Assembly (NCBI GenBank): GCA_034716235.1 | Contig: JAYEHH010000032.1 | Coordinates: forward strand, 370 to 64,369 | DNA length: 64,000 bases | Source: Patescibacteria group bacterium | Lineage (GTDB): Bacteria; Patescibacteriota; Minisyncoccia; CAIUEV01; JAHKAQ01 | Direction: 5' to 3' | In this document: one piece after another, positions 1 through 64,000 of the stretch | How positions within the stretch are numbered: position 1 is the first letter of the stretch | How the letters are laid out: each line of letters begins with the position of its first letter | Translations under genes and position numbers: made by a program | The notes under the pieces: generated by a model | The model's input: only the letters and a program-made list of their open reading frames with translations | What the model was told of the DNA's origin: nothing | Databases searched by the model: none

Positions 1-910
1 GTGTACTTGCCATCGCCTCCGGAATAGGTGCTCCATGAAACATACTGGCAAATCCTTCTTTAATGGCATCATAAGGTAATATGAACCAAGTAGCTCTACC
101 CACTACAGCGGCTACAGTAGTATAGATGATAGCTTTTAATCCATAAGGAATTAAATAAACTGAACCAATTAAAGCTCCAGCTGATCCAGCTACTAAATAT
201 CTGCGATATTCTGTTTTTTTCTCAAATACTCTAATGTCCCAAATATCAGCTTCTAGATCTTGATGAATTTTAGCTAGACTAATAGCTAAATCTTTTTTTA
301 CTTTAGCTAATTTCTTATTAGCTAATTGATAGATAGCTAATCTATTCTTACCTTCTTTAATAGCTTTTTGACTGGTTAGTTTTTGTTGAGCCCCTTCAAA
401 GAAGATAATCAATCCCCAACCTAATAAAGGAGCTTGAAACCAAAATGTAGCTGAAGCAGTAAAATTTAAAAGGACAGCTATAAAACCTAAAACTAAACCC
501 ATTACCATCTTTATATTAGGAGATATTTCTCTCCATTCTTGTAACTGAGCCCTGATCATTCCTTTAAGACCTTGATTCCTTAATTTCTTTTCTTTTTCTT
601 TTCTTAATTTTTCTATTTCATCAAAGATAGTTATTCTAGCTAATAGTTTAATATCATTTTGAATGATTCTTCTATTAGCTCTCTTAAAGTCATTAATCAT
701 TAACTTACGGTATCTATCTAGAGTACCGTAATAGTTTTGTTGAGCTTTAACTAAATATCCTAATCCTTTATCTTTCTTTATGGATTTAAGACCAGTTTTT
801 CTAAGGGTTCCTGTTAAACCAGACTCTGCTTTAAGTTGGGCATCTATGTATTCTGTTCTAGCTTTATTTAATTCTTTGATTCTAGAAGATATTAAAGCAT
901 CGCGTTTCAT
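1..910 (-). CDS. hypothetical membrane protein (N-terminus in window, C-terminus beyond position 1)
   Basis: Minus-strand frame is open from ATG (complement of cat at 908-910) to the window edge. It is missing from the ORF track only because no stop lies in the window. Translation starts MKRDALISSRIKELNKARTEY, with a charged coiled-coil-like N-part followed by hydrophobic stretches (VMGLVLGFIAVLLNF, LLGWGLIIFF, GALIGSVYLIPYGL). No family recognised. Confidence 0.45.
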   Translation of the reverse strand, partial: MKRDALISSRIKELNKARTEYIDAQLKAESGLTGTLRKTGLKSIKKDKGLGYLVKAQQNYYGTLDRYRKLMINDFKRANRRIIQNDIKLLARITIFDEIEKLRKEKEKKLRNQGLKGMIRAQLQEWREISPNIKMVMGLVLGFIAVLLNFTASATFWFQAPLLGWGLIIFFEGAQQKLTSQKAIKEGKNRLAIYQLANKKLAKVKKDLAISLAKIHQDLEADIWDIRVFEKKTEYRRYLVAGSAGALIGSVYLIPYGLKAIIYTTVAAVVGRATWFILPYDAIKEGFASMFHGAPIPEAMAST

Positions 911-936
911 TTTTTTAGTTTTAGTTTTTAGTTATT

Positions 937-958
937 ATTACGTAATAAATTACGTAAT
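937..958. promoter_or_regulatory. two adjacent copies of the 10-bp palindrome ATTACGTAAT, candidate operator
   Basis: attacgtaat occurs at ~937-946 and ~949-958, 27-48 nt upstream of the minus-strand start at 910. The same core (aattacgtaatt) recurs at 54955-54966 and 56015-56026. Confidence 0.25.
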
Positions 959-1062
959 AGATTTAATATATTTAAAACATTGATTGTTTGAATTGTAACA
1001 GAGAAATTAGAAAGTTAAAAGTTTTTAAAGTTTTTAAAGCAACAAGGGTTTCTTTTTTTAAT

Positions 1063-1225
1063 GGTCATTCCCGTCCTGCTTGTCACCCCCGCCCCGTATC
1101 AAGTACGGGATAAACTCCAGCGGGAATCCCGAGCAAATTTAGAAGAAACTATTTTGGCAAAGTTTTGTCTAGACGTACCGGGATTCCCGTTTTCCTGCCT
1201 ACCGGCAGGCAGGCACGGGAATGAC
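1063..1225 (+). repeat. GC-rich MITE-like repeat, copy 1 (terminal inverted repeats gtcattcccgt / acgggaatgac)
   Basis: ~163 bp GC-rich block in an AT-rich spacer. Its ends are inverted repeats (ggtcattcccgtc ... ggcacgggaatgac). It is ~85% identical by eye over ~140 nt to an inverted copy at 41646-41789. ORF-track entries 1061..1279(+) and 41643..41861(-) are translations of the two copies (shared PAPYQVRDKLQR.S.ANLEET). Confidence 0.65.
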
Positions 1226-1234
1226 AGGGAAAAA

Positions 1235-1358
1235 GGCTGGCTGGCTTGTCTCGCCGAAGGCGGATCACCCTTTGGGTGAGATAATTAGCAATGGACAATT
1301 GATAATGGACAGTGGACAATTGATAATGCCAGCCAGAGGCTGGTCACCCTTTGGGTGA
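1235..1358. repeat. mosaic repeat module (GC-rich ggctggctggcttgtctcgccgaaggcggatcaccctttgggtga, AT-rich gacaattgataatg words, second tcaccctttgggtga copy)
   Basis: tcaccctttgggtga is duplicated internally. The first part is the reverse complement of 46317-46361 (tcacccagagggtgatccgccttcggcgagacaagccagccagcc). The AT-rich words recur at ~46252-46300. Confidence 0.6.
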
Positions 1359-1368
1359 AAAATTTCAA

Positions 1369-1932
1369 TTATAATTCCCGCATCATTTTTTTAATTTCTC
1401 GATAATCCGGGATTTCTTGAGCCACTAATTTCCAGAATTTTGGAGAATGATTCAGCTCTTTTAAATGACAAAGTTCATGCACAACCAAATAATCTAAATA
1501 TTTTTGAGGTAAATAAACCACTCGCCAATTAAAATTTAAGTTTCCCATAGAAGAGCAACTCCCCCACCTGGAATGTTGATTCCTAATAGAAACTCGATGG
1601 TATTGAAAATGGTAAAATTTATTAAAATATTCTAGTTTTTTGAGGATTAATCTTCGAGCTCGGTTTTTGTTGTTTAAGTAATTGGTTCGGTTACCTTTTT
1701 GTAAAATTCCGGGAGGTTCCTCTTTGACTTGAGTAATTTTTCTTAGAACCCAATCAGCTTTATTTTTGATAAAATTCTCTAAATAACTTATACGAAACAG
1801 AAATGGTAGAGTAGCGATTAATTCGCCTTTTCTATTTATGGACAATCGCATATATTTTACACCTCGTTTGCGTTTTAAAAAATAAGGGATATTTGTTCCT
1901 TTAAGTTTTATCTGCCTTGCTACAATTTTCAT
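1369..1932 (-). CDS. YgjP/DUF45-type (M48-like) metal-dependent hydrolase
   Basis: 187 aa. C-terminal HELCHLKELNHSPKFW (HExxH followed by NHS..FW) is the hallmark of the YgjP/DUF45 zinc hydrolase family. Confidence 0.75.
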   Translation of the reverse strand: MKIVARQIKLKGTNIPYFLKRKRGVKYMRLSINRKGELIATLPFLFRISYLENFIKNKADWVLRKITQVKEEPPGILQKGNRTNYLNNKNRARRLILKKLEYFNKFYHFQYHRVSIRNQHSRWGSCSSMGNLNFNWRVVYLPQKYLDYLVVHELCHLKELNHSPKFWKLVAQEIPDYREIKKMMREL

Positions 1933-1989
1933 TTATGAAAACGAAACTATTTAAATTACCAGCTCCTTTTATTTTGATCATCCAAAAAT

Positions 1990-2853
1990 TTATTGATTGT
2001 GCGCCATTTGCTCAATTTTTTGCTTAACAGCTTTAATTATATAATCCGGGGTGGAAGCTCCAGCGCTAATTCCAATAATATCGTTTGGTTTGATTTGTTT
2101 ATTATTAATTTCTGCTGGACTATCAATAAAATAAGTTCGCTTATTAATTTTTTTGGCTATTTGATAAAGTCGGGTTGAATTGGCGCTACTAGGTGATCCA
2201 ATTATTATCATTAAATCTACTTCTTTGGCTAATCTAAAAGCTTCTTTTTGACGATGACGAGTAGCGGTGCAAATAGTATCCAATATTTCTACTTTTAGAT
2301 TAGATTTTTTTAGGCATTTTTTAATTTTTTCGTAATCTTCAATATTTTGAGTGGTTTGAGCAATTAACCCAAATTGTTTTTTATTATTAGTACCTGCCTG
2401 TTTTAAAAAGGAATCTAGCTGAGAAAATTTAGAAATAATAATCCCCTGATTATTTATGGCTGCATTAGTAGCTTGGACTTCAACATGATTCTCATCTCCA
2501 AAAATTAGAACTTGCTTGCCTTCTTGAGCAAGTAGTTTGGCTCTCTCAATAATCTTAGAAACTTTTGGACAGGTAGCATCTACTAAGTTTACTTTTTTAA
2601 AATTAGGCAGGGAAAATATTTTAGGATCACAACCATGAGCGGGAATAATTAAAGTACCCCGCTTTATTGTTTTAGGATCGGTAACTTTATTTATTCCCCA
2701 GGATTTTGTTTCTGCGATGACATGGCTATTGTGTACCAAATCTCCCAGAATTTGGATAGGTGGAGTATATTTTTTATGGTTGGACTTAATAAGGTTGTAA
2801 GCTCTCTTTACTCCTGAGCAAAATCCACCGGAGGTGGCTAAAATTATTTTCAT
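1990..2853 (-). CDS. ispH: 4-hydroxy-3-methylbut-2-enyl diphosphate reductase
   Basis: 287 aa. N-terminal GGFCSGVKRA, plus ATCPKV and TICTATRHRQ, gives the three-Cys Fe-S pattern and overall layout of IspH/LytB. Confidence 0.9.
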   Translation of the reverse strand: MKIILATSGGFCSGVKRAYNLIKSNHKKYTPPIQILGDLVHNSHVIAETKSWGINKVTDPKTIKRGTLIIPAHGCDPKIFSLPNFKKVNLVDATCPKVSKIIERAKLLAQEGKQVLIFGDENHVEVQATNAAINNQGIIISKFSQLDSFLKQAGTNNKKQFGLIAQTTQNIEDYEKIKKCLKKSNLKVEILDTICTATRHRQKEAFRLAKEVDLMIIIGSPSSANSTRLYQIAKKINKRTYFIDSPAEINNKQIKPNDIIGISAGASTPDYIIKAVKQKIEQMAHNQ

Positions 2854-3923
2854 TTCTTTCTATCTTTAGTCATGTAATCTGCACTTTCTAGAAAAAAATC
2901 ACGAGTTGTTTTTGAAAGTGTAGATTTCAAGATAATATCTTTAGCTTGTACGGATAAATTATTAGCCAATCCATTACAGTAAGTCAAGGCTCCACTGTCT
3001 TTAGCAATTTTCTTAAAGTCGTTCAGCTTTTTCTTGGTGAGTTCTTTGCTTTCTAGAATAGTTTCAATTTTCTTCTTATCTTTAGGTGAAGCATTTTCTA
3101 GAGTTTTTAAAATAATGACCGTTTTTTTGCCCTCTCTTAAATCGGAACCAGCGTCCTTACCTGTTGTTTTTGAATCACTAAAAATTCCTAGAATATCGTC
3201 TCTAATTTGAAAAGCAGTTCCTAATAACACGGCATATTTGCTTAAAACATTTCTTAATTCTGTCTTTCCGTTACCCAACAAAGCTCCCATAAGTAGTGGA
3301 TATTCAATGGTGTATTGGACCGTTTTGTATTTATATATTTTAATAACATCTTTAATGGTAAGGTTTTTTTTAGTGCTTCCTATTACATCCATAATTTCTC
3401 CAGCTTGAGTGTGATTAAACATTGATTGGAATAAGGAACAGGCCTTCATTGTTGGCCGAGCGTCAAATTTACTGCGGTGTAAAACTTTAACAGCAAAAGA
3501 ATAAGCAATGTTTCCGCAAAGAATAGCCAATGATCGTCCAAGCTCTTCTGATTTTTCAACTTTCATCTTCCAGAAAAATTTTTCGTATTCTTTATGAAGA
3601 GTTAATTTTCCTCTTCGCATTTCATCATTATCAATAATGTCATCATGGATGAGTAAGGCACTATGGATTAATTCCATACTCAAAGAGGCGTCCAATATTT
3701 TTTCAGTTCTTCTTTTTCCAGTGGCCAAATAACCATAATACATCAAAATAGAACGAATTCTCTTCCCACCACGTAAAGTAAAATCAGCCACCATTTCAGT
3801 CGCTTCTTTAAGGGTAGGATCTATTTTACTTGCTTCCCGAATTTCTTCCTTAAAGAATTTCCTTAGCCTTTTATTGATTTCCTTCTCCAACTCTTTCATT
3901 ATTTTTTTAAGTTCCGTGCCCAT
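2850..3923 (-). CDS. polyprenyl (geranylgeranyl-type) diphosphate synthase
   Basis: 357 aa. First and second Asp-rich motifs are present (LIHDDIIDNDEMRRG and FQIRDDILG). There is a 4-nt overlap with ispH. Confidence 0.85.
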   Translation of the reverse strand: MGTELKKIMKELEKEINKRLRKFFKEEIREASKIDPTLKEATEMVADFTLRGGKRIRSILMYYGYLATGKRRTEKILDASLSMELIHSALLIHDDIIDNDEMRRGKLTLHKEYEKFFWKMKVEKSEELGRSLAILCGNIAYSFAVKVLHRSKFDARPTMKACSLFQSMFNHTQAGEIMDVIGSTKKNLTIKDVIKIYKYKTVQYTIEYPLLMGALLGNGKTELRNVLSKYAVLLGTAFQIRDDILGIFSDSKTTGKDAGSDLREGKKTVIILKTLENASPKDKKKIETILESKELTKKKLNDFKKIAKDSGALTYCNGLANNLSVQAKDIILKSTLSKTTRDFFLESADYMTKDRKK

Positions 3924-4107
3924 ATTCGTAAAAGTTATTCTAACTCTATATTATAAAGAATAATTTGAAAAAGTCCACTAAAAAAGCATTAAATTTTTAA
4001 ATTTAGCTACTTGATATTAATTAAAATTTGCCTGAATTCTCTGAGATTGCTATCCTGATTTTAGAACAATGGGATAAAAAGAAGTTAGCAATTTTTAAAG
4101 CAAATTT

Positions 4108-5604
4108 ATGACAATAGAAAAAGTCATAGAGACAGTTAAGCTCAAGAATCAAAATATTGATGAGGATTTTGTGATGAGAGCTTATGAATTTGCTAAAAAA
4201 GCTCATCAGGGGCAAAAAAGAAAAACAGGAGAAGACTACATTCAACATCCTCTAGAAATAGCCTACACCTTGGCCAAACTTGGTTTGGGCTGTAAAACCT
4301 TGGCCAGTGCCCTTCTCCACGATGTACTAGAAGATACAGATTATACTTTAGAACAAATAAAAAAAGAATTTGGTTCAGAGGTGACTTTTATAGTGAAAGG
4401 TCTTACTAAATTAGATGGGATTAAACTTAGAGGTAAAGAAGACGAACATTATTTAGAGAATTTACGCCGAATGTTTTTGGCGATGGGAGCTGATATTAGG
4501 ACAATTATAGTTAAGCTGGTTGATCGTTATCATAATATGCTTACTCTGGACGCTTTATCACCAGATAAACAATATCAAATTGCTAAAGAAACTATGGAAA
4601 TTTATGCTCCTATTGCTAATAGATTAGGAATAGGGGAAATAAAGGGAGCTTTAGAAGATTTGGCTTTTCAATATATGGATCCCAAGAAATATAACGAGGT
4701 TGATAAAATGACCAAAGAAAAATATAAGGAAAGAATGATCCTCATTAATAAAATTATAAAAGAAATTAAAAAAATACTTGGGAAAGAGAAAATAAAGATA
4801 ATTGATATCCATGGACGAGCTAAACATTTATATCGACTTTACCAAAAGCTCAAAAAGCATAACATGGACATTGAAGAAGTTTATGATTTAGTAGCAATTC
4901 GTATTATTGTTCCCGAGATTAAGGATTGTTACGAAACTCTCGGAATAATTCACAAGCATTATCGACCATTAATCAAAAGAATTAAAGATTTTATTTCTTT
5001 ACCAAAACCCAACGGTTATCGATCTCTTCATACTACGGTCTTTACTCTTCAGGGAGATCTGATTGAGATTCAAATAAGGAATCAAGAGATGCATGAAGAA
5101 GCCGAATTTGGGATTGCTGCTCATTGGATTTATTCAGATGAAAAAGTTTTACATAGGTTCTTCCCTGGCCATAGAAAGAAAAGAACAAAAGATTTAAAGA
5201 AACTGAAAAAAGAATTGGCCTGGACCAAACAACTTCAATCATGGCAAGAAGAGGTGGGCTCTGACTCAGAGGAATTTTTTAAAAGTTTAAAAATTGATTT
5301 TCTAGAAAATAGGATTTTTGCTTTTACTCCAGATGGAGACGTTATAGATTTACCCGAAGGAGCAACCCCTATTGATTTCGCTTATGAAGTGCATACAGAG
5401 ATAGGTAACTCGGCCATTGGAGCAAAAGCTGACGATGAAGCGGTACCTTTAAATTACACTATTCAAAATGGTGAAGTAATTAAAATTATAACTCAAAAAG
5501 GAAAAATAACCCCCGATTCCGAATGGTTAGAATTTGTTAGAACTGGTCGTGCTAAAATGAAGATAAGAGAAGTTTTAAGAAAACAGAAACAAGCCGGTTT
5601 CTAA
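4108..5604 (+). CDS. rel: RelA/SpoT homolog, (p)ppGpp hydrolase/synthetase, short form ending after TGS
   Basis: 498 aa. It has an HD hydrolase domain (HQGQKRKTGEDYIQHP, LLHDVLEDT), a synthetase core (YRSLHTTV, IEIQIRNQEMHEEAEFG) and a TGS domain (FTPDGDVIDLPEGATPIDFAYEVHTEIG). No ACT/C-terminal regulatory domain is present. Confidence 0.85.
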   Translation: MTIEKVIETVKLKNQNIDEDFVMRAYEFAKKAHQGQKRKTGEDYIQHPLEIAYTLAKLGLGCKTLASALLHDVLEDTDYTLEQIKKEFGSEVTFIVKGLTKLDGIKLRGKEDEHYLENLRRMFLAMGADIRTIIVKLVDRYHNMLTLDALSPDKQYQIAKETMEIYAPIANRLGIGEIKGALEDLAFQYMDPKKYNEVDKMTKEKYKERMILINKIIKEIKKILGKEKIKIIDIHGRAKHLYRLYQKLKKHNMDIEEVYDLVAIRIIVPEIKDCYETLGIIHKHYRPLIKRIKDFISLPKPNGYRSLHTTVFTLQGDLIEIQIRNQEMHEEAEFGIAAHWIYSDEKVLHRFFPGHRKKRTKDLKKLKKELAWTKQLQSWQEEVGSDSEEFFKSLKIDFLENRIFAFTPDGDVIDLPEGATPIDFAYEVHTEIGNSAIGAKADDEAVPLNYTIQNGEVIKIITQKGKITPDSEWLEFVRTGRAKMKIREVLRKQKQAGF

Positions 5605-5606
5605 TT

Positions 5607-6536
5607 TTAGTCTTTGCTAACTAGCTGGATCAATCTATCCAAATCATTCTCATTATAATATTCTAAAATAACTTTACCTCCTTTTTTACTCGTCCTAATT
5701 TGTACTTTTAGACCCAAAGCGTCAGAAAGAATTTTTTCCCTCTGAGCCATCATTGGATTAGAACCGGTGCTTAATTTTCTTTGATGAGATTTCACGTTTA
5801 CCTTGCTGGTAATATTTTCAACGTCTCTCACCGTTAAATTGTCTCTCACCGTTTTTTTATATAAAGCCAATTGAGCTTCTGGGTCGTCTAGGGCTGAAAG
5901 AATTTTTGCATGCCCCTCCCCTATTTTATTATCAATCAGACCTTGCTGAATTTCTTCGGGAAGTCTCAAAAAACGTAATAAATTAGCGATGCTTGATCGA
6001 CTTCGTTTAATTTTTTGCGAAATGTCCTCTTGAGTTAATTGAAAATCTTTGATTAACCTTTGATACGCCTTCCCCTCCTCAATAGGATTAAGGTTTTCCC
6101 TTTGGATATTTTCTGTTAAAGCTAATTCTAGTTTTGATAATTCATCTACTTCTCTTATTATAGCCGGTATTTCTTTTAACCCGGCCAGCTTAGAAGCTTT
6201 AAATCTGCGTTCACCAGCGATTATTTCATAAATTCCAGCTTCTTTTTTGGCTACAACAATGGGCTGCAGAAGTCCATATTCCTTGATAGATTCCATTAAA
6301 GAATCTAGGGGTTCTTCTTTAAAGTTTTGTCGAGGCTGGTTAATATTGGGGATAATTTTTCTCAATTCAATCAAAATTACTCCATTCTTATTCTCTAGAG
6401 ACGCTGGAGAATCTATTCCATCGGTATTTACAACAGAAATTTCTGTTTCTCCTGTTTCCGATTTTTGGGCGAAATCCTGTTTAATTTTATCAGGGATTAA
6501 AGCGGAGAGCCCTCTACCTAAATTTTCTGATTCCAT
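5607..6536 (-). CDS. parB: chromosome partitioning protein ParB
   Basis: 309 aa. It carries the ParB box IIAGERRFKASKLAGL and an HTH region, and lies adjacent to parA. Confidence 0.9.
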   Translation of the reverse strand: MESENLGRGLSALIPDKIKQDFAQKSETGETEISVVNTDGIDSPASLENKNGVILIELRKIIPNINQPRQNFKEEPLDSLMESIKEYGLLQPIVVAKKEAGIYEIIAGERRFKASKLAGLKEIPAIIREVDELSKLELALTENIQRENLNPIEEGKAYQRLIKDFQLTQEDISQKIKRSRSSIANLLRFLRLPEEIQQGLIDNKIGEGHAKILSALDDPEAQLALYKKTVRDNLTVRDVENITSKVNVKSHQRKLSTGSNPMMAQREKILSDALGLKVQIRTSKKGGKVILEYYNENDLDRLIQLVSKD

Positions 6537-6546
6537 ATTTTTATTT

Positions 6547-7326
6547 TTATATTGTAAAATTATTTTCTTCCATATCCATAATTTCCTTGGCTAAATTATT
6601 ATAAGCTTTAGCACCTTTAGAAAGTTTGGAAAAATTTAAAATAGTTTTTCCAAAGCTAGGTGCTTCAGAAAGCCTAACATTTCTAGGGACAACCGAGTTA
6701 AAAACTTTTCCGGGAAAATTATTTTGGACCTCCTTCACAACTTGACGAGCTAATTTATTCCTTTTGTCATACATGGTTAGTACCGCTCCCATTACTTTTA
6801 GATCAGACTTCAATCCTTTTTTGATAAGACTTATGGTCTCTAGTAACCTGCTTAATCCTTCTAAAGAATAATACTCGCATTGTACGGGGATTATTACTCC
6901 ATCAGAAGCCACCAAACCATTGATGGTAAGTAAATCAAGGCTAGGTGGACTATCAATTATGATATAATCATAATCATTGCGGACAGTCTTTAGTGCATCG
7001 TAAAGACGGTATTCTCGGTTAGAGACATTGGCTAGCTCTATTGAGGCTCCCGATAAATCCACCGAGGAAGGTATTACATCATAGCTGACCGATCCAGTGC
7101 CAATAATTGCCTTCATGGGCGAAAGGTTTCTTATAAGCACATCGTAAACCCCAGATTTTATCTGGTCATTACTAATTCCAACTCCACTGGTAGCATTGGC
7201 CTGTGGATCTAAATCTACTAATAACACTAACCTCCCTTTTTCGGCAAGGTATTGAGATAAATTGACAGCAGTAGTTGTTTTACCAACCCCACCCTTTTGG
7301 TTTACTAGAGAGATTATTTTACCCAT
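6547..7326 (-). CDS. parA: chromosome partitioning ATPase ParA/Soj
   Basis: 259 aa. It has the deviant Walker A NQKGGVGKTTT and the typical ParA length and motifs (DLDPQANAT, IIIDSPPSL). Confidence 0.9.
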   Translation of the reverse strand: MGKIISLVNQKGGVGKTTTAVNLSQYLAEKGRLVLLVDLDPQANATSGVGISNDQIKSGVYDVLIRNLSPMKAIIGTGSVSYDVIPSSVDLSGASIELANVSNREYRLYDALKTVRNDYDYIIIDSPPSLDLLTINGLVASDGVIIPVQCEYYSLEGLSRLLETISLIKKGLKSDLKVMGAVLTMYDKRNKLARQVVKEVQNNFPGKVFNSVVPRNVRLSEAPSFGKTILNFSKLSKGAKAYNNLAKEIMDMEENNFTI

Positions 7327-7439
7327 CTTATCTTTTGTATTTCAATGGCAATATTATCCGTAAAGTGAACTTATTTAAAGATAACATATTTTCATATAAC
7401 AAAAAAGCCTTGAAGATTAAATAAATTAACGGATTTAAT

Positions 7440-8837
7440 TTAAGGAATTAAAATATCTTGGTCCACTTCTCCTTCAAATAGAATTTTCTCTCCCTGAGTA
7501 TTTTTTAAAGTTACTTTAAGATGGGGTGATTTCATTCCAGCCTGTTTTTGAAAATATAATTGGTAGTCAGCTAGATTGACTGACGGAGATAGTTTGTAAG
7601 TAAATGAATAGCTTTTTTTACTGCCTAAGGGGACATAAGCCAGATTTCCGAAAGATATCTTGCCTTTTACTTCTTCAACCACCACATTGTCCTTGGTCAA
7701 CATTGATTCATCAATATAGCCCGTGTCAAAGCCATCGGTATGACTTATTTCAGCACCTTGAGGAGTATAAATTCTTAAATAGCTATGATAATTATCAGTC
7801 ATAAAATCTTTTTTTGTACAAGTGTTGGTATATTGTATTTCTAATTTTACTTGAGGATTAGCTACCTCAGTGGTATCTATATAATAATCTAAAAATCGTT
7901 CCAGACAACGATCGGTTTTTCTGGCTCCCAAGTTTGAATCAACCACCGCTAAATAATCAGTATCTTTAGTGGAAATAATTTCTCCTCCCCAATTATTATC
8001 TAAAACAAAATTTTCTAGCTGGGAATCAAAAAAGAAAAATTGGATGTCCTTTTTATCCAGTAAATCTTTTAATTCGGTTAACATTAAAGCTTGCTCCAAC
8101 TTATTCATCTCCATTAAACGGGCTAAGACTATTTCCATTAAATCTCCCATAATATCTTTTCTTTGATCTTTGGTGGCGCCTCTTTGGTTATATCCCATTT
8201 CAACCTCGTATTCTAGTTTCTCCAAGCAATTATCTTTAGTAAATTCTCCAGCTATCATTGGGAGTTTTACGGAGCCAGTTTTTCCAATAAGATATTCTAA
8301 AACATTGGTTGTGAAACCAATAACTCCATCAATTTTTTCAGTGGGAGTGCTACCTAATTTATAAAATTTAACGGTTTGAGTAGCACTGGTTGGAAAATTG
8401 AATGACCAATTAGAATCTCGTATGCCCCACCCAGAGGCATGTAAATATTTTTTAATAAAATAAGGAGGTTCAATATGTTCTTTTAGATCTCTGTCAAATA
8501 CCGCTGTGTCAAAGGTTTCTCTTTTAACAATCTTTCCTTTATCAATATCTACAACAGCGAAAGAACCAATAAATCCACCGGTGGGTCTTAATTCCATCGA
8601 ATTTTGGAAAAGAAATAAATATTTTTTTGGTGATTCATGCCCACTGAGTTTTTCTATAAAAGCTAGAAAAGTAAGTGGGTTGTCATTATTAAACGAAGGC
8701 TTTATTACCGAATTGGAGCTTCCTTTTGAAACTGGTTCCAAACTTTTTAAGTAATAAACAGTCATGAAAAGTAACACTAGGAATAAAAAAATACCTAACG
8801 AAAATTTTAACCACTTTTTCATTTTAAAATTCTCCAT
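7440..8837 (-). CDS. DUF4012-type membrane-anchored envelope protein
   Basis: 465 aa. It has an N-terminal signal anchor and an ELRPTGGFIGSFAVV motif characteristic of DUF4012. Confidence 0.6.
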   Translation of the reverse strand: MENFKMKKWLKFSLGIFLFLVLLFMTVYYLKSLEPVSKGSSNSVIKPSFNNDNPLTFLAFIEKLSGHESPKKYLFLFQNSMELRPTGGFIGSFAVVDIDKGKIVKRETFDTAVFDRDLKEHIEPPYFIKKYLHASGWGIRDSNWSFNFPTSATQTVKFYKLGSTPTEKIDGVIGFTTNVLEYLIGKTGSVKLPMIAGEFTKDNCLEKLEYEVEMGYNQRGATKDQRKDIMGDLMEIVLARLMEMNKLEQALMLTELKDLLDKKDIQFFFFDSQLENFVLDNNWGGEIISTKDTDYLAVVDSNLGARKTDRCLERFLDYYIDTTEVANPQVKLEIQYTNTCTKKDFMTDNYHSYLRIYTPQGAEISHTDGFDTGYIDESMLTKDNVVVEEVKGKISFGNLAYVPLGSKKSYSFTYKLSPSVNLADYQLYFQKQAGMKSPHLKVTLKNTQGEKILFEGEVDQDILIP

Positions 8838-9654
8838 TTATTAAACGATTTAATCTTTCTTTTATTTTTTTATCACTTAAATTCTCATCCTTAGAATCTT
8901 TTTGCACAGGAGTATCTTTTTGAGGATAGGCAATGAATTCAACTTCAGTCTTTTTCTTTTTATTCTTAGCTATTTTTCTGCCCCATTTTAAATTAGGTTT
9001 TTTATGGATCCAAGGAATTGTTTTTTTCTTGAGGAATATTAGCCAAGTAGTGCCTGCTAACCCTCCCATGATTAAGCCTAAAATAGAAAAATAAATAAAA
9101 TCTGGATAGTTGGTGGTAGCTTTGGTGGGACCATTTAAGATTTTTATTTCTAATTCTTCAGCATTTATAAATTCAGGCAAGGTTTCCTTAAGATTTTGAG
9201 CGGTTTCTAATGAATATAAATAAACGAGGCTGGGATTACTAGCAGTAAGTTTAACAAAAATTAAATTGGTCGCAGTGCTGTTTTTAGTGACAATGGATTG
9301 CCCCCAACTCTTTCTGTCAATTTTCCATTTCTTTTTGTTTGAATTCTTAAATTCCTTAATAGCTGAAAATTCACCTTGGGCAGAGAGGTTATCCAAGTCA
9401 GCGTCAATTCTCTTCTCCACCTGTTCTATAAAGAAATCACTTAAAAGAAAATGTTTGGTAAAATTAAGAGCATAAACAATTTTTTCCTGATTTCGTCTTA
9501 CAGTAATATTGCTTGAATTTGGTTTTTTTTCTAAAATAACAGCCGAAAAACTGGATTGATATTTGGGAAAACCTATTAAGGCTATTATTAAAAATATTGC
9601 TCCACCCAGTAAGGAAAAGAAAATAATCAATTTAACTTTATTGAGTTGATTCAT
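8824..9654 (-). CDS. hypothetical bitopic membrane protein with polysaccharide co-polymerase (Wzz)-like topology
   Basis: 276 aa. It has an N-terminal TM (LIIFFSLLGGAIFLIIALIGF), a ~170-aa external domain and a second TM near the C-terminus (FIYFSILGLIMGGLAGTTWLIFL). It overlaps the DUF4012 gene by 14 nt. The family call rests on topology only. Confidence 0.4.
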   Translation of the reverse strand: MNQLNKVKLIIFFSLLGGAIFLIIALIGFPKYQSSFSAVILEKKPNSSNITVRRNQEKIVYALNFTKHFLLSDFFIEQVEKRIDADLDNLSAQGEFSAIKEFKNSNKKKWKIDRKSWGQSIVTKNSTATNLIFVKLTASNPSLVYLYSLETAQNLKETLPEFINAEELEIKILNGPTKATTNYPDFIYFSILGLIMGGLAGTTWLIFLKKKTIPWIHKKPNLKWGRKIAKNKKKKTEVEFIAYPQKDTPVQKDSKDENLSDKKIKERLNRLINGEF

Positions 9655-9730
9655 ATTAGTTAGATGAAAGATTGCTAATTTTCCAGTTGTTTATTTAAAC
9701 ATAGCAATCACCAAAAGACAAGCCATGATT

Positions 9731-11650
9731 TTATTCAACTATTTCTCCTCCCGAGTAATCGACACTAATATCATCTTTTAGTTCGGTGTCAATAGCTTCA
9801 TCGCTTAGTTGATATATTTTTTCCGTAAAAGTATCTGTTCCAGTAAGGGTAGCTTTATTAATTAGGGTCAATGATTGCCCAATCTGATTTTCTTGAGGAG
9901 TAATTGAAACTTGGAAAACGGTTTCCTTAGCTCCAAGTTGAGTTCCTGTTTGAGCAGGAATTTTTCCAGGATTCCAAACAACTTCATGGGTTCTTTCATC
10001 AAAAGTAAGCTCTTTCACCCCAGTAGGATGAAAATTATTTTTCCAATCTACGTAATCAGGCAGACTGGCACGTACCGTCACTTCGGAAATATCATTATTA
10101 ACATTAACAATCTTCCAGTGGATTGTATAACTGGTTTCTTTTCCAACTTTTGGAGGAATAGGACCAAAATTATTAATAATATTATCATTATAGAATCCGG
10201 AATTTTGAAAGAAAACCTTACTATTTACTTTAATTCTTTTTTCATCCGAAGCGATTAGTTTGTTAGTAGCAATAGGAGTAGGAACATCGGGGCTATCAAT
10301 TTGAGCGTTAAAAGAAATTTCAAAATTTTTATCATCTAAACTATCAGCTGGCAGAAAAGAGAGAATATTAAAAGTAAAGGACACGGTGCCCTCCTCTTGT
10401 GGCTTTAGTGTCTGCAATTGAGGAATATTTCCTCCTCTCCAAACAATTTTTCGTTGGCCGAGATTGAAATCACCATTTTCAGATGTAACAGAATTAAAAT
10501 CTATGGCCTTACCTTCTAAGGAGGCGACAATTGTTACATCTTTCATCGGTAAATCACTAGAATTTTTGTATTTAATTTTAACGAGTAAGGAATTGCCTGA
10601 ATCGGCATTCCCCTTTTCATCCAAGCCACTTGATATTTCCTGCTGGATGGTGAGAGGTGAACTTATCATTTCGGTTTGAGCCGATTCTTCTGCTAGGATT
10701 GTAAAGTTCTCGTTGTTTCTTATCCCTATTTGAACGGAAATTATCTTTTTTTCTACGGTAGATCCAATGAGACTCCCATTAATACTTATAGTGGCTTCTT
10801 CGCCGGGCGCAAGCATGGACAATCTAAAAGTATTACTTTCATCTCCCACGGGAGCAATATTGGCCTCTGAATAAGTGAACCCTCCGGGATAATTAAATTG
10901 GGCCTCTATATTTTCCAAATTTTCGTAGGTGTTATTTTTAATGGTTAAAAGATACTCAGCCAAGTCTCCAGAAGTTATTTGGCGAGTAGCTTCCAACTTA
11001 GCCAATATTTTGGAAGACATTACCTTGATTCCTTGACGGACTTTTCGTTCGTTGGTCTTCCCACCGCTTTTATTTTTGTAGATGAGAGTAGCGTTTAAAT
11101 AGGTAATAGCTTGCGCTTTCTCGGTTATTTTTCCTTGGAAAGTAATGGCTCCATTTTTTTGAGCTGACAATTCTCCCAAATTAAATACCATAAAATCTTT
11201 TCCAACATCATCAGCTTGTTTATCGGCCTGAATAATTTCCAGAGATTCAGGGAAAAATATTTTCAATTGGCAGTCTTGCAGGTCAACTCGGTTGTTGTTG
11301 TGGTATAAAAAACTAAAAGAGAACTCTCTGCCCGTCTCCATAGACTCTGGAGTATCAAAAGAAAGTATTACATTGTTTGGTGAAAATTGTCTTGTTTTAT
11401 AAAGATAAAAACCATATCCTCCCAATAAAAATCCTAACAATACAAAAATTCCTATAATAATCTTAAGTAAAGACTTTTTTTGCCCCAAAGTAACCTCATT
11501 TCCTTTTTGCCATTTTTCTTTTTCGGGAGTATTATTTTTCGCTCCTCCCTCTTGAGTATTCTGGGGATTGAGCAAGTTGAAATCGTGAGGACGTTTTTCA
11601 ATTTCGTTTGATTTAGAGCGAAGTTTTTCCTGTAATTTATTGAGTTTCAT
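9731..11650 (-). CDS. large membrane-anchored surface protein with repeated beta-rich (DUF11/CARDB-like) modules
   Basis: 639 aa. One TM (IIIGIFVLLGFLLGGYGFYLY) follows a charged N-tail and precedes several ~100-aa repeats of similar pattern. No enzymatic motif is present. Confidence 0.5.
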   Translation of the reverse strand: MKLNKLQEKLRSKSNEIEKRPHDFNLLNPQNTQEGGAKNNTPEKEKWQKGNEVTLGQKKSLLKIIIGIFVLLGFLLGGYGFYLYKTRQFSPNNVILSFDTPESMETGREFSFSFLYHNNNRVDLQDCQLKIFFPESLEIIQADKQADDVGKDFMVFNLGELSAQKNGAITFQGKITEKAQAITYLNATLIYKNKSGGKTNERKVRQGIKVMSSKILAKLEATRQITSGDLAEYLLTIKNNTYENLENIEAQFNYPGGFTYSEANIAPVGDESNTFRLSMLAPGEEATISINGSLIGSTVEKKIISVQIGIRNNENFTILAEESAQTEMISSPLTIQQEISSGLDEKGNADSGNSLLVKIKYKNSSDLPMKDVTIVASLEGKAIDFNSVTSENGDFNLGQRKIVWRGGNIPQLQTLKPQEEGTVSFTFNILSFLPADSLDDKNFEISFNAQIDSPDVPTPIATNKLIASDEKRIKVNSKVFFQNSGFYNDNIINNFGPIPPKVGKETSYTIHWKIVNVNNDISEVTVRASLPDYVDWKNNFHPTGVKELTFDERTHEVVWNPGKIPAQTGTQLGAKETVFQVSITPQENQIGQSLTLINKATLTGTDTFTEKIYQLSDEAIDTELKDDISVDYSGGEIVE

Positions 11651-11668
11651 TTTTATTTTTTTAAATCA

Positions 11669-12412
11669 TTATCCTAAACAATATTTTAGATGATTTAAGA
11701 CTAATCTCCAAGTTTTTTCAGCCACTTCTTTTTCAATGCTTAAGTTTCCAATTTTATTTGGAGATTCTTCTAAGAGATAGTTAGCTAATTTTATAGAACT
11801 GAAATTAGTTTTTTGAATGGCAATATTAGATTGAGAAGGATCATGGCAACAAACAACTCCTCCACTTTCCAGATCATAATAAAGATTGTTTTCTCTGCTA
11901 AAACCTTTACCACAATTAGCACATTTTTTAAGATTTAAACAAAAGCCGGCCGTATTTAATAATTTTAAAGTTAGTCCTGTTTGGTAGAGAGCTAGGCGTA
12001 TGTCTCCTAATTTTACCAAAGCCATTTTTTCTAAATAGTTTTTAGTTAGATTAAAAAGAGCAAGAATTTGTTGGGCGCTATAGACATCTTCTGTTGTTAG
12101 TCTTTCTATTAAAGCTAAACTCTGGTGAAAAACACGATTCTTGGAGGCGGAAAATTTTAAAAAATTGGGTTTCCAAGTTGAAATTGCCCCTGTCAATAAA
12201 TAATTGTCTTGTCTTTTACGAGGAATAAAATAAATTTGAGCAATGCTTCCTGGCTCTAGATGAAATCCTAATTTTGCTTTTGGCTTGCGAGAGCTTTTTG
12301 CAAAAAGCTTAACTTTTCCATAATCTTTGGTTAAGGCTACAAAAAAACTATCAAATTCTCTCGCTTTGAATTTTCTCAGGATAAGACCATGAGTTTTTAT
12401 AATATTATTCAT
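11669..12412 (-). CDS. recO: DNA repair protein RecO
   Basis: 247 aa. It has an N-terminal OB-fold pattern (GLILRKFKAREFDSFFVALTKDYGKVKLFAKSSRK) and a central Cys cluster (CANCGK...VVCCH). Confidence 0.8.
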   Translation of the reverse strand: MNNIIKTHGLILRKFKAREFDSFFVALTKDYGKVKLFAKSSRKPKAKLGFHLEPGSIAQIYFIPRKRQDNYLLTGAISTWKPNFLKFSASKNRVFHQSLALIERLTTEDVYSAQQILALFNLTKNYLEKMALVKLGDIRLALYQTGLTLKLLNTAGFCLNLKKCANCGKGFSRENNLYYDLESGGVVCCHDPSQSNIAIQKTNFSSIKLANYLLEESPNKIGNLSIEKEVAEKTWRLVLNHLKYCLG

Positions 12413-12464
12413 GGATCTTTTAATAACGAACTAATTATGATATTTCTATTTTGAAATTAGCTAA

Positions 12465-15398
12465 CTATGCCTTAGTGATAGCTAATTTGATTGTTTCATC
12501 AGCGATTATCATTTTTCCCTCTAAATCAGTTTTGTCAGGCATTCCTTTCGTTATTTTTTTAGCTAGAGTTTCCTTGGCAATCAAATCTTCAAAACTAGTA
12601 AAGATAGCATTAGCACCAACATAATTAATGGAGATTCTATCATCAAGTTTATAATTTGCTTTTCGACGCATTTCTTGGATGTGTCTAATAATTTCACGGG
12701 CATTGCCTTCTTTTTTAAGCTTGGGTGTAATTTGGATATCTAGCCCAACAATAAGTTTATTCTCTTCCTTGGTTTGAATTTTTTTCAAGGATTTAATTTC
12801 TTTATGTTCTCCACAGGAAAACTGCTTAATATTGGTTTCCTCTTTAATGATTTCCTTAAGTTCCGCATCCTCATAAATATCTTCTTGATTTAGATAAATT
12901 CTTTCTAGTGGTTGACGAACTTTGATGCCAGCTTCAGCTCGAATTCCCAAAACAAGCTTTACAATATTTTGAGCTTTCCGCATTTTCTTTATGAGATCTT
13001 TATCGATTAATTCTTTGTTAGCTTTAGGATAATCAGTAAGATGAACCGACTCTTCTCGGGTTAGATTCTTATAGATATTTTCTGCCATAAAAGGCATAAA
13101 AGGAGCTAATACTTGAGAAAACTTTATTAAAACCTCGTATAAAGTTGCGTAAGCTTCGTTTTTATCATTATCATTTTCACTCTTCCAGAATCTCCGTCGG
13201 CTTCTCCTAATATACCAATTAGAAAGCTTGTCAATAAAGCTAGGTAAAAGACGAGCAGCTTTAGCTATTTGATAGCCATCCATCTTTTTCTCGAAATTAC
13301 TAATCAAAGTATTCAGCTCGGCTAAGATCCAGCGATCTAAAATATGTTTTGGTTCAATTCCTGCCTCTTCAAAATTTAGTTTCTCCTTGGGATCAAATTT
13401 ATCAATTGAAGCATAGGTAACGAAAAAAGAATAAGAATTCCAAAGAGTTGACATAAATTTCTTTTTCACTTCGGCGATTTCTTTAACAGAAAAATTAATA
13501 TTCCGAGCTTCCATGATGGGAGAACTCATGAGATAAAGTCTTAAAGCATCACCTCCATATTCGTCTAGAACAATTTTTGGATCAGTATAATTACCTAATG
13601 ATTTAGACATTTTCTTTCCGTCATCGCCAGAGATTACTCCCGTAGCTACCACATTTTTGAAAGCTGGTTGGTCAATCAGGGCTACGGCAAGAACATGTAA
13701 AACATAAAACCAAGCTCTAGTTTGGGCAATATATTCCGAGATATAATCAGCAGGAAATTTTTGAGAAAAATCTTCTTTATTTTCAAAGGGATAGTGATGT
13801 TGAGCATAAGGCATAGCGCCTGACTCAAACCAGCAATCTAAAACTTGAGGAACTCTCTTGAATGTTCCACCACAATCACATTTAAAATCAACTTTATCTA
13901 TGTAAGGACGATGGTAGTCATCTAATTTTTGACCACTTAGTCGATAAAGTTCTTCGTAAGAACCAACGGCTTTTATTTTTTTACATTTGTCACAACGCCA
14001 AATAGGAATAGCTGTTCCCCAGTAACGATCACGGGCAATATTCCAATCAGGGGCTGACTGGATACCTTTCAAAAAGCGACCATGCTTTAAGAAGTTCGGT
14101 TGCCAATTAATTTTTTCGTTTTCCGTTTCTAGTTTTTTGCGAATTTTATCAATATTAATAAACCAAGCCGGTTGAGTTTTATAAACAAGCTTAGTGTGGC
14201 AACGGTAGCAAAAAGGATAGGAGTGAACCACTTTTTGTTGATTATACAAAATTTTCTTTTCTTCTAGATCGGTAATAATTTTAGGATTAACCTTCCAAAC
14301 ATTTTCTCCCTGCCAAGGACCTTCTTTAAAATTAGCCTGGGAATCTACATTTTCAATAAGAGGAATTTCTTCCTGACGAGATAAATTAAAATCATCTTCC
14401 CCAAAAGCCGGTGCTAGATGAACAATGCCAGTTCCTTCTTTAGTGGAGACAAAATCTCCTAGAAAAACTCGATGCAAATTCTCTTCCTTGCCACTCCTAA
14501 AAGAAAATCCATCGTAGGGAGCGCTATAAGCTATCCCAGCCAATTCACTGCCCTTAATTTCTTCCAGTACTGCGTATTCATCGGTTAACTGATCTATTCT
14601 ATCCTTGGCGATAATAAGAGTCTCTCTCTTTTCGGTTTTTACCCTAACATACTGAATATCTTTCCCAACGGCCAGAGCAGTATTAGCCGGTAATGTCCAT
14701 GGAGTAGTGGTCCAAGCTAAAAGACTATTGTCTTTGTATTGCCCTTCGGTAATTTTGAATTTTACAATTACGGAAATATCTTCTACATCTTTATAGCTAT
14801 CATCCATGGCGATCTCAAAATTAGCCAGTGGCGTTTCACAGCGAGGACAATAAAGTGAGATGCGAGTATCTTCATAAATTAAATCTTTTTCATAAAGTTC
14901 CTTAAAAGCCCACCAAACAGACTCCATGTATCCTTTATCCATGGTGCGGTAAGGATTTTTATAATCTACCCATCGTCCGATTCTACCAATAATTTCTTCC
15001 CATTCTTCAGTCATTTGACTGACTTGTAAACGGCATTCAGTATTAAATTCTTTAATTCCAATTTTAGTTTCAATTTCATTTTTTGATTTAAGCCCCAGTT
15101 TTTTTTCTACTCCATGCTCTGCTGGTAAACCGTGACAATCCCAACCCCAACGGCGATCAACCCGATAGCCTTTCATTGTCCAATATCTAGGGACTACATC
15201 TTTGGCGATAGAAGATAAGATAGTGCCGTAATGAGGTACTCCTGTGGCAAAAGGAGGGCCATCAAAAAAGCTGTAAACCGGAGCTTCGGTTCGGTTTTGG
15301 ATAGAACGCTCAAAAATTTTATTTTCTTTCCAAAATTTAAGAGCTTTTTTTTCTAATTTAATTAAATCTTCTCTGGGATTAACTGAATCAAACATCAA
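12465..15398 (-). CDS. ileS: isoleucine--tRNA ligase (type 2)
   Basis: 977 aa. Motifs: GPPFATGVPHYGTIL (HIGH region), TTTPWTLPANTALAV (editing domain) and KKMSKSLGNY. The track start is TTG at 15398; the adjacent in-frame ATG is at 15395. Confidence 0.92.
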   Translation of the reverse strand: MMFDSVNPREDLIKLEKKALKFWKENKIFERSIQNRTEAPVYSFFDGPPFATGVPHYGTILSSIAKDVVPRYWTMKGYRVDRRWGWDCHGLPAEHGVEKKLGLKSKNEIETKIGIKEFNTECRLQVSQMTEEWEEIIGRIGRWVDYKNPYRTMDKGYMESVWWAFKELYEKDLIYEDTRISLYCPRCETPLANFEIAMDDSYKDVEDISVIVKFKITEGQYKDNSLLAWTTTPWTLPANTALAVGKDIQYVRVKTEKRETLIIAKDRIDQLTDEYAVLEEIKGSELAGIAYSAPYDGFSFRSGKEENLHRVFLGDFVSTKEGTGIVHLAPAFGEDDFNLSRQEEIPLIENVDSQANFKEGPWQGENVWKVNPKIITDLEEKKILYNQQKVVHSYPFCYRCHTKLVYKTQPAWFINIDKIRKKLETENEKINWQPNFLKHGRFLKGIQSAPDWNIARDRYWGTAIPIWRCDKCKKIKAVGSYEELYRLSGQKLDDYHRPYIDKVDFKCDCGGTFKRVPQVLDCWFESGAMPYAQHHYPFENKEDFSQKFPADYISEYIAQTRAWFYVLHVLAVALIDQPAFKNVVATGVISGDDGKKMSKSLGNYTDPKIVLDEYGGDALRLYLMSSPIMEARNINFSVKEIAEVKKKFMSTLWNSYSFFVTYASIDKFDPKEKLNFEEAGIEPKHILDRWILAELNTLISNFEKKMDGYQIAKAARLLPSFIDKLSNWYIRRSRRRFWKSENDNDKNEAYATLYEVLIKFSQVLAPFMPFMAENIYKNLTREESVHLTDYPKANKELIDKDLIKKMRKAQNIVKLVLGIRAEAGIKVRQPLERIYLNQEDIYEDAELKEIIKEETNIKQFSCGEHKEIKSLKKIQTKEENKLIVGLDIQITPKLKKEGNAREIIRHIQEMRRKANYKLDDRISINYVGANAIFTSFEDLIAKETLAKKITKGMPDKTDLEGKMIIADETIKLAITKA

Positions 15399-15603
15399 GG
15401 TTAAATGTTAAATGTGAATTAATAAAATGATTATTAAAAAATAATCAACACCATTAAAGATGTTCTTTTATAAAGATACCTAATTTTTGAAGAATTTTCA
15501 AGAGAGAAAGACTAGATATCAAAGTAGCAGGATAATATCCTATTTGAACAACATAGAAATGTCCTACTTAGAAATTTGCATGCACATTATAATAGTTTGG
15601 ATA

Positions 15604-15642
15604 ATTTAAATAAAAGAAGCCCGTGGCGTTGCCAAAGGCTTC
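15604..15642 (-). terminator. putative intrinsic terminator after the 15656..16192 gene
   Basis: On the minus strand gaagcc-N15-ggcttc is followed by ttttatttaaatt, 14 nt after the stop codon. Confidence 0.4.
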
Positions 15643-15655
15643 TGGTTGAAGATTT

Positions 15656-16192
15656 TTAATGAAAGGTCTGTGCTCTTTCGTTTTCATCCGGCTTCTTTTT
15701 CCCTCCCTTCATCCCATGCCGGATTACTCTTACGATGTTATAACTCCAATACTTCCTCCTGAAGTAGTCTATTAAGCTATCTACTTCTTTGTTAAAGCAA
15801 ATAGCTAGAAATAAAACACCACTAGGTTGCTTGACCATCTTGGTTGCATCCGAGAGTGATATTCTATCGTCAATCTCGTTTACTATGAGAACTGTTCCCT
15901 CATATGTTTTAACCAAATAAAACATATTGAGAGTTTCTCCAATTCTTAGAGGGTTAGCTGAGCTGATATTCTCCCATGAATTTTCCTTATATTTTGTATA
16001 AAGATGTCTTGACAATCCGTTGAGCTCTTGGGTTGGGCAAATAGCCATAAAGGAGCCAAGTCCATACTGCTCAATTATGCTAACTATTTCTGCCAGTCGC
16101 TTTTCCATAACGGATTCCTCTACCACAATATTTCCGACTCCTATATCCAGTAGGGATGCTAGATACACTATATTAAACTTTTCTTTATTCAT
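15656..16192 (-). CDS. hypothetical protein, internally duplicated, paralogous to the upstream gene
   Basis: 178 aa. A strong SD (aggaggagaggaaaATG) precedes it. Its C-terminal half LFLAICFNKEVDSLIDYFRRKYWSYNIVRVIRHG matches LLVVCSDNEITGLLRYFRERYQEENIVRIIIRE of the 16185..16538 product. No known family recognised. Confidence 0.55.
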   Translation of the reverse strand: MNKEKFNIVYLASLLDIGVGNIVVEESVMEKRLAEIVSIIEQYGLGSFMAICPTQELNGLSRHLYTKYKENSWENISSANPLRIGETLNMFYLVKTYEGTVLIVNEIDDRISLSDATKMVKQPSGVLFLAICFNKEVDSLIDYFRRKYWSYNIVRVIRHGMKGGKKKPDENERAQTFH

Positions 16193-16538
16193 TTTCCTCT
16201 CCTCCTTTTTTAAGGGTTGTCTGACGTTGTTTTTTATCGTCCTTATCTTTCAGGCTCTTTATTTTGCTGTAAGATTTTTCTCTTTCTCCTTCTTCTCTTA
16301 TTATAATTCTGACAATATTTTCTTCTTGGTACCTCTCCCTAAAATAGCGAAGCAGCCCTGTAATTTCATTATCAGAACAAACAACCAATAGGAAATTAGA
16401 TTCCGATTTTTCAATCTCTTCAGAAATTTTTCCTACTTGTTCTTCTGGATTGATTGATTCTGCAACCAAAATCCCCTCTTTTGCATCTTCTCCCCCTAGC
16501 CGAGTTAAAAAAATCTTGCTAAATCTTTTTTTGCCCAT
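16185..16538 (-). CDS. hypothetical protein (single copy of the same module, Lys/Glu-rich tail)
   Basis: 117 aa. The SD is aaggagaggaaaATG. It overlaps the downstream paralog by 8 nt. Confidence 0.55.
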   Translation of the reverse strand: MGKKRFSKIFLTRLGGEDAKEGILVAESINPEEQVGKISEEIEKSESNFLLVVCSDNEITGLLRYFRERYQEENIVRIIIREEGEREKSYSKIKSLKDKDDKKQRQTTLKKGGEENE

Positions 16539-17039
16539 TTTCCTCTCCTTCTTTTAAAAGGTTTAAATTTCTATTTAATTAGTAAGGTACTACTAACTAA
16601 GTAGAAATAGCATAAAAATTAGAGATTGTAAATGAAAGAGGGGTTTCTTTTGGAGAGAATTTTTCTTAGATGTATTTAGTGTCGCGATCGTAAGGATAAA
16701 TTGGATGGAAGACTATTGTAGAAAATATTCAATAAAGAGTTAAGTGCCATTCTTTGTATTGCCTTGCTTTTTCATTTCATCCTCGTGGTCAGCAATGTCA
16801 TGTATGTATTTTTCGAAATTATCCATATTATTTATTTGGCGATTTATTTTTTAAAAATCTGTTTAAAAAATCTTCTCGATTCATTGACGCTTGTTTTATT
16901 TCTCTTTTTTTCCTTCTATATTTTTATCAGGAACTGTTTTTTTAGTTTGTGGTTTTTCGGTTTTATTTTTAGATGATGACCAAGATTCAATCTCCATATT
17001 TTAAAAGATGAATTACTAAATATTTTTCTTCTTACGCAT

Positions 17040-17621
17040 TTAACCACCGTATAAATTGTGGTCATTAATGTATTTTGAAATATCTTCTGGAATATATTTA
17101 TTGTATTGCCAATCATGTTTTCTTATCAGCTCCCTTATTTTTGTACTTGATATTTTTATACTAGTTCCGTTGATGATGTCAACATTTTTTTTAGGAAAAT
17201 CATTTGGTAAAATGTTACCCACTCTTTGGGAGACAACAAAGGTTTCTTTGTCTAAAATACTTGGGTTTTCATTGTACAAATTCATAATTCCATCAGAACC
17301 AATAAGTTGAGTTATGGAAACATCTTTTTTCGATTTTATTTCACTCATTATTTCATCTGTATACCTCCCCTTATTATCACTCAGTTCATTATCCAGTAGG
17401 ATGATTGGCAATTCTATTTGGGTTTTCAAATAGGAAACAAACAATTTTCCTAAATTTACTCTATGTCTATACGATATATCTATGATTTTATCCCTGCGTT
17501 TTCCAGAAGGCATTATCCAAAGCTCATCAAACTCTTTTTTTTGCAGTGCTAACCTGATTATTTCAACATGACCATAATGTGGAGGGTTAAATGCACCTGG
17601 AAATAAAAGTACTTTTTTCAT
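17040..17621 (-). CDS. nadD: nicotinate-nucleotide adenylyltransferase
   Basis: The track ORF 17040..17699 starts at TTG. The conserved domain starts at the internal MKKVLLFPGAFNPPHYGHVEI (Met27, computed as 17621), so the shorter start is preferred. It has the (H/T)xGH nucleotidyltransferase motif and a C-terminal ISSTKIRE. Confidence 0.8.
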   Translation of the reverse strand: MKKVLLFPGAFNPPHYGHVEIIRLALQKKEFDELWIMPSGKRRDKIIDISYRHRVNLGKLFVSYLKTQIELPIILLDNELSDNKGRYTDEIMSEIKSKKDVSITQLIGSDGIMNLYNENPSILDKETFVVSQRVGNILPNDFPKKNVDIINGTSIKISSTKIRELIRKHDWQYNKYIPEDISKYINDHNLYGG

Positions 17622-17729
17622 AATGTTGTGCGAAAGTAAAAAGAAAAATATTTTTTGAATGGTGTATTCATTGTTATATGATATGATTTGGTTTTTCAAT
17701 TTTTCAAATAGATAACTATTCGAGGTATC

Positions 17730-18179
17730 TTATTTGTCCTTCTTAGTATTTATTCTGCACGAATCAATGAGCTTGATTGCGTCTTGGTAGCCAAGAAATC
17801 TACCACCAACAACCTGTTTGTCTGGTCTATCATCAAAATAATGTTCTCCAAAATCACGAATCTCTTTTTCTATTGTTGAATTTATTGTAATAGTTTCATT
17901 TGATAGTTGGCATAGAATTTTATGGTCTTCCTCACCATTCTCAACCGATTCGACCATGCCTATTGGCTCCACATCTATAGTATCTCCTGAAGTGAGTGAT
18001 TTTGATGTTATCACGTAGCAATCAAGTTGATCTCCGTCGCCACTAATCGTATCTAACAAAAAACCATAGGCATAAGGATAGGGCTTGTACACTTTTTTTA
18101 TTCCTATCTGTTCAAGTGTTTGCTCATTATAGATAGGTCTTTGATCTGTTCCCGCGTCTACTTCAATAAATGCTTTCAT
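17730..18179 (-). CDS. ppa: inorganic pyrophosphatase (family I)
   Basis: 149 aa. Motifs YPYAYGFLLDTISGDGDQLDCYVI and EEDHKIL match the family I PPase acidic active-site pattern. Confidence 0.8.
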   Translation of the reverse strand: MKAFIEVDAGTDQRPIYNEQTLEQIGIKKVYKPYPYAYGFLLDTISGDGDQLDCYVITSKSLTSGDTIDVEPIGMVESVENGEEDHKILCQLSNETITINSTIEKEIRDFGEHYFDDRPDKQVVGGRFLGYQDAIKLIDSCRINTKKDK

Positions 18180-18241
18180 AAAATGTTGTTAGAAGTTTTT
18201 AAAAAATTTTGCTACAACTACTTATCACACAAACCTTTAAC

Positions 18242-19735
18242 CTACCCCACCATTTTCATCGCCTCCTCAATTCTTTCTAGGGTCTTATCTTTCCCTAAAA
18301 CCCAAGCACATTCAAAAGGGCTAGGACTTTTCTGTTGTCCTGTTAAAGCAACCCTTAATGGCCATAGCAATTCGCCCTTTTTTTCTTTTGCTACCTCCAG
18401 CAATTTATTTTCAAGAGATTGAATAGTGTATTCTTTCTCAGGGATATTATTTATAGTCTCTTTTGCTTTCTCTAGATTTTTAATAATAGTTTGATTATCC
18501 ATATCTTTCCATTTTAGCAAATCCTTAGAATAATCAATTTTTTCCTCAACTAAATATTCTATATCTTCTAGTAATTCTGAAAGCTTGCTGATTCTTTCTT
18601 TTTGGATAGTGATGACTTTCTTTAGTTTTGTCTCATCCATGATTATATTTTGCTCTTTAAGATATTTTTTGGCGACTTTAAACAAATGATCAACGCTAAT
18701 TGCTTTTAAATATTGAGAGCCTACCCAGTCTAGGTGCCCATAATCAAATTTGGCTCCGGCCTTATTAATTTTTTTGATATCAAATTGGTCAATTAGCTCT
18801 TGTTTAGAAAAAATTTCTTGAGTTGTTTTAGGATTCCACCCTAAAAGCGCGATATGGTTTAAAATTGCTTGGGGAAGATAACCCTTTTTGATAAAATCAC
18901 GAATTCCCACATCGCCATCTCGTTTACTTAATTTCTTTCCGTTCATGTTGAGGAGTTGGGGCAGATGACCGAACTTAGGAATTTTCCAACCAAAGGCTTG
19001 ATAAATTAAAATATGTTTAGGAGTTGAAGATAGCCACTCCTCTCCTCTTAAAATATGAGAGATTTTCATTAGGTGATCATCAACTACTACTGCTAAGTGA
19101 TAAGTTGGATAACCATCAGATTTTAACAATATTTGGTCATCAACCAGCTTGTTTTCAATTGCTATTTTGCCTCGAATTAAGTCATTGAATTCGGTTGTTC
19201 CTTCTGCCGGCACGTTTAAACGGACAACGTAGGGTTCTTTTTTCCTTAATCTCTCTTCAATTTCGCTTTTAGGCAGATGGAGGCAATGTTTATCATACTT
19301 GGGAGCTTGTTTTCTTTTTTGCTGCTCTTTCCTCATTTTTTCCAATCGTTGAGGAGAACAAAAGCAGTAATAGGCCTGCCCTTTGTCAATTAGTTTTTGA
19401 ACATATTTTCTAAAAATAGCTAATCTTTTAGATTGAATGTAATGTCCGTAATTTCCCTTTTCAACTATTTTATCCTGAGCATCTAAATCTATTCCTTCAT
19501 CCCATTCAAGCCCAGCCCATTTTAACGATTTAATTAAATCTTCGGTTGCCTTTTCTACGAAACGATTACGATCAGTATCTTCTAAACGAACTATAAACTG
19601 GCCGTTATTTTTTTTGGCGAAAAGAAAATTAGTCAGGGCGGTACGTAGAGTGCCAATATGAGTAAAACCGGTAGGAGATGGAGCAATCCTAACTCGTATT
19701 TTGGGTGACTGGTTAGAAGAGTTTAAAGTTTTCAT
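18242..19735 (-). CDS. gltX: glutamate--tRNA ligase
   Basis: 497 aa. Motifs: RIAPSPTGFTHIGTLRTAL (HIGH region) and KLSKRDG (KMSKS). Confidence 0.92.
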   Translation of the reverse strand: MKTLNSSNQSPKIRVRIAPSPTGFTHIGTLRTALTNFLFAKKNNGQFIVRLEDTDRNRFVEKATEDLIKSLKWAGLEWDEGIDLDAQDKIVEKGNYGHYIQSKRLAIFRKYVQKLIDKGQAYYCFCSPQRLEKMRKEQQKRKQAPKYDKHCLHLPKSEIEERLRKKEPYVVRLNVPAEGTTEFNDLIRGKIAIENKLVDDQILLKSDGYPTYHLAVVVDDHLMKISHILRGEEWLSSTPKHILIYQAFGWKIPKFGHLPQLLNMNGKKLSKRDGDVGIRDFIKKGYLPQAILNHIALLGWNPKTTQEIFSKQELIDQFDIKKINKAGAKFDYGHLDWVGSQYLKAISVDHLFKVAKKYLKEQNIIMDETKLKKVITIQKERISKLSELLEDIEYLVEEKIDYSKDLLKWKDMDNQTIIKNLEKAKETINNIPEKEYTIQSLENKLLEVAKEKKGELLWPLRVALTGQQKSPSPFECAWVLGKDKTLERIEEAMKMVG

Positions 19736-19772
19736 TTGTTTAACTCAATCGAAAAAAATTAAATAGAAAAAA

Positions 19773-20726
19773 CTATCCCCTTATTACTGCAAAAGTAATA
19801 TAGCTAATATAGGTGAGAATAAATATAGCTCCCTGCCATCTTTCTAGAGTACGCCTTTTCCCAATAAAAATAAAAATAAAAAGTAAAAAACTAGATAAAA
19901 TGACCATCCCCAAATCAACATTACTATTAGTCTGAAAAGCTAGAGGGGCTACGGTGGCACTAATTCCTAAAACCCATAAGAGATTAAAGATGTTGGAGCC
20001 AACAATATTACCAATAGCAATTTCAGCATTTTTTTTGTAAGCGGCTACTGCCGAAGTGGCTAGTTCCGGTAGAGAAGTACCAATGGCTACAATAGTTAAA
20101 CCAACCAAAGTCTTGCTTAACCCTAAAAGTTCAGCAAAATGAATAGCTCCATTAATAATCCACTTACCTCCAAGAGTTAGACCAACTAGGCCAATAACAA
20201 TAAAAATGATTGATTTAAGAGTACTAAATTCTTTTATGTTATTCTTGTCCTTCCCACCTATTTTGGCTATTCCAAAGGTATAATAAATAAAAATAATAAA
20301 AAGCACGAATAAAACTAACCCGTCAATTCTAGAAAGAACGGAAATCTCCATTTTATCAATTAATAAATCGTTAGCTAGGACACCTACTAGCAGAGCAGCC
20401 AGTAATGAAAAAGGTATTTCTTTCCAAACGGTATTTTTTTTGATAGCTAGGGGATAAATTAATGCTGAAACTCCTAAAATTAAAAGAACATTAGAGATAT
20501 TACTTCCAAAAACATTGGCGATGGCTAGTTCTGTTTCGCCGGATCCGGTAGCGAAAAGGTTAACCAGTAATTCTGGAGCAGAAGTTCCAAAGGAAACAAT
20601 AGTAAGCCCAATAACTATATTAGAAATTTTCAATTTTTTAGCAACAGAGGCTGATCCATCAACTAAAAGACCAGCACCTTTAATTAAAGCTACAAAGCCT
20701 AAAACGAAAAGAACAGTAATTAACAT
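19773..20726 (-). CDS. Ca2+/Na+ antiporter (CaCA/YrbG family)
   Basis: 317 aa polytopic protein. Two alpha-repeats are present (GTSAPELLVNL and GTSLPELATS, each followed by GNIVGSNIFN-like motifs). Confidence 0.85.
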   Translation of the reverse strand: MLITVLFVLGFVALIKGAGLLVDGSASVAKKLKISNIVIGLTIVSFGTSAPELLVNLFATGSGETELAIANVFGSNISNVLLILGVSALIYPLAIKKNTVWKEIPFSLLAALLVGVLANDLLIDKMEISVLSRIDGLVLFVLFIIFIYYTFGIAKIGGKDKNNIKEFSTLKSIIFIVIGLVGLTLGGKWIINGAIHFAELLGLSKTLVGLTIVAIGTSLPELATSAVAAYKKNAEIAIGNIVGSNIFNLLWVLGISATVAPLAFQTNSNVDLGMVILSSFLLFIFIFIGKRRTLERWQGAIFILTYISYITFAVIRG

Positions 20727-20949
20727 TCAGATATATTAAAAATTAGGTGTTTAATTATTATCTTTCTCCTAGGATTACTTTGATTTCTTTTTTCCATATT
20801 GATAAATATTAAAAACTAAAAAGCAAATTCTTTTTGCAAATTTATTGTTATTATACTACCGTTTACCTTTTTGTAAAATTTTAATTTTATTTTATTTTTA
20901 AAATCTGCTATGCTTTGAAAGGAAAAATTTAATTATTAAACTAAAATTT

Positions 20950-21219
20950 ATGGCTTATTCATTGGAAAATCCTAAGAGATTTAATAGGATACCCGATCAT
21001 ATTTTTGAGAGAATAGCATATAACGCTTTGAATATGATAGAGAAAGACAAAAAAGCCGAAGCCTTGAAAGTGTTAGAAGATGAAAAATTTAGAAAAAAAG
21101 CTACTCAATTCTGGGAAGGAAAATTTATTGGAGATGATTCAACAAAAGCCGAGATTGAATTGGCAAAGGGATTAAAAATAAGATTGGAAGAAGAGCTTAA
21201 AGACAATGATTTAACTTAA
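20950..21219 (+). CDS. hypothetical small helical protein
   Basis: 89-aa ORF with no competing ORF and a charged helical composition. No family recognised. Confidence 0.4.
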   Translation: MAYSLENPKRFNRIPDHIFERIAYNALNMIEKDKKAEALKVLEDEKFRKKATQFWEGKFIGDDSTKAEIELAKGLKIRLEEELKDNDLT

Positions 21220-21632
21220 TAAAGATTATAGATATTTTTTAAACTAAAAAAGCCCGCCTCACTATTTAAAAAAATAGATAAAGCGGACTTTTTTCAATTC
21301 TCTAAAGTAATATAATCTCCGTAAATTAGCTAAAAACAAATTAATTGCGGTAAACGATCTATTAGTAATGCTTGGCTGAACGTGTTACCACGCTTACACC
21401 TACATCCTATCAACCTCGTCATCTTCGAGGAGATCTAAGCCTAATCTTGGGTTGGGCTTCGCGCTTATATGCTTTCAGCGCTTATCCACATCCGACTATA
21501 GCTACCCAGCAATGCCCTTGGTAGGGACAACTGGTACACCAGAGGTCGATTCATCCCGGTCCTCTCGTACTAGGGATGAGATCCCTCAAGCTTTCTCGCG
21601 CCTATGGAAGATAGGGACCAACCTGTTTTACA

Positions 21633-21664
<32 letters not shown>

Positions 21665-21679
21665 TTGGCGAACAGCCAA

Positions 21680-21726
<47 letters not shown>

Positions 21727-22007
21727 AGTAGCGAACAGCCTCGTCTATATGAGCTATCGGAGGCTACCACTCTGTTATCCCCGGGGTAACTTTTATCTGC
21801 TGAGCTTCCGCGATCCTACGATCCACGGTCGGATCACTAAATCCCGCTTTCGCGACTGCGCGACCTATAAGTCTTGCAGTAAAGCCGGCATCTGCTTTTG
21901 CGCTATCAGTCCGATTTCCATCCGGACCTAGCCGACCTTTGTGAACGACTCCGTTACAATTTGGGAGTCGAGCGCCCCACTCAAACTACCCACCAGACAC
22001 TGTTCCC

Positions 22008-22091
22008 GAGCTGGTGTTTAGTTACCTCTGGTAAATTTCACTGTTTCACATTTAATCAAGAAATCCCCAAAACATAGCTAAACATCAGCTC
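22008..22091 (-). other. ~70-nt expansion of the 23S helix homologous to E. coli H79
   Basis: Between the conserved ctaac and gacagtgtctggtggg blocks E. coli has ~23 nt; here there are ~91 nt. The extra sequence is closed by the stem gagctggtgtttag / ctaaacatcagctc. Confidence 0.6.
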
Positions 22092-22363
22092 AAGGTTAGA
22101 ACTACACGATTCACAGGGTGGTATTTCACTGATGACTCCATCTATCCCAAAGGATAAATCTCAAAGTCTCCCACCTATACTGAGCAATAAATTGTATAGA
22201 TCAATGTCAAGCTGTAGTAAAGCTCCACGGGGTCTTTCCGTCTTTCCATAGGCAAACGGCATCTTTACCGCTACTGCAATTTCACCGGGTCCTTCGTTGA
22301 GACAGTCTCCAAGTCGTTACCCCATTCGTGCAGGTCTGAACTTACCAGACAAGGAAATTCGCT

Positions 22364-22716
22364 CTGTTTTGTTAATCTTTATGTCACCATAAAGCACGGA
22401 CTATATCTTTCCGCTAAATTTAAGTCAAAAAATTTAGGCGGATTCAGCGTTTAGTCTCTGAGGATTCTAAAAATCTTTTTTAGTCTTTCCTGCTGATTAT
22501 CTGGCACCTCGGATCTTTTCCGAGAATTACTGATAACTTTTTTACTTGGCATAGCTTTATAAAAATCTATGGAATAACTATACCATAGTAGTCTCAGATT
22601 TTCCAGATTTTCCAGCATATAGCTGAATGTTTTAGGACATCTTAATAATTTAAGATAGGCAGCGTTAATAATATAATTGTTCCAGTCCTTTTGGAATCTA
22701 AATATTAAATTCCAAA
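22364..22716 (-). ncRNA. group I intron in 23S domain IV (between ...CCUAAGGU and AGCGAAAUUCC...), no ORF
   Basis: The conserved exon sequence ctaaggt|agcgaaattcc is split by ~353 nt. The 5' exon ends in U and the insert ends in G (aaaacag|agcg). The insert contains the group I catalytic-core consensus cagagactaaacgctg ... ggaaagatatagtccg, comparable to Tetrahymena ACAGACUAAAUGUCGG ... AAGAUAUAGUCGG. No ORF over 60 aa is present, so there is no homing endonuclease. Confidence 0.85.
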
Positions 22717-22896
22717 ACCTTAGAACAATTATAGTTATTGCTGACGTTCACCGGGGCTTCAGAGATTGGCGTTAACCGCTCTCGTTAACCTTCCGGCACT
22801 GGTCAGGGGTCAGCCCCTATACATCCCCTTACGGGTTAGCAGGGACCTATGTTTTTGATAAACAGTCGCCCGGAGTCTTTAGCTGTGGCCGACGAA

Positions 22897-23229
22897 TGTA
22901 CTGAATGGTGAATCCGAACTAGATAATTATCTGGTTCGGATTGTATGTGGGTTATTAATATTTTATTATGCTTTCTAACAAAGCGTTGCTAGGGTGCATA
23001 AAACGGTGACAATCGTCCAAAGTAGAAAGCCTATTAAAGGCATCTCTGCTAGGCCAATTGCCGTGCTCATCATCTTCTTTGTTCTTCCTTTCATATTGAT
23101 CCTCCTCCTCTAATTTCAATTTAAAAAACATAATTTACCCACACTTACCTTTTTTATTTTTTCTCCTTTCCTAAATCCATTTAGATTTCTTGGATTTAGA
23201 TTTTAAAGTTCAATTCACCATTCAGTACA
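22897..23229 (-). other. ~330-nt stem-bounded insertion (IVS or expansion segment) replacing 23S helix 63
   Basis: It lies between the conserved cttcgggataaggc and ggccacagctaaagactccgggcgactgtttatcaaaaac blocks. A perfect 17-bp inverted repeat (tgtactgaatggtgaat 22897-22913 / attcaccattcagtaca 23213-23229), extended by gccgac/gtcggc, closes ~300 nt of AT-rich non-rRNA sequence. Confidence 0.75.
22975..23094 (-). CDS. 39-codon ORF for a small hydrophobic peptide inside the 23S insertion (MKGRTKKMMSTAIGLAEMPLIGFLLWTIVTVLCTLATLC)
   Basis: It is on the same strand as the rRNA. gaggaggagg lies 6 nt upstream of the ATG (complement of 23101-23110). The basic N-terminus is followed by a ~22-residue hydrophobic helix, and the stop is TAG at 22975-22977. 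It is too short for the ORF track. Coding status is unproven. Confidence 0.35.
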   Translation of the reverse strand: MKGRTKKMMSTAIGLAEMPLIGFLLWTIVTVLCTLATLC

Positions 23230-24453
23230 CTGTCGGCAGGCCTTATCCCGAAGTTACGGCCGCTATTTTGCCGAGTTCCTTAACGAAGGTTCTCCCGTTC
23301 ACCTTGGGCTACTCGCCCTACCCACCTGTGTTGGTTTAAGTACGGATTAAACCTAAATATTTTCACAAAGCTTTTCCAGGAAGTCTATTCGCTCGAATCT
23401 GTTCCACTTGCGTTTCACATTTTTCCGCACCTTTTAAAAAGATGAAGAAACGTCAAACCATTAAGACGCTCAAGTTAGCTGACTTCGCACTTTGCTACAA
23501 CTTAGATTTAAGTCAAGGAATATTAACCTTGTGCCCATCGACTACGCTTTTCAGCCTCGCCTTAGGACCGACTAACCCTGGGCTGATTATCATCGCCCAG
23601 GAAACCTCAGGTTTTTGGTGGAAAGGAATCTAACCTTTCTTGCGGTTACTCATACCAACATTCTCTCTTCCATTAGCTCCACTAAAACTCACATTTTAGC
23701 TTCACAGCGCATGGAATGTTCTCCTACCCCGCCATACTCTAAAAAGAATATGACAGCCATAGTTTCGGTACTATGTTTGAGCCCCATTATATCTTCGGCG
23801 CGGAACGACTAGACTAGTGAGCTGTTACGCACTCTTTAAAGGAATGGCTGCTTCTAAGCCAACCTTCTAGCTGTTTAAGAAGTTCTACATCCTTTTCCAC
23901 TTAACATAGATTAGGGACCTTAACTAATGGTCTGGGCTGTTTCCCTTTCGTAAATGAAGCTTAGCCCCCACTTACTGACTCGTTAGACTTGTATATTGGA
24001 ATTCGGAGTTTGGTTGAGTGCCCTAGACAAAAGTCATGGATACTCATTCAGTGCTCTACCTCCAATACCAACTATCTAACGGCTATACCTAGATATATTT
24101 CGGAGAAAACCAGCTATCGCCGAGTTCGATTAGCATTTCACCTCTAACCACAGCTCATCCCAGCGTGTTGAACGGCGCTTGGGTGCGGACCTCCACCGCT
24201 TTTTAAGGCGGCTTCATCCTGGCCATGGCTAGCTCACTCGGCTTCGGGTCTGACCCTAACGACAGGGGGCGCCACTTAAGACTCGCTTTCGCTGCGGCTC
24301 TTCCGCCTAGACGGATTAACCAAGCCGTTAAAATCAACTCGTTGGTTCGTTCTGCAAAAAGCACGCGGTCACCGGCTCAAAAAAAACTTGAGCGGGCTCC
24401 CACTCGTTGTAAGCACACGGTTTCAGAAACTATTTCACTTCCCTTTCGGGATA

Positions 24454-24495
<42 letters not shown>

Positions 24496-25309
24496 AAAGT
24501 GTATTTAGTCTTACCGGGTTAGTACCGGCAAATTCACCTGGAATTTCTCTAGTTCCAGGCTACTCAAGATAAAATAACTCAGAGTGATTAATTGTTTTCG
24601 CCTACAGGACTTTTACCTTCTAAGGTAAGCCTTTCCAGGCATTTTTGGCTAACAACTAATGCTTTTTACTCTGCCAATACTAAAAGTTGTAAAAGCACAA
24701 TAAAATTATACTTTTACAATTTCAGTTCGGACGCTATTGAACTTATTACCCTCAGTAAAAACTGAGTTTGGACTTTTCCCCGTTCGCTCGCCGCTACTTA
24801 GGGAATAACTATTGTTGTTTTTTCCTTCGGCTACTAAGATGTTTCAATTCGCCGAGTATGCTTTTTACTCCTATGTATTCAGAGTAAAATTCTATTCAAA
24901 AATGAATAGAGGGTTTCCCCATTCGGAAATTCCCGGATCAAAGCTTGCTTGACAGCTCCCCGAGACTTTTCGCAGCCTGCTACGCCCTTCATCGCCACTT
25001 TGTACCAAGGCATCCACCATATGCTCTTATAACCACAATTTATTAGTGTTTTTAGCTAATTCACAAAGATTATTTGTAAATTAATTGCAATCACTTAAAT
25101 ACCATTTTGCCTAATAATTGTTTTTAACCACAATCTCCAAACAACTATTATTAAAATAAATTGTTAAAGTCCATTATGTGGCCTAAAAGGTAGTTTTTAA
25201 AAATAAAAACCGCTTTTCAAGCCGCTAATTCTTTAAAATAAATTAGACCCAAAAACTAGCCAAGGAACAGCTCTTAATAAATTCTCAATAAAATAATACT
25301 ATAAAAATT

Positions 25310-25337
25310 ATTATAGCAATAAATAAGTTAGTGTCAA
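25310..25337 (-). promoter_or_regulatory. consensus sigma70-type promoter upstream of 23S (TTGACA-16nt-TATAAT)
   Basis: The minus strand reads cagTTGACActaacttatttattgcTATAATaatt. It lies ~270 nt upstream of the mature 23S 5' end and downstream of the atpC stop. Confidence 0.5.
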
Positions 25338-25401
25338 CTGAATGTAAACCAACCTCTAATCTCTAAATTAATAAATAGACAATTCAGAGCTTATAATTTC
25401 T

Positions 25402-25836
25402 TTATCCTCTCCGCCTCTTCTTCAACACCTTAAGCTTAACAAGCTCTTTTTTTAATCTAGCCTCCGCTTCAACGGTAGCAACTTTAGAAATATTTTCTTT
25501 ATTTTTCAAAGCCTCTTCGGCTTCTGCCTTAGCTTTTAAAATTAATTTTTCGCTCATCTCTTCAACCCTATCAGCCGAGTTGGCAAAGATACTCACTTCG
25601 TCATTATCTACCTCTACGAATCCTTCCGTGGTAACCAAAAATGATTTTTCACCCCCGGCTTTCTTTTTTAGGTAAATTTCCCCAAGGCTAATAACCCCCA
25701 CTAACGATTCATGCCCGGGCAGAATGGTAATCTGACCTACCGTGGTTGGAAGAGTTATTTGACTTATTTCTTCACTGTAAACTACTTTTTCTGGAGTAAC
25801 TATTTTAAACTGGATTGTCTTTGAATCTTCAGACAT
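25402..25836 (-). CDS. atpC: F1 ATP synthase subunit epsilon
   Basis: 144 aa. The N-terminal beta-sandwich pattern (IVTPEKVVYSEEISQITLPTTVGQITILPGHESLV) and its position as the last gene of the atp operon support the call. Confidence 0.85.
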   Translation of the reverse strand: MSEDSKTIQFKIVTPEKVVYSEEISQITLPTTVGQITILPGHESLVGVISLGEIYLKKKAGGEKSFLVTTEGFVEVDNDEVSIFANSADRVEEMSEKLILKAKAEAEEALKNKENISKVATVEAEARLKKELVKLKVLKKRRRG

Positions 25837-25865
25837 AAAAATTTAAAATTATAGAAAATTTAAAA

Positions 25866-27308
<1,443 letters not shown>

Positions 27309-27353
27309 TTAAAAGTTAAGGTTAAGTTATAAAGTTCATAAATGATAAAAAAT

Positions 27354-27393
27354 AATTTTCAATTTTCAATTCACAATTTACAATTAAGGAATA
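27354..27393 (-). repeat. 40-nt AT-rich word module tattccttaattgNaaattgtgaattgaaaattgaaaatt upstream of atpD
   Basis: Its reverse complement matches 56306-56345 at 39/40 positions, in the same orientation relative to the downstream gene (atpD here, valS there). Confidence 0.7.
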
Positions 27394-27403
27394 TCTTTTT
27401 TAC

Positions 27404-27489
27404 GGTCATTCCCGCGAAGGCGGGAATCCCGAACAAATTGAGAAAGATTTAATTTTGTTTGTAGAGACGGGTTTCAAACCCATCTCTAC
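27404..27489 (-). repeat. GC-rich hairpin modules in the atpG-atpD spacer
   Basis: ggtcattcccgcgaaggcgggaatcccgaacaaatt belongs to the same family as 1063-1140. A second hairpin, gtagagacgggtttcaaacccatctctac (11-bp stem), overlaps the atpG stop codon at 27486-27488. Confidence 0.6.
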
Positions 27490-28457
27490 TCCAAGGCTAC
27501 CATACCTCCGCTAATTTCTGCCAATTCTGAAGTAATAGCTGCCTGCCTAGCTTGGTTATATTGTAAATTAAAATTATAAATCATGTCGGTGGCTGTATCG
27601 CTAGCATTTTTCATGGTGAGCATTCTCGCTGAAAATTCAGAAGCCTGAGACTCTAGGAAGGCTTGATAAATCTGACCTCCTACTATTTTAGGTAAAATAA
27701 TATCTAAAATCTTTCTTCGGCTTGGCTCAAAGGTGTAATATTTTTGGCTTACTTCCTTTCTAACTTCTTCCATTCCTCCTTTTTCTGGGCCCTCGTCACC
27801 CAATTCTTCCAATTGTTTCTCTAAATCCTTTCTTGAAATTGGAAGAACTTGCCTTAAACGAGGTTTATTGGATACCGTTGAAATAAAATCGGTATAAGCT
27901 ACGATAACTTTATCATATTTTTTTTCGATATAACCATCAATGGCTATTTTAGCAACTGGGTCTAAATCACCAAGGGATGATTGTTCGTTTAACTCGGTAA
28001 AAGAAGCGGTTAAATTTTGACGAGCCTTTAGCATTTCTTCTTGTCCCTTTTTCCCTACGGCGATTATGTCAATCTCCGCCTCGGCAATATCAATTCTTGG
28101 CAAAAACTTTTTCCCCCAAATTCTGTTAACCATCATATTGTAAGGATCTTTAATGTTGGAAAGAACCTTACGGGTTAATTGATAATTTAACCCTCCACAC
28201 AATCCTTTATTGGAAGTAATCAAGATTATGCAAATTTTTCTAGCATCACGAAGTACTAAAAGAGGATGAGCCGTTTTTACCGATTCTGTTATTCTAGTTA
28301 AAATCTCCCAAGCTGTTTGACTATATTCACGCGTAGATACGGCATGGTCAATAATCCGCTTCATTTTTGAAGCAGCTATCATTTCCATCGCCTTAGTAAT
28401 CTTCTTGGTGCTTTTAATTGATTTTAATCTAGCGCGTAATTGCTTGGTATTAGCCAT
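27486..28457 (-). CDS. atpG: F1 ATP synthase subunit gamma
   Basis: 323 aa. N-terminal RLKSIKSTKKITKAMEMIAASKM and C-terminal ITSELAEISGG are typical of subunit gamma. Confidence 0.9.
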   Translation of the reverse strand: MANTKQLRARLKSIKSTKKITKAMEMIAASKMKRIIDHAVSTREYSQTAWEILTRITESVKTAHPLLVLRDARKICIILITSNKGLCGGLNYQLTRKVLSNIKDPYNMMVNRIWGKKFLPRIDIAEAEIDIIAVGKKGQEEMLKARQNLTASFTELNEQSSLGDLDPVAKIAIDGYIEKKYDKVIVAYTDFISTVSNKPRLRQVLPISRKDLEKQLEELGDEGPEKGGMEEVRKEVSQKYYTFEPSRRKILDIILPKIVGGQIYQAFLESQASEFSARMLTMKNASDTATDMIYNFNLQYNQARQAAITSELAEISGGMVALE

Positions 28458-28496
28458 TATAGGAATGTCTATTGTTAAACTCTTCGTTTGATAAAA

Positions 28497-30041
28497 TTAA
28501 TCTTTACTCTTTTGAGGCGCTGTCATGTCCCCTTCTTTAACTTGGCTTTTTACAAAATCTGCTAAAACTTCCTTAATTTTCTGGTGGCTTTTATCATCTA
28601 AGATTCCTTCTTTCTCTATCTTTTCAATAACTTTATTCAACTTTATTTCAGCAATTTCTAGCCATTGTTTTTCATACTCTTTTACTTTATCTACCTTGAT
28701 TTTATCAAAAGCTCCTTCATTGGTTGCTAAAACGGAAAGCATTTGATGAGACATCTTCATACCATCGCCTTGGTCCTGCTTAATAATTTCCGTTAGTCGT
28801 TTTCCTCTTCTGATTTGCTTCTTGGTAGTTTTATCTAGATCTGAAGAAAATTCAGCAAAGGTTGCCATTTCTCGAAATTGAGCTAAATCCAAACGCATTT
28901 TACCAGCCACTGTTTTAACTGCTTTAGTTTGAGCAGCTGATCCTACCCTAGACACAGAGAGACCAATATTAATTGCCGGCTTAATCCCTTGATGAAAAAG
29001 ATCCGATTCTAAATAAATCTGTCCATCCGTGATAGAAATTACATTAGTAGGAATATAGGCAGAAACATCACCCGCCTGAGTTTCAATGATGGGTAGGGCA
29101 GTCAAGGTGCCACCTCCACTTTTCTCTCCTAGACAAGCAGCTCGTTCTAATAATCTGGAATGGATATAGAAAATATCTCCCGGGTAAGCTTCTCTTCCCG
29201 GTGGCCTTCTTAATAAAAGAGAAATTTGACGATAGCTCCAGGCGTGCTTGCTTAAATCATCATAAACAATCAAAACATCCTTGCCTTGATCCATAAAATA
29301 CTCTCCAATAGCACAACCAGCGTAAGGAGCAATATAAGAAAGGGCTGCTGGCTCAGAAGATCCAGCCAAAACAATAATCGTATGTTTTAAAGCGTCTTTC
29401 TTCTCTAGTTCAGCCACGATTCTAGCCACTTTTGATTTTTTCTGACCGATAGCTACATAGATACAGATACAATTTTGTCCCTTTTGATTAATAATTGCAT
29501 CAATAGCAATGGTTGTTTTCCCCGTTTGTCTATCTCCAATTATTAATTCTCTTTGTCCTCTACCAATAGGAATCATTAAATCAATGGCTTTAATACCAGT
29601 TTGCAAAGGAGCAGTAACCGGTTTTCTGGCAATAACGCCCGGAGCAATTTTTTCAACAGGATAAAATGTTTTACTGGTAATTTCTTCTTTATTATCCAGA
29701 GGACGACCCAAGGGATTAACCACCCTGCCAATCATTTTGTTGCTCACTGGAATTGATAAGACCTTGCCGGTAGATTTAACAATATCTCCAGCTTTAATTT
29801 TGGAAGAATCACCTAGAATAATTGCCCCCACATTGTCTTCCTTCAAATTTAAAACAACTCCATAGATATCATTTCCAAAATCTAAGAGTTCCGAATTCAT
29901 TGCCTCAGGCAACCCAGAAATGACAGCTACTCCATCTCCTATCTCTACAATTTCACCGATTGCCTCAGCCGTTGTCTCTGTTTTTAACTGGCTAATTTCT
30001 TTTTTTAAAAACTCAATGATTTGATCTTTTTGAGAAGCCAT
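28497..30041 (-). CDS. atpA: F1 ATP synthase subunit alpha
   Basis: 514 aa. It has Walker [10 protein letters not shown] and the [13 protein letters not shown] motif. Confidence 0.95.
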
Positions 30042-30077
30042 ATTCTAATTTAAACTATTTAAAATTTCCGTTTGCTC

Positions 30078-30482
30078 TTAATTATTTCTTAAATTTTCTT
30101 TAAGTTTTTTAAGAACGGAAGAAATTGATGAATCTATTAAATGATGTCGAAAAATAAGTTTTGTTCCTCCTAGCAACTTGGAATCTTTCTTGGAACTAAC
30201 CAGTATTTGTTGCTGAGGATTTCTTGTTTGAATGATCTTTTCAATTTTTTCCTTTGGATTCAAGCCTGCATATTTTACAAAAGCTTTTAGAGAAAAATTC
30301 TCGTTTGATGAATAGTATTCCTCAACATAATTGATTATAAATTGTAAATTTTTCAACTGATGGTGTTTTCTTAAAAGATCTATAAAATTCCTACTTATTT
30401 TTTCCGTTGCCATTTTTTCTCTAGATGATTCTTCAACTAATTCGCATAAAGCAACAGCATATTTTCTAGCGGTAATGGTCAT
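30078..30482 (-). CDS. atpH: F1 ATP synthase subunit delta (short, 134 aa)
   Basis: Supported by the N-terminal ARKYAVAL, the C-terminal LLGGTKLIFRHHLIDSSI and its operon position between atpF and atpA. Confidence 0.7.
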   Translation of the reverse strand: MTITARKYAVALCELVEESSREKMATEKISRNFIDLLRKHHQLKNLQFIINYVEEYYSSNENFSLKAFVKYAGLNPKEKIEKIIQTRNPQQQILVSSKKDSKLLGGTKLIFRHHLIDSSISSVLKKLKENLRNN

Positions 30483-30988
30483 GAGCCTATTTTATGATTA
30501 ACAGAATCTATTAATTCTTGATCTAGTTTTTTCCGATCAACATCTTGTAAATTTCTTTGAATAACTTTTTCTGACAAAGTTATTACTAGCTCTCCCAATT
30601 CTTTTTTAGCTTCGTCAATTAAACCTTTTCTCTCTTGTTTAACCATTTCCTTGGCCTCTTTTTTAATTTCTTCAGATTCCGCAATAGCTTCTCGTCTTAT
30701 TCTCTCCCTGTCTTTATCCATTTGGATTTTAGTATCTTTAATAATTTGAGTAGCTTCTTTTTCCGATTGAGTAATTTTTTTCTCAATCTCTAAACGTACA
30801 TTTTCCATTCTTTTATTTATGGCATCCGCTTCCCTCAAACTTTTCTTAATTTTCTTTCTTCTTTTTTCCAAAACATTAAGAATTGGTTTATAGAGAAAAT
30901 AGTAAAGGATAGCCAATAAAAGAGAGAAATTAATAATTTGGGCAATAAGAATTTTCCAGTCGATCCCTAATTTTTCTATTAGTTCCAT
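30479..30988 (-). CDS. atpF: Fo ATP synthase subunit b
   Basis: 169 aa. A single N-terminal TM is followed by a long charged helix, and the operon position fits. Confidence 0.8.
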   Translation of the reverse strand: MELIEKLGIDWKILIAQIINFSLLLAILYYFLYKPILNVLEKRRKKIKKSLREADAINKRMENVRLEIEKKITQSEKEATQIIKDTKIQMDKDRERIRREAIAESEEIKKEAKEMVKQERKGLIDEAKKELGELVITLSEKVIQRNLQDVDRKKLDQELIDSVNHKIGS

Positions 30989-31069
30989 ACTTTAAAATAA
31001 TTAAATACAAGCGGTAGTAGCGAGCTCGAAACTCGCTACTACTTAGGATTTTACTTAATTTGTTTTACC

Positions 31070-31321
31070 TTAAACAAATTTAATGATAAGGGCTACCACT
31101 AAAGCGTAAATTGCGATTGCCTCTGCAAAAGCGATAGCTAGAATCATAGCTCCTTGAATTTTAGAAGCTGCCTCAGGATTTCTGCCAATTGCTTTCATAG
31201 CCTGTTGTGCTAAAAATCCAATAGCAATTGATGGGGCAACTCCTCCAAGCGCTATGGCTAGGGCGCTAGCTAGGTCTTTCATCTGAAATCCTGTTTCTAC
31301 TACTTGTTTTGCTTCTTCCAT
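31070..31321 (-). CDS. atpE: Fo ATP synthase subunit c
   Basis: 83 aa. It is a two-TM hairpin with the loop GRNPEA and a carboxylate in helix 2 ([12 protein letters not shown]). Confidence 0.9.
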
Positions 31322-31366
31322 TGTAGCTTAAATTAATAATTATTTATTTAATAATACATCTTATGC

Positions 31367-32110
31367 TTATGCTTGGGAATGAGCCTCAGTGGCCATTTTA
31401 ATAAAGACCAAAGAAAGCATGGTAAATACCAAAGCTTGAATAAAGCCTACAAAAATTTCTAATCCGTAAAAGGGTAAGGGGGCAATATAAGGAGCTAACA
31501 TAGTCATTACTACCAATAAAACTTCTCCGGCGAAAACATTGCCAAAAAGTCGAAAACTGAAAGAAATAATTTTAGCAGTTTCACCAACTATCTCTAAAAT
31601 TCCTACAAAAAAATTAACCGGATTTGAGAAATCAAAGAATTTTTTTAAGTAACTAAAGGTTCCCAGGCTAAACATACCGAATATTTGAGCTAAAAGGACT
31701 GAAATAATTGCCCAGCTTAAAGTGGCATTCAGATCTGAATTGACACTTCGAAAAATTGGCACAAAGACTTCATGGCCATTCTCAATTTCGTTGAAACCAA
31801 TTGAGCCTATCCCCGGTAAAAGTCCAAACCAGTTAGAAATGATTATAAAAATAAAAAGAGTAGCCAATAGAGGAAAATATTTTTTAGTTTTTTTTCTATC
31901 TTGCCAAACTGTATTGAAAAAATTAAAAAGCCCTTCAATAATGAGCTCTAATAAGTTTTGGATACCATGAGGGACTGTTTTTATTTTTCTGGTTCCGAAA
32001 TAAGCCAAGAGGGCTAATAAAATTACCACTATCCAGCTGGTAAGTAAGGTATTGGTTATAGGAAATCCTCCTAACTCAAATAATTTTTCGGCTGATAAAG
32101 AAATATGCAT
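31367..32110 (-). CDS. atpB: Fo ATP synthase subunit a
   Basis: 247 aa polytopic protein. The conserved SFSFRLFGNVFAGE carries the essential Arg. Confidence 0.9.
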   Translation of the reverse strand: MHISLSAEKLFELGGFPITNTLLTSWIVVILLALLAYFGTRKIKTVPHGIQNLLELIIEGLFNFFNTVWQDRKKTKKYFPLLATLFIFIIISNWFGLLPGIGSIGFNEIENGHEVFVPIFRSVNSDLNATLSWAIISVLLAQIFGMFSLGTFSYLKKFFDFSNPVNFFVGILEIVGETAKIISFSFRLFGNVFAGEVLLVVMTMLAPYIAPLPFYGLEIFVGFIQALVFTMLSLVFIKMATEAHSQA

Positions 32111-32195
32111 CGGGCTTGAAGACTAAAAAGTTTTAATAAAAAACCTCGCGTTCTATTTGGCCACGCACTATCGTAAAAATCCTCGTTATTAAAAT

Positions 32196-32435
32196 TTATT
32201 CAAAATATTTTCTAAGTTTTACCACTAAAAAAATGCTTGAAAAGATAATTGCTAAAAGGACTAATAATAAAAGTAAGAACGGTTCTGAATTAAATCTATT
32301 GTCTAACCATCTACCCAGCACTACCGCTCCAACTAATGGTATAACTATAACATAGCCCAAAATAAACGCAACTTCCGAAATTCCTATTTCTCCAAGCTTG
32401 TCTTCCGTTTTCTTTTTATTGTTGGAAATTTTCAT
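32196..32435 (-). CDS. AtpZ/AtpI-like small membrane protein
   Basis: 79 aa with two TMs and GRWLDNRF between them. It is the first gene of the atp cluster. Confidence 0.55.
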   Translation of the reverse strand: MKISNNKKKTEDKLGEIGISEVAFILGYVIVIPLVGAVVLGRWLDNRFNSEPFLLLLLVLLAIIFSSIFLVVKLRKYFE

Positions 32436-32441
32436 TAAAAT

Positions 32442-33440
32442 TTATCCCTTTCTTTGTTTCCACCACACTAACAGTGGCGAAGCTAAAAAAATTGAAGAGT
32501 AAGTTCCAGAAATTATTCCCGCCATTAGAGCCAATACAAAATAGAAAGTACTTTGTCCTCCAAAGAATAAGATACAAGTCAGCACCGCTAAAGTTGTCAT
32601 TGAGGTGTTGATTGAACGCACCAAGGTTTCATTCACGCTTTTATTGACCACTTCACCAAAATTTCTATCGCCACTCTTTAAAACATTTTCTCTAATCCTA
32701 TCAAGAATAACAATAGTGTCATTAACTGAATAGCCCAAAATAGTTAATAGGGCAGCAATAAAAAAGGTGTCTATCTCTACTCCACTAAAGTGTCCTAAAA
32801 CAGCAAATAATCCTAGAGTAATTAAAATATCATGCATTAAGGCAATAATGGCAACAATTCCATAACGAAATGATTCATACTTGTTAATTTGGCTAGAAAC
32901 CCCTCTAAACGCCCAGGCAATGAAAGCAATAATGGCCAACAGAACTATTACTCCAGCCACCTTGGATTTCTCTCGCAATTCTTTACCAATAGAAGGACCA
33001 ATAGAATCAAATTTTACTTCGGCGACTAATTCTTTACCATCTTCAGCTAAATGCTCTTGAACTTCGGCCGTTTTTTCCTTTATTTTTTTTAATGCTTTTT
33101 GATGAGTCTTCTCGTCCATAGCTTTTAATTTCAGAATAACTTCTCTTTCCCCGATTTTTTGAATAGTAACTTTTCCATATTTTTCAGAATTTTCAGTATC
33201 AGTTACTCCTAAAACAGTTTCTTGAGCATTATTCTCTTCAGTATTTGGGCTAAAATCACTCAAGGCTTTCTCTATTTGTTCGTTGGTGAGTCTTTCTTTC
33301 GAAAATTCAAGTCTCATTAAGGATCCTCCAGTAAAATCAACCCCTGGTTTTAATCCCCAAACAATTAAAGCCAAGATACTCAAACCTACTAATATTGAGG
33401 ACAAAGTGAACCAGATCTTATTTTTAGCAATAATATTCAT
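32442..33440 (-). CDS. secF: protein translocase subunit SecF
   Basis: 332 aa. It has GVDFTGGS near the N-terminus and the C-terminal six-TM SecDF core (HDILITLG, YSVNDTIVILDRIRE). Confidence 0.9.
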   Translation of the reverse strand: MNIIAKNKIWFTLSSILVGLSILALIVWGLKPGVDFTGGSLMRLEFSKERLTNEQIEKALSDFSPNTEENNAQETVLGVTDTENSEKYGKVTIQKIGEREVILKLKAMDEKTHQKALKKIKEKTAEVQEHLAEDGKELVAEVKFDSIGPSIGKELREKSKVAGVIVLLAIIAFIAWAFRGVSSQINKYESFRYGIVAIIALMHDILITLGLFAVLGHFSGVEIDTFFIAALLTILGYSVNDTIVILDRIRENVLKSGDRNFGEVVNKSVNETLVRSINTSMTTLAVLTCILFFGGQSTFYFVLALMAGIISGTYSSIFLASPLLVWWKQRKG

Positions 33441-33451
33441 ATTTAATTAAC

Positions 33452-35128
33452 TTATTTTTTGCGCTTAAAACCAATGACCAATTTATCTTTCAAGAATATC
33501 TCTAAAAATTCTAAAATATTTCTAGTAACAAAAACTGCCGTAAACATACTCAAAGTAATTCCAATTCCTAAAGTAATTGCAAAGCCCTTAACCATTCCGG
33601 TACCTAAGCTTGTTAAAACTACACAAGTAATTAGGGTTGATATGTTTCCATCTCTAATGGATGGCCACGCCCTCTTAAAGCCGTTGCTAATCGCTAGCTT
33701 AACGGAACGTCCTTCTTTTAATTCTTCCTTAATGCGTCCAAAAATAAGGATGTTAGCATCCACCGCCATTCCTACCGAAAGAATAAAACCGGCAATGCCC
33801 GAAAGAGTTAAGGTAATTCCTAAAATTTTAAAAACGGCCACGATAGCAACGGCATAAAAACTTAAGGAAATAACCGCTACCAATCCGCAGATTAAATAAA
33901 AAGTTAGCATAAAACCAGAAACTAAGCTTATTCCAAGTAAGCCAGCCGTTAAACTTTTCTTCAAGGAAGATGCTCCTAAGGAAGCTCCTACTTTTTCTTG
34001 GCTAATCAATTCAATTGGAACCGGTAAAGCTCCAGCATTTAATCTTTTAGCCAATTCCTTGGCCTCGGTGATATCTCCAGAACCAGTGATAACCGCTCTT
34101 CCGTCGGCAATAACGGTTTGGACAACTGGAACGGTAATAGGTGCTCCGTCTAGAAAAATAGCTAATCGTTTACCAACATTTCTTTCGGTAATCTCCCTAA
34201 ACATCTTCTTTCCTTCATCATCAAACTGAAGAGAAACTTGAGGCTCTTGAGTATTTTGATTAAAAATAACCGCTGCTTGCTTTAAATTTTTTCCAGTAAG
34301 CGGAGTTAATTTAAATGGCTGAGTAGCAACTTCTTTTTTTGTTTCGTCAACAGTTTTAAATAAAATGTGGCTTATTTTAACTTCTTGCTGGCCATCAATT
34401 TCTCTCTCGTCAGTTTTCTTAAGAAGATGATAGCCAAATTGAGTTTGAACTAGATTTGGCCAAACAGAATCTTTAGTAAAGTCTTTGTTGAAAGCCACTT
34501 CTTCAAATTCGGGTACCATAGCTTCTTTTCCGAAGAATCCTAAATCTCCACCTTGGTCTTTGTTGGCAACATCGGCAGAATTTTCCTGAGCAAGTTTAGC
34601 AAAATCTTCACCGTCTAAAGCTTTCCCCAAAATAGCTTCTGCCTGAGTTTTGCTTTGCTGATTGGTTTCTTTAGCTATTTCTTGTTCTTCTGGAGTTAAT
34701 TGTAGAGCTTCTTCATCATTTTCTTCCCGAAAATCAAGCACAGGGGTTTCGCCTATCATGGCGATAGCTGCCTCAACATTAGTAACCCCTGCCAAATCTA
34801 CAATGATACGATATTCCTCACCAGATTTATTGGTTAAAATTTGAGGTTCAGAAACTCCATAAGCGTTAACCCTTCTTTCAATAACGTCTCGAATACCACT
34901 CAAGCTTTCTGTCAAACTATCCGAAGGAATACTTGACATATCCGCCCGATAAACCAGGTGAGCTCCTCCTTGCAAGTCAAGTCCCAACTTTATTTTTAAT
35001 TCCCTTAAGGTTTGACCGACAGGCTTTCCCAACAAATTAAAATCTGGCATTTTGGGTGAAGCCACGGCTCCAGCAACTAAAGTTAATAGAATTATAGCTA
35101 GAATGTTAAGATAAATTTTTTTATTCAT
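33452..35128 (-). CDS. secD: protein translocase subunit SecD with parvulin-like domain embedded in the periplasmic P1 region
   Basis: 558 aa. SecD motifs are present: LGLDLQGGAHLVY, LNAGALPVPIELISQEKVGASLG, and the TM core with VDANILIFGRIKEE. Residues ~145-260 resemble a PpiC/parvulin rotamase (DFAKLAQENSADV..GGDLGFFGKEAMVPEFEEVAF...VQTQFGYHLLK). Confidence 0.9.
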   Translation of the reverse strand: MNKKIYLNILAIILLTLVAGAVASPKMPDFNLLGKPVGQTLRELKIKLGLDLQGGAHLVYRADMSSIPSDSLTESLSGIRDVIERRVNAYGVSEPQILTNKSGEEYRIIVDLAGVTNVEAAIAMIGETPVLDFREENDEEALQLTPEEQEIAKETNQQSKTQAEAILGKALDGEDFAKLAQENSADVANKDQGGDLGFFGKEAMVPEFEEVAFNKDFTKDSVWPNLVQTQFGYHLLKKTDEREIDGQQEVKISHILFKTVDETKKEVATQPFKLTPLTGKNLKQAAVIFNQNTQEPQVSLQFDDEGKKMFREITERNVGKRLAIFLDGAPITVPVVQTVIADGRAVITGSGDITEAKELAKRLNAGALPVPIELISQEKVGASLGASSLKKSLTAGLLGISLVSGFMLTFYLICGLVAVISLSFYAVAIVAVFKILGITLTLSGIAGFILSVGMAVDANILIFGRIKEELKEGRSVKLAISNGFKRAWPSIRDGNISTLITCVVLTSLGTGMVKGFAITLGIGITLSMFTAVFVTRNILEFLEIFLKDKLVIGFKRKK

Positions 35129-35131
35129 ACT

Positions 35132-37948
35132 TTATACTTTCTTTCCACAACACTTTTTATACTTTTTACCACTGCCACAGGGGCAAGGGTCATTCCGACC
35201 AATTTTTTCAGCTTCCCTGATTGGGATAGCCGTTGTTTCCTCCGCCTCAGCAGAGCTTCCTGCGGATTCCTTAACTTCATTGTTTTTAAAAAATCCACTG
35301 CGGTTGGCATCTGCTCCTTTTAATTGGAGATTAGTGGGCATTTTACTTTCTTTTCCCAAGACTGGTTTAGACTCTGCTTTGTCTTGAACCCCCTCATTGC
35401 CCTCTTGGCTCTTAGACGCAATTTGAATTTTAAAGAGGGTCTCTACTGTATTTAGGCGAATATTTCCTAAAAAATTCTGAAACATATCAAAACCTTCTTT
35501 CTTATATTCTACCAGTGGATCTCGTTGACCGTAGCCCCGCAATCCGACTCCCTCTCTTAAATATTGCATATTATCTAAATGTTCCATCCATAAAGTATCG
35601 GAAGTTCTTAGCATAACTGCTCTTTCTAATTTTCTCAAGGCGTCGGATCCAATTACAGCTTCCTTGGCTTGATAAACCTTAAGAGCATAGTTAATAATTT
35701 CCTTCTTAAGTTGCTCTTGCTTCTCCTTAATATCTATTTGCTGATCTTTGACAATTTTCTCTAATTTTTCTTTCAAGGTTTTTCCAGCAGTAAAAAGCGA
35801 TTGACAATATTCAAAAATCTCCTGAAGATTCCAATTCTTTGCATCTTCTGCTCGAGTATGAAAAGAAACAAAATCACCAACCACTTTTTCCATTGTGTTC
35901 AGTAGCTCATTTTTTTCAACAAGCCCTAAAAGGTTGCGCCGTCTTTTTTGATAAATAGTTTCTCGTTGATGATTGATTACATCATCGTATTCTAGGACAT
36001 GTTTTCTAATATCAAAATTAAAGCCTTCAATTTTCTTTTGAGCTGATTCAATAGAACGACTAATGAGTTTATTTTCAATGGGCTGATCTTCTGGTAAGCC
36101 TAAGGTGTCCATAATTTTTTTAATCTTTTCCGAACCAAATCGCTCCATTAATTCGTCTTCTAGGGAAACATAAAACTGAGAACTACCTGGGTCTCCCTGT
36201 CTTCCAGAACGACCTCTAAGCTGATTATCAATGCGCCGAGCTTCGTGGCGTTCAGTGCCAATAATATGCAGACCTCCTGCTTTCACTACTCCTTTTCCCA
36301 ATTTAATATCGGTTCCTCTTCCAGCCATATTGGTAGCAATGGTTACCACTCCAGATCTTCCCGCCCGAGTAATAATTTGAGCTTCTCTTTCGTGATTTTT
36401 AGCGTTTAAAATTTCATATTCAACACCTTCCCGGTCTAGATATTTGGATAGGGTTTCTGATTTATCTACCGAAATGGTCCCTACTAAAACTGGTTGCTTC
36501 TGCTGATGCCTAGCTTTAATGTCTGCCACTATAGCATTAAATTTTCCAGCTTCATTTTTGTAAATCTTGTCTGGATAATTAATTCTAATCATTTTCTGGT
36601 GAGTGGGGATGCTCAAAACATCTAATTTATAAACTTTAGAAAATTCTTCCGCCGAAGTAAGAGCAGTACCGGTCATACCGGATAGTTTTTTATAAAGACG
36701 GAAATAATTCTGAAAAGTAATGGTTGCCAGAGTTCGGCTTTCCCGTTGTACTTTAACACCCTCCTTAGCCTCTAAAGCTTGATGGAGCCCCTCAGAAAAG
36801 CGACGACCAGGCATTAATCTTCCCGTAAAGTCATCCACAATCATCACTTCTCCATCTCTTACTACATACTGTTTGTCTTTTTTGAAAATAGCATGGGCCT
36901 TTAAGGCCTGATGTAGATGATGCACGTAACGCATCTGCCCAGATAAATAAAGATTATCAATCCCTAGAATCTTTTCCACCTTACTAATTCCTTTATCGGT
37001 TAAAGTAACCGCCTGCATTTTTTCATCAATATTGTAATCTTTATCTAAAATCAATTTAGGAACAACTTTCGCAAATTTTAAATAAAGCTTGGTAGATTCT
37101 GCATCAGGAGCAGAAATGATAAGCGGAGTTCTAGATTCATCAATCAAGATATTATCAACTTCGTCCACCACGGCAAAATTAAGATAATCCTTTCGAAACA
37201 TCTTGGTTTGGTCTTGATCTTTATTTTCTTGCCCTTGTTTTTTCTTTTCCTCTTTAGCTAGAGCTTTAAGATCTCTAATTTGAACCGTTTGCTCAAGACT
37301 AGGTGCCATATTGTCACGCAAATAATCAAAACCGAATTCATTATTGGTTCCATAAGTAATATCAGCACGATAAGCTTCTTGCCGAGTAACTGGTCGGAGA
37401 TTTTCATATTCAATGCTAGCCTCATCGGTATCTGAAGCTACTTCTTGATCGTAAAAGTAAGCCGTATCATGCTGAACACAGCCCACCGAAAGTCCTAGAA
37501 AACTATAAACGGTTCCCATCCAATTGGTATCTCTGCGAGCTAAATAATCATTAACCGTGATAATGTGAACCCCTTTTCCTTCAAGGGCGTTAAGATAAAC
37601 TGCGAAAGTAGCCGCTAAAGTTTTTCCTTCACCGGTCTTCATTTCAGCAATTTTTCCTTGATGCAGAGCAATACCTCCAAGTAGCTGAGTATCGTAAGCC
37701 CGTTGTCCAATGGTTCTCTTACCAGCTTCTCGGCAAACCGCAAAAGCTTCTGGCAAAAGTTTATTTAGTGACTCTCCCTGTTTAATCCTTTGCTTGAATT
37801 CGGAAGTTTTTTCTTTAATCTGTTCGTCGGATAGTTGCTTAAACTGTTTTTCCCATTCATTTATTTTGACAATCCAAGGCTGAATTTTTTTTAACTCCTT
37901 GGTATTGGGGTCACCAAAAACGCTGGATATTTTAGATAAAAAACTCAT
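35132..37948 (-). CDS. secA: preprotein translocase ATPase SecA
   Basis: 938 aa. It has the DEAD-like motor (MKTGEGKTL, VDEVDNILIDESRTPLIIS) and a C-terminal zinc motif CPCGSGKKYKKCCG. Confidence 0.95.
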   Translation of the reverse strand: MSFLSKISSVFGDPNTKELKKIQPWIVKINEWEKQFKQLSDEQIKEKTSEFKQRIKQGESLNKLLPEAFAVCREAGKRTIGQRAYDTQLLGGIALHQGKIAEMKTGEGKTLAATFAVYLNALEGKGVHIITVNDYLARRDTNWMGTVYSFLGLSVGCVQHDTAYFYDQEVASDTDEASIEYENLRPVTRQEAYRADITYGTNNEFGFDYLRDNMAPSLEQTVQIRDLKALAKEEKKKQGQENKDQDQTKMFRKDYLNFAVVDEVDNILIDESRTPLIISAPDAESTKLYLKFAKVVPKLILDKDYNIDEKMQAVTLTDKGISKVEKILGIDNLYLSGQMRYVHHLHQALKAHAIFKKDKQYVVRDGEVMIVDDFTGRLMPGRRFSEGLHQALEAKEGVKVQRESRTLATITFQNYFRLYKKLSGMTGTALTSAEEFSKVYKLDVLSIPTHQKMIRINYPDKIYKNEAGKFNAIVADIKARHQQKQPVLVGTISVDKSETLSKYLDREGVEYEILNAKNHEREAQIITRAGRSGVVTIATNMAGRGTDIKLGKGVVKAGGLHIIGTERHEARRIDNQLRGRSGRQGDPGSSQFYVSLEDELMERFGSEKIKKIMDTLGLPEDQPIENKLISRSIESAQKKIEGFNFDIRKHVLEYDDVINHQRETIYQKRRRNLLGLVEKNELLNTMEKVVGDFVSFHTRAEDAKNWNLQEIFEYCQSLFTAGKTLKEKLEKIVKDQQIDIKEKQEQLKKEIINYALKVYQAKEAVIGSDALRKLERAVMLRTSDTLWMEHLDNMQYLREGVGLRGYGQRDPLVEYKKEGFDMFQNFLGNIRLNTVETLFKIQIASKSQEGNEGVQDKAESKPVLGKESKMPTNLQLKGADANRSGFFKNNEVKESAGSSAEAEETTAIPIREAEKIGRNDPCPCGSGKKYKKCCGKKV

Positions 37949-37987
37949 AATTAAAATCAGTTACTGGTCAATCTTCCAGATTATTAA

Positions 37988-38341
37988 TTAAAACCTAGCT
38001 CCTTCGTCGATAGAAAACTTTTTCTTAATACTAATGGCTCCCCTTCTTTCAATGGTTTGACGCTTCTCTTTCTTTCTTCTGATTTGATCACTTAATCCGT
38101 CACGCGCTAAATCAAAAGCTGCCTTGATTGTTTTAGCCTTAGCGTCTCCAATGTAACGGGAGCCAGGGACTCTAAGCTGAATCTCTACTCGATAAATTCC
38201 TCTTTTATCTTTTTCAATCTCCATTTCAATACTTACCGTTTGATTTTTAAAATACTTTTGCAACTTTGCAATCCTTACTCGGATATAATGTTTAACTTTT
38301 TCCTTCACCTTCAATCCATTTAGATAGAATTTAACTTTCAT
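37988..38341 (-). CDS. hpf: ribosome hibernation promoting factor / RaiA family (short form)
   Basis: 117 aa. The beta-alpha-beta-beta-beta-alpha pattern (YIRVRIAKLQKYF..VSIEMEIEKDK..YRVEIQLRVPG..AAFDLARDGL..QIRRKKEK) is typical of HPF/YfiA. Confidence 0.75.
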   Translation of the reverse strand: MKVKFYLNGLKVKEKVKHYIRVRIAKLQKYFKNQTVSIEMEIEKDKRGIYRVEIQLRVPGSRYIGDAKAKTIKAAFDLARDGLSDQIRRKKEKRQTIERRGAISIKKKFSIDEGARF

Positions 38342-38515
38342 AGTTTTTTTGATTTAAACTTAAAATTAAAATTGAATTCCATTTTTATACTATTACAATA
38401 AAAATTTATTTACAAATAAAATAACAACTTTCATTCCCGCTTTTTTAAATTAGGGTTACCTTCTTTGTAAAAATCCTCTAAACTTATTAGAAAGATTGTC
38501 GAATATGACTTAAGA

Positions 38516-38665
38516 GACCCGCCTAAACTAGCAGGGATTCTGAGCAAATTTAAAAGACTCGAACATAATTGGTCATTCCCGTCTCCGCGGGAATGACATA
38601 TCTTAAGGTTTTTTCTAGATATACCAAGATTCCTGTCGAAATTTATCTTATACTTGATGTGGGGA
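38516..38665. repeat. degenerate, rearranged copy of the GC-rich mosaic repeat family
   Basis: It contains agcagggattctgagcaaatttaaaaga (cf. agcgggaatcccgagcaaatttagaaga at ~1119), the hairpin ggtcattcccgtctccgcgggaatgac (38571-38597), ttctagatataccaagattcc (cf. gtctagacgtaccgggattcc) and atttatcttatacttgatgtgggg (reverse complement of ccccgtatcaagtacgggataaa). Confidence 0.55.
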
Positions 38666-38730
38666 AGGAAAAAACATGCTGTAATAAAACTTTTTTAAAT
38701 TTCCAGAAAAATAAGCTCTACCACTAATTT

Positions 38731-38759
38731 TTGAAAAATGATAACTTTTATGTTATAAT
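38731..38759 (+). promoter_or_regulatory. putative uvrA promoter TTGAAA-17nt-TATAAT, giving a near-leaderless transcript
   Basis: The sequence reads ttTTGAAAaatgataacttttatgtTATAATaaccaagttATG. The -10 element ends 9 nt before the ATG at 38769, and no SD is present. Confidence 0.4.
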
Positions 38760-38768
38760 AACCAAGTT

Positions 38769-41582
38769 ATGAAAAAAATTATTATTCGCGGAGCACGAGA
38801 ACATAATCTCAAGAATGTCAACCTCAAATTACCTCGGGGCAAGTTTATTGTTTTTACAGGAGTTTCTGGTTCAGGCAAATCAACTCTAGCCTTTGATACT
38901 ATTTTTGCTGAAGGTCAAAGACGCTATCTTAAAAGCCTTTCTAGTTATGCCCGTCAATTTCTAAGCCAGGTAGGAAAGCCAGACATGGATTTAATAGAGG
39001 GTCTTTCTCCAACTATATCTATAAATCAAAAGACTGTTGGGCGAAATCCTCGTTCTACCGTAGGAACCGTCACGGAAATATACGATTATTTAAGGCTTCT
39101 CTTTGCTAAAATAGGCACCCCCTTTTGCCCTCGTTGTGGAACAGAAATTAAAAAAAATTCGTTAGAAGAAATAATTAAAGAGATCTCAAAAGAATTTAGA
39201 GAGCGTGCTCAAATTCAAATCTATGCCCCAGTAAATTGTAAAACAAAAGAAGAATGTCAAACCGTTTTGGGTAATCTTTATGAACAAGGTTTCGCTAAAG
39301 TCATTATCAATGGAGAATTAGTAAAGCTCTCTACTTATCGTTTTCTGCAATTCAAAAATCCTGCTCCTTACAAAATGAAAGTTTTAATAGATGAATTAAA
39401 ACTTAATTCTAAAAATTCGGGGAAATTGGCCGAAAGTCTTGAGCGCGCCTTAAGAACAGGGAAAGAAAAAGTTGTAATCACCCAAGGTAAAAAAGTTAAA
39501 AGCTTTGGCCGAAATATGAAGTGTCCCAATTGTGGTTACCGTTTGAAAAAAATTGAGCTAAATTCTTTTTCTTTCAATAGCCCTAACGGAGCTTGTCCCG
39601 TTTGTAACGGTCTTGGAAAACAAATGCAGGTATCTCTTAAGCTAATAATGCCTGACCTTTCTAAAACCATAGGTCAAGGGGGAATTTTTCCTTATAGTTA
39701 TCGTCGTAATAAATATTTCATTCAATTTGTTAATTCAGCGGCTAGAGTTCTAGACATTTCTTTGAATACTCCCTTAGGAAAAATTCCCCGATCCCAACTT
39801 AATAAATTACTTTTGGGGAAAGGAAAACCAATAGTTATAAAAATTAAAGAGGCTCATCACCCTACTAAGGCTCAAGCCGTTACTTTCCCTGGAATAATTA
39901 AGTATCTAGAAAATTATTATCACAACACTGAATCTAAACAAATTAAAAAAGAGATTGAGAAATATATGATTAAGAGAACTTGTCCTGCTTGCCATGGAGC
40001 TCGTCTTAAGCCTGACAGTCTTCTTATAAAAATTAAAGGAAAAAATATAAGCGAAATTGCTAATCGCTCTATTAAAGATTTAATTAAGTTTTTCCGCACG
40101 CTCAAGTTTACTCAGGGGCAAGAGCTGGTTGCTAAACGAATCAAACAAGAAATAGTTAGCCGTCTGACTTTTTTAAATAATGTAGGATTACCGTATTTAA
40201 CTTTAGATCGTTCTTCGGCTACTTTGGCAGGAGGTGAATTTCAAAGAATTCGTTTAGCCAGTCAAGTTGGAACAGAGTTGACAGAAGTAATCTATATTTT
40301 AGACGAACCTTCCATCGGCCTACACGCTAGAGATAACAAAAAATTATTGGCTATTCTAAAAAAATTAAGAGATGCCGGCAATACAGTCATTGTTATTGAG
40401 CATGACAAGGAAACCATGCTTAACGCTGATTGGCTGACCGACATTGGACCTGAAGCTGGAGAAAACGGTGGTAGAATTATAGAAAATGGTCCGTTGAAAA
40501 AAGTTTTACGGAGTAAAAAATCGCTAACGGTTCAATATTTAAAGGGAGAGATTAAAGTTGAGATTCCTCGCAAAAGAAGAACTCCTTCTAAAAAGAAGCT
40601 GATTATTTCGGGAGCTCAAGAGCATAATTTAAAAAATATACAAGTAGAAATACCTTTGGAGGTTATGACTTGTATTACGGGAGTTTCCGGATCGGGGAAG
40701 TCAACTCTAGTTAATAATATTATTCACCGTAAACTGGCTAATTATTTTTATCATTCCATTGCCCAACCGGGAAAACATAGGAAAATAGAAGGATTGCAAT
40801 TTATTGATAAAGTTGTAGGGATAGACCAGTCACCTATTGGACGCACTCCCCGCTCTAATCCGGCAACTTATACCAAGGTGCTTGCTCCCATCAGACAACT
40901 ATTTGCCTCCACTCCGGCTGCTCAAATTAAAGGATTTACTCCCGGTCAGTTTAGCTTCAATATGACAGGTGGTCGTTGTGATAATTGCCAAGGGGCAGGA
41001 TTTCTAAAAGTAGAAATGCAATTTTTGCCAGATGTTTATGTACCTTGTGATGTTTGTAAGGGGAAACGTTTTAAAAAAGAAATTTTAAAGGTAAACTATC
41101 AGGGAAAGAATATAGCTGATGTTTTAGCAATGACGGTCAATGAGGCTGCTCGATTTTTTTATCAGACACCTCAAGTTTACAACATATTAGCGGTAATTCA
41201 AGAAGTGGGTCTGGGTTACATTAAACTAGGACAATCGGCCACCACTCTTTCTGGGGGAGAAGCTCAGCGAATTAAGTTAGCTTCTGAACTGGCCAAGAAA
41301 CCAACCAATAAAACTTTCTACATTCTGGATGAGCCGACAACCGGCCTTCATTTTGAAGATATTAAAAAATTGCTAACCGTTATCCAAAAATTGGTTGATC
41401 AAAAAAATACCGTTTTAATGATTGAGCATAATTTAGATGTTATAAAATCAGCCGATTGGATTATTGATCTTGGGCCAGAAGGTGGCGAACAAGGTGGTAA
41501 AATTGTTGCTCAGGGAGCACCAGAAAAAATTATTAAAAACGCTAAAAGCTATACTGGAAAATATCTTAAGGGATATCTTTAA
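38769..41582 (+). CDS. uvrA: excinuclease ABC subunit A
   Basis: 937 aa. It has two ABC ATPase modules (GVSGSGKST twice, LSGGE.QRI.LA twice) and zinc-finger Cys clusters. Confidence 0.95.
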
Positions 41583-41625
41583 AGTTTTTGATTATTATGG
41601 TACAGTAGAAATGAGTTCATAAAGT

Positions 41626-41648
41626 GACTAGCTACTAAGTAGCTAGTC
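41626..41648 (+). terminator. palindrome gactagctact-a-agtagctagtc downstream of uvrA (possible terminator hairpin; no T-run)
   Basis: An 11-nt perfect inverted repeat lies 44 nt after the uvrA stop and abuts the MITE-like repeat. Confidence 0.25.
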
Positions 41649-41842
41649 ATTCCCGTGCCTGTCTGCCGTGAGGTAGAAAGGCAGGAATCCCGGTACGTCT
41701 AGACAATTCCTTGCCAAGTTAGTTTCTTCTAAATTTGCTTGGGACCCCCGCTGGAGTTTATCCCGTACTTGATACGGGGCGGGAATGACAGGGGAAAAAG
41801 CTGGTTGGAGTTTTACCCAGTAGATGTGGGACGGGAATGACC
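41646..41842 (-). repeat. GC-rich MITE-like repeat, copy 2 (inverted relative to copy 1, with ~50-nt extra segment)
   Basis: The reverse complement of 41646-41789 aligns with 1080-1225 (…cccgccccgtatcaagtacgggataaactccagcggg…gtctagacgtaccgggattcc…ggcacgggaatgac). An additional outer terminus, ggtcattcccgtc, lies at 41842. Confidence 0.65.
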
Positions 41843-41894
41843 ATAAACTAGTTACAATCAATGCCTTTTAAAAACAAAAAATAATTAATTAACC

Positions 41895-42266
41895 ATGCTA
41901 GGAGTTGTTTCTTATTATTTCGCAAGTCTTTCAACAAAAGTAAGCAGTTGGACAATTAAACTTTTATTTTTTTGGTTAATTGAAGGACCTAAAAAATATT
42001 GGAAAAAAGTTTTTACTCTCTCAGTCGCCTTTGAAAGTGTTTGGGCTACTTTAATAACTTTCCGTTATTTTTTCAAACCTCTCTACCAAGATTATTCTAT
42101 CATTGGCCGAATTATTGGTCCCCTTTTTAGATTGGGACGCATACTCATAGGCATTGGCATGCATTTTGTTCTGTTAGCTAGTTATACTGTTGTCTTTTTA
42201 GGATTGTGTTTTGTCTGTTGGGGGGCACCGTTTTTCTTTATTATAAATTTATTCATTTGGCATTAA
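41895..42266 (+). CDS. hypothetical small membrane protein
   Basis: 123 aa with 3-4 hydrophobic segments. No family recognised. Confidence 0.45.
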   Translation: MLGVVSYYFASLSTKVSSWTIKLLFFWLIEGPKKYWKKVFTLSVAFESVWATLITFRYFFKPLYQDYSIIGRIIGPLFRLGRILIGIGMHFVLLASYTVVFLGLCFVCWGAPFFFIINLFIWH

Positions 42267-42305
42267 AAATTAATCCGTTTTTTAAATAGCTAGTTTCACC
42301 ATTTT

Positions 42306-45047
42306 ATGCAATCAACAAAACCTAAAATAAAACCAATAAGTTGTTCTCAGTGCAAAGGAGCTGGTTGGATTGGAGAAATGAACAATACTTGCCCTGCTTG
42401 CAAGGGAATTGGCTATGCAGAAGAAGTGCGTGGAGTCCAACTTTATTGGGGAAGAAAGATGCGAGGCATGCCCCCTTCCCTTAGAAAATCTCTGGCTAAT
42501 TTTTCTTGGATTGTTAAAACAGTGACTTCTAGTCTTTGTGCCCTATTTATTTTCATTGGATTGATAAATTTGATTGATAATCTCAAAGGACATCCCAATT
42601 TGACCTTTGACTTTAATTTAATTTTTGACATTTTCTTCGCCGGCTATGCCACGGCCCCTCTCTGGCTAGGGATTGTATTATTAATAATTCTTTATTTCCA
42701 CAAAGCTATTTATCAAAAACCAGAAATTATCTCTTTTGATAATCCATACTATTCTTTCGTTTTAACCGAAAATTTAAATGAGATAGCCAAACCTAGTACC
42801 TCCACAATAGATATCTCCAAGTCAGCAAGTACAGCCACAATAAAGGTAATCAATACTGCTTTAGATTCAGCTCTTAAACACAAACAAAATCCTCACTTGA
42901 TTCATCTACTTTTTTCCTTGATGCAGAATAAAGAGATAGTAGAGTTATTTTTTAAACTAGAGATACCACCGAAAGCTTTTTTAGAAGATGTCGCTAAAGT
43001 GTTGGGAAAAATAGAACCACTAAATGCCTCTGCAGCTTTAAATGGTAACTTTAAAAAATACTTGCTAAAAACTTTCTGGAGCGCCCTGACCGCTGAAAGC
43101 TCTTTTATAAAACCGGCTCACCTCTTACTGGCCATTATGGAATCTAGAGATTTAAAGCAAGTACTCAACAAATATGCTGTTAAGGCAGATGACTTCCAAA
43201 ATATTTTACTTTGGATGAAATATAAGAACATAAGATCGACCAACTTCTTGAGCAGGGATTCTTTTCAAAAGCCTCCTCACCATATTATGAATAGAAGTTG
43301 GAGTGCGACAGTCACTAAGACATTAGATCAATTCAGTACCGACATAACCGATTATGCCCGAGTAGGAATGTTGCTTCCACTTGTTAATAGAAAGCGAGAA
43401 ATAAGAATGATAACTCGGGTTCTTCAGCGAAGTGCTAAAAACAATGCCTTAATTATTGGCGAGGAAGGAAGCGGACGAGATGCTATTGTTAGAGGAATAG
43501 CTCGTAAAATAATCAAAAATGAAGTTCCTTCTTCTTTATTTGATAAAAGAATTGTTAAATTAAATTTGGGAGCTTTAGGAACTGGCTCTGATGGTGAACT
43601 CTTGAAAAGAAGGATTGAGGTCATAATGCAGGAAGTGGTCCGAACTCAAAATGTAATTATTTATATTCCCAATATTCACGAATTGGCCAAGATTCAAAAT
43701 TCTGCCTCCTTAGATATAATTAGTTTTCTAACTCCTCTTTTTTCTAAAAGAGTTATCCAAATTATTGGATCTACAACCCCTCAAGCCTATCGAGAAATTG
43801 TTGAGCCTCGGGGAGGATTCTCTCAGACTTTTGATATTATAAAAGTAAAAGAACTATCACCGGAACATTCCTTGAAAGTTCTTTCCATTCAAGTTCCTCT
43901 ACTAGAAAGAGAAAACAATGTTTTAATTTCTTATCGGGCTTGCCAAGAAGCTATTCAACAATCCAACCAATTCATTGTTAATCGCCTACTACCTCAAAAA
44001 GCTCTGAATGTTTTAACGGAAGCTATTGTGCGAGCCAAAGATGTGAAGGGAAAGAATTTAGTGACCGAAGCAGAAATTCAAGAAGTATTTTCTGAAAAGA
44101 CGGGCATCCCCATTACAAAAATTGGACAAGGAGAAGCTGAAGAATTATTGAAACTAGAAACAAAAATTAGAGCCAAGGTGGTTGGACAAGAGCTGGCCGT
44201 AAAAAATGTAGCGGACGCAATCCGAAGAATGAGGGTGCGCATTGGCGAAAAAGAAAGACCGATAGCTGTTTTTATGTTTCTGGGCCCCACAGGAGTTGGC
44301 AAGACTGAATTAGCTAAAACTTTAGCGGAAATATACTTTAAATCTCGTAAGAATATGATTCGTATTGATATGAGTGAATTATCCAGCCCTTATGATGTAG
44401 AACGAATGATTGGCGGTCCTAATAGCAATAGGGCTGGATTATTAACTGGCAAGGTGCGTCGCAACCCTTTCTCTCTGATTTTGTTAGATGAATTTGAGAA
44501 AGCCGATCGTGCTATCTGGGATATCTTCCTGCAAATTTTTGATGACGGCCGGGTAACAGACGGGAAAGGAAGGGTAGTAAATTTCACCAACACAATTATT
44601 ATTGCTACTTCCAATGTGGGCTCAAGAATAATTTTGGAAAAACTTCAAGGAGGCCAAAGTAATAAAATAATTAAAGCATTAGTTAAAACAGAACTCTTGA
44701 AAATATTCCGCCCTGAATTTTTGAACCGCTTTGATGACATTATAACTTTCAATGCTCTTTCTCATGAAAATATTAAACAAATAGCAAAATTAGAGCTCAA
44801 GTCTCTTAATAAGAGATTAGAGGAAGAACAAGGAATTACCATAAAATTAACAGACGAAGCTCTGGATTATTTAGCCAAGATAGGTTATAGTCCTGAATTC
44901 GGAGCTCGCTTTCTTAAAAGAACCATCCGAGAAAAGATTGAAGATGTTCTGGTGATTGGTATTTTGAAGAAACAGCATAACCGAGGAGATATTGTTACTA
45001 TAACGAGAGAAATGCTAGAGAAACCAGGAAGAGTAGAAGGTTCATAA
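42306..45047 (+). CDS. atypical membrane-anchored Clp/Hsp100-type AAA+ ATPase (DnaJ-type zinc finger + 2 TM + Clp-N-like + degenerate D1 + intact D2)
   Basis: 913 aa. The N-terminus has CSQCKGAGW....CPACKGIGY (two CxxCxGxG). Hydrophobic segments lie at ~aa 64-90 and 105-132. AHLLLAIMESRD is Clp-N-like. D1 Walker A reads GEEGSGRD (not GxxGxGKT) and D1 Walker B reads IIYIPNIHEL (not DE). D2 is intact (LGPTGVGKTELAKTLA, ILLDEFEKA, sensor-2 GARFLKR). No IGF/LGF ClpP loop or ClpB M-domain was seen. Confidence 0.75.
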   Translation: MQSTKPKIKPISCSQCKGAGWIGEMNNTCPACKGIGYAEEVRGVQLYWGRKMRGMPPSLRKSLANFSWIVKTVTSSLCALFIFIGLINLIDNLKGHPNLTFDFNLIFDIFFAGYATAPLWLGIVLLIILYFHKAIYQKPEIISFDNPYYSFVLTENLNEIAKPSTSTIDISKSASTATIKVINTALDSALKHKQNPHLIHLLFSLMQNKEIVELFFKLEIPPKAFLEDVAKVLGKIEPLNASAALNGNFKKYLLKTFWSALTAESSFIKPAHLLLAIMESRDLKQVLNKYAVKADDFQNILLWMKYKNIRSTNFLSRDSFQKPPHHIMNRSWSATVTKTLDQFSTDITDYARVGMLLPLVNRKREIRMITRVLQRSAKNNALIIGEEGSGRDAIVRGIARKIIKNEVPSSLFDKRIVKLNLGALGTGSDGELLKRRIEVIMQEVVRTQNVIIYIPNIHELAKIQNSASLDIISFLTPLFSKRVIQIIGSTTPQAYREIVEPRGGFSQTFDIIKVKELSPEHSLKVLSIQVPLLERENNVLISYRACQEAIQQSNQFIVNRLLPQKALNVLTEAIVRAKDVKGKNLVTEAEIQEVFSEKTGIPITKIGQGEAEELLKLETKIRAKVVGQELAVKNVADAIRRMRVRIGEKERPIAVFMFLGPTGVGKTELAKTLAEIYFKSRKNMIRIDMSELSSPYDVERMIGGPNSNRAGLLTGKVRRNPFSLILLDEFEKADRAIWDIFLQIFDDGRVTDGKGRVVNFTNTIIIATSNVGSRIILEKLQGGQSNKIIKALVKTELLKIFRPEFLNRFDDIITFNALSHENIKQIAKLELKSLNKRLEEEQGITIKLTDEALDYLAKIGYSPEFGARFLKRTIREKIEDVLVIGILKKQHNRGDIVTITREMLEKPGRVEGS

Positions 45048-45157
45048 AGTTCATAAAGTTTGTAAAGTTCGTAAAGTTTTCAGGGTTAAGAATAGCGAGA
45101 TAAAGACTTGATAACTTTATAAACTTTACAGACTTTTCACTTTCTAACTTTATAACC
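45040..45157. repeat. palindromic array of 9-nt words (gttcataaa x2, gtttgtaaa, gttcgtaaa ... inverted aactttata/aactttaca words)
   Basis: The 9-nt period was read directly from the sequence. The first unit supplies the last codons and the TAA stop of the Clp-like gene, and TAA then recurs in frame every third codon. The right arm is the inverted complement and ends 4 nt before the tsaD GTG. Confidence 0.7.
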
Positions 45158-45161
45158 TCTC

Positions 45162-46238
45162 GTGAATATCTTATCCATCGAAACATCTTGTGATGAAACT
45201 GCTTTCGCTATTGGAGCCGTGCAAAACGGTCATTTTAAGCTTTTAGCAAACACCGTCTCATCTCAAGTCAAAGTTCATCAAAAATTCGGTGGTGTGGTTC
45301 CTAATTTATCTGCCAGAGAACACTTAAAAAATTTCAAGCCACTGCTAGATAAAACATTGACTCAAGCTGGTATTCCCCTCAAAGAAATTGATTGTTTTAG
45401 TGTTGCTCCCGGTCCGGGACTTATTCCGGCTCTTTTAGTAGGAACATCTATCGCTAAAACTTTAGCCTTTTATCATCAGAAACCCTTAGTTCCCATTCAT
45501 CATTTAGAAGGACACACTTACGCTACTTGGCTAAAGAAAAATGGAGAGTTGAGAGATGACATTGCTTTTCCCGCTTTGGTTTTAATAGTTTCCGGAGGAC
45601 ATACCCAACTAATGCTGATGCAAGACCATTTGCATTACGAAATACTCGGCAGAACTTTGGACGATGCAGTTGGAGAAGCTTTTGACAAAGTGGCTAGAAT
45701 TTTAGAATTAGGTTACCCCGGAGGTCCTTTGATTGAAAAAATAGCTCAAAAAGGTAATCCAGAAAAGTTTCAACTTCCTAGACCGATGATCAATTCTGAT
45801 AATTTAGATTTTAGTTTCTCGGGATTAAAAACTGCCGTCCTTTATGTCGTGAAAGAATATCTTGAGAAAAAGGAAATGGTCCCGACCGCTGATATGGCCG
45901 CTTCTTTTGAGCAAGCCGTTGTTGATACCTTAATAGCCAAAACGCAAAAAGCGGTTAATACTTACAACCCTCAGTCATTAATTTTGGCAGGAGGAGTAGC
46001 TGCTAATACAAAAATAAGGGAAGCTTTTATTGAAATTGCTCAGAAACGAAACAAAGCAAAAGAATACTCAAATTACTATCCCCTACAAGCTTACGTCCCA
46101 GAATTAAAATTCTGCGGTGACAACGCTGCCATGCAATTACCGGCAGTATTTTTTAGATTAGAAAAGTATGGGAAGAAGAAGTATCGGGAGGGGTGGAGAG
46201 ATGTGGAGGCTGAGGCTAATTGGGGGCTCAGTTCATAA
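45162..46238 (+). CDS. tsaD: tRNA N6-adenosine threonylcarbamoyltransferase
   Basis: 358 aa. It has the N-terminal ILSIETSCDETA, HHLEGH and GGVAAN motifs of TsaD/Kae1. The start codon is GTG. Confidence 0.92.
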   Translation: MNILSIETSCDETAFAIGAVQNGHFKLLANTVSSQVKVHQKFGGVVPNLSAREHLKNFKPLLDKTLTQAGIPLKEIDCFSVAPGPGLIPALLVGTSIAKTLAFYHQKPLVPIHHLEGHTYATWLKKNGELRDDIAFPALVLIVSGGHTQLMLMQDHLHYEILGRTLDDAVGEAFDKVARILELGYPGGPLIEKIAQKGNPEKFQLPRPMINSDNLDFSFSGLKTAVLYVVKEYLEKKEMVPTADMAASFEQAVVDTLIAKTQKAVNTYNPQSLILAGGVAANTKIREAFIEIAQKRNKAKEYSNYYPLQAYVPELKFCGDNAAMQLPAVFFRLEKYGKKKYREGWRDVEAEANWGLSS

Positions 46239-46443
46239 AGTTGAAAAGTTTAGATAATTGATAATTGACAATGGATAATTGATAATTAATGAATAATGAA
46301 TATCTTAAATAATTTTTCACCCAGAGGGTGATCCGCCTTCGGCGAGACAAGCCAGCCAGCCTCGCCGAGTCTAGGCGGGCCTCTGGCTGGCAATTAAGGA
46401 ATACTTTATAAACTTTACGAACCTTCTAACTTAACCATGAAGG
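46239..46443. repeat. mosaic repeat block at the left island flank (cataaagtt words, gataattga words, GC-rich core 46317-46391, ctttataaactttacgaacc words)
   Basis: The GC-rich core tcacccagagggtgatccgccttcggcgagacaagccagccagcc is the reverse complement of 1235-1279. The word arrays match those at 1280-1330, 45040-45157 and 56137-56160. Confidence 0.65.
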
Positions 46444-46516
46444 CTTTATTAAATGGGTGGGAAGTGGTTTAATAAAAAGAGATAGAGAATAAGAATTATA
46501 TAATTAATTACTTATA
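46444..46516 (+). repeat. island direct repeat, full unit A (73 nt)
   Basis: ctttattaaatgggtgggaagtggtttaataaaaagagatagagaataagaattatataattaattacttata is ~80% identical by eye to 55963-56037. It ends 9 nt before the ATG at 46526. Confidence 0.75.
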
Positions 46517-46525
46517 TTTAAAATT

Positions 46526-48343
46526 ATGCCAAATTATTTCGTCAATCAAAGAAATATTAGTGCGTTACTTCAAAACATTAAGGACGAAGATATTGTAATC
46601 CCAGAAATTCAGAGACCTTTTGTTTGGGAGAGTAAAAAAGTTCGTAATCTTATGGACTCATTGTATCAGGAATTTCCAATAGGTTATATTATTACATGGA
46701 AAAATCCAAATATAAGACTAAAAAATGGAAGAATGAGCGAGGGAAAACAAGTTATAATAGATGGACAACAAAGAATTACCGCTTTAATGGCTGCGATCTT
46801 GGGACGAGAAATTATAGACAAAGAGTATCAAAAAAAGAGGATTCGGATTTCCTTTAATCCATTGAAAGAAAAGTTTGAAACATTAACTCCTGTTATTGAA
46901 AAAAATAGTGAATGGATAAGCGATATTTCAGAATTTTTTAAAACTAGAAATAATATTTTTAATTTTACTGCTAATTTTTGTAAAAAAAATAATTTTACCG
47001 AAAAACAAAAAATCAAGACTCAGCAAAGTCTAACAAAATTACTAAACATGGAGGATAAGTTTATTGGAATTATTGAGCTTGATGCAAATTTAGATATTGA
47101 TGATGTAACGGAAATATTTGTTAGAATTAATGATGCTGGGACTCCCCTTTCACAAGCAGATTTTGCAATGAGTAAAATTGCCTCATACGAACCAACATCA
47201 GACCATTTGTTTGGAGTGAATTTAAGAAAGTCTATTGATTATTTTGCTCATCTATCTCAAACACCACATTTTCTTGAAGATATTGGAAGAAACGATAAAG
47301 AGTTTAGCCGAACAGAATATTTGCTAAAAATGAAATGGGCCGGGAAGGAATTGGATAATATATATAATCCAAACTATAAGGATATTTTAAGAGTAAGTTT
47401 CATTAAGGAATTTAATAGAGGGAAAATTAGCGATCTTGTGAAGCTTTTATCTGGACAAAATTTTAAAACAAGAAATTATGATCAAAAAATACAAGAGAAA
47501 TCATTCTTGGCTTTAAAAAATGGAGTCCTTGACTTTATAAATGAAAATCATTTTAAGAAATTCCTTATTATTTTACAATCAGCTGGAATTATTGATTCAA
47601 AACTTATTAATTCACAGAGCGTTCTAAATTTTGCCTATATTGTCTATTTAAAACTTAGAAAAGATGGAATGGCAAATAATTTAATTGGGAAATATACAAA
47701 AAAATGGCTTGTTCTTTCAATTTTGACTGAAAGATATTCAGCCTCACCAGAATCTACGATGGATAAGGATATTAAAGATATTAATAAATATGGAATTAAA
47801 AAAGTTATTGCAAAGATTGAAGAGGCGGACATGTCATCAACTTATTGGAATATTGGACTTGTACAAAATTTAAACAGGGCGATAATTTCAAGCCCATTTT
47901 TAAGCCTCTTTTTTATAGCACAGATATGCTCTAAGGATAAAGCTTTATTCTCCGAATCGGTTTTAATCGATCAACTCGTTAGCATAAAAGGAGACGTCCA
48001 TCATATTTTCCCCAAAAATTATCTTCAAAAAGCAGGGTTTGGAATAAGTAAATATAATCAAATTGCAAATTTTGTTTATTTACAACAAGAAGTAAATATA
48101 ACAATAGGAGATAAACCACCAGGACAATATTTTAGCCGAGCATTGAATCAATGTGATAATAAAACTTTGGATAGTGGAAGTATTGGAGAAATTACAGACA
48201 AGAAAAAATTGATAAAAAATTTAGAAATAAATTCTATCCCAACTGATATTTTTGAAATGGATATTACTAATTATGATGAATTTTTAGAAAAAAGACGGAA
48301 ATTAATGGCAAAGAAAATTGAAAAGTTTTATAAAAGTTTATAG
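46526..48343 (+). CDS. GmrSD-type modification-dependent (type IV) restriction enzyme, DUF262 + DUF1524
   Basis: 605 aa. The N-terminal DUF262 has IPEIQRPFVW, EFPIGYII and IIDGQQRITAL. The C-terminal His-Me/HNH-like DUF1524 has GDVHHIFPKNYL...NFVYLQQEVNITIGDK. Confidence 0.8.
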   Translation: MPNYFVNQRNISALLQNIKDEDIVIPEIQRPFVWESKKVRNLMDSLYQEFPIGYIITWKNPNIRLKNGRMSEGKQVIIDGQQRITALMAAILGREIIDKEYQKKRIRISFNPLKEKFETLTPVIEKNSEWISDISEFFKTRNNIFNFTANFCKKNNFTEKQKIKTQQSLTKLLNMEDKFIGIIELDANLDIDDVTEIFVRINDAGTPLSQADFAMSKIASYEPTSDHLFGVNLRKSIDYFAHLSQTPHFLEDIGRNDKEFSRTEYLLKMKWAGKELDNIYNPNYKDILRVSFIKEFNRGKISDLVKLLSGQNFKTRNYDQKIQEKSFLALKNGVLDFINENHFKKFLIILQSAGIIDSKLINSQSVLNFAYIVYLKLRKDGMANNLIGKYTKKWLVLSILTERYSASPESTMDKDIKDINKYGIKKVIAKIEEADMSSTYWNIGLVQNLNRAIISSPFLSLFFIAQICSKDKALFSESVLIDQLVSIKGDVHHIFPKNYLQKAGFGISKYNQIANFVYLQQEVNITIGDKPPGQYFSRALNQCDNKTLDSGSIGEITDKKKLIKNLEINSIPTDIFEMDITNYDEFLEKRRKLMAKKIEKFYKSL

Positions 48344-48375
48344 TAATAATTTTCTAATCAGAGAGCAGAAAGCTC

Positions 48376-48777
48376 TTACTCCTTATCAGGCAATCTATCA
48401 TCTTTTTTTCTTTGATAATAAGTATTCTTATTTAAACATCTGTTTATAATATTTTCCATGTGCCAATAAGTGTAATTGCCATATCTAAAATAAATCTGTT
48501 TTGTTTTGTAAAAATAATCCTCGTATCCTGACTGGTCAATGTAATTAGCAAGCTCTAAGTATAATTTGTTATCAACTTTTTCTTGGACAATATATTCATG
48601 GGGCCATGTTTTAGCATAAGTTTTTGCAGGCGTCCAATTAGAATTTTTAATAAATAATTTTAAATTATTGGGGAGTAGTACTCTATCAAACATCGCCTTT
48701 ATTTTTTTACTATGAAGAAATATTAAAACCTTTTTGATTGTAGCTATAGTATTGTTGATTACTTTAGTTTCATCCAT
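48376..48777 (-). CDS. hypothetical protein (WTPAKTY..WPHEYIV motif)
   Basis: 133-aa ORF convergent with the GmrSD gene. It is rich in aromatic residues (YFYKTKQIYFRYGNYTYWHM). No family could be named. Confidence 0.45.
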   Translation of the reverse strand: MDETKVINNTIATIKKVLIFLHSKKIKAMFDRVLLPNNLKLFIKNSNWTPAKTYAKTWPHEYIVQEKVDNKLYLELANYIDQSGYEDYFYKTKQIYFRYGNYTYWHMENIINRCLNKNTYYQRKKDDRLPDKE

Positions 48778-48927
48778 GCTGAATCTAAAGTGGATTCCAT
48801 AAGTTGCATATTCTTTTAATCAAAAATACATTATTTATTTCAATAAGTATAGTAAGTTATAATTTAAAATAGCTGAACAGAATTCTTAATTTATAATCTA
48901 GAATTTGTAATCTAAAATCTCTCAAGA

Positions 48928-48965
48928 CTTGATTAAATGGGTAGAAAGTGGCTTAATGGGGAGGA
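48928..48965 (+). repeat. island repeat, left half-unit B (38 nt), possible promoter TTGATT-17nt-CTTAAT
   Basis: cttgattaaatgggtagaaagtggcttaatggggagg is identical to the first 37-38 nt of unit C (55963-56000). It lies 131 nt upstream of the McrB start. Confidence 0.7.
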
Positions 48966-49095
48966 GAATTGCATGGTTAATTGGTTATCAATGAAAATGC
49001 TATAAAGTTTTTATTAAGATTATAATTAAGAGAATAATTCAGGTAGGGTTTTTTGCAAAAATTAATGTGCTTTTTAATTATTTTATATAAATTCA

Positions 49096-52014
49096 ATGAG
49101 AGTTAATATCAAGGAAATCAGGAGAATAATTAAATCTGATGTTATTAAGCCTAGAATTGAAGAATATTTACAGAAAAGAAAAAGTGGAGACGAGCAGCAA
49201 TGGAACGAGGAATATAAATGGGATCCAAAAATATTGCCTGCAACACATAAGGAATTTATCAAGGAAAGAGACATTCTTAAAAAAATTGAAATTCTTCAAA
49301 AAAATAATCCAAACGAAGGATCCTTTGTGAGTTATATGGACTTGGACGATCTCAATAAATTTGCTAAGGAAAAAACAAAGCAAGCCACAAAGTTGATGGA
49401 AAACTTATTGAATGGAAAAAAGAATATTGCTAAACGCATTGATTATTTTAGGGATGAGACGAAAAAAGTGGATGAAAAAATTAAATTAGGAACACCCTTA
49501 TTTGGTTACATTATGGCGGTATTCAATTCCAGTAAATATCCAACTTATAAAAATTCAACCTTTATGGCTCTCAAAAAGCTCATTGGAAAAAGACAAGAAT
49601 GGAGTTCTATGAGTGTTGGCGAGAAATATCAAACATTTACTGACCTGTGCCATGAAATGGGCAAATTGCTGAAGCCAGAACTTGAAACTGTAAATATCAG
49701 AGGTATTGAGGTCAAGCCAGGAAGGACTGCTCTGGATGGTCAAGACTTTTTCTATATTCTTGAAGATCGTTATAATAGAGAGAGATATTTCCCCGAACTT
49801 GTTAAATTTCTTGAACAAGCCAAGGCAAGCAATCTTACAACAAAGCAATACCGAAAGGATTATATGAATTGTAAAGTGAGGATAAGTTTTGGAAAAGTAA
49901 GCTCTGCACAAACACCCTGGATTAGTTTTTTATCCGGTGACAATAAATTACAGAAGGGAATTTATCCAGTCTTTCTTTTTTATAAAAGTATAAATAAATT
50001 ATTTCTAGCATATGGTATAAGTGAAATAAGTGAACCCGAACAAATTTGGAACATTGTTGGAAAAGAAACAATTGAAGATTATTTTATTGAAAATTTCAAC
50101 TCGGAGCCAGAGAGATATGGCAGTTCTTATGTTTATAAAGTATACGATGTGAAAAACATTGATAATTTAAATCAAGAACAAATGGAAAATGACTTGAAAA
50201 ACATAATTAATGAATATAAAAAACAACTTGAAGAAACTCCAAAAATTCAATACTGGACAATTTCTCCGGGGGAAGATGCAAAGCACTGGGAGGAGTTCTA
50301 TCAAAAAGGGATCATTGGAGTCGGCTGGGATAAAACAAAAGATCTCTTACAATATAAAAATAAAAAAGAAATTCAAAAGGTTGCGAAAAACTTATTTGGA
50401 TTAAAAACTAATGCCAGCAATACTGCCCAAGCTTGTTTGGATTTTTCTAGAACAATGAGAATTGGGGATATTTTAATTGTCAAAAAGGGAATTCATGAAT
50501 TGGTCGGCTATGGAAAGGTAACTTCAGATTATATTTATGATGCAAGGAGGAAGACATATAAACACATACGAAATGTGATGTGGATTAAAAAGGGAAATTG
50601 GAAGATAGATAAAGAGATTATTCATCCTGCATTAAAAACTTTAACTAACATAACTCCGTATGAAGGTTATGCCCAAGAATTATTGGGCATAATGGACGAA
50701 AGTAATATTGATGGAAAAAATTACTGGTGGATTAATGCAAATCCAAAAATTTGGAATTTAACAGAGGCGGAAGTCGGTTCCAAACAAATATATACAAGCC
50801 ATAATGAGGCCAAGAATCCCAGAAGAATTTATAGTTATTTTAAAGAGGTTAAGCCGGGCGACATTATGTTTGGATATATAACAAGTCCTGACAAACAAAT
50901 TACTTCAATATGCAAAATAACCAAAGGGTTATATGAGAACAAAGAGGGGGAAGTGATTGAATTTGAAAAAACTGAGACTTTACAAAATCCAATTTTGTGG
51001 AATGAATTGAAAAATGAAGAAAGTTTGAAAAATTGCGAACCAATTAAGAACAATCAAGGAAGTTTGTTTAAAATAAGCAAAGAAGAATATGAAACCATTA
51101 GATATTTGATTGATGAGAAAAATATTTTCACGAAAGAAAAAATTGAAAAATATATAAAAAAGGATGCTCTAGACAAATTATTTATTTCAGAAAATGAATT
51201 TGATAATATAGCCCAAAATATTGAAAGAAACAAAAATATCATTCTGCAAGGCCCTCCCGGAGTTGGCAAAACTTTTCTTGCAAAAAGGTTGGCTTATTAT
51301 TTGATTGGATACAAAGACGTAAACAAGGTACAATCTATCCAATTTCATCAATCATATTCATATGAAGATTTCATGCAAGGTTACAGGCCCAATGAAAAAG
51401 GAAAATTTGATCTTGTTAATGGAATATTTTTCAGATTTTGTCAGAAAGCTAAAAATGATCCAAACAATAAGTATTTCTTCTTGATAGATGAAATAAATAG
51501 AGGAAATCTGAGCAAAATTTTTGGTGAATTAATGATGCTTATTGAAAAAGATAAACGGGGTAAAGATTTTGCTATACCTTTAACATATTCCCAAGATGAC
51601 AGAGAAACATTTTATGTGCCAGAAAATGTTCATTTGATTGGGACTATGAACACAGCTGATAAATCACTTGCGATGGTAGACTATGCTTTGCGAAGAAGAT
51701 TTAATTTTATTTTTCTGAAACCAAAATTTAATAACAGCTTTAGTTCATTCCTAGAAAATATGGGAGTTAAAAAGATTATTATTAAAGCGATAGTTGAAAA
51801 AATAAGCAAACTAAATGAGATGATAATTAATGATGATAATAATCTTGGAAAAGGATATCAAATTGGTCATAGTTTTTTCTGTCCTCAGAGAAAAAGTAAA
51901 TATGACGAAGAATGGTTTAAGAATATTGTCAAATACGAAATTGAACCATTGCTCGAGGAGTATTGGTTTGATAGTGAGAAAAAATTTAATGAAGCGAAGA
52001 ATTTATTAAACTGA
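49096..52014 (+). CDS. mcrB: McrB-family AAA+ GTPase with extended N-terminal sensor region (DUF3578/MrcB_N-like + PUA-like + EVE-like)
   Basis: 972 aa. The AAA+ core spans aa ~700-900 (ILQGPPGVGKTF, FFLIDEINRGNLSKIFGELMMLIE, LIGTMNTADKSLAMVDYALRRRF). aa ~255-310 (KVRISFGKVSSAQTPWISFLSGDNKLQKGIYPVFLFY) resembles DUF3578. aa ~384-505 (YWTISPGE..W..F...GIIGVGW...MRIGDILIVKKG..LVGYGKV) and aa ~541-675 (YWWINANPKIW...VKPGDIMFGYITSP...QGSLFKISKEEY) look like EVE/PUA-type barrels. Confidence 0.8.
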   Translation: MRVNIKEIRRIIKSDVIKPRIEEYLQKRKSGDEQQWNEEYKWDPKILPATHKEFIKERDILKKIEILQKNNPNEGSFVSYMDLDDLNKFAKEKTKQATKLMENLLNGKKNIAKRIDYFRDETKKVDEKIKLGTPLFGYIMAVFNSSKYPTYKNSTFMALKKLIGKRQEWSSMSVGEKYQTFTDLCHEMGKLLKPELETVNIRGIEVKPGRTALDGQDFFYILEDRYNRERYFPELVKFLEQAKASNLTTKQYRKDYMNCKVRISFGKVSSAQTPWISFLSGDNKLQKGIYPVFLFYKSINKLFLAYGISEISEPEQIWNIVGKETIEDYFIENFNSEPERYGSSYVYKVYDVKNIDNLNQEQMENDLKNIINEYKKQLEETPKIQYWTISPGEDAKHWEEFYQKGIIGVGWDKTKDLLQYKNKKEIQKVAKNLFGLKTNASNTAQACLDFSRTMRIGDILIVKKGIHELVGYGKVTSDYIYDARRKTYKHIRNVMWIKKGNWKIDKEIIHPALKTLTNITPYEGYAQELLGIMDESNIDGKNYWWINANPKIWNLTEAEVGSKQIYTSHNEAKNPRRIYSYFKEVKPGDIMFGYITSPDKQITSICKITKGLYENKEGEVIEFEKTETLQNPILWNELKNEESLKNCEPIKNNQGSLFKISKEEYETIRYLIDEKNIFTKEKIEKYIKKDALDKLFISENEFDNIAQNIERNKNIILQGPPGVGKTFLAKRLAYYLIGYKDVNKVQSIQFHQSYSYEDFMQGYRPNEKGKFDLVNGIFFRFCQKAKNDPNNKYFFLIDEINRGNLSKIFGELMMLIEKDKRGKDFAIPLTYSQDDRETFYVPENVHLIGTMNTADKSLAMVDYALRRRFNFIFLKPKFNNSFSSFLENMGVKKIIIKAIVEKISKLNEMIINDDNNLGKGYQIGHSFFCPQRKSKYDEEWFKNIVKYEIEPLLEEYWFDSEKKFNEAKNLLN

Positions 52015-52019
52015 TTTTT

Positions 52020-53057
52020 ATGGAGATACCTATAATAAATATATATTACCTACTTTGTTATGCTTGGGATAAACTTGAAGAAAAAGATGTTGTTAACGTA
52101 AAAGAAGAAGATCACACTAAGTTACTTGATCTTTTTGCAAAGATATTAATTAACGGAATGAATCATCTAATCAGGAAAGGATTGGACAGAAATTACATTG
52201 ATATCAAAGAAGATTCAAAGAGAATTAAGGGAAAGATTAATTTCAATGAAACACTGAAAAGGAACTTGTTGGTACGATGTGAAATTAGTTGCGAATTCGA
52301 CGATTTTAGTTACAACATTCTTCACAACAGAATTATTAAAACAGTGATTGGAGGATTAGTTAGAAATGATGAGGTGGATCAGGAGCTGAGGGACGAATTG
52401 AATAAAATCTATCGATTATTGAAAGAGATTGATGAGATAAGGCTTTCCTCAAAAATATTTAATGCTGTAAAATTAAACAGAAATAATTACTTTTATGATT
52501 TTCTGATCAAGGTATGTAGGCTGATATATGAAAATTATTTAATCACGGAAGAAACGGGCAAGGGGAAATTTAGAGATTTTATAAGAGACGAAGTAAAAAT
52601 GAGAATGCTCTTCGAAGATTTTGTTAGGAATTTTTATAGAAAAGAACAAAACGAATTTTCTGTAACAAGGGAATTGATTGCATGGAATGTTAAGGCTGAG
52701 AATGATGAAGATATGAGTTATATGCCGAGAATGGAAACCGATATATCGCTAAAATCAAAAAGTAAAAAAATAATAGTTGATACAAAATATTATAAAGAGG
52801 CCATTAAGGGTCAATATAAGAATAAAGAAAAGTTAATATCCAATAATTTATATCAAATGTTTGCCTACATAAATAATATAGAAAACAAAGGAGGTCTAAA
52901 TAAAAAATGTACTGGAATATTACTTTACCCAACAGTTAAAAAAGATTTGGATTTAAAATATAAAATACCAAATCATAACTTACAAATTAAAACAATAAAT
53001 CTAAATCAAGAATGGAAAAAAATTCATAAAGACTTATTAAGTGTAATTATGACTTGA
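52020..53057 (+). CDS. mcrC: McrC-family nuclease subunit
   Basis: 345 aa, starting 5 nt after mcrB. The N-terminal YLLCYAWDKLEE and the C-terminal PD-(D/E)xK-like METDISL...IIVDTKYYK are typical of McrC. Confidence 0.8.
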   Translation: MEIPIINIYYLLCYAWDKLEEKDVVNVKEEDHTKLLDLFAKILINGMNHLIRKGLDRNYIDIKEDSKRIKGKINFNETLKRNLLVRCEISCEFDDFSYNILHNRIIKTVIGGLVRNDEVDQELRDELNKIYRLLKEIDEIRLSSKIFNAVKLNRNNYFYDFLIKVCRLIYENYLITEETGKGKFRDFIRDEVKMRMLFEDFVRNFYRKEQNEFSVTRELIAWNVKAENDEDMSYMPRMETDISLKSKSKKIIVDTKYYKEAIKGQYKNKEKLISNNLYQMFAYINNIENKGGLNKKCTGILLYPTVKKDLDLKYKIPNHNLQIKTINLNQEWKKIHKDLLSVIMT

Positions 53058-53131
53058 AAATCCCTATGTTTATAAATTTTAAAAACAATTTAGAATAGAA
53101 GATAATCATCTATTTATATTTATATAACCCA

Positions 53132-54349
53132 ATGCAACAATTTTCTCATTCAAAATTACAAACCTATGAAAGATGTCCCCTGCAATATAAGCTCCAATAC
53201 CTCACCAATCTAAAGCCGGAGCAGGAAGAGACAATAGAAGCCTTTGTGGGTAGCCGGGTCCATGAGACTCTGGAACTTCTTTATCGTGATCTACTGCGAA
53301 CAAAACTAAATTCTTTAGCTGATCTTTTAAAGTTCTATGATAAAATTTGGAGAGTAAACTGGAGCAATGACATAGTTATCAATAATAAAGAATTTAAAAA
53401 GAAACATTACTTTGATCTTGGAAAAAAATGTATTAAAAATTATTATGAAAAATATAGCCCTTTTGATCAGGATCAAACAATTGGAATTGAGAAGAGGATT
53501 AATTTACAATGGGGAGACATTGGAATAGTGGGATACATTGACCGTTTAGCTAGAGACAGCCAGGGTATTTATTCTATCCATGATTATAAAACGGGTGCCA
53601 TCATGGAACAGAAGTACGCAGATCAAGATCGTCAGCTAGCCTTGTATTCAATTGCCGTTAAGGAAAACTTTAGAGAGGCCAAAGAGGTAAGGTTAATTTG
53701 GCATTTTGTAGCTTATGGCGAAGATGTTATCTCGAAACGGACAAATAAGGAATTGGCTAAGCTAAAAAATGAAATGCTGTCCCTTATTGAAGAAATTAAT
53801 CTTGCAGAAAAAGAAGATAATTTTCCAGCCAAAGAAACTAAATGTGAATGGTGCGGATATTGGCAGTATTGCCCAAAGAAAAAGCATTTATTCAAAACAG
53901 AAAAACTTCCAAAAAATAAATACCTACAAGATAGTGGAGTAAAACTAGCAAAAAAGTATATTAATTTATCACAACAAAGAACTGTCATAAACAAACGAGC
54001 TAAAACTAAGGGGGAAATAATTAAGCAAGAAATGCTAAAGATTCAAGAAGCTATCCTAAAATATACCCAGAAACATAAAATAGATGTCTTGGCGGGAGAA
54101 AAAATGCTTGTAGCTATTAATAAGAGTAAGAACTATACCTTCCCTACAAAAACTACTGACATTGAAAAATACACTGAATTGGAAAATTTATTGAAAAAAA
54201 GTAAGTACTGGAACGGTGTATCTTCCGTCAATGCCCAAAAAGTTAGTCAATTATTGGAAGATGATGGGATTGACAGTAGATTAAAGCAGAAAATTATTGC
54301 CCTTGCTCCACTTGAAGAATCTACTAACTTATCAATCAGAAAAAAGTAA
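53132..54349 (+). CDS. Cas4/AddB-like PD-(D/E)XK nuclease with Fe-S Cys cluster and ~150-aa C-terminal extension
   Basis: 405 aa. Motifs: FSHSKLQTYERCPLQYKLQY (Cys15), GYIDRLARD (D137), IHDYKTG (D151-x-K153), QLALY (QxxxY) and CEWCGYWQYC (C238, C241, C247). Confidence 0.75.
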   Translation: MQQFSHSKLQTYERCPLQYKLQYLTNLKPEQEETIEAFVGSRVHETLELLYRDLLRTKLNSLADLLKFYDKIWRVNWSNDIVINNKEFKKKHYFDLGKKCIKNYYEKYSPFDQDQTIGIEKRINLQWGDIGIVGYIDRLARDSQGIYSIHDYKTGAIMEQKYADQDRQLALYSIAVKENFREAKEVRLIWHFVAYGEDVISKRTNKELAKLKNEMLSLIEEINLAEKEDNFPAKETKCEWCGYWQYCPKKKHLFKTEKLPKNKYLQDSGVKLAKKYINLSQQRTVINKRAKTKGEIIKQEMLKIQEAILKYTQKHKIDVLAGEKMLVAINKSKNYTFPTKTTDIEKYTELENLLKKSKYWNGVSSVNAQKVSQLLEDDGIDSRLKQKIIALAPLEESTNLSIRKK

Positions 54350-54910
54350 ATGGAGCTTCTAGAGAAAACCATCAAGCATATAGAAAAAAAGAAAAGGGAT
54401 AATTCTAATAAAAAAGAGCTATTGGCAAACAACAGACATCCTAAATCTGCCCATTATTATAAAAAGGAATGGTCATTTATTGAGTTTGTACCAGCTAGAG
54501 AAAATATTACCTATCAGTTACAGTATTTAGAGTATATGACCAATTTATACAATGACTACCAAATGTATTTAACGATTGAATCTTTACATTGCAAGAACAT
54601 GATGATTACCATTGCCTCAATAATGGAATGTGCCCTCTATGACCTCTTGTATCAGTTAGCCAGAAAAAGGTCAGATATTGGTTTTGATGAAAGAGAAGAT
54701 TTTTTAGCAATGATTGATTTAGGGTTTCGGGGAGGTTTACTTAATGAACAAATGAAAAATTTGCTACATGAGCTTCGGAAAGTTAGAAATTTTGTGCATA
54801 TTTCTAATTTGGAGCATAAAGAATACGAAGCTTATGATATTGAGCAAGTAAACAACTATATTATACTTTTAGATAATTTTAAGGATAGAGTTAGGGAGAA
54901 GATTAAATGA
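54350..54910 (+). CDS. hypothetical helical protein, possible HEPN-like (LLHELRKVRNFVH)
   Basis: 186 aa. Its ATG abuts the TAA of the nuclease gene (aagTAAATGgag). R143-x6-H150 fits the Rx4-6H HEPN motif. The family call is tentative. Confidence 0.5.
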   Translation: MELLEKTIKHIEKKKRDNSNKKELLANNRHPKSAHYYKKEWSFIEFVPARENITYQLQYLEYMTNLYNDYQMYLTIESLHCKNMMITIASIMECALYDLLYQLARKRSDIGFDEREDFLAMIDLGFRGGLLNEQMKNLLHELRKVRNFVHISNLEHKEYEAYDIEQVNNYIILLDNFKDRVREKIK

Positions 54911-54950
54911 AAATAATTAGGGTTATACTCCCCTGCTGCATTCTTTCTTA

Positions 54951-54977
54951 AAAGAATTACGTAATTAATTACTTACC
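54951..54977 (+). repeat. island repeat, right half-unit D (27 nt) with palindrome AATTACGTAATT
   Basis: aaagaattacgtaattaattacttacc is identical to 56011-56037. It lies 55 nt upstream of the ATG at 55032. Confidence 0.7.
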
Positions 54978-55031
54978 AGTAACCCCACTTCCAAAAACAA
55001 TTCTAAAATAACATAGATTAATAGAATCTGA

Positions 55032-55922
55032 ATGCCTCCAAAACCTAAAAAAATAGATGTTGATGTTAATGATTTTTTCAGAAGAATTGTTAGATTAAAA
55101 AAGAAAAAGAAATTTGCAAATTTCTTAAAATTTATTAAACGAGTACCAAAACAATCCCCTTTAAATGACTCTCTCGTATTCATTCAAAATTGTAATTGTT
55201 TTTATTATGCAACAGCTAAGCAATGGAAGAATAAATTTGGAAGAAAAGTAAAAGATGATGCGCAACCATTGATCGTATTAGTTCCATTTGGTCCCGTTAT
55301 GTTCGTATATGATATTAAGGATACCAAGGGAAAATCTCTAGATAAAAAAAATTTGTTTTGGTGGAAAGAAAAAGAAGGATATTTTCACGAAAGTATTTAT
55401 TTGAACACAGCCAATAACTGTAAGAATGTTGGGATAGATTATCGTATTGGTAAAAAAGAACAGTATATATTTAAAGAGGGTCTACAGACTTTCGGATATG
55501 CTGGAAAAAATATAAATAATAACTTACGTAAAATTGAACTACATCCTAAATATCAAAATGGAATCAATATAAAAGAAACTTATGGAGTATTATGCCATGA
55601 GTTGGCTCATCATTTGCTTGGGCATTTGGGAGAAATAAAAATTGAGATACCAGTGCAGATGAGTTTATTTTCATCTAAGGTCAACGTCCGTCACAAAAAA
55701 ATAGCTCCGAGTGGTAGAGAGTCTATTGATGATAATATTAAAGAGCTTGAAGCCGAATTAACTGCTTGGATAGTATTTTCCTGTTGGGGTATGGAAAAAA
55801 ACTCAGAAGCATACATGGCAAATTGGCTGATAGATAGCAATGATGCAAAAGAAATAAACTATCCCTTAGTTTTTAAGGTAGCTGGAACGATTAAGCGAAT
55901 GGCGCTCGGTAAAATTGCGTAA
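55032..55922 (+). CDS. HExxH zinc metallopeptidase-like protein, ArdC-like or ImmA/IrrE-like (tentative)
   Basis: 296 aa. CHELAHHLLGH is a metallopeptidase motif. The N-terminal YYATAKQWKNKFGRKVKDDAQPLIVLVP resembles the ArdC_N/DUF1738 ssDNA-binding pattern (TfkQw..lGr.VkKGeK). Confidence 0.5.
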   Translation: MPPKPKKIDVDVNDFFRRIVRLKKKKKFANFLKFIKRVPKQSPLNDSLVFIQNCNCFYYATAKQWKNKFGRKVKDDAQPLIVLVPFGPVMFVYDIKDTKGKSLDKKNLFWWKEKEGYFHESIYLNTANNCKNVGIDYRIGKKEQYIFKEGLQTFGYAGKNINNNLRKIELHPKYQNGINIKETYGVLCHELAHHLLGHLGEIKIEIPVQMSLFSSKVNVRHKKIAPSGRESIDDNIKELEAELTAWIVFSCWGMEKNSEAYMANWLIDSNDAKEINYPLVFKVAGTIKRMALGKIA

Positions 55923-55962
55923 AGAAATATATCAGTACAATTATCCCAAACATACTATTTGG

Positions 55963-56037
55963 CTTGATTAAATGGGTAGAAAGTGGCTTAATGGGGAGGG
56001 AAATAGAGAAAAAGAATTACGTAATTAATTACTTACC
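55963..56037 (+). repeat. island direct repeat, full unit C (75 nt)
   Basis: The unit is cttgattaaatgggtagaaagtggcttaatggggagggaaatagagaaaaagaattacgtaattaattacttacc. See units A, B and D. Confidence 0.75.
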
Positions 56038-56136
56038 ACCACTAAAACAATAATCTATTCAAAATAATAATTCAAAATAATAATTCAAAATACCTACAGG
56101 ACTGGAAAAATATAGTTGCTAATGCTAATCTAAAAC

Positions 56137-56346
56137 TAAGTTCGTAAAGTATAACTTCTAACGTTTCGTCTAGGCGTCCCGGGATTTCCGTCCGGCATGC
56201 GCCAGATTACATTTTCCTGCCTACCGGCAGGCAGGAAGCTTTAGCGAAGACTGGTCATCCCCTGGATGAAAAATTGAAAATTAGAAATTGAAAATTATAA
56301 TAAAGTATTCCTTAATTGAAAATTGTGAATTGAAAATTGAAAATTC
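56137..56346. repeat. mosaic repeat block at the right island flank (cgtaaagt words, GC-rich core 56168-56268, AT-rich aattgaaaatt words)
   Basis: gtctaggcgtcccgggatttcc...ttttcctgcctaccggcaggcagg matches 1167-1215. The segment 56306-56345 matches the atpD-upstream module at 39/40 positions. Confidence 0.65.
56274..56301 (+). promoter_or_regulatory. putative valS promoter TTGAAA-16nt-TATAAT inside the repeat block
   Basis: The sequence reads aaaTTGAAAattagaaattgaaaatTATAATaaag, ~50 nt upstream of the ATG at 56352. Confidence 0.35.
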
Positions 56347-56351
56347 TCTTT

Positions 56352-58736
56352 ATGTCCAAACTTCTCACCGAAAAATATAACTTTGAGCGAATAGAAAACC
56401 AATGGAAAAAATTCTGGGAGGATAAACAATTATTTAAGTTTCGCTACAACAACCAGAAACCATTCTTTGTTGTGGACACTCCTCCCCCTTATGTTTCAGC
56501 CGATCATCTGCATGCCGGCCATATCATGTCTTATGCTCAAGCCGAATTTATTGTGCGCTACAAAAGAATGCGGGGCTATAATGTCTTCTACCCAATGGGC
56601 TTTGACGACAATGGCTTACCCACCGAGAGATTTGTAGAAAAGAAATATAATCTAAATAAGGGCAAAATAAAACGCTCAGAATTTATTAAAATTTGTTTGA
56701 AAGAGACTAAAAAGGGTTCCCTGGCTTACAAAAAGTTATGGAACGATTTAGGAATTTCAGTTGATTGGAGCAAAACTTACAGCACCATTAGCCCCTTGGC
56801 TGTAAAAGTTTCTCAGCGATCAATTATCGATCTCTATAAAAAGAAAGCTCTTTATAGAGGTGAATCTCCAATTTTATGGTGCCCTTCCTGTCGAACAGCT
56901 ATCGCTCAAGCCGATCTAGAAGACGTAGAAATAGAATCTCAAATGAATTACCTAAAATTCAAATCTGGCAAGAAAGGCTTAATCATAGCTACAACCAGAC
57001 CAGAGCTTCTTCCTGCTTGCGTAGCTCTCTATATTAATCCTGGAGATAAACGATATACCAACCTAGTAGGCAAGAAAGCGCAGGTACCACTTTTTAAACG
57101 TTCCGTTCCCATAAAAACAAGCTCGGAAGTGGTTATGGATAAAGGCACTGGAATAATGATGGTTTGCACTTGGGGTGATCAAGAAGATTTAGCTAAATGG
57201 AAAACCGATAAATTAGACACTCGACATATCTTAGAACAAGACGGTCGATTAAATAAATTGGGTGGCAAATATCAGGGATTGAAAATAAAAGTTGCTCGTC
57301 AGCAAATTATTGATGATCTTAAAAAGGGTGATTATTTGATTAAGCAAGAATCAATTAAGCATTCCGTGAATGTTCATGAAAGATGTGGCACTCCTGTAGA
57401 ATTGATTCCCAGCAAGCAATGGTTTATTAGAATTATCAATTTAAAAAAGAAATGGTTGGAATATAAAGATAAATTAAATTGGCATCCGGCTAGAATGGCC
57501 AAAGATTATCAGATGTGGGTGGATTCTCTAAAATGGGACTGGTGTGTCTCAAGACAGCGTTATTACGGGGTCCCCTTCCCCCTTTGGTATTGTGCTAAAT
57601 GCAAAACTCCAATTTTTGCTACCGAAAAAGATTTGCCGGTCAATCCTATAGAAGAAGCTCCTTCAATTAAAAAATGTCCTAAATGTGGTCACACTAAATT
57701 TGAACCAGAAACCGATGTTCTAGATACATGGGCAACTTCTTCCTGCACCCCTTTCCTCCTAAAAGAATTAGTTAGAGATGAAAAAGTAAAAGAAAAACTT
57801 TTTCCAGCTACTTTAAGGCCAAACGCTTTTGAAATTATAAGAACTTGGGACTTTTATTCAATTGTTAAAAGCCACTATCATTTTGGCAAATTACCCTTTA
57901 AAAATATTATGATTTCCGGACATGGGCAGGATGAGCAGGGAAGAAAATTTTCCAAAAGATTAAACAATTACGACCCTTCTGATAAATTACTTAAAAATTG
58001 GGGGGCGGATGCTATTAGATATTGGGCTACTGGATCTTCTTTGGGACAAAATTTACGATTTAACCCTAAAGAAGTTAAAAAAGGTAAAAGAACTACCACT
58101 AAGCTTTGGAATGTAGGTAGATTTTTAGCAATTAATTCCGAGGATTCTACTTTAAAAAACATTAAAACCGCTACTACTCTAGAATATGCTGACATTTGGA
58201 TTATTGAGGAATTAAATAAAACAATTCAGCAAGTAACTGAAGCTTTTGAAAATTATGCTTACGCTAAAGCCAAAAACGAGTTAGATTCTTTTTTCTGGTC
58301 TAAATTAGCCGATTATTACATTGAATTTATCAAATATCGTCTTAATGGTGACAAAAAAGAGTCCCGAGATATGGCTCAAACTACTCTTTCCACCGTCTTC
58401 CTGTCTGTTTTAAAAATGTATGCTCCCCTCCTACCTTTTATAACTGAAGAGATCTACCAAGATTTATTTAAAAAAACCGAAGCCAGGGAGAGCATTCATA
58501 TTAGCGATTGGCCTAAAATTATAAAAATTAAAACATCCACCGATATTAAAGATTTTCAAGAAGCTCTAGATGCCATTAACGAAATCAGAAAGTACAAGAC
58601 TACTCAGGGAATATCTTTAGGATTTGAGTTAGAAGAATACTCCTTAAAGACCAAAGTTAACCTTCCCAAATATCAAGAACTCATTAAAAATGCCATTAAG
58701 GTAAAACAATTATTGCCCGAAATTAAAAGTTCTTGA
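56352..58736 (+). CDS. valS: valine--tRNA ligase (archaeal-type, short)
   Basis: The track ORF starts at a TTG (56337) inside the repeat, so the ATG at 56352 (MSKLLTEKYNF...) is preferred. Motifs: PPPYVSADHLHAGH (HIGH region), ATTRPELLPACVALYINPGDKRY and GTGIMMVCTWGDQED (ValRS-type editing domain), and KFSKRL (KMSKS). Confidence 0.75.
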   Translation: MSKLLTEKYNFERIENQWKKFWEDKQLFKFRYNNQKPFFVVDTPPPYVSADHLHAGHIMSYAQAEFIVRYKRMRGYNVFYPMGFDDNGLPTERFVEKKYNLNKGKIKRSEFIKICLKETKKGSLAYKKLWNDLGISVDWSKTYSTISPLAVKVSQRSIIDLYKKKALYRGESPILWCPSCRTAIAQADLEDVEIESQMNYLKFKSGKKGLIIATTRPELLPACVALYINPGDKRYTNLVGKKAQVPLFKRSVPIKTSSEVVMDKGTGIMMVCTWGDQEDLAKWKTDKLDTRHILEQDGRLNKLGGKYQGLKIKVARQQIIDDLKKGDYLIKQESIKHSVNVHERCGTPVELIPSKQWFIRIINLKKKWLEYKDKLNWHPARMAKDYQMWVDSLKWDWCVSRQRYYGVPFPLWYCAKCKTPIFATEKDLPVNPIEEAPSIKKCPKCGHTKFEPETDVLDTWATSSCTPFLLKELVRDEKVKEKLFPATLRPNAFEIIRTWDFYSIVKSHYHFGKLPFKNIMISGHGQDEQGRKFSKRLNNYDPSDKLLKNWGADAIRYWATGSSLGQNLRFNPKEVKKGKRTTTKLWNVGRFLAINSEDSTLKNIKTATTLEYADIWIIEELNKTIQQVTEAFENYAYAKAKNELDSFFWSKLADYYIEFIKYRLNGDKKESRDMAQTTLSTVFLSVLKMYAPLLPFITEEIYQDLFKKTEARESIHISDWPKIIKIKTSTDIKDFQEALDAINEIRKYKTTQGISLGFELEEYSLKTKVNLPKYQELIKNAIKVKQLLPEIKSS

Positions 58737-58823
58737 TTCTCCTTAAAAAATTCGGTATACTTTTTATAGAAATTAACAACGAACTAAATTGTTCAATTTT
58801 TAACTTGTAATATTCATTTGATC

Positions 58824-59384
58824 ATGGCTAAAGCAAAAAAATCTTTTCTCCAAAAATTAATCGGCAAAGAAGACGAGGTAGAAGAACAGGTTGACTATGA
58901 GACAGGTACTGCCGAAGACATGGGACAAAAAATAGATATTCAAGGAGACCAAATGCCCCCTCAAGAAGGGCAAGAGGGACAAATGCCCCAAGGAGGACAA
59001 CCACCCCAACAAGCAGGTGATAACCGTAGTAGTAATGAATGGGTGGCTGATCAGGAAGGACAATTGACTATTGACGTTTATCAGACAGAAACCGACATTG
59101 TTATTAAGTCTACCATCGCTGGAGTTAAACCAGAAAATTTAGATGTACAAATTAATAATGACATGGTTACCATTAAGGGAGAACGAAAACAAGAAGAAGA
59201 GATTAACGAAGAAGATTTTTATTATCAAGAATGTTATTGGGGATCCTTCTCTAGATCAATTATCTTGCCCGTAGATGTTCAAGCTAATAAAGCAGAAGCT
59301 ACTATGAAAAATGGCATTCTCACCATAAGATTACCCAAAGCAGACTCTGCCCAATCAAGAAAAATTCAAGTAAGAGGATACTAA
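58824..59384 (+). CDS. Hsp20/alpha-crystallin small heat-shock protein with Q/P-rich N-terminal region
   Basis: The ATG lies 6 nt inside the track ORF (MAKAKKS...). The alpha-crystallin domain shows VDVYQTETDIVIKSTIAGVKPENLDVQINNDMVTIKGER...ATMKNGILTIRLPK. Confidence 0.8.
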   Translation: MAKAKKSFLQKLIGKEDEVEEQVDYETGTAEDMGQKIDIQGDQMPPQEGQEGQMPQGGQPPQQAGDNRSSNEWVADQEGQLTIDVYQTETDIVIKSTIAGVKPENLDVQINNDMVTIKGERKQEEEINEEDFYYQECYWGSFSRSIILPVDVQANKAEATMKNGILTIRLPKADSAQSRKIQVRGY

Positions 59385-59400
59385 GTGTGTTTAAAAAAGT

Positions 59401-61254
59401 GTGTTTAAAAAAAAATTAAAATTTCTAAAACTTGTACCTGGAAGTAAAAAAGAAAGAAGGAGCTTATTCCTCTTGTCGGGATTATTTGTAATTATCCTAG
59501 TTTTTTTTATTTTTGCAGAGCTTTATCATGTTTACCAAAATAGAATTTACCCTCACATTTCTATAGCCGAAACATCCTTGGGATCTTTAGCCAACGAAAC
59601 AGCTAAAAATACTCTTGATAAAAAAGTAAATTTTTTAGAGCAAAAACAAATAATTCTTAGCAATAAAGAAAAGACAATTAAAACCTCTTTAACAGAATTA
59701 GGGATTCAGCTAGATCGAGAACGAATGCTCTCAATAGCCTATGAGGCTGGAAGAAAAGGAAATGTTTTGCAGAATATTTTAACGGTAATCGAAAATAGTA
59801 TTTTAGGCTTTGAGATACCTCTTTATTTTAAAGTTGATGAGAAACAAATTGATACTTTTATCTCCCAAGAATTAGAATCGTCCAGCCGAGCGCCTCAGTC
59901 TTCAGAAGTTATCTATCAAGATGGCTATTTTAAAATTACACCATCCAGAGATGGGCAAGGGATAGATTCTTTTTCCCTAGCTGCTCAAATAATGGAATGT
60001 TTGGACAATCCCAATCAAATCAATATTAACCTTCCTCCTGAAATTATAAAAAAACCTAAAATAGAAGAGCAACAAGCAATTAAAGCCAGAAACAAGGGTA
60101 ATAATATGTTAGCAACGATACCTAATTTTATTGCTGAAGATAAATATTGGACCACTGATAGAGATACTATTGCTAGCTTTATAATGTTTAAAAAAGTTCT
60201 TCGTCCTCATTTTAAACAAACAGGATTTAATCCTTCTGAAGATAATATCACTACTTATATTTATTCCTCACTTTCTGGAATTTATCCTGAAAAAGTCGAT
60301 GAAAGCTACCAGCTAGAAATGACATTTAATGAAAGCGCTATTAGAGATTATCTAAATAGTGTTGCTCCGGGAATTGAACAACCAGCTATTAACGCTGTCT
60401 TGGGATTTGAAAATGAAAAATTAGTAATTCTGGCCGAGAGTCATGATAAAAGAAGTTTAAACATAGAAGAAAGCATTGCCACTATAATAGAAAAAATAAT
60501 AGCTAGGCAAAGCCCTATTGAATTAATTGTTAGCAGAGAAGAAGCTTTAATTTCTCAAGAAACTATTGGGGCCTTAGGAATAGAAACACTGGTCGGCAAA
60601 GGAGAGTCAAATTTTTCAAGATCTCCAAGAAATAGAAGACATAATATTGCTACTGGAGCTAGTAAATTTAATGGTACGGTAATTGCGTCAGGAGAGACTT
60701 TTTCTTTTTTAACAATTTTAGGGCCGGTTACCGCTGCCACCGGGTATCTTCCAGAATTAGTAATCAAGGCTAATAAAACTGTTCCTGAATATGGAGGTGG
60801 TATGTGCCAAGTATCTACTACCGCCTTTCGAGGAGCTGTAAACTCCGGTTTTGAAGTTATTGAAAGGGTGAGTCACGCTTATCCAGTTAGTTATTATTCG
60901 CCTCAGGGTAGTGATGCTACAGTTTATATTCCTAGTCCTGATTTAAAATTTATTAACAATACTCCGGCTCATGTTTTGGTTCAAACAAAAATTGTTGGAA
61001 ATATTCTAACCTTTGAGTTTTATGGAACTCACGACGGGCGACGGGTTGAAACTATCGGTCCTATCACCTACGATAGAAAACCGGATGGAGCCATGAGAGC
61101 TAAATGGACTCAAAAAGTTTATAGAGCTGACGGTTCTCTCTTGTTGGAAAAAATATTTTTAAGTAAATACAATTCACCTAGCAAATATCCTCACCCGGGA
61201 GAAGAAGAAGATGAGGACAAAGATAAAGATAAGAAAAAGAAAAAGAAGCATTAA
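59401..61254 (+). CDS. VanW-family membrane-anchored protein
   Basis: 617 aa. It has an N-terminal TM and a C-terminal VanW domain (GGGMCQVSTTAFRGAVNSGFEVIERVSHAYPVSYY), with an acidic/Lys-rich tail. Confidence 0.75.
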   Translation: MFKKKLKFLKLVPGSKKERRSLFLLSGLFVIILVFFIFAELYHVYQNRIYPHISIAETSLGSLANETAKNTLDKKVNFLEQKQIILSNKEKTIKTSLTELGIQLDRERMLSIAYEAGRKGNVLQNILTVIENSILGFEIPLYFKVDEKQIDTFISQELESSSRAPQSSEVIYQDGYFKITPSRDGQGIDSFSLAAQIMECLDNPNQININLPPEIIKKPKIEEQQAIKARNKGNNMLATIPNFIAEDKYWTTDRDTIASFIMFKKVLRPHFKQTGFNPSEDNITTYIYSSLSGIYPEKVDESYQLEMTFNESAIRDYLNSVAPGIEQPAINAVLGFENEKLVILAESHDKRSLNIEESIATIIEKIIARQSPIELIVSREEALISQETIGALGIETLVGKGESNFSRSPRNRRHNIATGASKFNGTVIASGETFSFLTILGPVTAATGYLPELVIKANKTVPEYGGGMCQVSTTAFRGAVNSGFEVIERVSHAYPVSYYSPQGSDATVYIPSPDLKFINNTPAHVLVQTKIVGNILTFEFYGTHDGRRVETIGPITYDRKPDGAMRAKWTQKVYRADGSLLLEKIFLSKYNSPSKYPHPGEEEDEDKDKDKKKKKKH

Positions 61255-61279
61255 ATATAATAAAAATAATAATTAAAAA

Positions 61280-63076
61280 ATGGAAATTCTCAAGAAATAC
61301 GCCAATTACATCGCAGTAGCTATGTTAGTTCTAATGTTTTTTCTTTCTATTGGAAGTATGAAAAACGATTCTGCCATCCGCGATGAAATGCCTCATATCG
61401 TAGCTGGATATTCTTACCTCACTAAAGCCGACTACCGTATTAACCCCGAGCATCCTCCCCTAATAAAACAACTATGTGCCTTGCCATTATTATTCTTAGA
61501 TATAAATTTTCCAGATACTAATCCTGCTTGGAAAGACCATGTTAATGATCAATGGGCGTTAGGAGACATTTTTCTGTATCAATCAGGCAATGATGCTGAC
61601 CAAATGCTTTTTTGGGGAAGAATTCCTATTGTCCTGTTGATGTTACTTGCCGGTTGGATAATTTTCATTTGGACTAATGAGATATTCAAAAACAAATTAG
61701 CGGGGTTAATTGGGGTAACTCTTTTTGCCCTATCTCCTAACATTATTGCCCACGGACGATTTATTACTACCGACATGGGAGTGGCTACTTTTTCAGTTTT
61801 TGCTCTTTATTCTTGGTGGAAATTTCTCAAAAATCCTTCCTGGATTAAATTTAGTATAGCTTTTATACTACAGGCCTGTCTTCACTTGACTAAATTTTCT
61901 AGCCCTCTGTTTCTCCCAGTGATTGGTATAATGGCAATAATGGCTATTTTCGCCTATCAACAAAAATGGAGCTTAAGTAAACGAATAAAAATATACATCG
62001 GAGCAACCGTTATTGCTACCATACTTGCTTATGTTATTGTCGGAGCTTGGTACCAAGCTGCTAGTTATAAAATGCCACTAGCCGTTCAACAACAATTAAT
62101 TGAAGAGTCTACTTTTGACACTGATTTTAAGAATGCTGGATTAGCTACCAAGCTTACCAAGATGACTGAAATTCCGATTTTGAGACCGTATGTACAGTAT
62201 CTTCTCGGATTTATTATGGTGGCTACTCATGCTTCTTACGGTCATTCTACTTATTTCATGGGAGAGGTTGGCCAAAATTGGTCCGAGTATTATTTCATCG
62301 CCTATCTATTGAAAGAACCTTTAGCTTCTCAAATCTTCCTGGGGCTGGCATCTCTTATTTTAATAGGCGTTATCTTTAAATTTTTAAAAGCTAACCCCAA
62401 AAAGAAAGATTTTCAGGAAGCCTTTAAGAAATACAACATTTTCATTGCTTTTGGCGTGTTGATTATTCTCTACCTTATCTTGGGAATGAAAGCTAAGCTT
62501 CAGCTAGGTATTCGTTATATTATTCCTATTTTTTTCTACCTTTATATTATGATTGGTGGATTAATGGCTCATCAAATAGACCAACTCAAAAAAACGAACC
62601 GAGGCCTTTATAAATTTAGTTTAGGAATAATTATAGTCCTAATGGCTTGGCTTGGCTTGGCTAATTTCAAAAACTATCCTCATTATTTAGCCTATTTTAA
62701 CGAAACCATCGGCGGTCCTGAGAATGGTTGGAAATACTTGATAGATTCCAACATAGATTGGGGCCAAGATTTACGCAGACTTAAAAGTTATCTTGACGAA
62801 AATAATATTCAGAATATTAAAATAGATTATTTTGGAGGAGGAAATCTTAATTATTATCTTGGAGAAGGAAATTATGAGCTTTGGGGCTTTGATAGAGGGC
62901 CTACTACCGGTTGGCTAGCTGTTTCTATAAATGCCATCCAATGGAATTCGGCTAACACGGAAGATAAATCAAGCTATCACTGGCTAACAAGTAATCATGA
63001 ACCAGTAGCAAAAATTGGATATTCTATTTTTGTGTATCATTTGCCAGAAAAAGAATCTGAAGAGGAAGCTAAATAG
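61280..63076 (+). CDS. GT39/ArnT-like (PMT_2) lipid-carrier-dependent glycosyltransferase
   Basis: 598 aa polytopic protein (over 10 TMs). The DEMPHIVAGYSY loop after TM1 is typical of the GT-C family. Confidence 0.65.
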   Translation: MEILKKYANYIAVAMLVLMFFLSIGSMKNDSAIRDEMPHIVAGYSYLTKADYRINPEHPPLIKQLCALPLLFLDINFPDTNPAWKDHVNDQWALGDIFLYQSGNDADQMLFWGRIPIVLLMLLAGWIIFIWTNEIFKNKLAGLIGVTLFALSPNIIAHGRFITTDMGVATFSVFALYSWWKFLKNPSWIKFSIAFILQACLHLTKFSSPLFLPVIGIMAIMAIFAYQQKWSLSKRIKIYIGATVIATILAYVIVGAWYQAASYKMPLAVQQQLIEESTFDTDFKNAGLATKLTKMTEIPILRPYVQYLLGFIMVATHASYGHSTYFMGEVGQNWSEYYFIAYLLKEPLASQIFLGLASLILIGVIFKFLKANPKKKDFQEAFKKYNIFIAFGVLIILYLILGMKAKLQLGIRYIIPIFFYLYIMIGGLMAHQIDQLKKTNRGLYKFSLGIIIVLMAWLGLANFKNYPHYLAYFNETIGGPENGWKYLIDSNIDWGQDLRRLKSYLDENNIQNIKIDYFGGGNLNYYLGEGNYELWGFDRGPTTGWLAVSINAIQWNSANTEDKSSYHWLTSNHEPVAKIGYSIFVYHLPEKESEEEAK

Positions 63077-63083
63077 AAAATAC

Positions 63084-64000
63084 TTAATTTTTATTTGTTT
63101 CTTCTGTTTTCTCTTGTTTTTCTTGATCCTCTTGCTTCTTTTTAAATTCTTTTTTTAGATTCTCGCAATCATCGAAAAATCTATAGTAAACTTTATCGGT
63201 AATCCTAAGATCAACATACTCAATACAAATTCTATCTTCAGGATTAATTTCATTGTTTAAAATTATTTTAAGAGCTTCTGATTGAGCCAAGAGGGAAAAA
63301 TTAGTATTGAACAAAATTAGCCAGCCTTCAGCAGTTTTGCCTTTAATTTCTGAAGCCGATGGTAACGGAATAAATAACTCTTTAATCTCAACCTTATTTT
63401 TTGCACTAATAACTTTTTTAACATCTCGAATAAACTGAAGCTGATCTTGAGTGCTTATTCCCTTGCCTATTTCTATTTGGCTATTAGACTCGTCATGAAT
63501 TATTTCCGCCTCCGCACCGTATTTGGGCAAGTCATACAGAGGAATTCTAGCTAAAGCCATCCCATTTTTATCTAAAGGAGTGCAGCTATTTTGTCCACAA
63601 ACCAAAATTACGGTAGCTTTTTTGCTAATGGTTACTTCCAATTTTCCAAAAAGAATCTTTTTAATTTGCACATTTCCAAAGCTCTTCATTTTTTCCAGAA
63701 TAGCCACCTCCATTCTCCTTTTCTTTAAAAAAAAGAAATGACCTTGAGGAAAAATTCCCCAATGTTTTTCTTCTATAAACTGTTGCAACACCTCCTCAAC
63801 GGCTTGTTTTTCTTCTTGGCAATCTCCTTTAAAAATAATTTCTTCCACCGTTAATAGTGGAGAGAAGAATATAAAATAGACTAAAGCAACACCAGCCAGG
63901 ATCAAAGATAAACGATATCCTAACAAACCCAGTTTAGTTTTACGCCCAGAAACCAATAAATTTTTCGTGCGTAAATCAATTTTTGGTTTTCTGCGACGAC
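63084..64000 (-). CDS. FtsQ/DivIB-like cell-division protein (probably N-terminally incomplete in window)
   Basis: It has a basic N-region, one TM (LSLILAGVALVYFIFF) and a POTRA-like LLTVEEIIFKGD. The frame stays open upstream of the track start (63956, TTG) to position 64000, so the true start may lie outside the window. Confidence 0.45.
   Translation of the reverse strand, partial: RRRKPKIDLRTKNLLVSGRKTKLGLLGYRLSLILAGVALVYFIFFSPLLTVEEIIFKGDCQEEKQAVEEVLQQFIEEKHWGIFPQGHFFFLKKRRMEVAILEKMKSFGNVQIKKILFGKLEVTISKKATVILVCGQNSCTPLDKNGMALARIPLYDLPKYGAEAEIIHDESNSQIEIGKGISTQDQLQFIRDVKKVISAKNKVEIKELFIPLPSASEIKGKTAEGWLILFNTNFSLLAQSEALKIILNNEINPEDRICIEYVDLRITDKVYYRFFDDCENLKKEFKKKQEDQEKQEKTEETNKN

Follow-up and report, generated by a model that had tools for sequence, protein, structure and literature searches.

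GC-rich intergenic blocks of a Patescibacteria genome resemble the dRS3/NTS hairpin repeats of Neisseria

The GC-rich blocks dispersed through the intergenic spacers of a 64-kb stretch of Patescibacteria DNA (here termed the window, meaning the whole of the DNA analysed) are genuine and, to judge from alignments, folds and motif matches, are probably copies, some of them nested and some decayed, of a dRS3/NTS-type hairpin repeat, a class first described in Neisseria. They form a non-autonomous hairpin-repeat family, which resembles the NIME and REPIN elements and is not a classical MITE. The unit common to the blocks is the hairpin 5'-GTC-ATTCCCG...CGGGAAT-C-3', found alone at 27404 and 38572, while each of the 145-165-nt 'elements' consists of two such units, inverted relative to each other and separated by a spacer. 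Since the loops of the units are able to hold further small GC-rich hairpins, the family is a mosaic.

The blocks and their relationships

The features, in window coordinates, are as follows.

1063-1228, plus strand: composite element A, recognised from its sequence, 88% identical over 145 nt to element B; DNA fold -38.7 kcal/mol, z -5.9
1063-1076: outer left arm of element A, GGTCATTCCCGTCC
1082-1131, plus strand: long-loop hairpin unit of element A, GTCAcCCCCG, 27-nt loop CCCGTATCAAGTACGGGATAAACTCCA, then GCGGGAATCCCG; a 46-nt spacer separates it from the inverted unit
1225-1178, minus strand: inverted unit of element A, GTCATTCCCGT, loop GCCTGCCTGCCGGTAGGCAGGAAA, ACGGGAATCCCGG
1229-1362, plus strand: second GC-rich module family, directly abutting A, 98% identical over 46 nt to the reverse complement of 46317-46362; fold z -4.8
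27404-27431, plus strand: single short-loop hairpin GGTCATTCCCGCGAAGGCGGGAATCCCG in the atpG-atpD spacer, with an exact dRS3 core at 27408-27427; fold -11.6 kcal/mol, z -4.3
38516-38665, plus strand: doublet that has decayed with a shift towards A+T, lying between the divergent genes hpf and uvrA, recognised by alignment against shuffles
38524-38547: left unit remnant of the decayed doublet
38572-38597: intact, perfect 26-nt hairpin GTCATTCCCGTCTCCGCGGGAATGAC nested in the spacer of the decayed doublet, with an exact dRS3 core at 38575-38594; fold -11.5 kcal/mol, z -5.9
38628-38664: right, inverted long-loop unit remnant of the doublet, 27/37 when aligned with the long-loop unit in reverse complement, a score reached by 0 of 500 shuffles
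41646-41843, minus strand: composite element B, inverted relative to A, recognised by blastn and by alignment to A
41646-41693, plus strand: unit of element B
41789-41740, minus strand: long-loop unit of element B
41832-41841, minus strand: outer arm GTCATTCCCG of element B, following an extra 41-nt module
46311-46392, plus strand: copy of the second module family downstream of tsaD, containing TCACCCAGAGGGTGA, CCGCCTTCGGCG and GCCAGCCAGCC...CTGGCTGGC; fold z -5.1
56168-56268, plus strand: right-hand part of element A in degenerate form, GTCTAGGCGTCCCGGGATTTCCGT ... TTTTCCTGCCTACCGGCAGGCAGG ... AAGCTTTAGCGAAG, the terminal arm being lost

An initial annotation of the window, made by eye, had described a GC-rich element at 1063-1225 with an inverted copy from 41646 at about 85% identity, and sub-modules of it shuffled into other spacers. 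The pair and its similarity are borne out by blastn, the estimate by eye being slightly low: 1081-1225 aligns with the reverse complement of 41646-41790 at 88% over 145 nt (E 2.7e-46), a likeness that is significant and extends well beyond the short gggaat palindrome. Likewise, all the proposed sub-module similarities are recovered, far beyond chance, with 1234-1279 matching the reverse complement of 46317-46362 (E 1.6e-18), 1337-1364 similar to 46311-46338, 56212-56235 identical to 1190-1213 (24/24) and 27420-27444 matching 1120-1144 at 92%, while the DNA directly 3' of the hairpin at 27404 (27432-27460) is a homologue of the A/B spacer. The arm sequence GTCATTCCCG occurs 8 times exactly in the window, and 9 times when up to one mismatch is allowed, against 1.63 in shuffles. 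The CCTGCCTACCGGCAGGCAGG hairpin is also found in three unrelated loci (L131, L093 and L062).

The description of a modular mosaic of GC-rich, self-complementary intergenic repeats thus holds in the alignments and in the folds alike. The G+C content of the blocks is 52-58%, as against ~34% for the window, and their single-strand folds are far stronger than those of shuffles (z -5.9, -3.1, -4.3, -5.9, -4.8 and -5.1). As the annotation had it, the blocks sit by gene ends and starts, including the atp operon: every copy in the window is intergenic, the atp copy lying between atpG and atpD. Element B has uvrA on one side and a conserved 123-aa ORF on the other, and a promoter-like TATGGTACAGT lies upstream of it.

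A flanking module is shared by A and B, 1216-1244 matching 41780-41808 in direct orientation, and relative to this module the core of the two elements is inverted, as if it had been flipped or inserted between arms. Together with the finding that dRS3 is a target of recombination in Neisseria (PMC1797815), this arrangement would suit a reading in which the hairpins are recombination targets and the mosaic has arisen through repeated recombination at these sites. We regard that origin as most unlikely, given that the window encodes neither a recombinase nor a prophage, that nothing recombinase-like recurs near the related copies, and that viral contigs contained 0 matches to either the 28-mer or a probe for module 2.

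The second module family (1229-1362 and 46311-46392) departs from the GTC...C grammar, and the hairpin-repeat model does not account for it. In its copy beside element A, A+T-rich 7-nt tandem repeats are surrounded by two TCACCCTTTGGGTGA hairpins and by arms, GGCTGGCTGGC and GCCAGCCAG, that are inverted relative to each other; among the other loci, the module was found only in Logan contigs of the same organism (L001 and L002). An assembly artefact was considered as the source of the blocks and rejected, independent Logan assemblies of three runs carrying the same genes, two of them with part of the repeat; the Logan contigs with the genes of the window are short and broken at the repeats. The UvrA of the window is a 100% match to MEA3273500.1.

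Hairpin grammar and the match to NTS and SRM

The grammar of the unit is 5'-GTC, an 8-bp stem whose first base is A (ATTCCCGC), a loop, the stem's complement (GCGGGAAT) and C-3'. The long-loop unit of ~50 nt, GTCATTCCCG-CCCCGTATCAAGTACGGGATAAACTCCA-GCGGGAATCCAG, is by its sequence this hairpin with its loop lengthened to 27 nt; in the copy at 27404 a 4-nt loop, GAAG, stands in place of the 27-nt loop of A and B, between homologous flanks. The initial annotation had suggested a search for compensatory changes, and these are present in the outer stem: among 109 distinct long-loop copies pairing across the loop amounts to 90-99%, the GTC and C flanks are 91-95% conserved, and double compensatory TA>CG changes occur at two stem pairs, in 8 and 3 distinct sequences, the inner hairpin having been held fixed by the exact-match searches. 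More generally, the 890 kb of related loci contain 268 hairpins consisting of GTCA and a perfect 8-bp stem, with many covarying stem sequences and with C directly 3' of the palindrome in 249 of them. Their loop lengths are bimodal, 112 hairpins having loops of 4-5 nt and a second peak lying at ~27 nt, which includes 97 copies of the loop used to select the loci, which leaves the remaining long-loop families, of 28, 29, 33 and 44 nt, as the only ones that do not depend on the search.

The dRS3 core, ATTCCC-N8-GGGAAT, has two exact matches in the window, those at 27408-27427 and 38575-38594, as against 0.00 in 100 shuffles. The hairpin at 27404-27431 agrees with the 28-nt NTS consensus CGTCATTCCCGCGMAVGCGGGAATCYRG at 26/28 positions, the mismatches falling on positions 1 and 27, which is one mismatch beyond the cut-off used in PMC11893778 (1 allowed) and far above chance for a 28-nt pattern. 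SsnA, a small GIY-YIG nuclease acting on single-stranded DNA, has NTS as its published target; the GTC 5' of the palindrome is reported to be critical for cleavage by SsnA and the C 3' of it for binding (PMC11893778). These oriented GTC/C flanks are present in the units at 1082-1131, 1225-1178, 27404-27431, 41646-41693 and 41789-41740, while the hairpin at 38572 is symmetric and has no 3' C; the canonical form, both short in its loop and oriented, occurs once in the window. The published SRM pattern, HGTCWYN(0-2)YYVSBRHN(0-5)WNVSBRGN(0-2)RNCYNB, has 0 matches in the window against 0.07 in shuffles. The hairpin at 27404 misses it solely through the G before GTC, a change of that base restoring the match, and the long-loop units cannot match it because the loop of the pattern is limited to about 5 nt or less. 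In the related loci there are 17 matches to this pattern, compared with 3.4 in shuffles, and 8 matches to NTS at up to 2 mismatches.

In the published description Ssn binds and cuts single-stranded DNA only, and the SsnA reaction restrains transformation by NTS-bearing DNA in Neisseria; cd10448-type small GIY-YIG (ssn) genes are typically flanked by the repeat, and the spreading by Ssn of its own repeats has been proposed as a hypothesis (PMC11893778). We reproduced the published association, in that small GIY-YIG genes were found with GTCATTCT...AGAATC hairpins on either side, on contigs whose protein the source records assign by name to Syntrophales, Nitrospirae or Deltaproteobacteria. To go by the analogy of NTS in Neisseria and of the Ssn-related motifs, the hairpin would probably form in single-stranded DNA, and a small GIY-YIG nuclease (Ssn) would bind it, cutting just upstream. 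Such a mechanism may, on this analogy, also operate in the present organism, and the repeats could influence the genes beside which they lie. The GC-rich repeats of this Patescibacteria genome are by this means tied to a class with a defined biochemical partner, and the link to NTS/SRM and Ssn turns the vague label 'MITE-like' into testable predictions.

Distribution, turnover and mobility

At least 120 metagenome contigs and 36 genome contigs, the latter with several per genome, contain the long-loop unit; the titles of the genome contigs include Thermodesulfobacteriota/Deltaproteobacteria, Nitrospirota, Patescibacteria, Actinomycetota and others. Many such units are present in the complete or near-complete genomes WTBG01 (GLR311), JAVVFD01 (TamC13-38) and CBDTTR01. 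Although long open frames make up 78% of the bases, only 8/156 units lie inside them. What is conserved across genomes is the internal hairpin unit, whereas the outer ends vary from genome to genome. Three features were not found described in PMC11893778 or in the other literature searched. Structured loop inserts of 24-44 nt are tolerated by the hairpin and often accompany it, and since the published pattern cannot match them, pattern-based counts will miss these forms; one such form, of 50 nt, hardly varies between genomes whose titles name at least four phyla; and nesting, decay and turnover of the repeats occur within a small genome. Among the papers listed in a literature search, none was relevant to these repeats in Patescibacteria or to follow-ups on Ssn.

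The family is intergenic, non-autonomous, and gained and lost between close relatives. In two relatives, L040 and L041 (UvrA 76%), the hpf-uvrA spacer measures 164 and 135 nt, respectively, as against 427 nt in the window, and the uvrA 3' spacer 147 and 146 nt as against 312 nt, and neither relative has a GC-rich element at either site. A closer relative, L039 (88%), carries a different composite, GTCATTGCGAG...GAAGCAATCCC, at the uvrA 3' site. Since the elements are insertion-polymorphic among relatives, the label 'mobile-like' is a fair one. As a separate matter, the 38.4-kb spacer was considered as a replication origin and rejected, the DnaA boxes not being clustered there.

This turnover bears on the proposal of the initial annotation that the blocks are structured RNAs and, more broadly, on the possibility that they are primarily functional RNA or transcription signals, whether as terminators, as stem-loops that stabilise mRNA or as small RNAs under selection in place. 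Their strong folds and their positions at gene ends and starts, within the atp operon and in a 5' leader would accord with such a role. REP elements affect mRNA. Correia elements do so as well (PMC1797815). On the other hand, the orthologous sites of close relatives are without elements, one copy has decayed towards A+T, the wobble-type changes in the long-loop copies show no strand bias, and the long-loop unit lies beside unrelated genes in many phyla. Rfam, at the gathering score, finds in the whole window only 23S rRNA and its group I intron and no match to the repeats, with noise only at E up to 10 on 1000-1400, and a tRNA scan finds none; between 38 and 47 kb, terminator and promoter scans give no enrichment, the hairpins lacking T tails on the transcribed strand. 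The structured-RNA proposal is therefore not upheld, and selection as RNA or transcription signals appears very unlikely as the primary explanation.

The remark that no transposase is visible proved correct, the 64-kb window encoding no transposase, Y1 transposase or GIY-YIG gene. A GIY-YIG gene was sought by regular expression, by phmmer with two sequences (one of them checked against Pfam) and with a profile of 118 real homologues, which recovers positive controls; beyond the window, none was found in the 156 related loci (890 kb, with a mean of ~6 kb per locus) or in the 2.3 kb past the end of the window (L162). The neighbours of the copies in the 36 genome and 120 metagenome loci are housekeeping genes; for 147 ORFs beside the copies, the 25 commonest Pfam families include no transposase, and the 15 largest ORF clusters from the 156 loci include none with the make-up of a mobile-element enzyme.

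The initial annotation had called the element MITE-like, and as a classical MITE it would be a deletion derivative of a DDE-transposase insertion sequence, moved in trans via its terminal inverted repeats. It does have perfect 10-nt terminal inverted repeats, GTCATTCCCG / CGGGAATGAC, around a non-coding element of 145-165 nt, a size like that of the Neisseria Correia elements, and it shows insertion polymorphism among relatives. Inverted arms do, then, bound the repeats as annotated, but they are the arms of dRS3/NTS-type hairpins and occur as well in the stand-alone hairpin of 26-28 nt, and it is the internal unit that is conserved while the outer ends differ between genomes. Moreover, no target-site duplications flank A (TTAAT / AGGGA), B (TTTAT / TAGCT) or the nested hairpin (ATAATT / ATATCT), none of these flanks being direct repeats, and no parent insertion sequence with the same ends is found in ~0.9 Mb around the 156 related copies, whose housekeeping neighbours include no transposase among the recurrent families. 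We therefore do not retain the MITE reading, which we consider quite improbable.

The pairing of units raises another possibility, namely that palindrome doublets of the REP/REPIN type were copied via single-stranded DNA by a single-copy Y1 transposase (RAYT, IS200/IS605-like) encoded elsewhere, as described for REPIN/RAYT biology (PMC3337134, PMC3116915). An inverted partner lies 36-138 nt away from 79/138 long-loop units, target-site duplications are absent, and the copies are intergenic, non-autonomous and mosaic in the manner of BIMEs. Against this, a Y1 transposase is absent from the window, mobile-element-like protein families do not recur near the 156 copies, and the units match a repeat that is bound and cut by a different enzyme, Ssn (PMC11893778). 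Furthermore, REPINs are described as vertically inherited within lineages, whereas the long-loop unit is common to several phyla. Copying by such a transposase is thus, in our estimate, unlikely.

One can envisage, tentatively and with considerable doubt, that the long-loop unit is a self-contained, phylum-crossing hairpin element, which seeds lineage-specific composites, even in a reduced Patescibacteria genome possibly without the cognate enzyme. If so, the unit would spread via a route not yet described, the candidates being transposition by a GIY-YIG nuclease, small and specific to single-stranded DNA, that acts in trans, or the capture of units from DNA imported in the course of uptake, and it could mark or restrain incoming single-stranded DNA in episymbiotic bacteria dependent on DNA uptake. 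Should enzymes of the Ssn type move these hairpins, this would constitute a new transposition chemistry; should the lineage be without the enzyme, the acquisition route becomes the question.

Comparison with known repeat systems

With NTS/dRS3/SRM (PMC11893778) the repeats share the core palindrome ATTCCCGCG...CGCGGGAAT with its oriented GTC 5' and C 3' flanks, the 26/28 agreement with the consensus at 27404, and a hairpin-forming, intergenic, multi-copy character across phyla. They differ in that most copies here have loops of 24-27 nt holding a second hairpin, whereas published SRM loops are of up to ~5 nt, in that no ssn gene is seen in the window or near the 156 copies, and in their host, Patescibacteria being a group that a text search did not find named in PMC11893778.

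REP, REPIN and BIME sequences with RAYT of Proteobacteria are, as described in PMC3116915 and PMC3337134, similarly short palindromic units, occurring singly or as spacer-separated inverted doublets, and are non-autonomous, intergenic and arranged in mosaic clusters without target-site duplications. The sequence of the present units is unrelated to known REPs, and RAYT is neither seen in the window nor recurrent near the copies. REPs have a GTAG-type 5' tetranucleotide, which the present units lack. REPs are described as lineage-specific, whereas the long-loop unit is common to several phyla.

The Correia elements (CREE), which are Neisseria MITEs, are likewise non-coding, of 100-160 nt, with terminal inverted repeats, adjacent to genes and present or absent between strains; in the repeats described here there is no target-site duplication, no related transposase-bearing parent was found, and the ends are themselves an independent hairpin repeat.

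In NIMEs, dRS3 inverted repeats flank RS elements of ~50-150 bp belonging to many families and varying between strains (PMC1797815). Similarly, ATTCCC...GGGAAT arms here bound blocks of 45-145 nt of several families, the 145-nt block being enclosed by arms at 1064-1073 / 1216-1225 and at 41646-41655 / 41780-41789; modules are shuffled between sites, arrays vary among relatives, and G+C rises at the arms. The repeats of the window differ from NIMEs in forming isolated units and doublets, not long arrays, in having internal blocks that are partly further hairpins inserted in loops, and in belonging to an unrelated organism. The match is one of architecture only, the NIME family being defined in Neisseria.

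The GC-rich blocks and their surroundings

The spacers of the window carry GC-rich blocks, listed below with neighbouring features, and formal alignment finds the similarities among them significant. The likeness between element A and the inverted element B, put at ~85% by eye in the initial annotation, amounts to 88% identity over 145 nt (1081-1225 against 41646-41790, blastn E 2.7e-46), and a second pair of inverted copies, 1234-1279 and 46317-46362, agrees at 98% over 46 nt (E 1.6e-18). Shuffling of sub-modules among spacers, likewise proposed there, is borne out by the identity of 1190-1213 with 56212-56235 (24/24) and by the 92% match of 1120-1144 to 27420-27444; GTCATTCCCG occurs exactly 8 times, and 9 times with at most one mismatch, against 1.63 in shuffles. 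The blocks are indeed GC-rich and self-complementary (52-58% G+C against ~34% for the window; single-strand folding well beyond shuffled controls, z -3.1 to -5.9), and the copies, as had been noted, are intergenic without exception, one lying between atpG and atpD.

Repeat elements and neighbouring features (window positions unless stated)
1063-1228: element A; in order, orphan left arm, unit with 27-nt loop, 46-nt spacer, inverted unit
1082-1131: long-loop unit of A; the 27-nt loop holds the hairpin CCCGTA-TCAAG-TACGGG
1225-1178: inverted unit of A; the 24-nt loop holds the hairpin CCTGCC...GGCAGG
41646-41843: element B; core of A inverted, plus an extra 34-nt segment
27404-27431: copy C, solitary unit; 4-nt loop GAAG
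38516-38665: copy D, in the hpf-uvrA spacer; decayed, A+T-shifted doublet
38572-38597: symmetric version of the hairpin
56168-56268: copy F; right-hand part alone retained
abutting A, and 46311-46392: second module family; TCACCCWWWGGGTGA hairpins, GGCTGGCTGGC / GCCAGCCAG arms
27348-27400, 56299-56351, 1283-1327, 46241-46300, 56267-56345: A+T-rich 7-nt tandem repeats
46444-46485, 48928-48969, 55963-56004; 54950-54978, 56010-56038, 931-966; 10100-10135 of relative L041: CTTGATTAAATGGGTAGAAAGTGGCTTAATGGGGAGG / TTACGTAATTAATTAC sites
46526-54349: restriction island; GmrSD-like protein, 972-aa McrB-like protein with MrcB_N, EVE and AAA_5 domains, McrC, PD-(D/E)XK nuclease

The window itself is an A+T-rich segment of a bacterial chromosome with the atp operon, secA/secDF, hpf, uvrA, clpB, tsaD, several aminoacyl-tRNA synthetases, parAB and a 23S rRNA gene interrupted by a group I intron; it holds no tRNA genes. 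UvrA from the window matches NCBI MEA3273500.1 at 100% identity, and the next relatives carry the name Candidatus Moranbacteria. The 23S rRNA gene (21341-25040, minus strand, 3.7 kb) exceeds the 2925-position model by ~775 nt and, since the intron match (22377-22717, Rfam 64.8 bits) covers 341 nt only, the intron alone is too short to explain the excess. At ~38300-40000 the genes turn from minus to plus strand at the hpf-uvrA spacer, where the decayed copy D lies, and the cumulative GC skew has an origin-like minimum at 39-40 kb; near this spacer there is neither a DnaA-box cluster nor dnaA. The modification-dependent restriction island (G+C 26-33%) is bracketed by the CTTGATTAAATGGGTAGAAAGTGGCTTAATGGGGAGG repeat family, and in the relative L041 tsaD is followed by a different gene.

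Other repeats accompany the blocks. Nearly all adjoin A+T-rich tandem repeats of 7-nt period (AATTGAA / AATTGAT / GGACAAT); atpD and a class I aminoacyl-tRNA synthetase gene (56337) are each closely preceded by a 53-nt stretch (89% complementary) of like orientation, and a short module, CAATTAAGGAATA(C/T)TTTAT, occurs at 27381 and 46391 and inverted at 56300. A promoter or leader element is one possibility for these repeats and this module. In the CTTGATTAAATGGGTAGAAAGTGGCTTAATGGGGAGG family the repeat precedes the palindromic TTACGTAATTAATTAC motif which, as it also occurs downstream of tsaD in a 76% relative, may be a conserved protein-binding site.

The hairpin unit and its Neisseria counterpart

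The oriented hairpin unit common to the blocks reads 5'-GTC, ATTCCCG(C/T), loop, (G/A)CGGGAAT, C-3'. In an alignment of A, B, C, D and F, copy C has the flanks and spacer of A and B with a short loop replacing the 27-nt loop, while the right half of D agrees with the inverted long-loop unit at 27/37 positions, a score reached in 0/500 shuffles, and an intact hairpin is nested inside the D spacer. The module CGGGAATGAC-AGGGRAAAAAG-CTGG follows the core in A and B, in the same orientation despite the inverted cores; the second module family falls outside the GTC...C grammar.

The outer stems of A and B each hold one half of a would-be double compensatory change, and neither is fully paired: A has GTCAccCCCG (1082-1091) with its right arm (1120-1128) unchanged, and B an unchanged left arm (41780-41789) with GCGGGggTC opposite (41741-41751). 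Gene conversion between copies and hairpin-templated repair are possible causes. Directly adjoining B is a 25-nt near-perfect palindrome, GTGACTAGCTACTAAGTAGCTAGTCA (41625-41649, 96%), whose 3' arm provides the GTC of B's first unit; B might have inserted into or beside it, the palindrome being then the older hairpin.

A full-text literature search with the arm sequence led to the Neisseria Transformation Sequence, NTS, CGTCATTCCCGCGMAVGCGGGAATCYRG, which includes the dRS3 repeat ATTCCC-N8-GGGAAT (PMC11893778). SsnA, a 94-aa GIY-YIG protein, binds NTS and cuts just upstream of it, in single-stranded DNA only, thereby reducing transformation by DNA bearing NTS; the three bases 5' of the palindrome weigh most in cleavage and the C 3' of it in binding, and NTS-like 'Ssn-related motifs' (SRMs) border ssn homologues in many bacteria (PMC11893778). 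The window has two exact dRS3 cores (0.00 in shuffles), copy C is identical to NTS at 26/28 positions, and both GTC and C are found in five of six units. The window contains no match to the degenerate SRM pattern as published: the best copy misses it solely through the base preceding GTC, and the long-loop units fall outside it because it allows loops of ~5 nt.

Turnover among relatives and occurrence in other genomes

The order hpf-uvrA-orf123-clpB-tsaD is retained in L040 (GCA_018399475.1) and L041 (a JGI metagenome), relatives with 76% UvrA identity, in which the hpf-uvrA spacer measures 164 and 135 nt against 427 nt in the window, and the uvrA-orf123 spacer 147 and 146 nt against 312 nt. 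Neither spacer contains a GC-rich block in these two relatives, and the conserved spacer ends align around the insertions. At the uvrA 3' site a third relative, L039 (88%), carries another composite, based on GTCATTGCGAG...GAAGCAATCCC hairpins. The spacer differences, the decay of D and the hairpin nested in it show turnover by insertion, decay and re-insertion; the elements are thus no conserved functional parts of these operons. Upstream of uvrA, L039 also has three tandem paralogous small ORFs, each followed by a terminator-like hairpin, GCGGGAATGAAAGAACAACTTTCGGACCCGCTTTTTT (690-740, 1165-1215, 1755-1810), with an arm similar to the GCGGGAATGAC arm of the repeats; window positions 38418-38445 hold its 3' half only (CTTTCATTCCCGCTTTTTT), which is what is left of a lost gene array.

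The long-loop unit occurs well beyond these relatives. An exact 33-mer (loop plus right arm) is present in species-representative genomes, on 36 contigs in all and up to 9 in a single genome, under titles including Syntrophaceae, Thermodesulfobacteriota/Deltaproteobacteria, Nitrospirota, Patescibacteria (two genomes) and Actinomycetota, in a constant context (GTCATTCCCG-like sequence before, AATCCAG after), and a 28-mer in at least 120 metagenome contigs; host loci range from 34 to 56% G+C. Of 156 units, only 8 lie within long open frames, though such frames make up 78% of bases. The repeat context outside the unit differs genome by genome, so that the unit is the conserved building block of composites that are lineage-specific; among loop and flank modules of the window, CCTGCCTACCGGCAGGCAGG recurs in L131, L093 and L062, and GAAGCTTTAGCGAAG in the Patescibacteria locus L015.

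Among 109 distinct copies, GTC and C, which the search pattern left free, are 91-95% conserved, and the outer stem is paired across the 27-nt loop in 90-99%; 8 and 3 distinct sequences carry double compensatory TA>CG changes. A functional RNA, the initial annotation's likely reading, would explain part of the overall pattern, but C-A and T-G single changes occur at similar frequency, hence without RNA-type wobble bias, the elements are absent from the two spacers in the 76% relatives, and the defining component of such an RNA is missing. An inverted partner hairpin lies 36-138 nt downstream in 79/138 copies, most commonly CTGGATTCCGGGTCAAGCCCGGAATGAC, with covarying variants GGG/CCC, GGA/TCC and TGCCGGA/TCCGGCA.

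In 890 kb of related loci there are 268 hairpins with GTCA and a perfect 8-bp stem, diverse in stem and followed directly by C in 249. Their loop lengths are bimodal, with 112 at 4-5 nt and a peak at ~27 nt that is inflated by the choice of loci for that loop (97 copies); the other long-loop families, of 28, 29, 33 and 44 nt, are unaffected by that selection. Canonical SRM/NTS hairpins co-occur in the long-loop loci, TGTCATTCCCGCGCAGGCGGGAATCCAG matching the Neisseria consensus at 27/28 positions.

Candidate enzymes and known repeat systems

The window ORFs include no transposase, as already noted from the sequence, and neither a Y1 transposase nor a GIY-YIG protein. The MITE-like reading of the initial annotation found no support in target-site duplications, flanking direct repeats being absent at every window copy; a DDE MITE explains part of the pattern but lacks its defining component, and the same is true of a REPIN/RAYT system. 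The 147 ORFs lying no more than 2.6 kb from a unit at the 36 genome loci were sorted by Pfam family, and the 25 most frequent families were all housekeeping. When all ORFs at the 156 loci were clustered (minimum length 80 aa) and the 15 largest clusters judged by reading their sequences, no recurrent family had the make-up of a mobile-element enzyme; apart from translated repeat, these were ordinary-looking cell proteins (response regulator, membrane permease). Recombinase target sites, too, would cover part of the observations, but without their defining component.

A GIY-YIG consensus (Pfam match PF01541, E 1.5e-20) retrieved thousands of proteins of ~95 aa, the named ones from Deltaproteobacteria, Syntrophales, Nitrospirae, Ignavibacteria, Actinomycetota and others, and the small genes were bordered on both sides by GTCATTCT...AGAATC hairpins, reproducing the published architecture. 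A profile built from 118 of these proteins detects positive-control contigs and gave no match in the window, its 2.3-kb extension, the relatives or the 156 loci.

The best-supported reading places the blocks, as members and composites, in the dRS3/NTS/SRM hairpin-repeat class, an assignment resting on sequence identity, conserved functional flanks and stem covariation; they are best regarded as non-autonomous and of single-stranded-DNA type, with structured inserts in their loops and an arrangement resembling that of NIMEs or REPIN doublets. By analogy with Neisseria and Wolbachia biochemistry, the hairpin would extrude in single-stranded DNA, an Ssn-type nuclease would bind and cut it, and the repeats might possibly spread in an Ssn-dependent manner.

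The class and its broad distribution are already published. In PMC11893778 and the literature searched we found no description of the long-loop forms, of the cross-phylum near-identity of one 50-nt form, of this form as a seed of lineage-specific composites, or, for a Patescibacteria genome, of its presence, nesting and turnover. The nearest architectural match to the window mosaic is provided by the NIMEs, in which dRS3 inverted repeats surround 50-150-bp blocks of many families, variable between strains (PMC1797815).

Follow-up and report, generated by a model that had tools for sequence, protein, structure and literature searches.

The tip of helix 63 (H63) of 23S rRNA in a family-level clade of Patescibacteria, a group of ultra-small bacteria, carries an element that, at an even chance in our assessment, is a vertically inherited, IVS-like cassette with a genuine coding gene that is excised and translated as a mini-mRNA. 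Here, we report the position, structure and conservation of this element in a 64-kb stretch of genomic DNA (the window) and in related lineages, together with the coding-type evolution of its ORF and the predicted accessibility of its RBS. The rRNA gene probably doubles as the source of a tiny mRNA. New with respect to known IVSs and CPR insertions are the H63 site, a conserved small-peptide gene, an accessible canonical RBS in a clade poor in Shine–Dalgarno (SD) sequences and a second, different cargo at the same helix. The ORFs known from IVSs and CPR insertions are homing endonucleases or the enigmatic S23p, the latter probably unexpressed. If it is excised and translated, the H63 cassette would show cleanly, in a bacterium, that an rRNA gene can yield a protein whose expression is coupled to ribosome synthesis, and would offer a way to study how SD-poor genomes retain SD-dependent initiation.

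Insertions of at least 100 nt are present in 82% of CPR 23S genes (Tsurumaki et al. 2024, PMC11270868; Brown et al. 2015 cited there). As far as the text of PMC11270868 goes, about half of the CPR 23S insertions are group I introns with LAGLIDADG genes, and the residual non-intron insertions are of unclear nature and suspected to be RNase III-type IVSs; insertion ORFs with Pfam domains are almost all homing endonucleases, and the remaining ISs belong to neither intron type and have no ORF. The cassette described here comes from the same phylum as these insertions, and that text, its site-map figures aside, contains neither the H63 peptide cassette nor the 116–119-aa H63 ORF that we describe below (PMC11270868). 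H63 itself is surface-exposed and mostly shortened in CPR (PMC9297842).

The host of the cassette is a full-length bacterial LSU rRNA gene on the minus strand, present in one copy in the 64-kb window (21341..25040(−); Rfam RF02541, 2318.8 bits, model positions 1–2925). At 3700 nt, it compares with a model length of 2925 positions, and in a global alignment it is 68% identical to E. coli 23S rRNA. In this alignment, E. coli helix 63 (about 45 nt, ~1711–1755) is swapped for approximately 350 nt (~22882..23231), which agrees with the earlier note on this DNA, made from the sequence alone, that had placed an insertion at this helix. By E. coli alignment and fold, the whole expanded helix spans 348 nt (22889..23236(−)) and replaces about E. 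coli positions 1707–1751; the H63 loop is replaced, the native H63 base is kept and the conserved core sequence is uninterrupted. The insert is AT-rich, as also noted earlier, with 33.6% GC (27% outside the ORF) against 46% in the remaining 23S. A group I intron lies outside the cassette as its neighbour (22377..22717(−), after E. coli 1931; Rfam RF00028, 64.8 bits). For the insert, a group I or group II intron identity was rejected, as the Rfam search of 22880..23236 returned noise only (E ≤ 10). The interval 22700..23400 contains no sigma-70-like promoter or intrinsic terminator on either strand, by a consensus from which CPR promoters may differ. No tRNA, 16S or 5S gene was found within the 64-kb window, nor was an RNase III gene among the 10 window proteins scanned.

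Within the insert, on the rRNA strand, the SD sequence GAGGAGGAGG (23101..23110(−)) is followed after 6 nt by an ATG and 39 sense codons (22975..23094(−), stop included), as the earlier note had described; the product is MKGRTKKMMSTAIGLAEMPLIGFLLWTIVTVLCTLATLC. A scan for relatives, with the 5′ flank and the H63 base as query and one genome per species, gave four loci. Homologous H63 elements are present in L004 (JAGYOS010000064.1; 365 nt) and L006 (CAZTZK010000032.1; 331 nt), where the order of the parts is the same as in the window and an SD-led ORF occupies the same place. The orthologous peptides are 48 and 40 aa long (MKKRTKEIKNIMIKCFSTCIPTILEIPLIGFLIWSTVLFLCALTSFSC in L004 and MEKRTKNVLYAVVALLEIPFMGFLVWSIMALVCVLTSFSC in L006). 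The cassette of the L006 lineage is also found in Mono Lake and other JGI samples (L029–L032 and L054–L056). The 23S cores of the window, L004 and L006 share 93.7–95.7% identity, L004 and L006 are the closest pair in both the 23S core and the peptides, and the order atpG-atpD-atpC-23S is common to all three lineages. Because the similarity of the cassettes tracks that of the rRNA, and because the atp–23S synteny is shared, we read the cassette, on these sequence comparisons, as inherited vertically inside one family-level Patescibacteria clade. In the nearest AtpC relative (P0023, 83% identical), the contigs end approximately 170 nt short of H63, and in lineages at ≤54% AtpC identity the atpC–23S synteny is lost. 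A metagenome scan with the pattern CTGAATGGTGAA-N(20–50)-GGAAAGGAG gave 22 loci, all of them chance matches outside rRNA. The comparative statistics that follow cover three independent lineages plus population variants, that is, few branches.

The element is closed by a long stem (P0), which begins with the 5 bp of the native H63 base, CCGAC/GUCGG, and, past a bulge of 1 nt, runs on for 18 more pairs (17 Watson–Crick and one G–U). Its 5′ arm, CCGAC followed by AGUGUACUGAAUGGUGAA (23214..23236(−)), pairs with the 3′ arm, UUCACCAUUCAGUACAUU-C-GUCGG (22889..22912(−)). The 15-mer GTACTGAATGGTGAA has exactly two copies in the window, which are the two stem arms. Of the stem of 17 bp plus 6 bp that had first been proposed, the long, near-perfect duplex is real (5 + 18 bp with the 1-nt bulge), but it extends the native H63 stem rather than being a foreign terminal repeat. 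Inside P0, a 5′ hairpin of 9 bp (P1, UCUAAAUCC ... GGAUUUAGG; 23170..23200(−)) is followed by a purine motif, GGAAAGGAG (23163..23171(−)), that is identical in 3/3 lineages; its first two G residues overlap the P1 3′ arm, and no conserved start codon follows it in the three lineages. A long-range helix, P2, encloses the SD and the ORF by pairing GUGGGU (23137..23142(−)) with ACCCAC (22947..22952(−)), is invariant in the three lineages and is found in all MFE folds. The last codons and the stop are covered by a hairpin of 7 bp (P4, CUAGCAA-CGCU-UUGUUAG; 22975..22992(−)), and a 3′ hairpin (P3, UCCGAAC ... GUUCGGA; 22913..22940(−)) stands directly before the P0 3′ arm.

These helices are maintained across the three lineages. 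P0 shows one compensatory and two wobble changes with no broken pair, P1 three pairs changed on both sides and one wobble with none broken, and P4 two wobble changes with none broken; P3 has one compensatory and one wobble change and a single pair broken in L006, which is intact in the population variant L055 from Mono Lake sediment. Over all helices (52 pairs), both partners have changed in 5 pairs, wobble changes affect 7 and a single pair is broken (L006 only). Arms were defined manually for these counts, because the P2 arm ACCCAC is out of place in the MAFFT nucleotide alignment. The element folds at −114 kcal/mol, as compared with −72 ± 5 kcal/mol for shuffled sequences (z = −7.9; 0/100 shuffles as stable). 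The H63 element is a real, non-chance feature.

A fold kept in this way could belong to a retained expansion segment, a bacterial counterpart of ES27L in the mature 50S subunit, with GGAGG and GGAAAGGAG as binding sites for a protein or for the 3′ end of 16S rRNA and with an untranslated ORF. The element leaves the ribosome core from H63, the exact site of ES27L (PMC11346433), P1–P3 are kept with compensatory changes that would be needless in a quickly degraded IVS, the closing stem is conserved in sequence beyond its pairing and no ORF follows the second invariant purine motif. We nevertheless regard this explanation as unlikely: a long, near-perfect duplex is typical of RNase III substrates, whereas the stems of retained expansion segments are irregular, and the frame-specific, protein-like substitutions, in-frame indels and kept start, stop and SD spacing described below are unexpected for a structural RNA. 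It is also partly compatible with a coding function, as a retained RNA could still be translated from precursors. Eukaryotic ES27L is likewise branched and of similar or larger size, but it is retained in mature rRNA, recruits nascent-chain factors and is non-coding, whereas the H63 cassette carries an ORF (PMC11346433). We treat the likeness as an analogy of position only and not as a sign of common origin.

Several features indicate that the ORF is a gene. It is the only ORF of the 23S insert that is common to all three lineages; of two others in the insert, one of 58 aa in a different frame and one of 39 aa on the antisense strand, neither is conserved in L004 or L006. The ATG start, the SD core AGGAGGAG, the spacing of 5–6 nt and the TAG stop are kept in the window, L004 and L006, and every indel within the ORF (24 or 3 nt between lineages, 30 nt in the variant L033) is a multiple of three in length. 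The Nei–Gojobori dN/dS is 0.45–0.50 at a dS of 0.7–0.9, and variable columns are distributed 23/11/23 over the codon positions, with the second position least variable. In a permutation test in which the observed nucleotide changes were re-placed at random positions and amino-acid similarity was scored, the peptide frame gave z values of 3.3–3.4 in each pair (P ≤ 0.002), and the other five frames gave −2.1 to 1.8. The coding signal was still at z 2.9–3.4 when the test left out the start codon together with the final eight codons, where an RNA hairpin overlaps the ORF; as the ORF partly overlaps conserved RNA hairpins, some of the sequence conservation is structural. The comparison with related genomes that the earlier note had proposed lent considerable weight to its coding reading, with the cassette, ORF frame, SD, start and stop all kept in the three lineages. 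Judged by the substitution patterns of three lineages, the evolution of the ORF is that of a protein-coding sequence.

A reading frame arisen by chance in AT-rich inserted sequence, or a MITE-like mobile element bounded by terminal inverted repeats, is thereby largely refuted as an explanation, and we consider either extremely improbable. The ORF is short and the arms form a perfect inverted repeat, as such an explanation would have it; but the three lineages have kept the ORF, which bears a coding signature, and the repeat, which covaries, is a continuation of the native H63 stem. No further copy exists in the window, in the phage, plasmid and viral collections or in the JGI metagenome pattern scan. 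An identity as a MITE or other transposon was rejected for the same reasons, the arms extending the H63 stem and the element being single copy in the window.

More weight, though still little, attaches to a selfish or neutral IVS that is excised and degraded as in Coxiella burnetii and whose ORF is a slowly decaying, unexpressed relic, which we hold to be rather improbable. In the Coxiella precedent, the H45 IVS is cut by RNase III and its S23p ORF is untranslated without an engineered RBS (PMC4990558). Two observations on the H63 cassette point the same way: the peptide has no relatives elsewhere in the collections searched, and the variant L033 (a 962-nt metagenome contig) lacks 10 core codons, its in-frame 30-nt deletion removing GFLVWSIMAL, the most conserved part of the peptide. 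Unless this deletion is an assembly error, the peptide may be dispensable, and the deletion, together with the small sample, keeps alive both a relic ORF and a retained, ES27L-like segment. A decaying relic sits poorly with the SD, which is strong, conserved and predicted to be unpaired and lies approximately 140 nt inside the element rather than in the cleaved stem. It also sits poorly with the dN/dS values given above, reached without stops or frameshifts at a divergence at which only 14–24% of random replicates per pair remain free of stops.

The predicted peptide is a small membrane protein in shape. It has the basic head and single hydrophobic helix first read from the sequence: the Kyte–Doolittle maximum over 19 residues is 2.2–2.3 and the net charge over the first 8 residues +2 to +4 in the three peptides, and AlphaFold models one continuous helix (pLDDT 86). 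Residues invariant among the three are M1, R4, T5, K6, E, P, G-F-L, W, C, L and a C-terminal C. None of the three peptides matched a Pfam, NCBIfam, PHROGs or PADLOC family above the cut-off; a Pfam DUF6747 match of the L004 peptide (E 0.038, below the cut-off) was rejected as compositional. The 39-aa peptide had no exact match in contig or protein collections, and a word-indexed homology search with this peptide alone returned none either. A search with the three-peptide alignment recovered nothing beyond the L006 peptide and a 30-aa deletion variant of it, and no homologue outside the L006 lineage appeared in 5.8 billion protein clusters or 1.84 billion representatives, where two long, repetitive proteins returned by an exhaustive HMMER search (1.84 billion representatives) were set aside as noise. 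Neither the peptide nor the insert had a relative among viral contigs, phage records and plasmids. As rRNA is usually masked in gene calling, genes embedded in it systematically escape annotation; the window peptide, which none of the protein collections searched contains, belongs to this blind spot.

Hok, Ldr, TisB, Ibs and AcrZ/MgtS-type proteins are shorter than 50 aa, with a positive N terminus and a single hydrophobic helix, and their mRNAs form long-range pairings. The H63 peptide resembles these type I toxins and small membrane proteins in its size, basic head, one hydrophobic helix and long-range RNA pairing. It differs from type I toxins in that no sequence kinship and no antisense partner were found, and in that it lies inside an rRNA gene with no sigma-70-like promoter of its own in 22700..23400. 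The likeness to type I toxins raised in the earlier note therefore stands as regards shape, which alone supports the idea by analogy, and receives nothing from sequence, as no toxin family was matched in Pfam, NCBIfam, PHROGs or PADLOC. A full addiction module, in which a membrane-damaging peptide is silenced by RNA folding or an antisense RNA and thereby stabilizes the insert, seems to us quite improbable. The size of the peptide, its basic head and single TM helix, and the placement of P2 around the coding region do recall the hok, ldr and tisB loci. Besides the lack of a toxin-family match, the SD is predicted to be open rather than sequestered, the antisense strand of 22700..23400 has no sigma-70-like promoter (by a consensus that may not fit CPR) and an antisense RNA would need to titrate a transcript made at rRNA level.

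The SD stands out from its genomic context. No SD match of ≥4 nt precedes the first start in 32/37 long ORFs of the window, so the absence of an SD before housekeeping genes, remarked on previously for several of them, holds more strongly than first stated. The atp genes of all three lineages and genes of neighbouring Moranbacteria-like contigs have AU-rich leaders. Elsewhere in the window, a strong SD precedes one gene only (15656..16192, 178 aa, without a Pfam family), and the relatives have occasional SD-led genes with canonical spacing. Given an SD-poor clade, the H63 SD is not background; it is a deliberate-looking exception in a clade that hardly uses SD sequences. The RBS window is moreover predicted to be unpaired, with a mean probability of 0.61–0.98 as compared with 0.36–0.38 for the whole element in the three lineages. 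The few other genes with a canonical SD and spacing argue that SD-led initiation still works, or is at least still possible, in this clade. The anti-SD motif is found in only 48% of Parcubacteria (PMC9297842); as about half of them are without it and the window does not include a 16S 3′ end, the argument from the SD could be undercut.

Taken together, these features are consistent with a route from rRNA precursor to peptide in which we infer excision, translation in vivo, membrane insertion and a physiological role as a regulator or toxin. The cassette would be transcribed within the 23S precursor, and RNase III would cleave the 23-bp closing stem, an extension of H63 and a duplex of the type cut in known 23S IVSs. 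Cleavage would free an RNA of approximately 300 nt and leave the 23S in two pieces. The freed RNA may then persist as a protected mini-mRNA, with its ends held by the remaining stem, P1 at the 5′ side and P3 at the 3′ side, and with P2 as a clamp around the coding part. As the strong SD is predicted to lie in an A-rich, unpaired stretch, 30S subunits could bind it as exposed. Translation would yield a peptide of 39–48 aa with a basic N terminus, one transmembrane helix and a C-terminal cysteine, which would insert into the membrane. Since the peptide mRNA would be made within the 23S precursor, peptide output would be tied to rRNA transcription.

The closest known counterparts are the ORF-bearing 23S IVSs of Coxiella burnetii, Leptospira and other bacteria, in which a few hundred nucleotides likewise replace the tip of a surface helix and a long closing duplex encloses an internal ORF, as in the H63 cassette (PMC4990558). 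A small genome and a single rRNA copy are listed as common traits of their hosts (PMC4990558). The Coxiella IVS at H45 is cut by RNase III and quickly degraded; its ORF is apparently untranslated in vivo, the protein having been made in vitro only with an engineered RBS, and the S23p ORF shows deletions in some strains (PMC4990558). The H63 cassette differs from these elements in site, as classical IVSs occupy helix 25 or 45, and in cargo, as the S23p protein (Pfam 23S_rRNA_IVP) is a four-helix protein of about 120 aa, whereas the H63 cargo is a predicted transmembrane peptide of 39–48 aa; with its single helix and without a Pfam match, the peptide is distinct from the Leptospira and Coxiella protein, as the earlier note had held. 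In Coxiella, the SD is weak and lost at cleavage (PMC4990558), whereas that of the H63 cassette is strong and conserved, lies inside the element and is predicted to be open. The internal RNA helices of the H63 cassette are conserved with covariation, and its excision is putative.

A second point of comparison is provided by peptides encoded within rRNA. Examples are the pentapeptide mini-gene of E. coli 23S rRNA, which confers erythromycin resistance, and the mitochondrial humanin and MOTS-c; these ORFs consist of core rRNA sequence, and their expression is from fragments only or debated. As at H63, a translatable ORF lies inside rRNA. The H63 ORF differs in occupying a dedicated, dispensable insert, in having a conserved RBS of its own and in showing coding-type substitutions.

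H63 also carries a different cargo in other Parcubacteria. In the Buchananbacteria-like L003 and L005, a different H63 element of approximately 480 nt has a closing stem of approximately 26 bp, a GGAGG, a TTG start, an ORF of 119 and 116 codons, respectively, that includes two CxxC pairs, and, immediately ahead of the 3′ arm, a GC-rich hairpin, a layout like that of the window cassette. The 23S core of L003 is 78% identical to that of the window. The L003 and L005 proteins are 46% identical to each other, with a dN/dS of approximately 0.29 and codon-position differences of 39/26/55. Neither protein reaches the threshold for a known family in Pfam, NCBIfam, PHROGs or PADLOC; the L005 ORF gives a match to PADLOC PDC-M43B (E 6e-4, 16.8 bits). 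As this ORF is unrelated to the peptide gene, the SD-led coding cassettes at H63 of Parcubacteria are of at least two unrelated kinds. These observations allow a broader reading, to which we lean somewhat less than evenly and which we offer tentatively. The 23S gene would be a true nested-gene locus, in which processing at H63 frees a stable mini-mRNA for an SD-driven membrane peptide, in cells where ordinary mRNAs skip SD pairing. Output of the peptide would be hard-wired to rRNA synthesis, and H63 would be a general docking site in Parcubacteria with at least two cargo families. L004 and L003 additionally carry extra inserts at approximately 1176–1181, the H45 site.

The genome is Shine-Dalgarno (SD)-poor. 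SD matches of at least 4 nt are absent in 32 of the 37 long open reading frames of the window, which have AU-rich leaders; examples of the genes in this SD-poor setting are those at 25866..27299 (-), 35132..37948 (-) and 38769..41582 (+). The same pattern is found in the related contigs L042, L052 and L053 and in L004 and L029, which represent the two other lineages that carry a homologue of the cassette replacing helix 63 (H63) of the 23S rRNA. Besides the ORF of the H63 cassette, a strong canonical SD (AAAAAGGAGGAGAGGAAA-ATG) precedes just one gene of the window, that at 15656..16192 (-). Its 178-aa product matched no Pfam family, and the gene may be a member of a special SD-dependent class.

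An SD-led ORF also occurs in a second H63 cassette, unrelated to that of the window, which is found in distant Parcubacteria (the Buchananbacteria-like contigs L003, 1858-2397 (-), and L005, 203-733 (+)); the 23S core of L003 is 78% identical to that of the window. This cassette has a closing stem of roughly 26 bp and a GC hairpin at its 3′ side, and its ORF, preceded by GGAGG and starting with TTG, comprises 119 codons in L003 and 116 in L005 and encodes two CxxC pairs. The two proteins share 46% identity, with a dN/dS of around 0.29, and had no match among known families.

Within the L006 lineage, the cassette itself varies between metagenome contigs. In L033 (454-546; JGI 3300001336, Mono Lake ML7), the peptide has lost its most conserved stretch, GFLVWSIMAL, through a 30-nt in-frame deletion, and the H63 element is otherwise identical to that of L006; the deletion may reflect natural variation or an error of assembly. 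L055 (JGI 3300001533, Mono Lake sediment) shows one A-to-G difference from L006, at position 306 of the element, which restores the single broken base pair of the 3′ hairpin P3 (C-A to C-G).

The 23S genes also differ at other sites. At E. coli position 1931, the window carries a group I intron of around 350 nt without an ORF (22377..22717 (-)), the L006/L029 lineage carries an intron of roughly 825 nt with a 198-aa LAGLIDADG gene that lacks an SD (L029:4471-5067), and L004 has no intron. The classical helix-45 intervening sequence site (E. coli ~1176-1181) holds inserts of roughly 280 nt in L004 and 205 nt in L003, in which no SD-led ORF of at least 25 codons was found; in the 23S of the window and in L029, this site lacks any insert of at least 25 nt. 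Two expansions, one of roughly 100 nt around E. coli 272-302 (24645..24766 (-)) and one of 67 nt after E. coli 2213 (22015..22081 (-)), are lineage-specific; they are common to the window, L004 and L029 and are too short for ORFs.

In the window, the 23S gene stands apart from other rRNA genes: the gene upstream of it is atpC, whose end is 360 nt away (interval 25041..25401), no 5S rRNA was found in the roughly 740 nt scanned downstream (20600..21400), and neither 16S rRNA nor tRNA genes occur anywhere within the 64 kb. At ~38000..38800 the genes change from the minus to the plus strand, and the cumulative GC skew is lowest near 38-40 kb, which together suggest that the chromosomal replication origin lies here. 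Farther along, 48000..56000 (+) has a lower GC content (29-31%) and strongly positive GC and AT skews, and may be foreign or prophage-derived DNA; within it, the ORF at 54350..54910 gave a weak, sub-threshold match to the N terminus of a caudoviral major tail protein (E 9e-4).

Follow-up and report, generated by a model that had tools for sequence, protein, structure and literature searches.

The window analysed here is a stretch of 64,000 nucleotides, and the two genes described below lie, with all their parts, on its forward (+) strand. At positions 42306..45047 it carries a gene that begins with ATG and encodes a predicted membrane-anchored ATPase of the Hsp100/Clp family (913 aa plus the stop codon). 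The protein is composed, in this order, of a zinc finger of DnaJ/anti-TRAP type, a hairpin of two membrane helices, a Clp_N domain and two AAA+ modules, D1 and D2. Directly upstream, at 41895..42266, we confirmed an open reading frame for a small hydrophobic protein of 123 aa, which the earlier note on this DNA had already described as a membrane protein gene and which is called here the partner.

The ATPase belongs to the Hsp100/Clp class I (two-ring) superfamily: Pfam matches were obtained to PF07724 (2.4e-48), PF10431 (2e-23) and PF17871 (1.6e-6), and ClpC and ClpB were its top Foldseek and best PDB fold matches (E down to 1e-54). The D1 module spans 43317..44105 (aa 338-600), and D2 together with the D2-small domain spans 44127..45020 (aa 608-905). 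The Clp_N-type domain was located at 42831..43226, where the AF2 model has eight helices (aa 176-307), where the Clp_N family of Pfam matched with 25.5 bits (cut-off 20.7; aa 260-300), and where the alignments to ClpA and ClpC begin inside the N-domains of these proteins; the Clp-N-like repeats noticed earlier are in agreement with this. In the alignment to T. thermophilus ClpB nothing is found opposite residues 394-508, which form the M-domain, and D1 (to aa 578) runs directly into D2 (from aa 572). The alignment to ClpA is a single stretch (aa 185-888 to ClpA 13-722), and no coiled-coil insertion was seen in the AF2 model, so the lack of a ClpB middle domain, also claimed earlier, holds. Against the ClpB equivalog of NCBIfam (TIGR03346) the protein scored 520.8 bits with a cut-off of 1232.1, and against the ClpA equivalog (TIGR02639) 452.8 bits with a cut-off of 993.15; all NCBIfam Clp equivalogs scored far under their cut-offs. 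No Pfam match to UVR (PF02151) was found in the ATPase, and the lack of a match to Peptidase_M41 separates it from FtsH. Judged from these scores, from the missing M-domain and from the motif states described below, the protein is different from a standard ClpA, ClpB or ClpC, as the earlier note had proposed.

The N-terminus contains a predicted zinc module at 42333..42446 (aa 10-47), followed by a conserved LYWG motif. The module includes the two CxxCxGxG motifs that had been likened to DnaJ, CSQCKGAG (nt 42342-42365, aa 13-20) and CPACKGIG (nt 42390-42413, aa 29-36), and the likeness was borne out by the profile search of the N-terminus that had been suggested. A profile of 40 family N-termini matched anti-TRAP (2bx9) at E=2.6e-9 and the DnaJ cysteine-rich domain (1exk) at E=1e-8; PF00684 was matched by 39 of these 40 N-termini and PF15777 by 31, and Cys13, Cys16, Cys29 and Cys32 were invariant in all 40. 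The window protein alone scored 28.1 bits against the DnaJ-type zinc family of Pfam, under the gathering cut-off of 32.7. The AF2 model shows beta-hairpins at aa 8-47, and no zinc-finger family of ClpX type was among the 25 families listed from Pfam for these N-termini. The module is thus predicted to be a zinc-binding unit of the DnaJ cysteine-rich/anti-TRAP type.

Two predicted transmembrane helices follow, TM1 at 42504..42575 (aa ~67-90) and TM2, FDIFFAGYATAPLWLGIVLL, at 42621..42704 (aa ~106-133, in a hydrophobic segment of aa ~106-135). Kyte-Doolittle hydropathy, the AF2 helices (57-94 and 103-136, modelled at pLDDT ~85-90) and the charges of the flanks agree, which sustains the earlier proposal of two hydrophobic helices and a membrane tether. 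The flank preceding TM1 has five K+R and no D+E, and the loop between the helices has one K+R and two D+E, a distribution that fits an N-in/C-in hairpin. Within the N-terminal region, conservation is highest in TM2: among close homologs identity was 0.75 for TM2, 0.38 for TM1, 0.50 for the N-domain, 0.72 for D1 and 0.73 for D2.

The D1 ring has lost its catalytic motifs. The Walker A site reads GEEGSGRDA (nt 43458-43484) in place of GEPGVGKTA of T. thermophilus ClpB, and the Walker B site reads IIYIPNIHEL (nt 43656-43685), with ILFIDELH changed to IIYIPNIH; both losses had been recognized earlier, with coordinates right within 3 nt. In the pore loop, GALGTGSDGELL (nt 43569-43604), AGAKYRGEF of ClpB has become GTGSDGELL, and at the former arginine-finger site, GGFSQTFD (nt 43812-43835), ..ERRFQ has become ..SQTFD. 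Missing from D1 are consequently Lys and Thr of Walker A, the Asp-Glu pair of Walker B, the tyrosine of the pore loop and the two arginine fingers. These states were read with HMMER, by alignment to ClpB, ClpC and ClpA of solved structure, and from a MAFFT alignment with control sequences, by which a misaligned D1 was ruled out. Across the family, the Walker B 'DE' of D1 is kept in just 12 of 203 members and the 'RR' in just 10. Nucleotide binding by D1 appears improbable, and hexamer formation as known from ClpB may be compromised. Since D1 is as conserved as D2 although catalytically dead, it is most likely a nucleotide-independent assembly ring.

The earlier note had called D2 canonical, which stood for the ATPase motifs and did not stand for the pore loop. 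Walker A (GPTGVGKTE, nt 44283-44309) and Walker B (LILLDEFEKA, nt 44475-44504) are intact in this protein as in all 203 family members, and sensor 1 (nt 44604-44615), the arginine finger (RPEFLNRFD, nt 44709-44735) and sensor 2 (FGARFLKR, nt 44898-44921) are kept in the window protein and in every homolog inspected. The pore loop, IGGPNSNRAGLLT (nt 44409-44447), is short and non-aromatic: GAPPGYVGYEEGG is replaced by GGPNS----NRAG, with the tyrosine of GYVG deleted. With this deletion added to the D1 changes (GSGRD, IPNIH, QT for RR, GSDG for KYRG), the protein does not have catalytic motifs in both rings as ClpB does, and it has neither of the pore-loop tyrosines. Of 203 members, one has a canonical G[YFW][VIL]G, and 21 have an aromatic residue of any kind in the core of the loop. 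In many members the replacement loop is conserved as GSPDGxxxGxLT. A few members retain GY or GF at this site, and the partner is nevertheless present with them (P0261, locus L076).

In ClpB/Hsp104 the D2 tyrosine is needed for threading. With no aromatic residue in the pore loop of either ring, processive extraction by the ATPase is doubtful, and the label of unfoldase or disaggregase given earlier is not supported as it stood, because it assumed canonical threading. The absence of a ClpP-docking IGF/LGF loop, also claimed then, was upheld. At the corresponding site (nt 44610-44666) the ATPase has SRIILEKLQGG / SRIILEKLQGGQ, whereas in the same alignment a control ClpA (P0096) shows ..TAIGFSK.. 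with IGF and a control ClpC (P0059) shows VGF; opposite ..RFAGFGGSSDG.. of S. aureus ClpC the ATPase has a gap, which separates it from ClpC and ClpE. As to the placement of D2, which had been recommended, a neighbour-joining tree (200 bootstraps) gave no resolved position for the family, the family and its fused subgroup being monophyletic in 40% of replicates; mean distances rank ClpB (0.94-1.03) nearer than ClpC (1.06-1.17), and ClpC nearer than ClpA (1.22-1.31).

The partner is made of two long helices (2-50 and 69-121 in the AF2 model, pLDDT 88.7), with a conserved W27, a PLYQDYS-IGRxxGPxFRxxR motif and a hydrophobic C-terminus of 40 residues. It had no match in Pfam, NCBIfam or PADLOC; the profile search retrieved 315 clusters, all annotated 'hypothetical', and every cluster with a taxon name was from Patescibacteria. 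The co-occurrence of the two genes, which had been put forward as a check, proved to be strict. The partner lies directly upstream of the ATPase in all 66 testable loci fetched with the partner profile (from a narrower partner alignment) and in all nine loci found from the ATPase side besides the window (L001-L007, L076, L077). The gap is 39 nt in the window and has a median of 2.5 nt, with frequent 4-nt ATGA overlaps. In a sister subgroup (15 distinct sequences, 13 clusters) the partner domain is fused at the N-terminus of the ATPase (residues ~2-105, E 1e-12 to 5e-20), and one fused member, P0352 (locus L075), has no separate partner gene. The upstream gene is thus an obligate, translationally coupled partner of the ATPase.

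The ATPase family comprises at least 203 complete members, and the pair is a large family, so far known just from Patescibacteria (CPR), not a one-off design. No Pfam or NCBIfam model covers the ATPase family, and a literature search found no published description of it or of the partner, so that the ATPase is an Hsp100-type variant for which we found none. In Southlakia epibionticum, SEML1_0701 (384 nt, hypothetical) overlaps SEML1_0700 (2583 nt), an AAA ATPase with AAA_2 and D2-small and without Clp_N (PMC10633639, Table S1). From the annotation, the Pfam coordinates and synteny with locus L007, we infer that these genes are an orthologous pair. The Tn-seq calls for both are NE, NE and GD, with reads dropping over passages, i.e. 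both genes are non-essential with a late growth defect and a mild phenotype; a canonical ClpC (SEML1_0512) and ClpP (SEML1_0493) are encoded separately in that genome (PMC10633639, Table S1).

Within the window, a motif scan of the long open reading frames found no ClpP Ser site, Lon site or FtsH HExxH. No CIRCE heat-shock operator was present near the pair at up to 3 mismatches, and scans of 41500-45300 for promoters and terminators gave sites no more frequent than in shuffled sequences. A GC-rich structured element upstream of the pair, at 41620-41860, was a candidate leader or riboswitch; since it belongs to a dispersed repeat and is missing at the same position in L002, it was treated as unrelated.

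On these data, we propose with a probability of about one half that the two genes encode a two-subunit membrane AAA+ machine in which D1 is structural and D2 is the sole motor, and which remodels or extracts membrane proteins. The large subunit would be hexameric, as expected from every solved Hsp100 (our AF2 models are monomer-based), and would lie on the cytoplasmic side of the membrane. The Clp_N/D1 face is the substrate-entry face of Hsp100s; the N-terminal hairpin, if N-in/C-in, would hold the ring with this face pointing at the membrane. D1 would serve as a structural ring, and D2, with all ATPase motifs, would be the only motor. The partner hairpin, coupled 1:1, would most likely pack against the conserved TM2 and form the membrane part with it, and the zinc module and the Clp_N domain, placed between the membrane and the ring, would offer binding sites for clients or partners. 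Because there is no IGF/VGF loop, the ATPase is predicted to be unable to dock ClpP, and because there is no M-domain, it should likewise be unable to couple to DnaK. With the aromatic paddles missing in both rings, the grip on polypeptides would be weak or non-canonical, and the ATPase may act on clients close to the membrane, perhaps with no threading of the classical kind. Most likely it would be a quality-control or assembly factor that uses ATP to remodel or extract proteins embedded in the membrane or associated with it.

The state of the pore loops also allows for a motor that does not thread at all, in which ATP use by D2 would drive changes in the conformation or oligomerization of a membrane assembly made of its own hairpins and the partner; such a motor could remodel the membrane, or it could gate or assemble a ring of 18-24 helices that resembles a channel, and would be comparable to Torsin with its transmembrane cofactors. 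Aromatic pore loops are missing from both rings nearly family-wide, even in the one subgroup where D1 is catalytically intact, and the conservation of the replacement loop in D2 suggests a different, selected role; TM2 being conserved to the level of the ATPase cores and the strict coupling and fusion to a membrane hairpin protein point the same way. However, the Clp_N domain, a zinc module of chaperone type and the full Hsp100 ring architecture are client-handling features that have been kept, and since the few members with GY or GF still have the partner, threading was probably the ancestral activity of the family; we hold this alternative to be possible and rather doubtful. It is unlikely, on our estimate, that the pair is a CPR-specific ATP-driven membrane device with no unfoldase activity. 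In such a device a ring of D2 motors devoid of loops that grip polypeptides would drive a transmembrane assembly of ~18-24 helices, with six hairpins each from the ATPase and from the partner, and what it moves or reorganises would not be an unfolded polypeptide, but e.g. host-derived lipids or envelope components; Patescibacteria are not known to make such lipids or envelope components themselves. Alternatively, the wholly dead D1, the degenerate pore loops of both rings and the mild fitness effect in the putative Saccharibacteria ortholog may be explained by a pseudo-enzyme scaffold or adaptor that would tether clients, or else another chaperone or protease (FtsH, ClpCP), at the membrane, and in which ATP bound by D2 would act solely as a switch. 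The retention of the D2 ATPase motifs argues for selection on hydrolysis, beyond mere binding, and makes this explanation quite improbable.

That ClpC and ClpB are the best fold matches could also mean an ordinary Clp protein misaligned in the earlier note, i.e. an unfoldase for the ClpP protease or a DnaK-dependent disaggregase. In the HMMER alignments to the solved Clp proteins, the lesions of D1 are confirmed and neither the M-domain nor the ClpP loop is present; both controls show the loop at the expected site. The NCBIfam scores are under half of the cut-offs, and a related CPR genome has a separate canonical ClpC and ClpP. An ordinary identity is refuted by the sequence, and we give it very little credence. 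A role in anti-phage defence, by analogy with ClpB-like defence ATPases, was suggested by GmrSD and McrBC genes ~1.5 kb from the ATPase gene and by PADLOC matches of the ATPase to DolB and PDC-M37B. These matches, however, cover the generic D2 module alone, the defence island is absent from the syntenic loci L001 and L002, where tsaD and then glmS-type genes are found, and more than 70 genomes have the pair, with housekeeping surroundings that vary; membership of a defence system was rejected as extremely improbable.

Among known systems, ClpB/Hsp104 share with the ATPase the two-ring Hsp100 fold with Clp_N, the absence of a ClpP loop and identical D2 ATPase motifs, and ClpB is the closest to its D2, with the best HMM score (521 bits for TIGR03346) and the smallest mean distance. 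The ATPase differs from them in lacking an M-domain for Hsp70 coupling and both pore-loop tyrosines, in its dead D1 and its membrane anchor, and in the zinc module at its N-terminus and the small membrane protein that is its obligate partner. In ClpA, too, the N-domain is followed by D1 and then D2, with no middle domain; in contrast to it, the ATPase has no IGL/IGF docking loop, no active D1, no pore-loop Tyr, and is membrane-bound. ClpE and ClpX likewise have a Cys4 zinc module at the N-terminus, ahead of the AAA+ part, but these proteins are soluble and dock ClpP, and the module of the ATPase is of the CxxCxGxG DnaJ-CR/anti-TRAP type. With anti-TRAP (RtpA) and the DnaJ cysteine-rich domain it has in common two CxxCxGxG repeats and one predicted zinc centre, although in the ATPase this is a module of 35 residues ahead of the hairpin and the Hsp100 body, with no J-domain and no link to TRAP.

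In FtsH and Msp1/ATAD1 an N-terminal transmembrane anchor sets the entry face of the ring at the cytoplasmic side of the membrane, which suits the pulling of clients from the bilayer. The ATPase resembles them in this anchor (FtsH shares just the N-terminal hairpin); however, they are single-ring AAA proteins of the classical clade with aromatic pore loops, and FtsH has a protease domain, whereas the ATPase is a two-ring Hsp100 with neither. Torsin, an AAA+ protein related to the D2 of Hsp100s, has no aromatic pore-loop residues and works with the transmembrane proteins LAP1/LULL1. The combination of a D2-type module without aromatic pore loop and a transmembrane partner is thus common to both, but Torsin is a single-ring, luminal, eukaryotic protein whose arginine finger is supplied by the cofactor, and the D2 of the ATPase has its own. 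In PTEX, Plasmodium HSP101 sits on the EXP2 membrane pore without ClpP, and likewise places an Hsp100 in a membrane-embedded complex; HSP101, however, differs by its active rings, its pore-loop tyrosines and its M-domain, and the pore into which it pushes clients is at its exit side, whereas the anchor of the ATPase would be on the entry side.

The Hsp100/Clp ATPases are the textbook soluble threading machines, and across a bacterial radiation the family described here departs from that model in five respects: it is bolted to the membrane, its D1 is a pseudo-ATPase, in most lineages both pore-loop tyrosines are lost, it would use neither ClpP nor DnaK, and it is locked to a partner. The family challenges the assumption that aromatic paddles are required for Hsp100 function. 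The partner is a previously unnamed small membrane protein, genetically locked to the ATPase up to fusion. Since S. epibionticum, a genetically tractable Saccharibacterium, appears to carry the pair, the system is directly testable. The pair defines a two-gene module conserved across the CPR, organisms with a largely unknown membrane biology.

The open reading frame at 42306-45047 (+) was confirmed as real, with a product of 913 aa in which Pfam recognised AAA_2 (aa 651-812, 2.4e-48), ClpB_D2-small (aa 818-899), AAA_lid_9 (aa 519-581), Clp_N (aa 260-300, 25.5 bits vs the cut-off of 20.7) and, below threshold, DnaJ_CXXCXGXG (aa 13-42). All NCBIfam Clp equivalogs matched the protein, but each far under its cut-off (ClpB 521 vs 1232, ClpA 453 vs 993, ClpV 432 vs 885), so that, judging from sequence, the ATPase is a member of the Hsp100 superfamily and belongs to none of the curated subtypes. 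In HMMER alignments to solved structures ClpA aligned as one piece and T. thermophilus ClpB as two (150-393 and 509-837), which indicates that the middle domain of ClpB is absent. In a MAFFT alignment the site of the ClpP-docking loop read SNVGSRIILEKLQGGQSNK, vs ..TAIGFSK.. in the control ClpA and ..SGVGFAT.. in the control ClpC; none of the family members inspected in the alignment had a ClpP loop. The earlier note, which had denied the protein a ClpP loop, a middle domain and a standard ClpA, ClpB or ClpC identity, was thus correct on all three points.

The N-terminus contained the expected paired CxxCxGxG motifs (aa 13-20 and 29-36), followed by two hydrophobic segments (~67-90 and ~106-135). 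The AF2 model (mean pLDDT 84.8) placed short beta-hairpins at aa 8-47, the helices TM1 and TM2 at aa 57-94 and 103-136, and an eight-helix domain at aa 176-307, corresponding to a double Clp_N repeat and consistent with the Clp-N-like repeats noticed before; a low-confidence linker lacking regular secondary structure (aa 308-337) then led into D1 and D2. A profile built from 40 family N-termini, with four invariant cysteines, matched anti-TRAP (2bx9, 2.6e-9), DNAJA2 and the cysteine-rich domain of E. coli DnaJ (1exk, 1e-8), while PF00684 was matched by 39/40 of these N-termini and PF15777 by 31/40. These results support the reading of a DnaJ-type zinc finger, and the predicted module appears to be of the single-zinc-centre type, most like anti-TRAP. 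The flank N-terminal to TM1 has five K+R and no acidic residues, and the 15-residue inter-TM loop one K+R and two D+E; by the positive-inside rule, the zinc module and the AAA+ body would both be cytoplasmic.

The proposed loss of both Walker motifs from D1 was borne out by the HMMER alignments: Walker A has changed from GEPGVGKTA to GEEGSGRDA (nt 43458-43484) and Walker B from ILFIDELH to IIYIPNIH (nt 43656-43685). Two further D1 lesions came to light, in the trans-acting arginines (..ERRFQ.. to ..SQTFD..) and in the pore loop (AGAKYRGEF to GTGSDGELL). The description of D2 as canonical held for its ATPase motifs, as Walker A (GPTGVGKTE), Walker B (LLDEFE), sensor 1, the arginine finger (RPEFLNRFD) and sensor 2 (FGAR) are retained, but not for its pore loop, where GAPPGYVGYEEGG has become GGPNS----NRAG, with no aromatic residue. 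In ClpB/Hsp104 the pore-loop tyrosine grips the translocating chain; this gripping tyrosine is therefore missing from both rings.

The small membrane protein gene reported directly upstream is present at 41895-42266 (+), and its 123-aa product had no match in Pfam, NCBIfam or PADLOC. All of the family loci found by way of the ATPase (L001, L002/L003, L004, L005, L006, L007, L076 and L077) have a homologous ORF of ~107-143 aa immediately 5' of its gene, including L001, where the ORF was uncalled in the annotation, and L004, where the wider neighbourhood is different. The partner profile gathered 315 clusters, each labelled hypothetical and devoid of Pfam domains, and a partner-side scan of GTDB species genomes yielded 67 loci. 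A Clp-like gene followed the partner on the same strand in all 66 of those with enough downstream sequence, its start codon lying between -20 and +30 nt of the partner stop in 60/66. With a median gap of 2.5 nt and many overlaps of 4 nt, the arrangement bears the signature of translational coupling, and its constancy across the loci marks the small ORF as an obligate partner of the ATPase. In 15 sequences (13 clusters) of a sister subgroup the partner domain is fused to the ATPase at residues ~2-105 (E 1e-12 to 5e-20; L075 5001-7583, and P0234, P0237, P0318, P0341, P0347, P0348, P0352, P0354 and P0356), and no separate partner gene precedes that of P0352 in L075. Such a Rosetta-stone fusion argues strongly that ATPase and partner work as one machine. 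The sister subgroup has an intact D1 (GKT, DE; IDEIH), yet the aromatic pore loops are missing from both rings, which suggests that pore-loop loss was earlier than, or independent of, the death of D1.

A word-indexed search gave nine full-length relatives at 57-91% identity, which belong to Moranbacteria and other Patescibacteria; each of them contains the zinc module, the two TM helices, GxEGSGRD and IPNIHEL. More remote relatives, which have TM segments but no zinc module, were also returned. An exhaustive search with ATPase residues 1-600 returned 910 representatives at E<1e-30. Motifs were counted in 203 complete members (the top 150 of the 910, earlier matches and 66 locus-translated proteins), selected for lacking the D1 pore-loop motif [YF]RG (0/203). 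D2 Walker A and B were intact in all 203, at least one N-terminal TM segment was found in 196, the D1 Walker A lysine in 164 and the paired CxxC module in 65; the D1 Walker B 'DE' was seen in 12 (the remainder being mostly PD, PN, DN or EN) and the D1 'RR' fingers in 10. The canonical D2 G[YFW][VIL]G occurred in a single member, and any aromatic in the D2 loop core in 21/203. A zinc-finger-type minority (P0261, P0233, P0266, P0272, P0304 and P0306) retains GY or GF in this loop, and P0261 still has the partner gene 5' (L076). Among close homologs identity was 0.72 in D1 and 0.73 in D2, which argues that the dead D1 is kept by purifying selection as a structural element; TM2, at 0.75 vs 0.38 for TM1, would thus be more than a greasy anchor. 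The N-domain stood at 0.50. All taxon-named family members and partner proteins came from Patescibacteria. The 67 partner-bearing loci were overwhelmingly of the same origin (Jorgensen-, Wolfe-, Brenner-, Colwell- and Moran-bacteria, Paceibacterota, Minisyncoccia, a Microgenomatus and Saccharibacteria-labelled MAGs), some being labelled only 'bacterium' and one Nanoarchaeota.

The pair is flanked by uvrA and tsaD, with secA, secDF and hpf on the other strand. L001 and L002 share this gene order and L004-L007 do not, so the conserved unit consists of the two genes only. No CIRCE element was present near the pair, and no ClpP, Lon or FtsH signatures were found within the 64-kb window. A defence island downstream (46526-53057 (+)) encodes a GmrSD-family endonuclease, a 972-aa McrB-like protein combining MrcB_N, EVE and AAA_5 domains, and McrC; a 133-aa ORF without Pfam match (48376-48777 (-)) sits between the first two. 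Relative to the syntenic L001 and L002 the island is inserted between tsaD and glmS-type genes, and its absence from those loci led us to reject a defence role for the pair.

Other features of the window were also recorded. A dispersed intergenic repeat around ACGGGAATGAC (8 matches vs 0.37 expected, often as inverted pairs) occurs at ~1064/1215, 27405, 38572/38587 and 41620-41860; the last of these is a GC-rich copy in the spacer that separates uvrA from the partner gene, where it folds on the + strand (z=-4.2) and had no Rfam match. Its absence from the equivalent 68-nt spacer of L002 suggests a REP- or MITE-like element. In SecD (33452-35128 (-)) a PPIC-type peptidyl-prolyl isomerase (rotamase) domain is inserted at aa 151-241, a fusion also seen in L002. 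A complete 23S rRNA gene (21341-25040 (-)) contains a group I intron (22377-22717), and no 16S rRNA, 5S rRNA or tRNA genes were found anywhere in the window; in CPR bacteria, rRNA genes are typically unlinked and interrupted by introns.

Our full-text searches of literature libraries returned no published description of the ATPase-partner family. A likely counterpart is listed for Southlakia epibionticum (Wang et al., Cell 2023, Table S1, PMC10633639), where SEML1_0700 (2583 nt, annotated 'AAA family ATPase'; AAA 276-381, lid 415-471, AAA_2 544-706, D2-small 713-792, no Clp_N) overlaps the adjacent SEML1_0701, a hypothetical of 384 nt assigned a helical-hairpin fold. Both are transcribed divergently from murT and cobQ, as in L007, and from annotation and synteny, rather than from the sequences, we infer that they are orthologous to our pair. 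Both were called NE, NE and GD across three passages, with normalised reads of 4124, 2517 and 1638 for SEML1_0700 and 258, 157 and 51 for SEML1_0701; the canonical ClpC of the same organism (SEML1_0512, two Clp_N and UVR) and its ClpP (SEML1_0493) were both non-essential (PMC10633639).

Beyond the observed domain anatomy, motif states, gene pairing and fusion, and distribution, a mechanism can be proposed. The ATPase would form a hexamer, as every solved Hsp100 does; in it, D1 would act as a nucleotide-independent assembly ring and D2 as the sole motor. As the anchor is N-terminal to Clp_N, the entry face (N-domain/D1) would point towards the membrane and D2 into the cytoplasm, a geometry like that of FtsH and Msp1, which would suit membrane-embedded or membrane-associated clients. 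The partner probably packs against TM2, and the zinc module and Clp_N may serve as docking sites for clients or partner. On sequence grounds, coupling to ClpP and DnaK is excluded.

The TM hairpin, seen in both hydropathy and AF2, upholds the membrane tether proposed before, but the missing aromatic paddles leave the label of unfoldase or disaggregase insecure. Either the grip comes from other residues and the protein would carry out remodelling of a limited kind, or the ring would not thread and would instead power the assembly that it forms in the membrane, in a Torsin-like manner. Because a few members that retain GY or GF in D2 also have the partner, threading was probably the ancestral activity, relaxed in most lineages including that of the ATPase studied here, and the members with GY or GF could be the best candidates for residual threading activity. 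The unusual design suspected for a single protein is thus confirmed as that of a larger group: a two-component, membrane-embedded Hsp100 family, so far seen only in Patescibacteria and covered by no curated model.

Follow-up and report, generated by a model that had tools for sequence, protein, structure and literature searches.

A Conserved Control-like Module 5′ of Gene Cassettes in a Strain-variable Defence Island of a Patescibacteria Genome

Introduction

Why are unrelated defence genes, crowded between two conserved genes of a Patescibacteria (CPR) genome, preceded again and again by the same short non-coding sequence? The question is raised by the interval between tsaD and valS in a window of 64,000 nucleotides (the whole stretch of DNA analysed), where copies of a single conserved control-like module of ~75 bp stand before most gene blocks. 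The initial annotation left two readings of this repeat side by side, an att-like site that captures cassettes and a portable promoter/operator module. The latter fits the data best, and a portable module heading cassettes in a recombination hot spot is the explanation that we favour, with a somewhat better than even chance of being correct.

The Island between tsaD and valS

The interval (Table 1) is a strain-variable restriction/anti-restriction (anti-phage) island. Domain searches agree with the initial description of its seven ORFs as defence or accessory genes, none of them housekeeping, although not with every label. No GmrSD C-terminal domain was detected in the 605-aa DUF262 protein, and the HEPN-like label of the 186-aa ORF is not supported, as Pfam, PADLOC, and PDB gave no significant match. 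The 133-aa ORF, present also in L117 and L118, likewise has no match in these three resources. The 296-aa ORF keeps its ArdC-like label: the best Foldseek matches are 6sna and 6i89, ArdC of plasmid R388 (probability 1.0, with low TM scores of 0.31–0.40), and its 39 homologues match the Pfam families MPTase-PolyVal (14/39), M78 (10/39), and ArdcN (1/39). The reported lack of integrase, transposase, and tRNA was borne out, in that the island ORFs carry no recombinase domain and the whole window no tRNA.

Table 1. Features of the tsaD–valS interval (window positions).
Feature	Position	Strand	Evidence or remark
tsaD, conserved left flank	45162..46238	+	PF00814, E 5e-89; syntenic with relative L121
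Intergenic, dispersed word repeats and GC-rich element	46239..46443	.	strain identity stops at 46316
Unit A: L-box, spacer, diverged R-box (TATATAATTAATTACTTAT)	46444..46517	+	stops 8 nt before DUF262 ATG
DUF262/GmrSD_N protein, 605 aa	46526..48343	+	PF03235 E 4.8e-33; PADLOC HEC-05-like, E 1.1e-29
133-aa ORF, function not assigned	48376..48777	-	convergent with DUF262 gene
Unit B, short form: L-box 48928-48964, AGAATT, decayed R-box (GCATGGTTAATTGGTTAT)	48928..48988	+	
McrB-like GTPase, 972 aa; MrcB_N, EVE, AAA_5	49096..52014	+	PF07728 E 5.8e-24; PF01878 E 2.8e-10
McrC	52020..53057	+	PF10117, E 1.6e-42
PD-(D/E)XK Cas4-like nuclease, 405 aa	53132..54349	+	PF12705 E 1.7e-32; PADLOC Cas4 E 1.5e-12
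186-aa ORF, function not assigned	54350..54910	+	
Free-standing R-box with AAAAGAAT prefix	54950..54978	+	53 nt 5′ of ArdC-like gene
ArdC-like protein, 296 aa, HExxH zincin motif	55032..55922	+	AF2 pLDDT 85.9; Foldseek
Unit C: long-form L-box, purine-rich spacer, exact R-box	55963..56038	+	
Dispersed repeats and strong sigma-70-like site (56274-56301)	56039..56336	.	directly 5′ of valS
valS (class I aminoacyl-tRNA synthetase), right flank	56337..58736	+	PF00133 and PF08264

The right-flank gene is taken as valS, its counterpart in the relative L121 carrying a Val_tRNA-synt_C domain; the two are just 30.5% identical, against 53–68% for neighbour genes (tblastn). GC content is about 0.36–0.40 in the flanks and 0.25–0.34 in most of the island, with 0.36 at 53.2–54.1 kb. 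The GC-rich and word repeats previously seen on both flanks are real, but they are not island-specific, since copies also occur elsewhere in the window (at 1190–1364, 27354–27393, and 45034–45129): the left-flank repeats are shared with 1234–1364 and 45034–45129, and those 5′ of valS with 1190–1213 and 27354–27393.

Architecture of the Module

The module is non-coding, about 60–76 bp long, and lies 5′ of plus-strand genes. It consists of a 30-bp L-box (CTTkATTAAATGGGnnGAAAGTGGyTTAAT), a purine-rich spacer of varying length, and an R-box (TACGTAATTAATTACTTAC). The right half had been called palindromic, and indeed the R-box is half of a 32-bp dyad of alternating TACGTA and ATTAAT hexamers, its sites being dyad-symmetric. 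Across an alignment of ten unit copies from seven sources, L-box and R-box are near-invariant and the spacer is variable.

The window repeats are real and far beyond chance, and all four segments lie where they had first been placed. The left 37 nt (CTTGATTAAATGGGTAGAAAGTGGCTTAATGGGGAGG) recur exactly twice in 64 kb (48928–48964 and 55963–55999), with zero occurrences in 100 shuffles; the right 29 nt (AAAAGAATTACGTAATTAATTACTTACCA) also recur exactly twice (54950–54978 and 56010–56038), with zero occurrences in shuffles. The identity of ~80% estimated by eye for units A and C is matched by the 80.8% over 78 columns between unit A and an L002 copy identical to unit C.

The suggestion that a third full unit was split by a 6-kb insertion fails on three counts. 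The copy at 48928, whose L-box is identical to that of unit C, owns a decayed right half (16/24 identical to the short-form unit, which is also present in L058); the co-occurring strain L011 has an intact, long-form unit at this site, with a different gene next and the same PD-(D/E)XK gene after it; and the copy at 54950 is a free-standing R-box, which heads a different cassette in the MAG L014. The promoter proposed within the left half (TTGATT-17-CTTAAT) also fared poorly: position 2 of its −10-like hexamer (TTTAAT or CTTAAT in the L-box) departs from the consensus A, and the promoter scan gave no call for it. In the same scan, valS, 300 nt from unit C, has a better promoter-like site of its own (TTGAAA-16-TATAAT, 11/12 matches), so that unit C may head nothing here.

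Variation between Strains and Relatives

Co-occurring strains differ in the cassettes that follow identical modules: in L002 and L011, two other genes stand behind copies 100% identical to unit C (over 74–76 nt). The short-read contigs L003 and L004 terminate inside unit C. L001 and L011 encode an identical TsaD and match the window up to position 46316, after which they diverge into a different gene set. In L011, the PD-(D/E)XK gene is preceded by a PDC-S11 gene in place of McrBC, and one junction of this swap lies outside any unit, just 5′ of the PD-(D/E)XK ATG; the units are therefore not the sole breakpoints. Both L014 and L002 cease to match the window at the final base of the R-box (54976 for L014), but identity necessarily stops where a conserved module stops, so such a break alone cannot locate the crossover.

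As for relatives, the distant L121 has the same flanking synteny, with the housekeeping genes GlmS, CofD, and LbH in its tsaD–valS interval, and has no R-box. In L120, whose TsaD is 70% identical, tsaD is followed by an exact R-box at a distance of about 90 nt.

The R-box across Patescibacteria

Exact 19-mers of the R-box were searched in GTDB species-representative genomes, which biases the sample towards perfect sites. They were found in 73 stretches, nearly all from Patescibacteria (CPR) MAGs, with several genomes bearing multiple copies, and, with two exceptions, the sites lie between genes. The R-box is thus a lineage-wide intergenic element, located 5′ of housekeeping genes, a tRNA cluster, and defence genes. 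The tie between repeat and variable region drawn in the initial annotation holds in part: the R-box alone stands 5′ of many unrelated core genes elsewhere and is therefore not an island-specific att site. The set of seven genes, for its part, is not shared by close relatives.

The full L+R composite is rarer than the R-box alone. It heads genes for type I R-M (L097), Cas12a (L058), a Cas4-like nuclease (L027), PDC-S11 (L011), HKD-SNF2 plus type IIG (L002), and an AbrB protein (L113); the gene behind one L081 copy is an 88-aa ORF without a Pfam match. In this tally, which covers copies with a known downstream gene and so leaves out the second L081 copy and L089, the composite is limited to defence or accessory genes and the AbrB gene.

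A Candidate Regulator of the AbrB/MazE Fold

The 18-nt R-box core was found 4–24 nt 5′ of the ATG in 13/13 AbrB/MazE-fold genes examined (exact in 12/13), which encode 58–60 aa of the swapped-hairpin family PF04014 and whose coding sequences average just 61% nucleotide identity despite the conserved core. When loci were retrieved by the AbrB-like protein and not by the motif, R-like sites were present solely 5′ of these genes. The R-box is used there in both orientations, which, together with its dyad symmetry, points to a dimeric DNA-binding protein. The genes 3′ of the regulator (RadC, Fic, methyltransferases, and others) include no conserved toxin partner. No intact AbrB-like gene was seen in the 64-kb window, and the sole copy seen in the population (L002) has two in-frame stops.

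What Is the Module?

In the favoured explanation, the module would act as double-stranded regulatory DNA, with a promoter-like L-box and with the R-box as the putative operator of an AbrB-type regulator. Each cassette would then depend on its own copy of the module, for expression as well as co-regulation. Where unrelated genes have identical or near-identical modules before them, these may also supply the homology for general recombination that swaps cassettes, for instance after DNA uptake, in which case no island-encoded recombinase would be needed. This reading is favoured by two negative results: no recombinase in the island, its flanks, or other unit-bearing loci, and no single-strand structure or covariation in the unit.

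The strongest competitor, though an unlikely one, takes the R-box for a general signal, architectural or for expression (perhaps a nucleoid-protein site or a piece of a strong promoter), and not for an AbrB operator, the units being merely propagated strong promoters. The R-box does precede many highly expressed housekeeping genes and a tRNA cluster, in many cases 0–50 nt from the start codon, and the unit fits the definition of a putative mobile promoter (PMC3488235). However, no TAnnnT hexamer can be read in the R-box, and R-like sites in the 64-kb window are limited to the island and one other place, too few for the general promoter. Dyad symmetry and the use of both orientations before AbrB genes also speak for a dimeric protein, and the 13/13 association with one small regulator family would be left unexplained.

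Less probable still is that the unit or the R-box is an att-like site for a recombinase encoded elsewhere, so that defence cassettes are captured and excised as in an integron analogue. Such a site would suit the direct orientation of units between co-oriented cassettes, the arrays of at least two units at other loci (L081, L058, L113, and L002), the 100% identical units found in two or more left and three or more right contexts, the break of identity at the same R-box base in three comparisons, and the dyad itself, which resembles recombinase core sites. Yet searches of the island, its 8-kb syntenic flanks, and the other unit-bearing loci gave no transposase and no tyrosine or serine recombinase; neither an attC-like single-strand fold (z +1.15 as DNA) nor covarying pairs are seen in the unit; the R-box alone precedes genes for ATP synthase c, S9, GAPDH, EngB, and RNase J and a tRNA cluster elsewhere; and one junction of the McrBC/PDC-S11 swap falls outside the units.

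A structured RNA (5′ leader, riboswitch, or small RNA) is very improbable as the product of the unit, and so is a micro-peptide, although the unit sits in the 5′ region of genes, the ATG of the L-box opens short ORFs of 10–22 codons, and a hairpin of −11.8 kcal/mol is possible for the perfect 32-nt dyad. The island R-box copies barely fold (−1.1 and −4.2 kcal/mol), shuffled sequence folds at least as well as the unit (z +1.04), 0/12 predicted pairs covary, and the unit has no Rfam match at E up to 1; on direct reading, the short ORF is not conserved, the L058 copy stopping after two codons.

That the unit is a miniature transposable element, or that the pattern comes from strains mis-joined in assembly, has the slightest chance of all: copy boundaries are sharp, short-read contigs break at units, and the unit C–valS junction is seen only in the window contig, but the ends of the aligned copies show neither terminal inverted repeats nor target-site duplication, independent assemblies reproduce 46190–53303 (GCA_034723125.1, L117, at 99.8%) and 49091–55992 (L003), and both flanks are syntenic with a relative.

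Comparison with Known Systems

Defence islands and variable hot spots flanked by core genes, such as those of the E. coli pan-genome (PMC10121019), likewise cluster unrelated defence systems between conserved flanks, with content varying between strains of one population and GC below that of the flanks. In E. coli, the cargo is reported to be overwhelmingly on recognisable mobile elements, whereas the present island has no integrase, transposase, tRNA, or phage gene and is punctuated by a non-coding module. Putative mobile promoters have been defined as 50–100-nt sequences of at least 80% identity 5′ of unrelated genes (Matus-Garcia, Nijveen, and van Passel 2012, PMC3488235). The unit agrees with them in size, identity, non-homologous downstream genes, and conservation across and within genomes; it differs in that one half, the dyad R-box, can stand apart and is far more widespread, and in its concentration in a defence island, its promoter role being putative.

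The island resembles integron arrays (IntI, attI, attC) in its co-oriented cassettes split by direct copies of a short element and in its strain-variable content. Unlike in integrons, there is no IntI, the unit lies at the 5′ end of cassettes, looks regulatory, and has no attC-type folded single strand, and one junction falls outside it.

The mazEF promoter carries an alternating palindrome. Like autoregulated proteins of the AbrB/MazE/SpoVT fold, the small PF04014 gene described here always has a palindromic-hexamer dyad, the predicted operator, just 5′ of its start, but it has no conserved toxin partner. B. subtilis AbrB is associated with paired TGGNA motifs (PMC3025583), which the R-box lacks, the L-box being TGG-rich.

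In the favoured reading, the R-box is a putative operator copied before several unrelated systems and located at housekeeping genes as well, and in both respects, as in the regulator fold, it differs from the known shared controls of defence islands. These include the BrxR/CapW WYL-type repressors and the C-proteins of R-M systems. As with them, a palindromic putative operator 5′ of defence operons may provide co-ordinated control.

The composite repeat unit

Alignment of 10 unit copies from seven sources reveals a near-invariant 30-nt L-box, CTTTATTAAATGGGTGGAAAGTGGTTTAAT, followed by a purine-rich spacer variable in sequence and length, and then by (A)AAAGAAT and the R-box, which forms the right half of the unit. 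In the window, a sequence check found the four repeat segments where the initial annotation had placed them, and the alignment that it proposed gives 80.8% identity across 78 columns between unit A and the unit-C copy of L002, a locus of the same population. The exact left half (37 nt) occurs twice, at 48928 and 55963, as does the exact right half (29 nt), at 54950 and 56010, with no occurrence of either in 100 shuffles. The 74–76-nt copies upstream of valS, HKD-SNF2, and PDC-S11 are 100% identical. Units B and C have three derived L-box bases in common (TTGATT, GTAGAAAG, and GGCTTAAT), while the consensus base stands at each of these positions in unit A and five metagenome-derived copies (two in L081 and one each in L089, L097, and L113), and at most of them in L058 and L027; the derived bases common to B and C argue for recent propagation or gene conversion of these units.

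The L-box resembles −35/−10 hexamers with a 17-nt spacing and TG upstream. In its −10-like hexamer, position 2 is not the consensus A, and the L-box was not called by the promoter/terminator consensus scan, which is uninformative in AT-rich DNA (64 sites vs. 55.5 expected). Since no single-strand structure was found for the unit (RNA z +1.04; DNA z +1.15, with a DNA fold of −1.7 kcal/mol; 0 of 12 predicted pairs covary), it most probably acts as duplex DNA. Folds of the R-box copies in the island are very weak (−1.1 and −4.2 kcal/mol), and a terminator role for these copies was rejected after folding. An L-box micro-peptide was dismissed as not conserved by reading of the L058 copy; MraZ/AbrB-type TGG repeats (TGGNA compared) are irregularly spaced in the L-box and amount to a mere lead.

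Across the fetched loci, the L-box was matched only in the window population, L058, and L027; five real metagenome contigs add to these (L081, L089, L097, L098, and L113). The latter come from a scan with a degenerate L-box pattern that gave 37 matches, 27 of them to one shared repeated stretch, read as coding sequence, and 5 more unrelated. The table lists the genes headed by full L+R units; it leaves out L089 and the second copy in L081, since in both cases the downstream genes lie beyond the retrieved sequence. In L098, an L-box with no R-box precedes a 151-aa ORF and a SNF2 helicase, and in L039 a unit cut by the contig end lies upstream of an AbrB-like gene. Arrays of units are also present in L081, L058, L113, and L002. 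In L058 (4965–7999), from a CPR MAG, a short-form unit stands 79 nt upstream of a Cas12a-like gene (REC1, RuvC_1), and 2.5 kb upstream a PDC-S11 homologue is headed by an R-box.

Genes of the tsaD–valS island

Several defence-type genes are clustered in the island (GmrSD_N, McrB, McrC, PDDEXK_1/Cas4-like, and ArdC-like). McrBC type IV restriction is defined by the McrB AAA+ GTPase followed by McrC, and the adjacent island genes show this arrangement. The McrB homologue is unusually long (972 aa), its AAA_5 motor being preceded by an MrcB_N-like domain, a match to PADLOC PDC-S02, and an EVE domain. A GmrSD type IV enzyme combines the N-terminal DUF262 domain with a C-terminal DUF1524 nuclease domain; in the DUF262 protein, GmrSD_N alone was detected, with no match to the GmrSD C-terminal domain.

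ArdC proteins consist of an N-terminal ssDNA-binding domain and a C-terminal zincin protease with HExxH. By itself, the 296-aa query gives just a sub-threshold SprT-like Pfam match. Its AlphaFold model, built from 39 homologues (pLDDT 85.9), has as sole strong Foldseek matches the ArdC structures of plasmid R388 (6sna and 6i89; probability 1.0, full-length), with low TM-scores of 0.31–0.40. The HExxH residues H189, E190, and H193 are invariant, and the 39 homologues match the Pfam families MPTase-PolyVal (14), M78 (10), and ArdcN (1). The earlier ArdC-like call is thus upheld by the structural match, the invariant HExxH, and the family matches, while the HEPN label of the 186-aa ORF is not borne out, no match having been obtained, including in the PDB sequence search. 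PDB sequence searches were likewise uninformative for the 133- and 296-aa proteins and the AbrB-like protein.

Windowed GC content, another check suggested by the initial annotation, is 0.25–0.34 in most of the island (up to 0.36 at 53.2–54.1 kb) vs. ~0.36–0.40 in the flanks. No recombinase domain was detected among the island ORFs and no tRNA in the whole window; Rfam searches gave no relevant match in 45000–57500 (E up to 1), nor any in the island when the whole window was searched.

The right-flank gene is named valS because it encodes a class I aminoacyl-tRNA synthetase at the place of ValRS in the relative L121. Its product is 30.5% identical to L121 ValRS, compared with 53–68% for flanking orthologues, and it is shorter (799 vs. 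892 aa) and lacks the Val_tRNA-synt_C domain; judged by these sequences, valS at the edge of the variable region may be a replacement by a xenologue.

Features of the island and genes headed by L+R units (positions in the window)
Feature	Position	Place or genes headed	Match
tsaD		left flank	PF00814
Unit A	46444–46517
DUF262/GmrSD_N protein		island	top PADLOC match HEC-05
133-aa ORF		minus strand	no match
Unit B	48928–48988
McrB-like protein	49096–52014		MrcB_N, EVE, AAA_5 (PF07728, E 5.8e-24)
McrC		adjoins McrB, downstream	PF10117, E 1.6e-42
PD-(D/E)XK nuclease, Cas4-like		downstream of McrC	PDDEXK_1
186-aa ORF		island	no match
Free-standing R-box	54950–54978
296-aa ArdC-like protein		downstream of R-box 54950
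Unit C	55963–56038
valS	56337–58736	right flank
L+R in L097		type I R-M set: HsdR, Schlafen/AlbA_2, HsdM-S, UvrD
L+R in L058		Cas12a
L+R in L027		Cas4-like nuclease
L+R in L011		PDC-S11
L+R in L002		HKD-SNF2 and type IIG enzyme
L+R in L113		AbrB-like gene itself
L+R in L081, one copy		88-aa ORF	no Pfam match

Two features of the window lie apart from the unit. The bacterial 23S rRNA gene (21341–25040, minus strand) spans ~3.7 kb vs. the 2.9-kb model; it contains a group I intron (22377–22717, ~340 nt), and the ~430 extra bases left over suggest a further insertion. A dispersed intergenic repeat family (1060–1364, 27354–27399, 45034–45129, 46239–46443, and 56039–56345) comprises GC-rich hairpin-like elements (e.g., GGTGATCCGCCTTCGGCGAGACAAGCCAGCC, on both strands) and short tandem words (GATAATTG, GAAAATTG, and GTTCATAAA), and is also found downstream of tsaD in the relative L119 and in L001 of the window population.

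The R-box dyad across genomes

An exact search with the R-box 19-mer TACGTAATTAATTACTTAC gave 73 stretches from species-representative GTDB genomes, nearly all of them from Moranbacteria, Parcubacteria, or other CPR MAGs; several genomes contain multiple copies. With two exceptions, the sites are intergenic. Some are perfect 32-nt palindromes, GTAAGTAATTAATTACGTAATTAATTACTTAC, in which the palindromic hexamers TACGTA and ATTAAT alternate, and across 75 sites compared, the unselected arm mirrors the selected one. Scans of viral sequences gave one match each. The exact 19-mer, unexpected as an AT-rich motif in high-GC DNA, also occurs in two Actinomadura genomes (L022, 6138–6156; L030, 7802–7820); in L022 it lies ~26 nt upstream of a minus-strand two-gene operon which, by reading, encodes a DUF485-like membrane protein and a solute symporter. 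These are probably sites of an unrelated regulator.

In other genomes, the R-box is located 0–81 nt from the starts of many housekeeping genes, including those for ATP synthase c, RmlD, dCTP deaminase, a family 4 glycosyltransferase (PF00953), and EngB, as well as ribosomal protein S9, GAPDH, RNase J, and thioredoxin; in one genome it stands 10 nt upstream of a tRNA-Lys cluster. Given these locations, the right half by itself is no attachment site peculiar to the island, and to this extent the att-like reading of the repeat loses ground. It is not a general promoter either, since R-like sites (≤4 mismatches) in the 64-kb window are restricted to the island and 938–957. The latter dyad (TACGTAATAAATTACGTAA, 3 mismatches) lies ~28 nt upstream of a small minus-strand ORF, identified by reading, with a start near 910.

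All 58–60-aa AbrB/MazE-fold genes (PF04014) in the fetched loci have the dyad directly upstream, with the 19-mer in either orientation. The 18-nt core AATTACGTAATTAATTAC is exact in 12 of 13 such genes and precedes the ATG by 4–24 nt in all 13, while the 13 coding sequences have a mean nucleotide identity of 61% (range 47–76%). The loci fetched by protein rather than by motif, among which only L135 is wholly independent of earlier loci, show the same pattern, with R-like sites only upstream of AbrB-like genes. A dyad-symmetric site at the regulator's own gene, the mark of an autoregulated operator, is thus present in 13 of 13 cases, and from these sequences we infer that the dyad is the putative operator of an AbrB-type regulator. 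The family numbers ~3,559 clusters (E up to 1e-5), and the organisms named among the matches listed are Moranbacteria, Parcubacteria, Patescibacteria, or similar. No conserved toxin partner was found 3′ of the AbrB-like genes, the next genes being those for RadC, Fic, DNA methyltransferases, and others.

No intact AbrB-like gene was seen in the 64-kb window itself. The variant island of L002 has one at its far end (9474–9647), with two in-frame stops (TGA and TAA) in place of R and Q of the homologues, both of which would be C-to-T changes; it is either a pseudogene or a sequencing/assembly error. In other CPR genomes (L125–L134 and L136–L138), AbrB-like genes with an R-box often head R-M-type operons, composed, for example, of a 165-aa ORF, an N6/N4 methylase, a 166-aa ORF, and a ResIII helicase, or of Fic, RhuM-Fic, a second AbrB gene, a methylase, and MutH.

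Variation of the interval and cassette junctions

As the initial annotation had advised, the tsaD–valS interval was compared in relatives, and its content varies. L001 and L011 are identical to the window through TsaD and 78 nt beyond, after which they carry an R-box, a MutH-like gene and an N6/N4 methylase (minus strand), and a full unit preceded by a weak L-box. The gene after unit C is valS in the window and HKD-SNF2 in L002, where a type IIG enzyme, an RNase H-like gene, a 135-aa ORF, an R-box, and the AbrB-like pseudogene come next. L120 (TsaD 70% identical) has an exact R-box ~90 nt past tsaD. L121 (TsaD 58% identical) keeps the flanks (SecA, UvrA, x, ClpB, and TsaD on one side and ValRS, HSP20, VanW, and PMT on the other), and its interval, devoid of the R-box, encodes the housekeeping proteins GlmS and CofD and an LbH protein. 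Such differences between strains and species make the locus a variable hot spot. Of the two observations that were to speak against a repeat-bounded island, one was made for the right half alone, which does head core genes, while no relative with the same seven genes was found. The window belongs to a CPR genome; NCBI entries identical to its TsaD and its ArdC-like protein bear the label Patescibacteria group bacterium. The L011 and L002 contigs (JAYEHE010000174.1 and JAYEHE010000357.1) are filed in a MAG labelled Candidatus Zixiibacteriota (GCA_034659415.1), which is probably mis-binning.

In an alignment with the intact unit, GGGGAGG of the 48928 copy is followed by AGAATT GCATGGTTAATTGGTTAT, which is identical at 16 of 24 positions to AGAATT ACGTAATTAATTACTTAC, and this copy is short-form like the L058 unit. 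By sequence comparison, the 48928 unit is complete, its R-box having decayed. In L011, of the same population, an identical 139 nt upstream leads into an intact long-form unit, then PDC-S11 and the same PD-(D/E)XK gene. The proposal that the McrBC/nuclease/HEPN block had split a third unit therefore fails, whereas the gene order in L011 identifies McrBC and PDC-S11 as alternative cassettes. The left junction of this swap falls within the unit; the right one lies directly upstream of the PD-(D/E)XK start, without a unit.

The copy at 54950 is an R-box standing alone; in L014, from another MAG, this R-box is followed by a 286-aa ORF without a Pfam match, an EcoRI-type methylase, and GmrSD_N-HNH in place of the ArdC-like gene. 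The identity of the window with L014 and L002 stops at the last base of the R-box; this break alone cannot locate a crossover because the conservation of the module itself ends there.

Window positions 46190–53303 are recovered at 99.8% in the independent assembly GCA_034723125.1, and 49091–55992 in L003. Exact look-ups of ValRS with two alternative starts found no record, so the unit C–valS junction stands without independent support. The short-read contigs L003 and L004 end within unit C, and L004 begins at the R-box: as a practical caution, the units break short-read assemblies.

A proposed portable regulatory module

The best-supported reading, and on balance a probable one, is that the unit is a portable regulatory module tied to a regulator, with general recombination acting at module homology. 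The promoter-like L-box and the R-box operator would together form the module; its position upstream of the DUF262 gene and the McrBC block, and that of the R-box alone upstream of the ArdC-like gene, would tie these genes to an AbrB-type regulator; and the near-identical copies would offer homology for general recombination exchanging cassettes.

It is unlikely that the exchange is instead site-specific recombination at the units by a recombinase encoded elsewhere: no recombinase was found in any unit-bearing locus or in the syntenic flanks, the unit has no attC-like fold, and the R-box is employed at housekeeping genes. A bolder proposal, which we consider improbable, takes the L+R units as sites of defence-cassette exchange, recombinase-free or with a recombinase in trans, in which the operator of each cassette is tied to a lineage-wide AbrB-type master regulator. 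If this were true, a single short DNA module would govern which defence genes are present as well as their expression, and bacteria that lack integrons would have an analogue of one.

The unit heads unrelated defence systems and coincides with points where co-occurring strains differ, which suggests a simple, recombinase-free route by which ultra-small genomes might turn over and co-regulate their anti-phage repertoire.

Comparison with known systems

The unit differs from a MITE or insertion sequence in that its ends are not complementary and the aligned copies, by inspection, have no flanking duplication; nor does it have a relevant Rfam match to a known RNA family. Unlike in an integron, the IntI tyrosine recombinase is absent from the island ORFs, the syntenic flanks, and other unit-bearing loci, and the unit lacks the imperfect single-strand hairpin of attC (−1.7 kcal/mol, z +1.15; consensus pairs without covariation).

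The island is a defence hot spot of the ordinary kind, with clustered defence genes, conserved flanks, and variable content. In E. coli, most defence cargo is carried by mobile elements (PMC10121019); in contrast to the E. coli hot spots, no integrase, transposase, or tRNA target was found here. Putative mobile promoters have been defined as non-coding sequences of 50–100 nt with at least 80% identity upstream of non-homologous genes (PMC3488235). The unit agrees with this definition (80.8% across 78 columns; 100% identical copies before three unrelated genes), its promoter activity being putative.

Neither the motif nor an AbrB regulon of CPR bacteria was found described in the literature library searched. 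Novelty lies in the composite module and the way it is concentrated at defence cassettes, and in the pairing of a strictly conserved dyad with a CPR-wide AbrB/MazE-fold protein. To our knowledge, there is hardly any experimental work on gene regulation in the candidate phyla radiation, and a 32-bp dyad kept exact while the adjoining coding sequence drifts to ~61% nucleotide identity points to a candidate global regulon.
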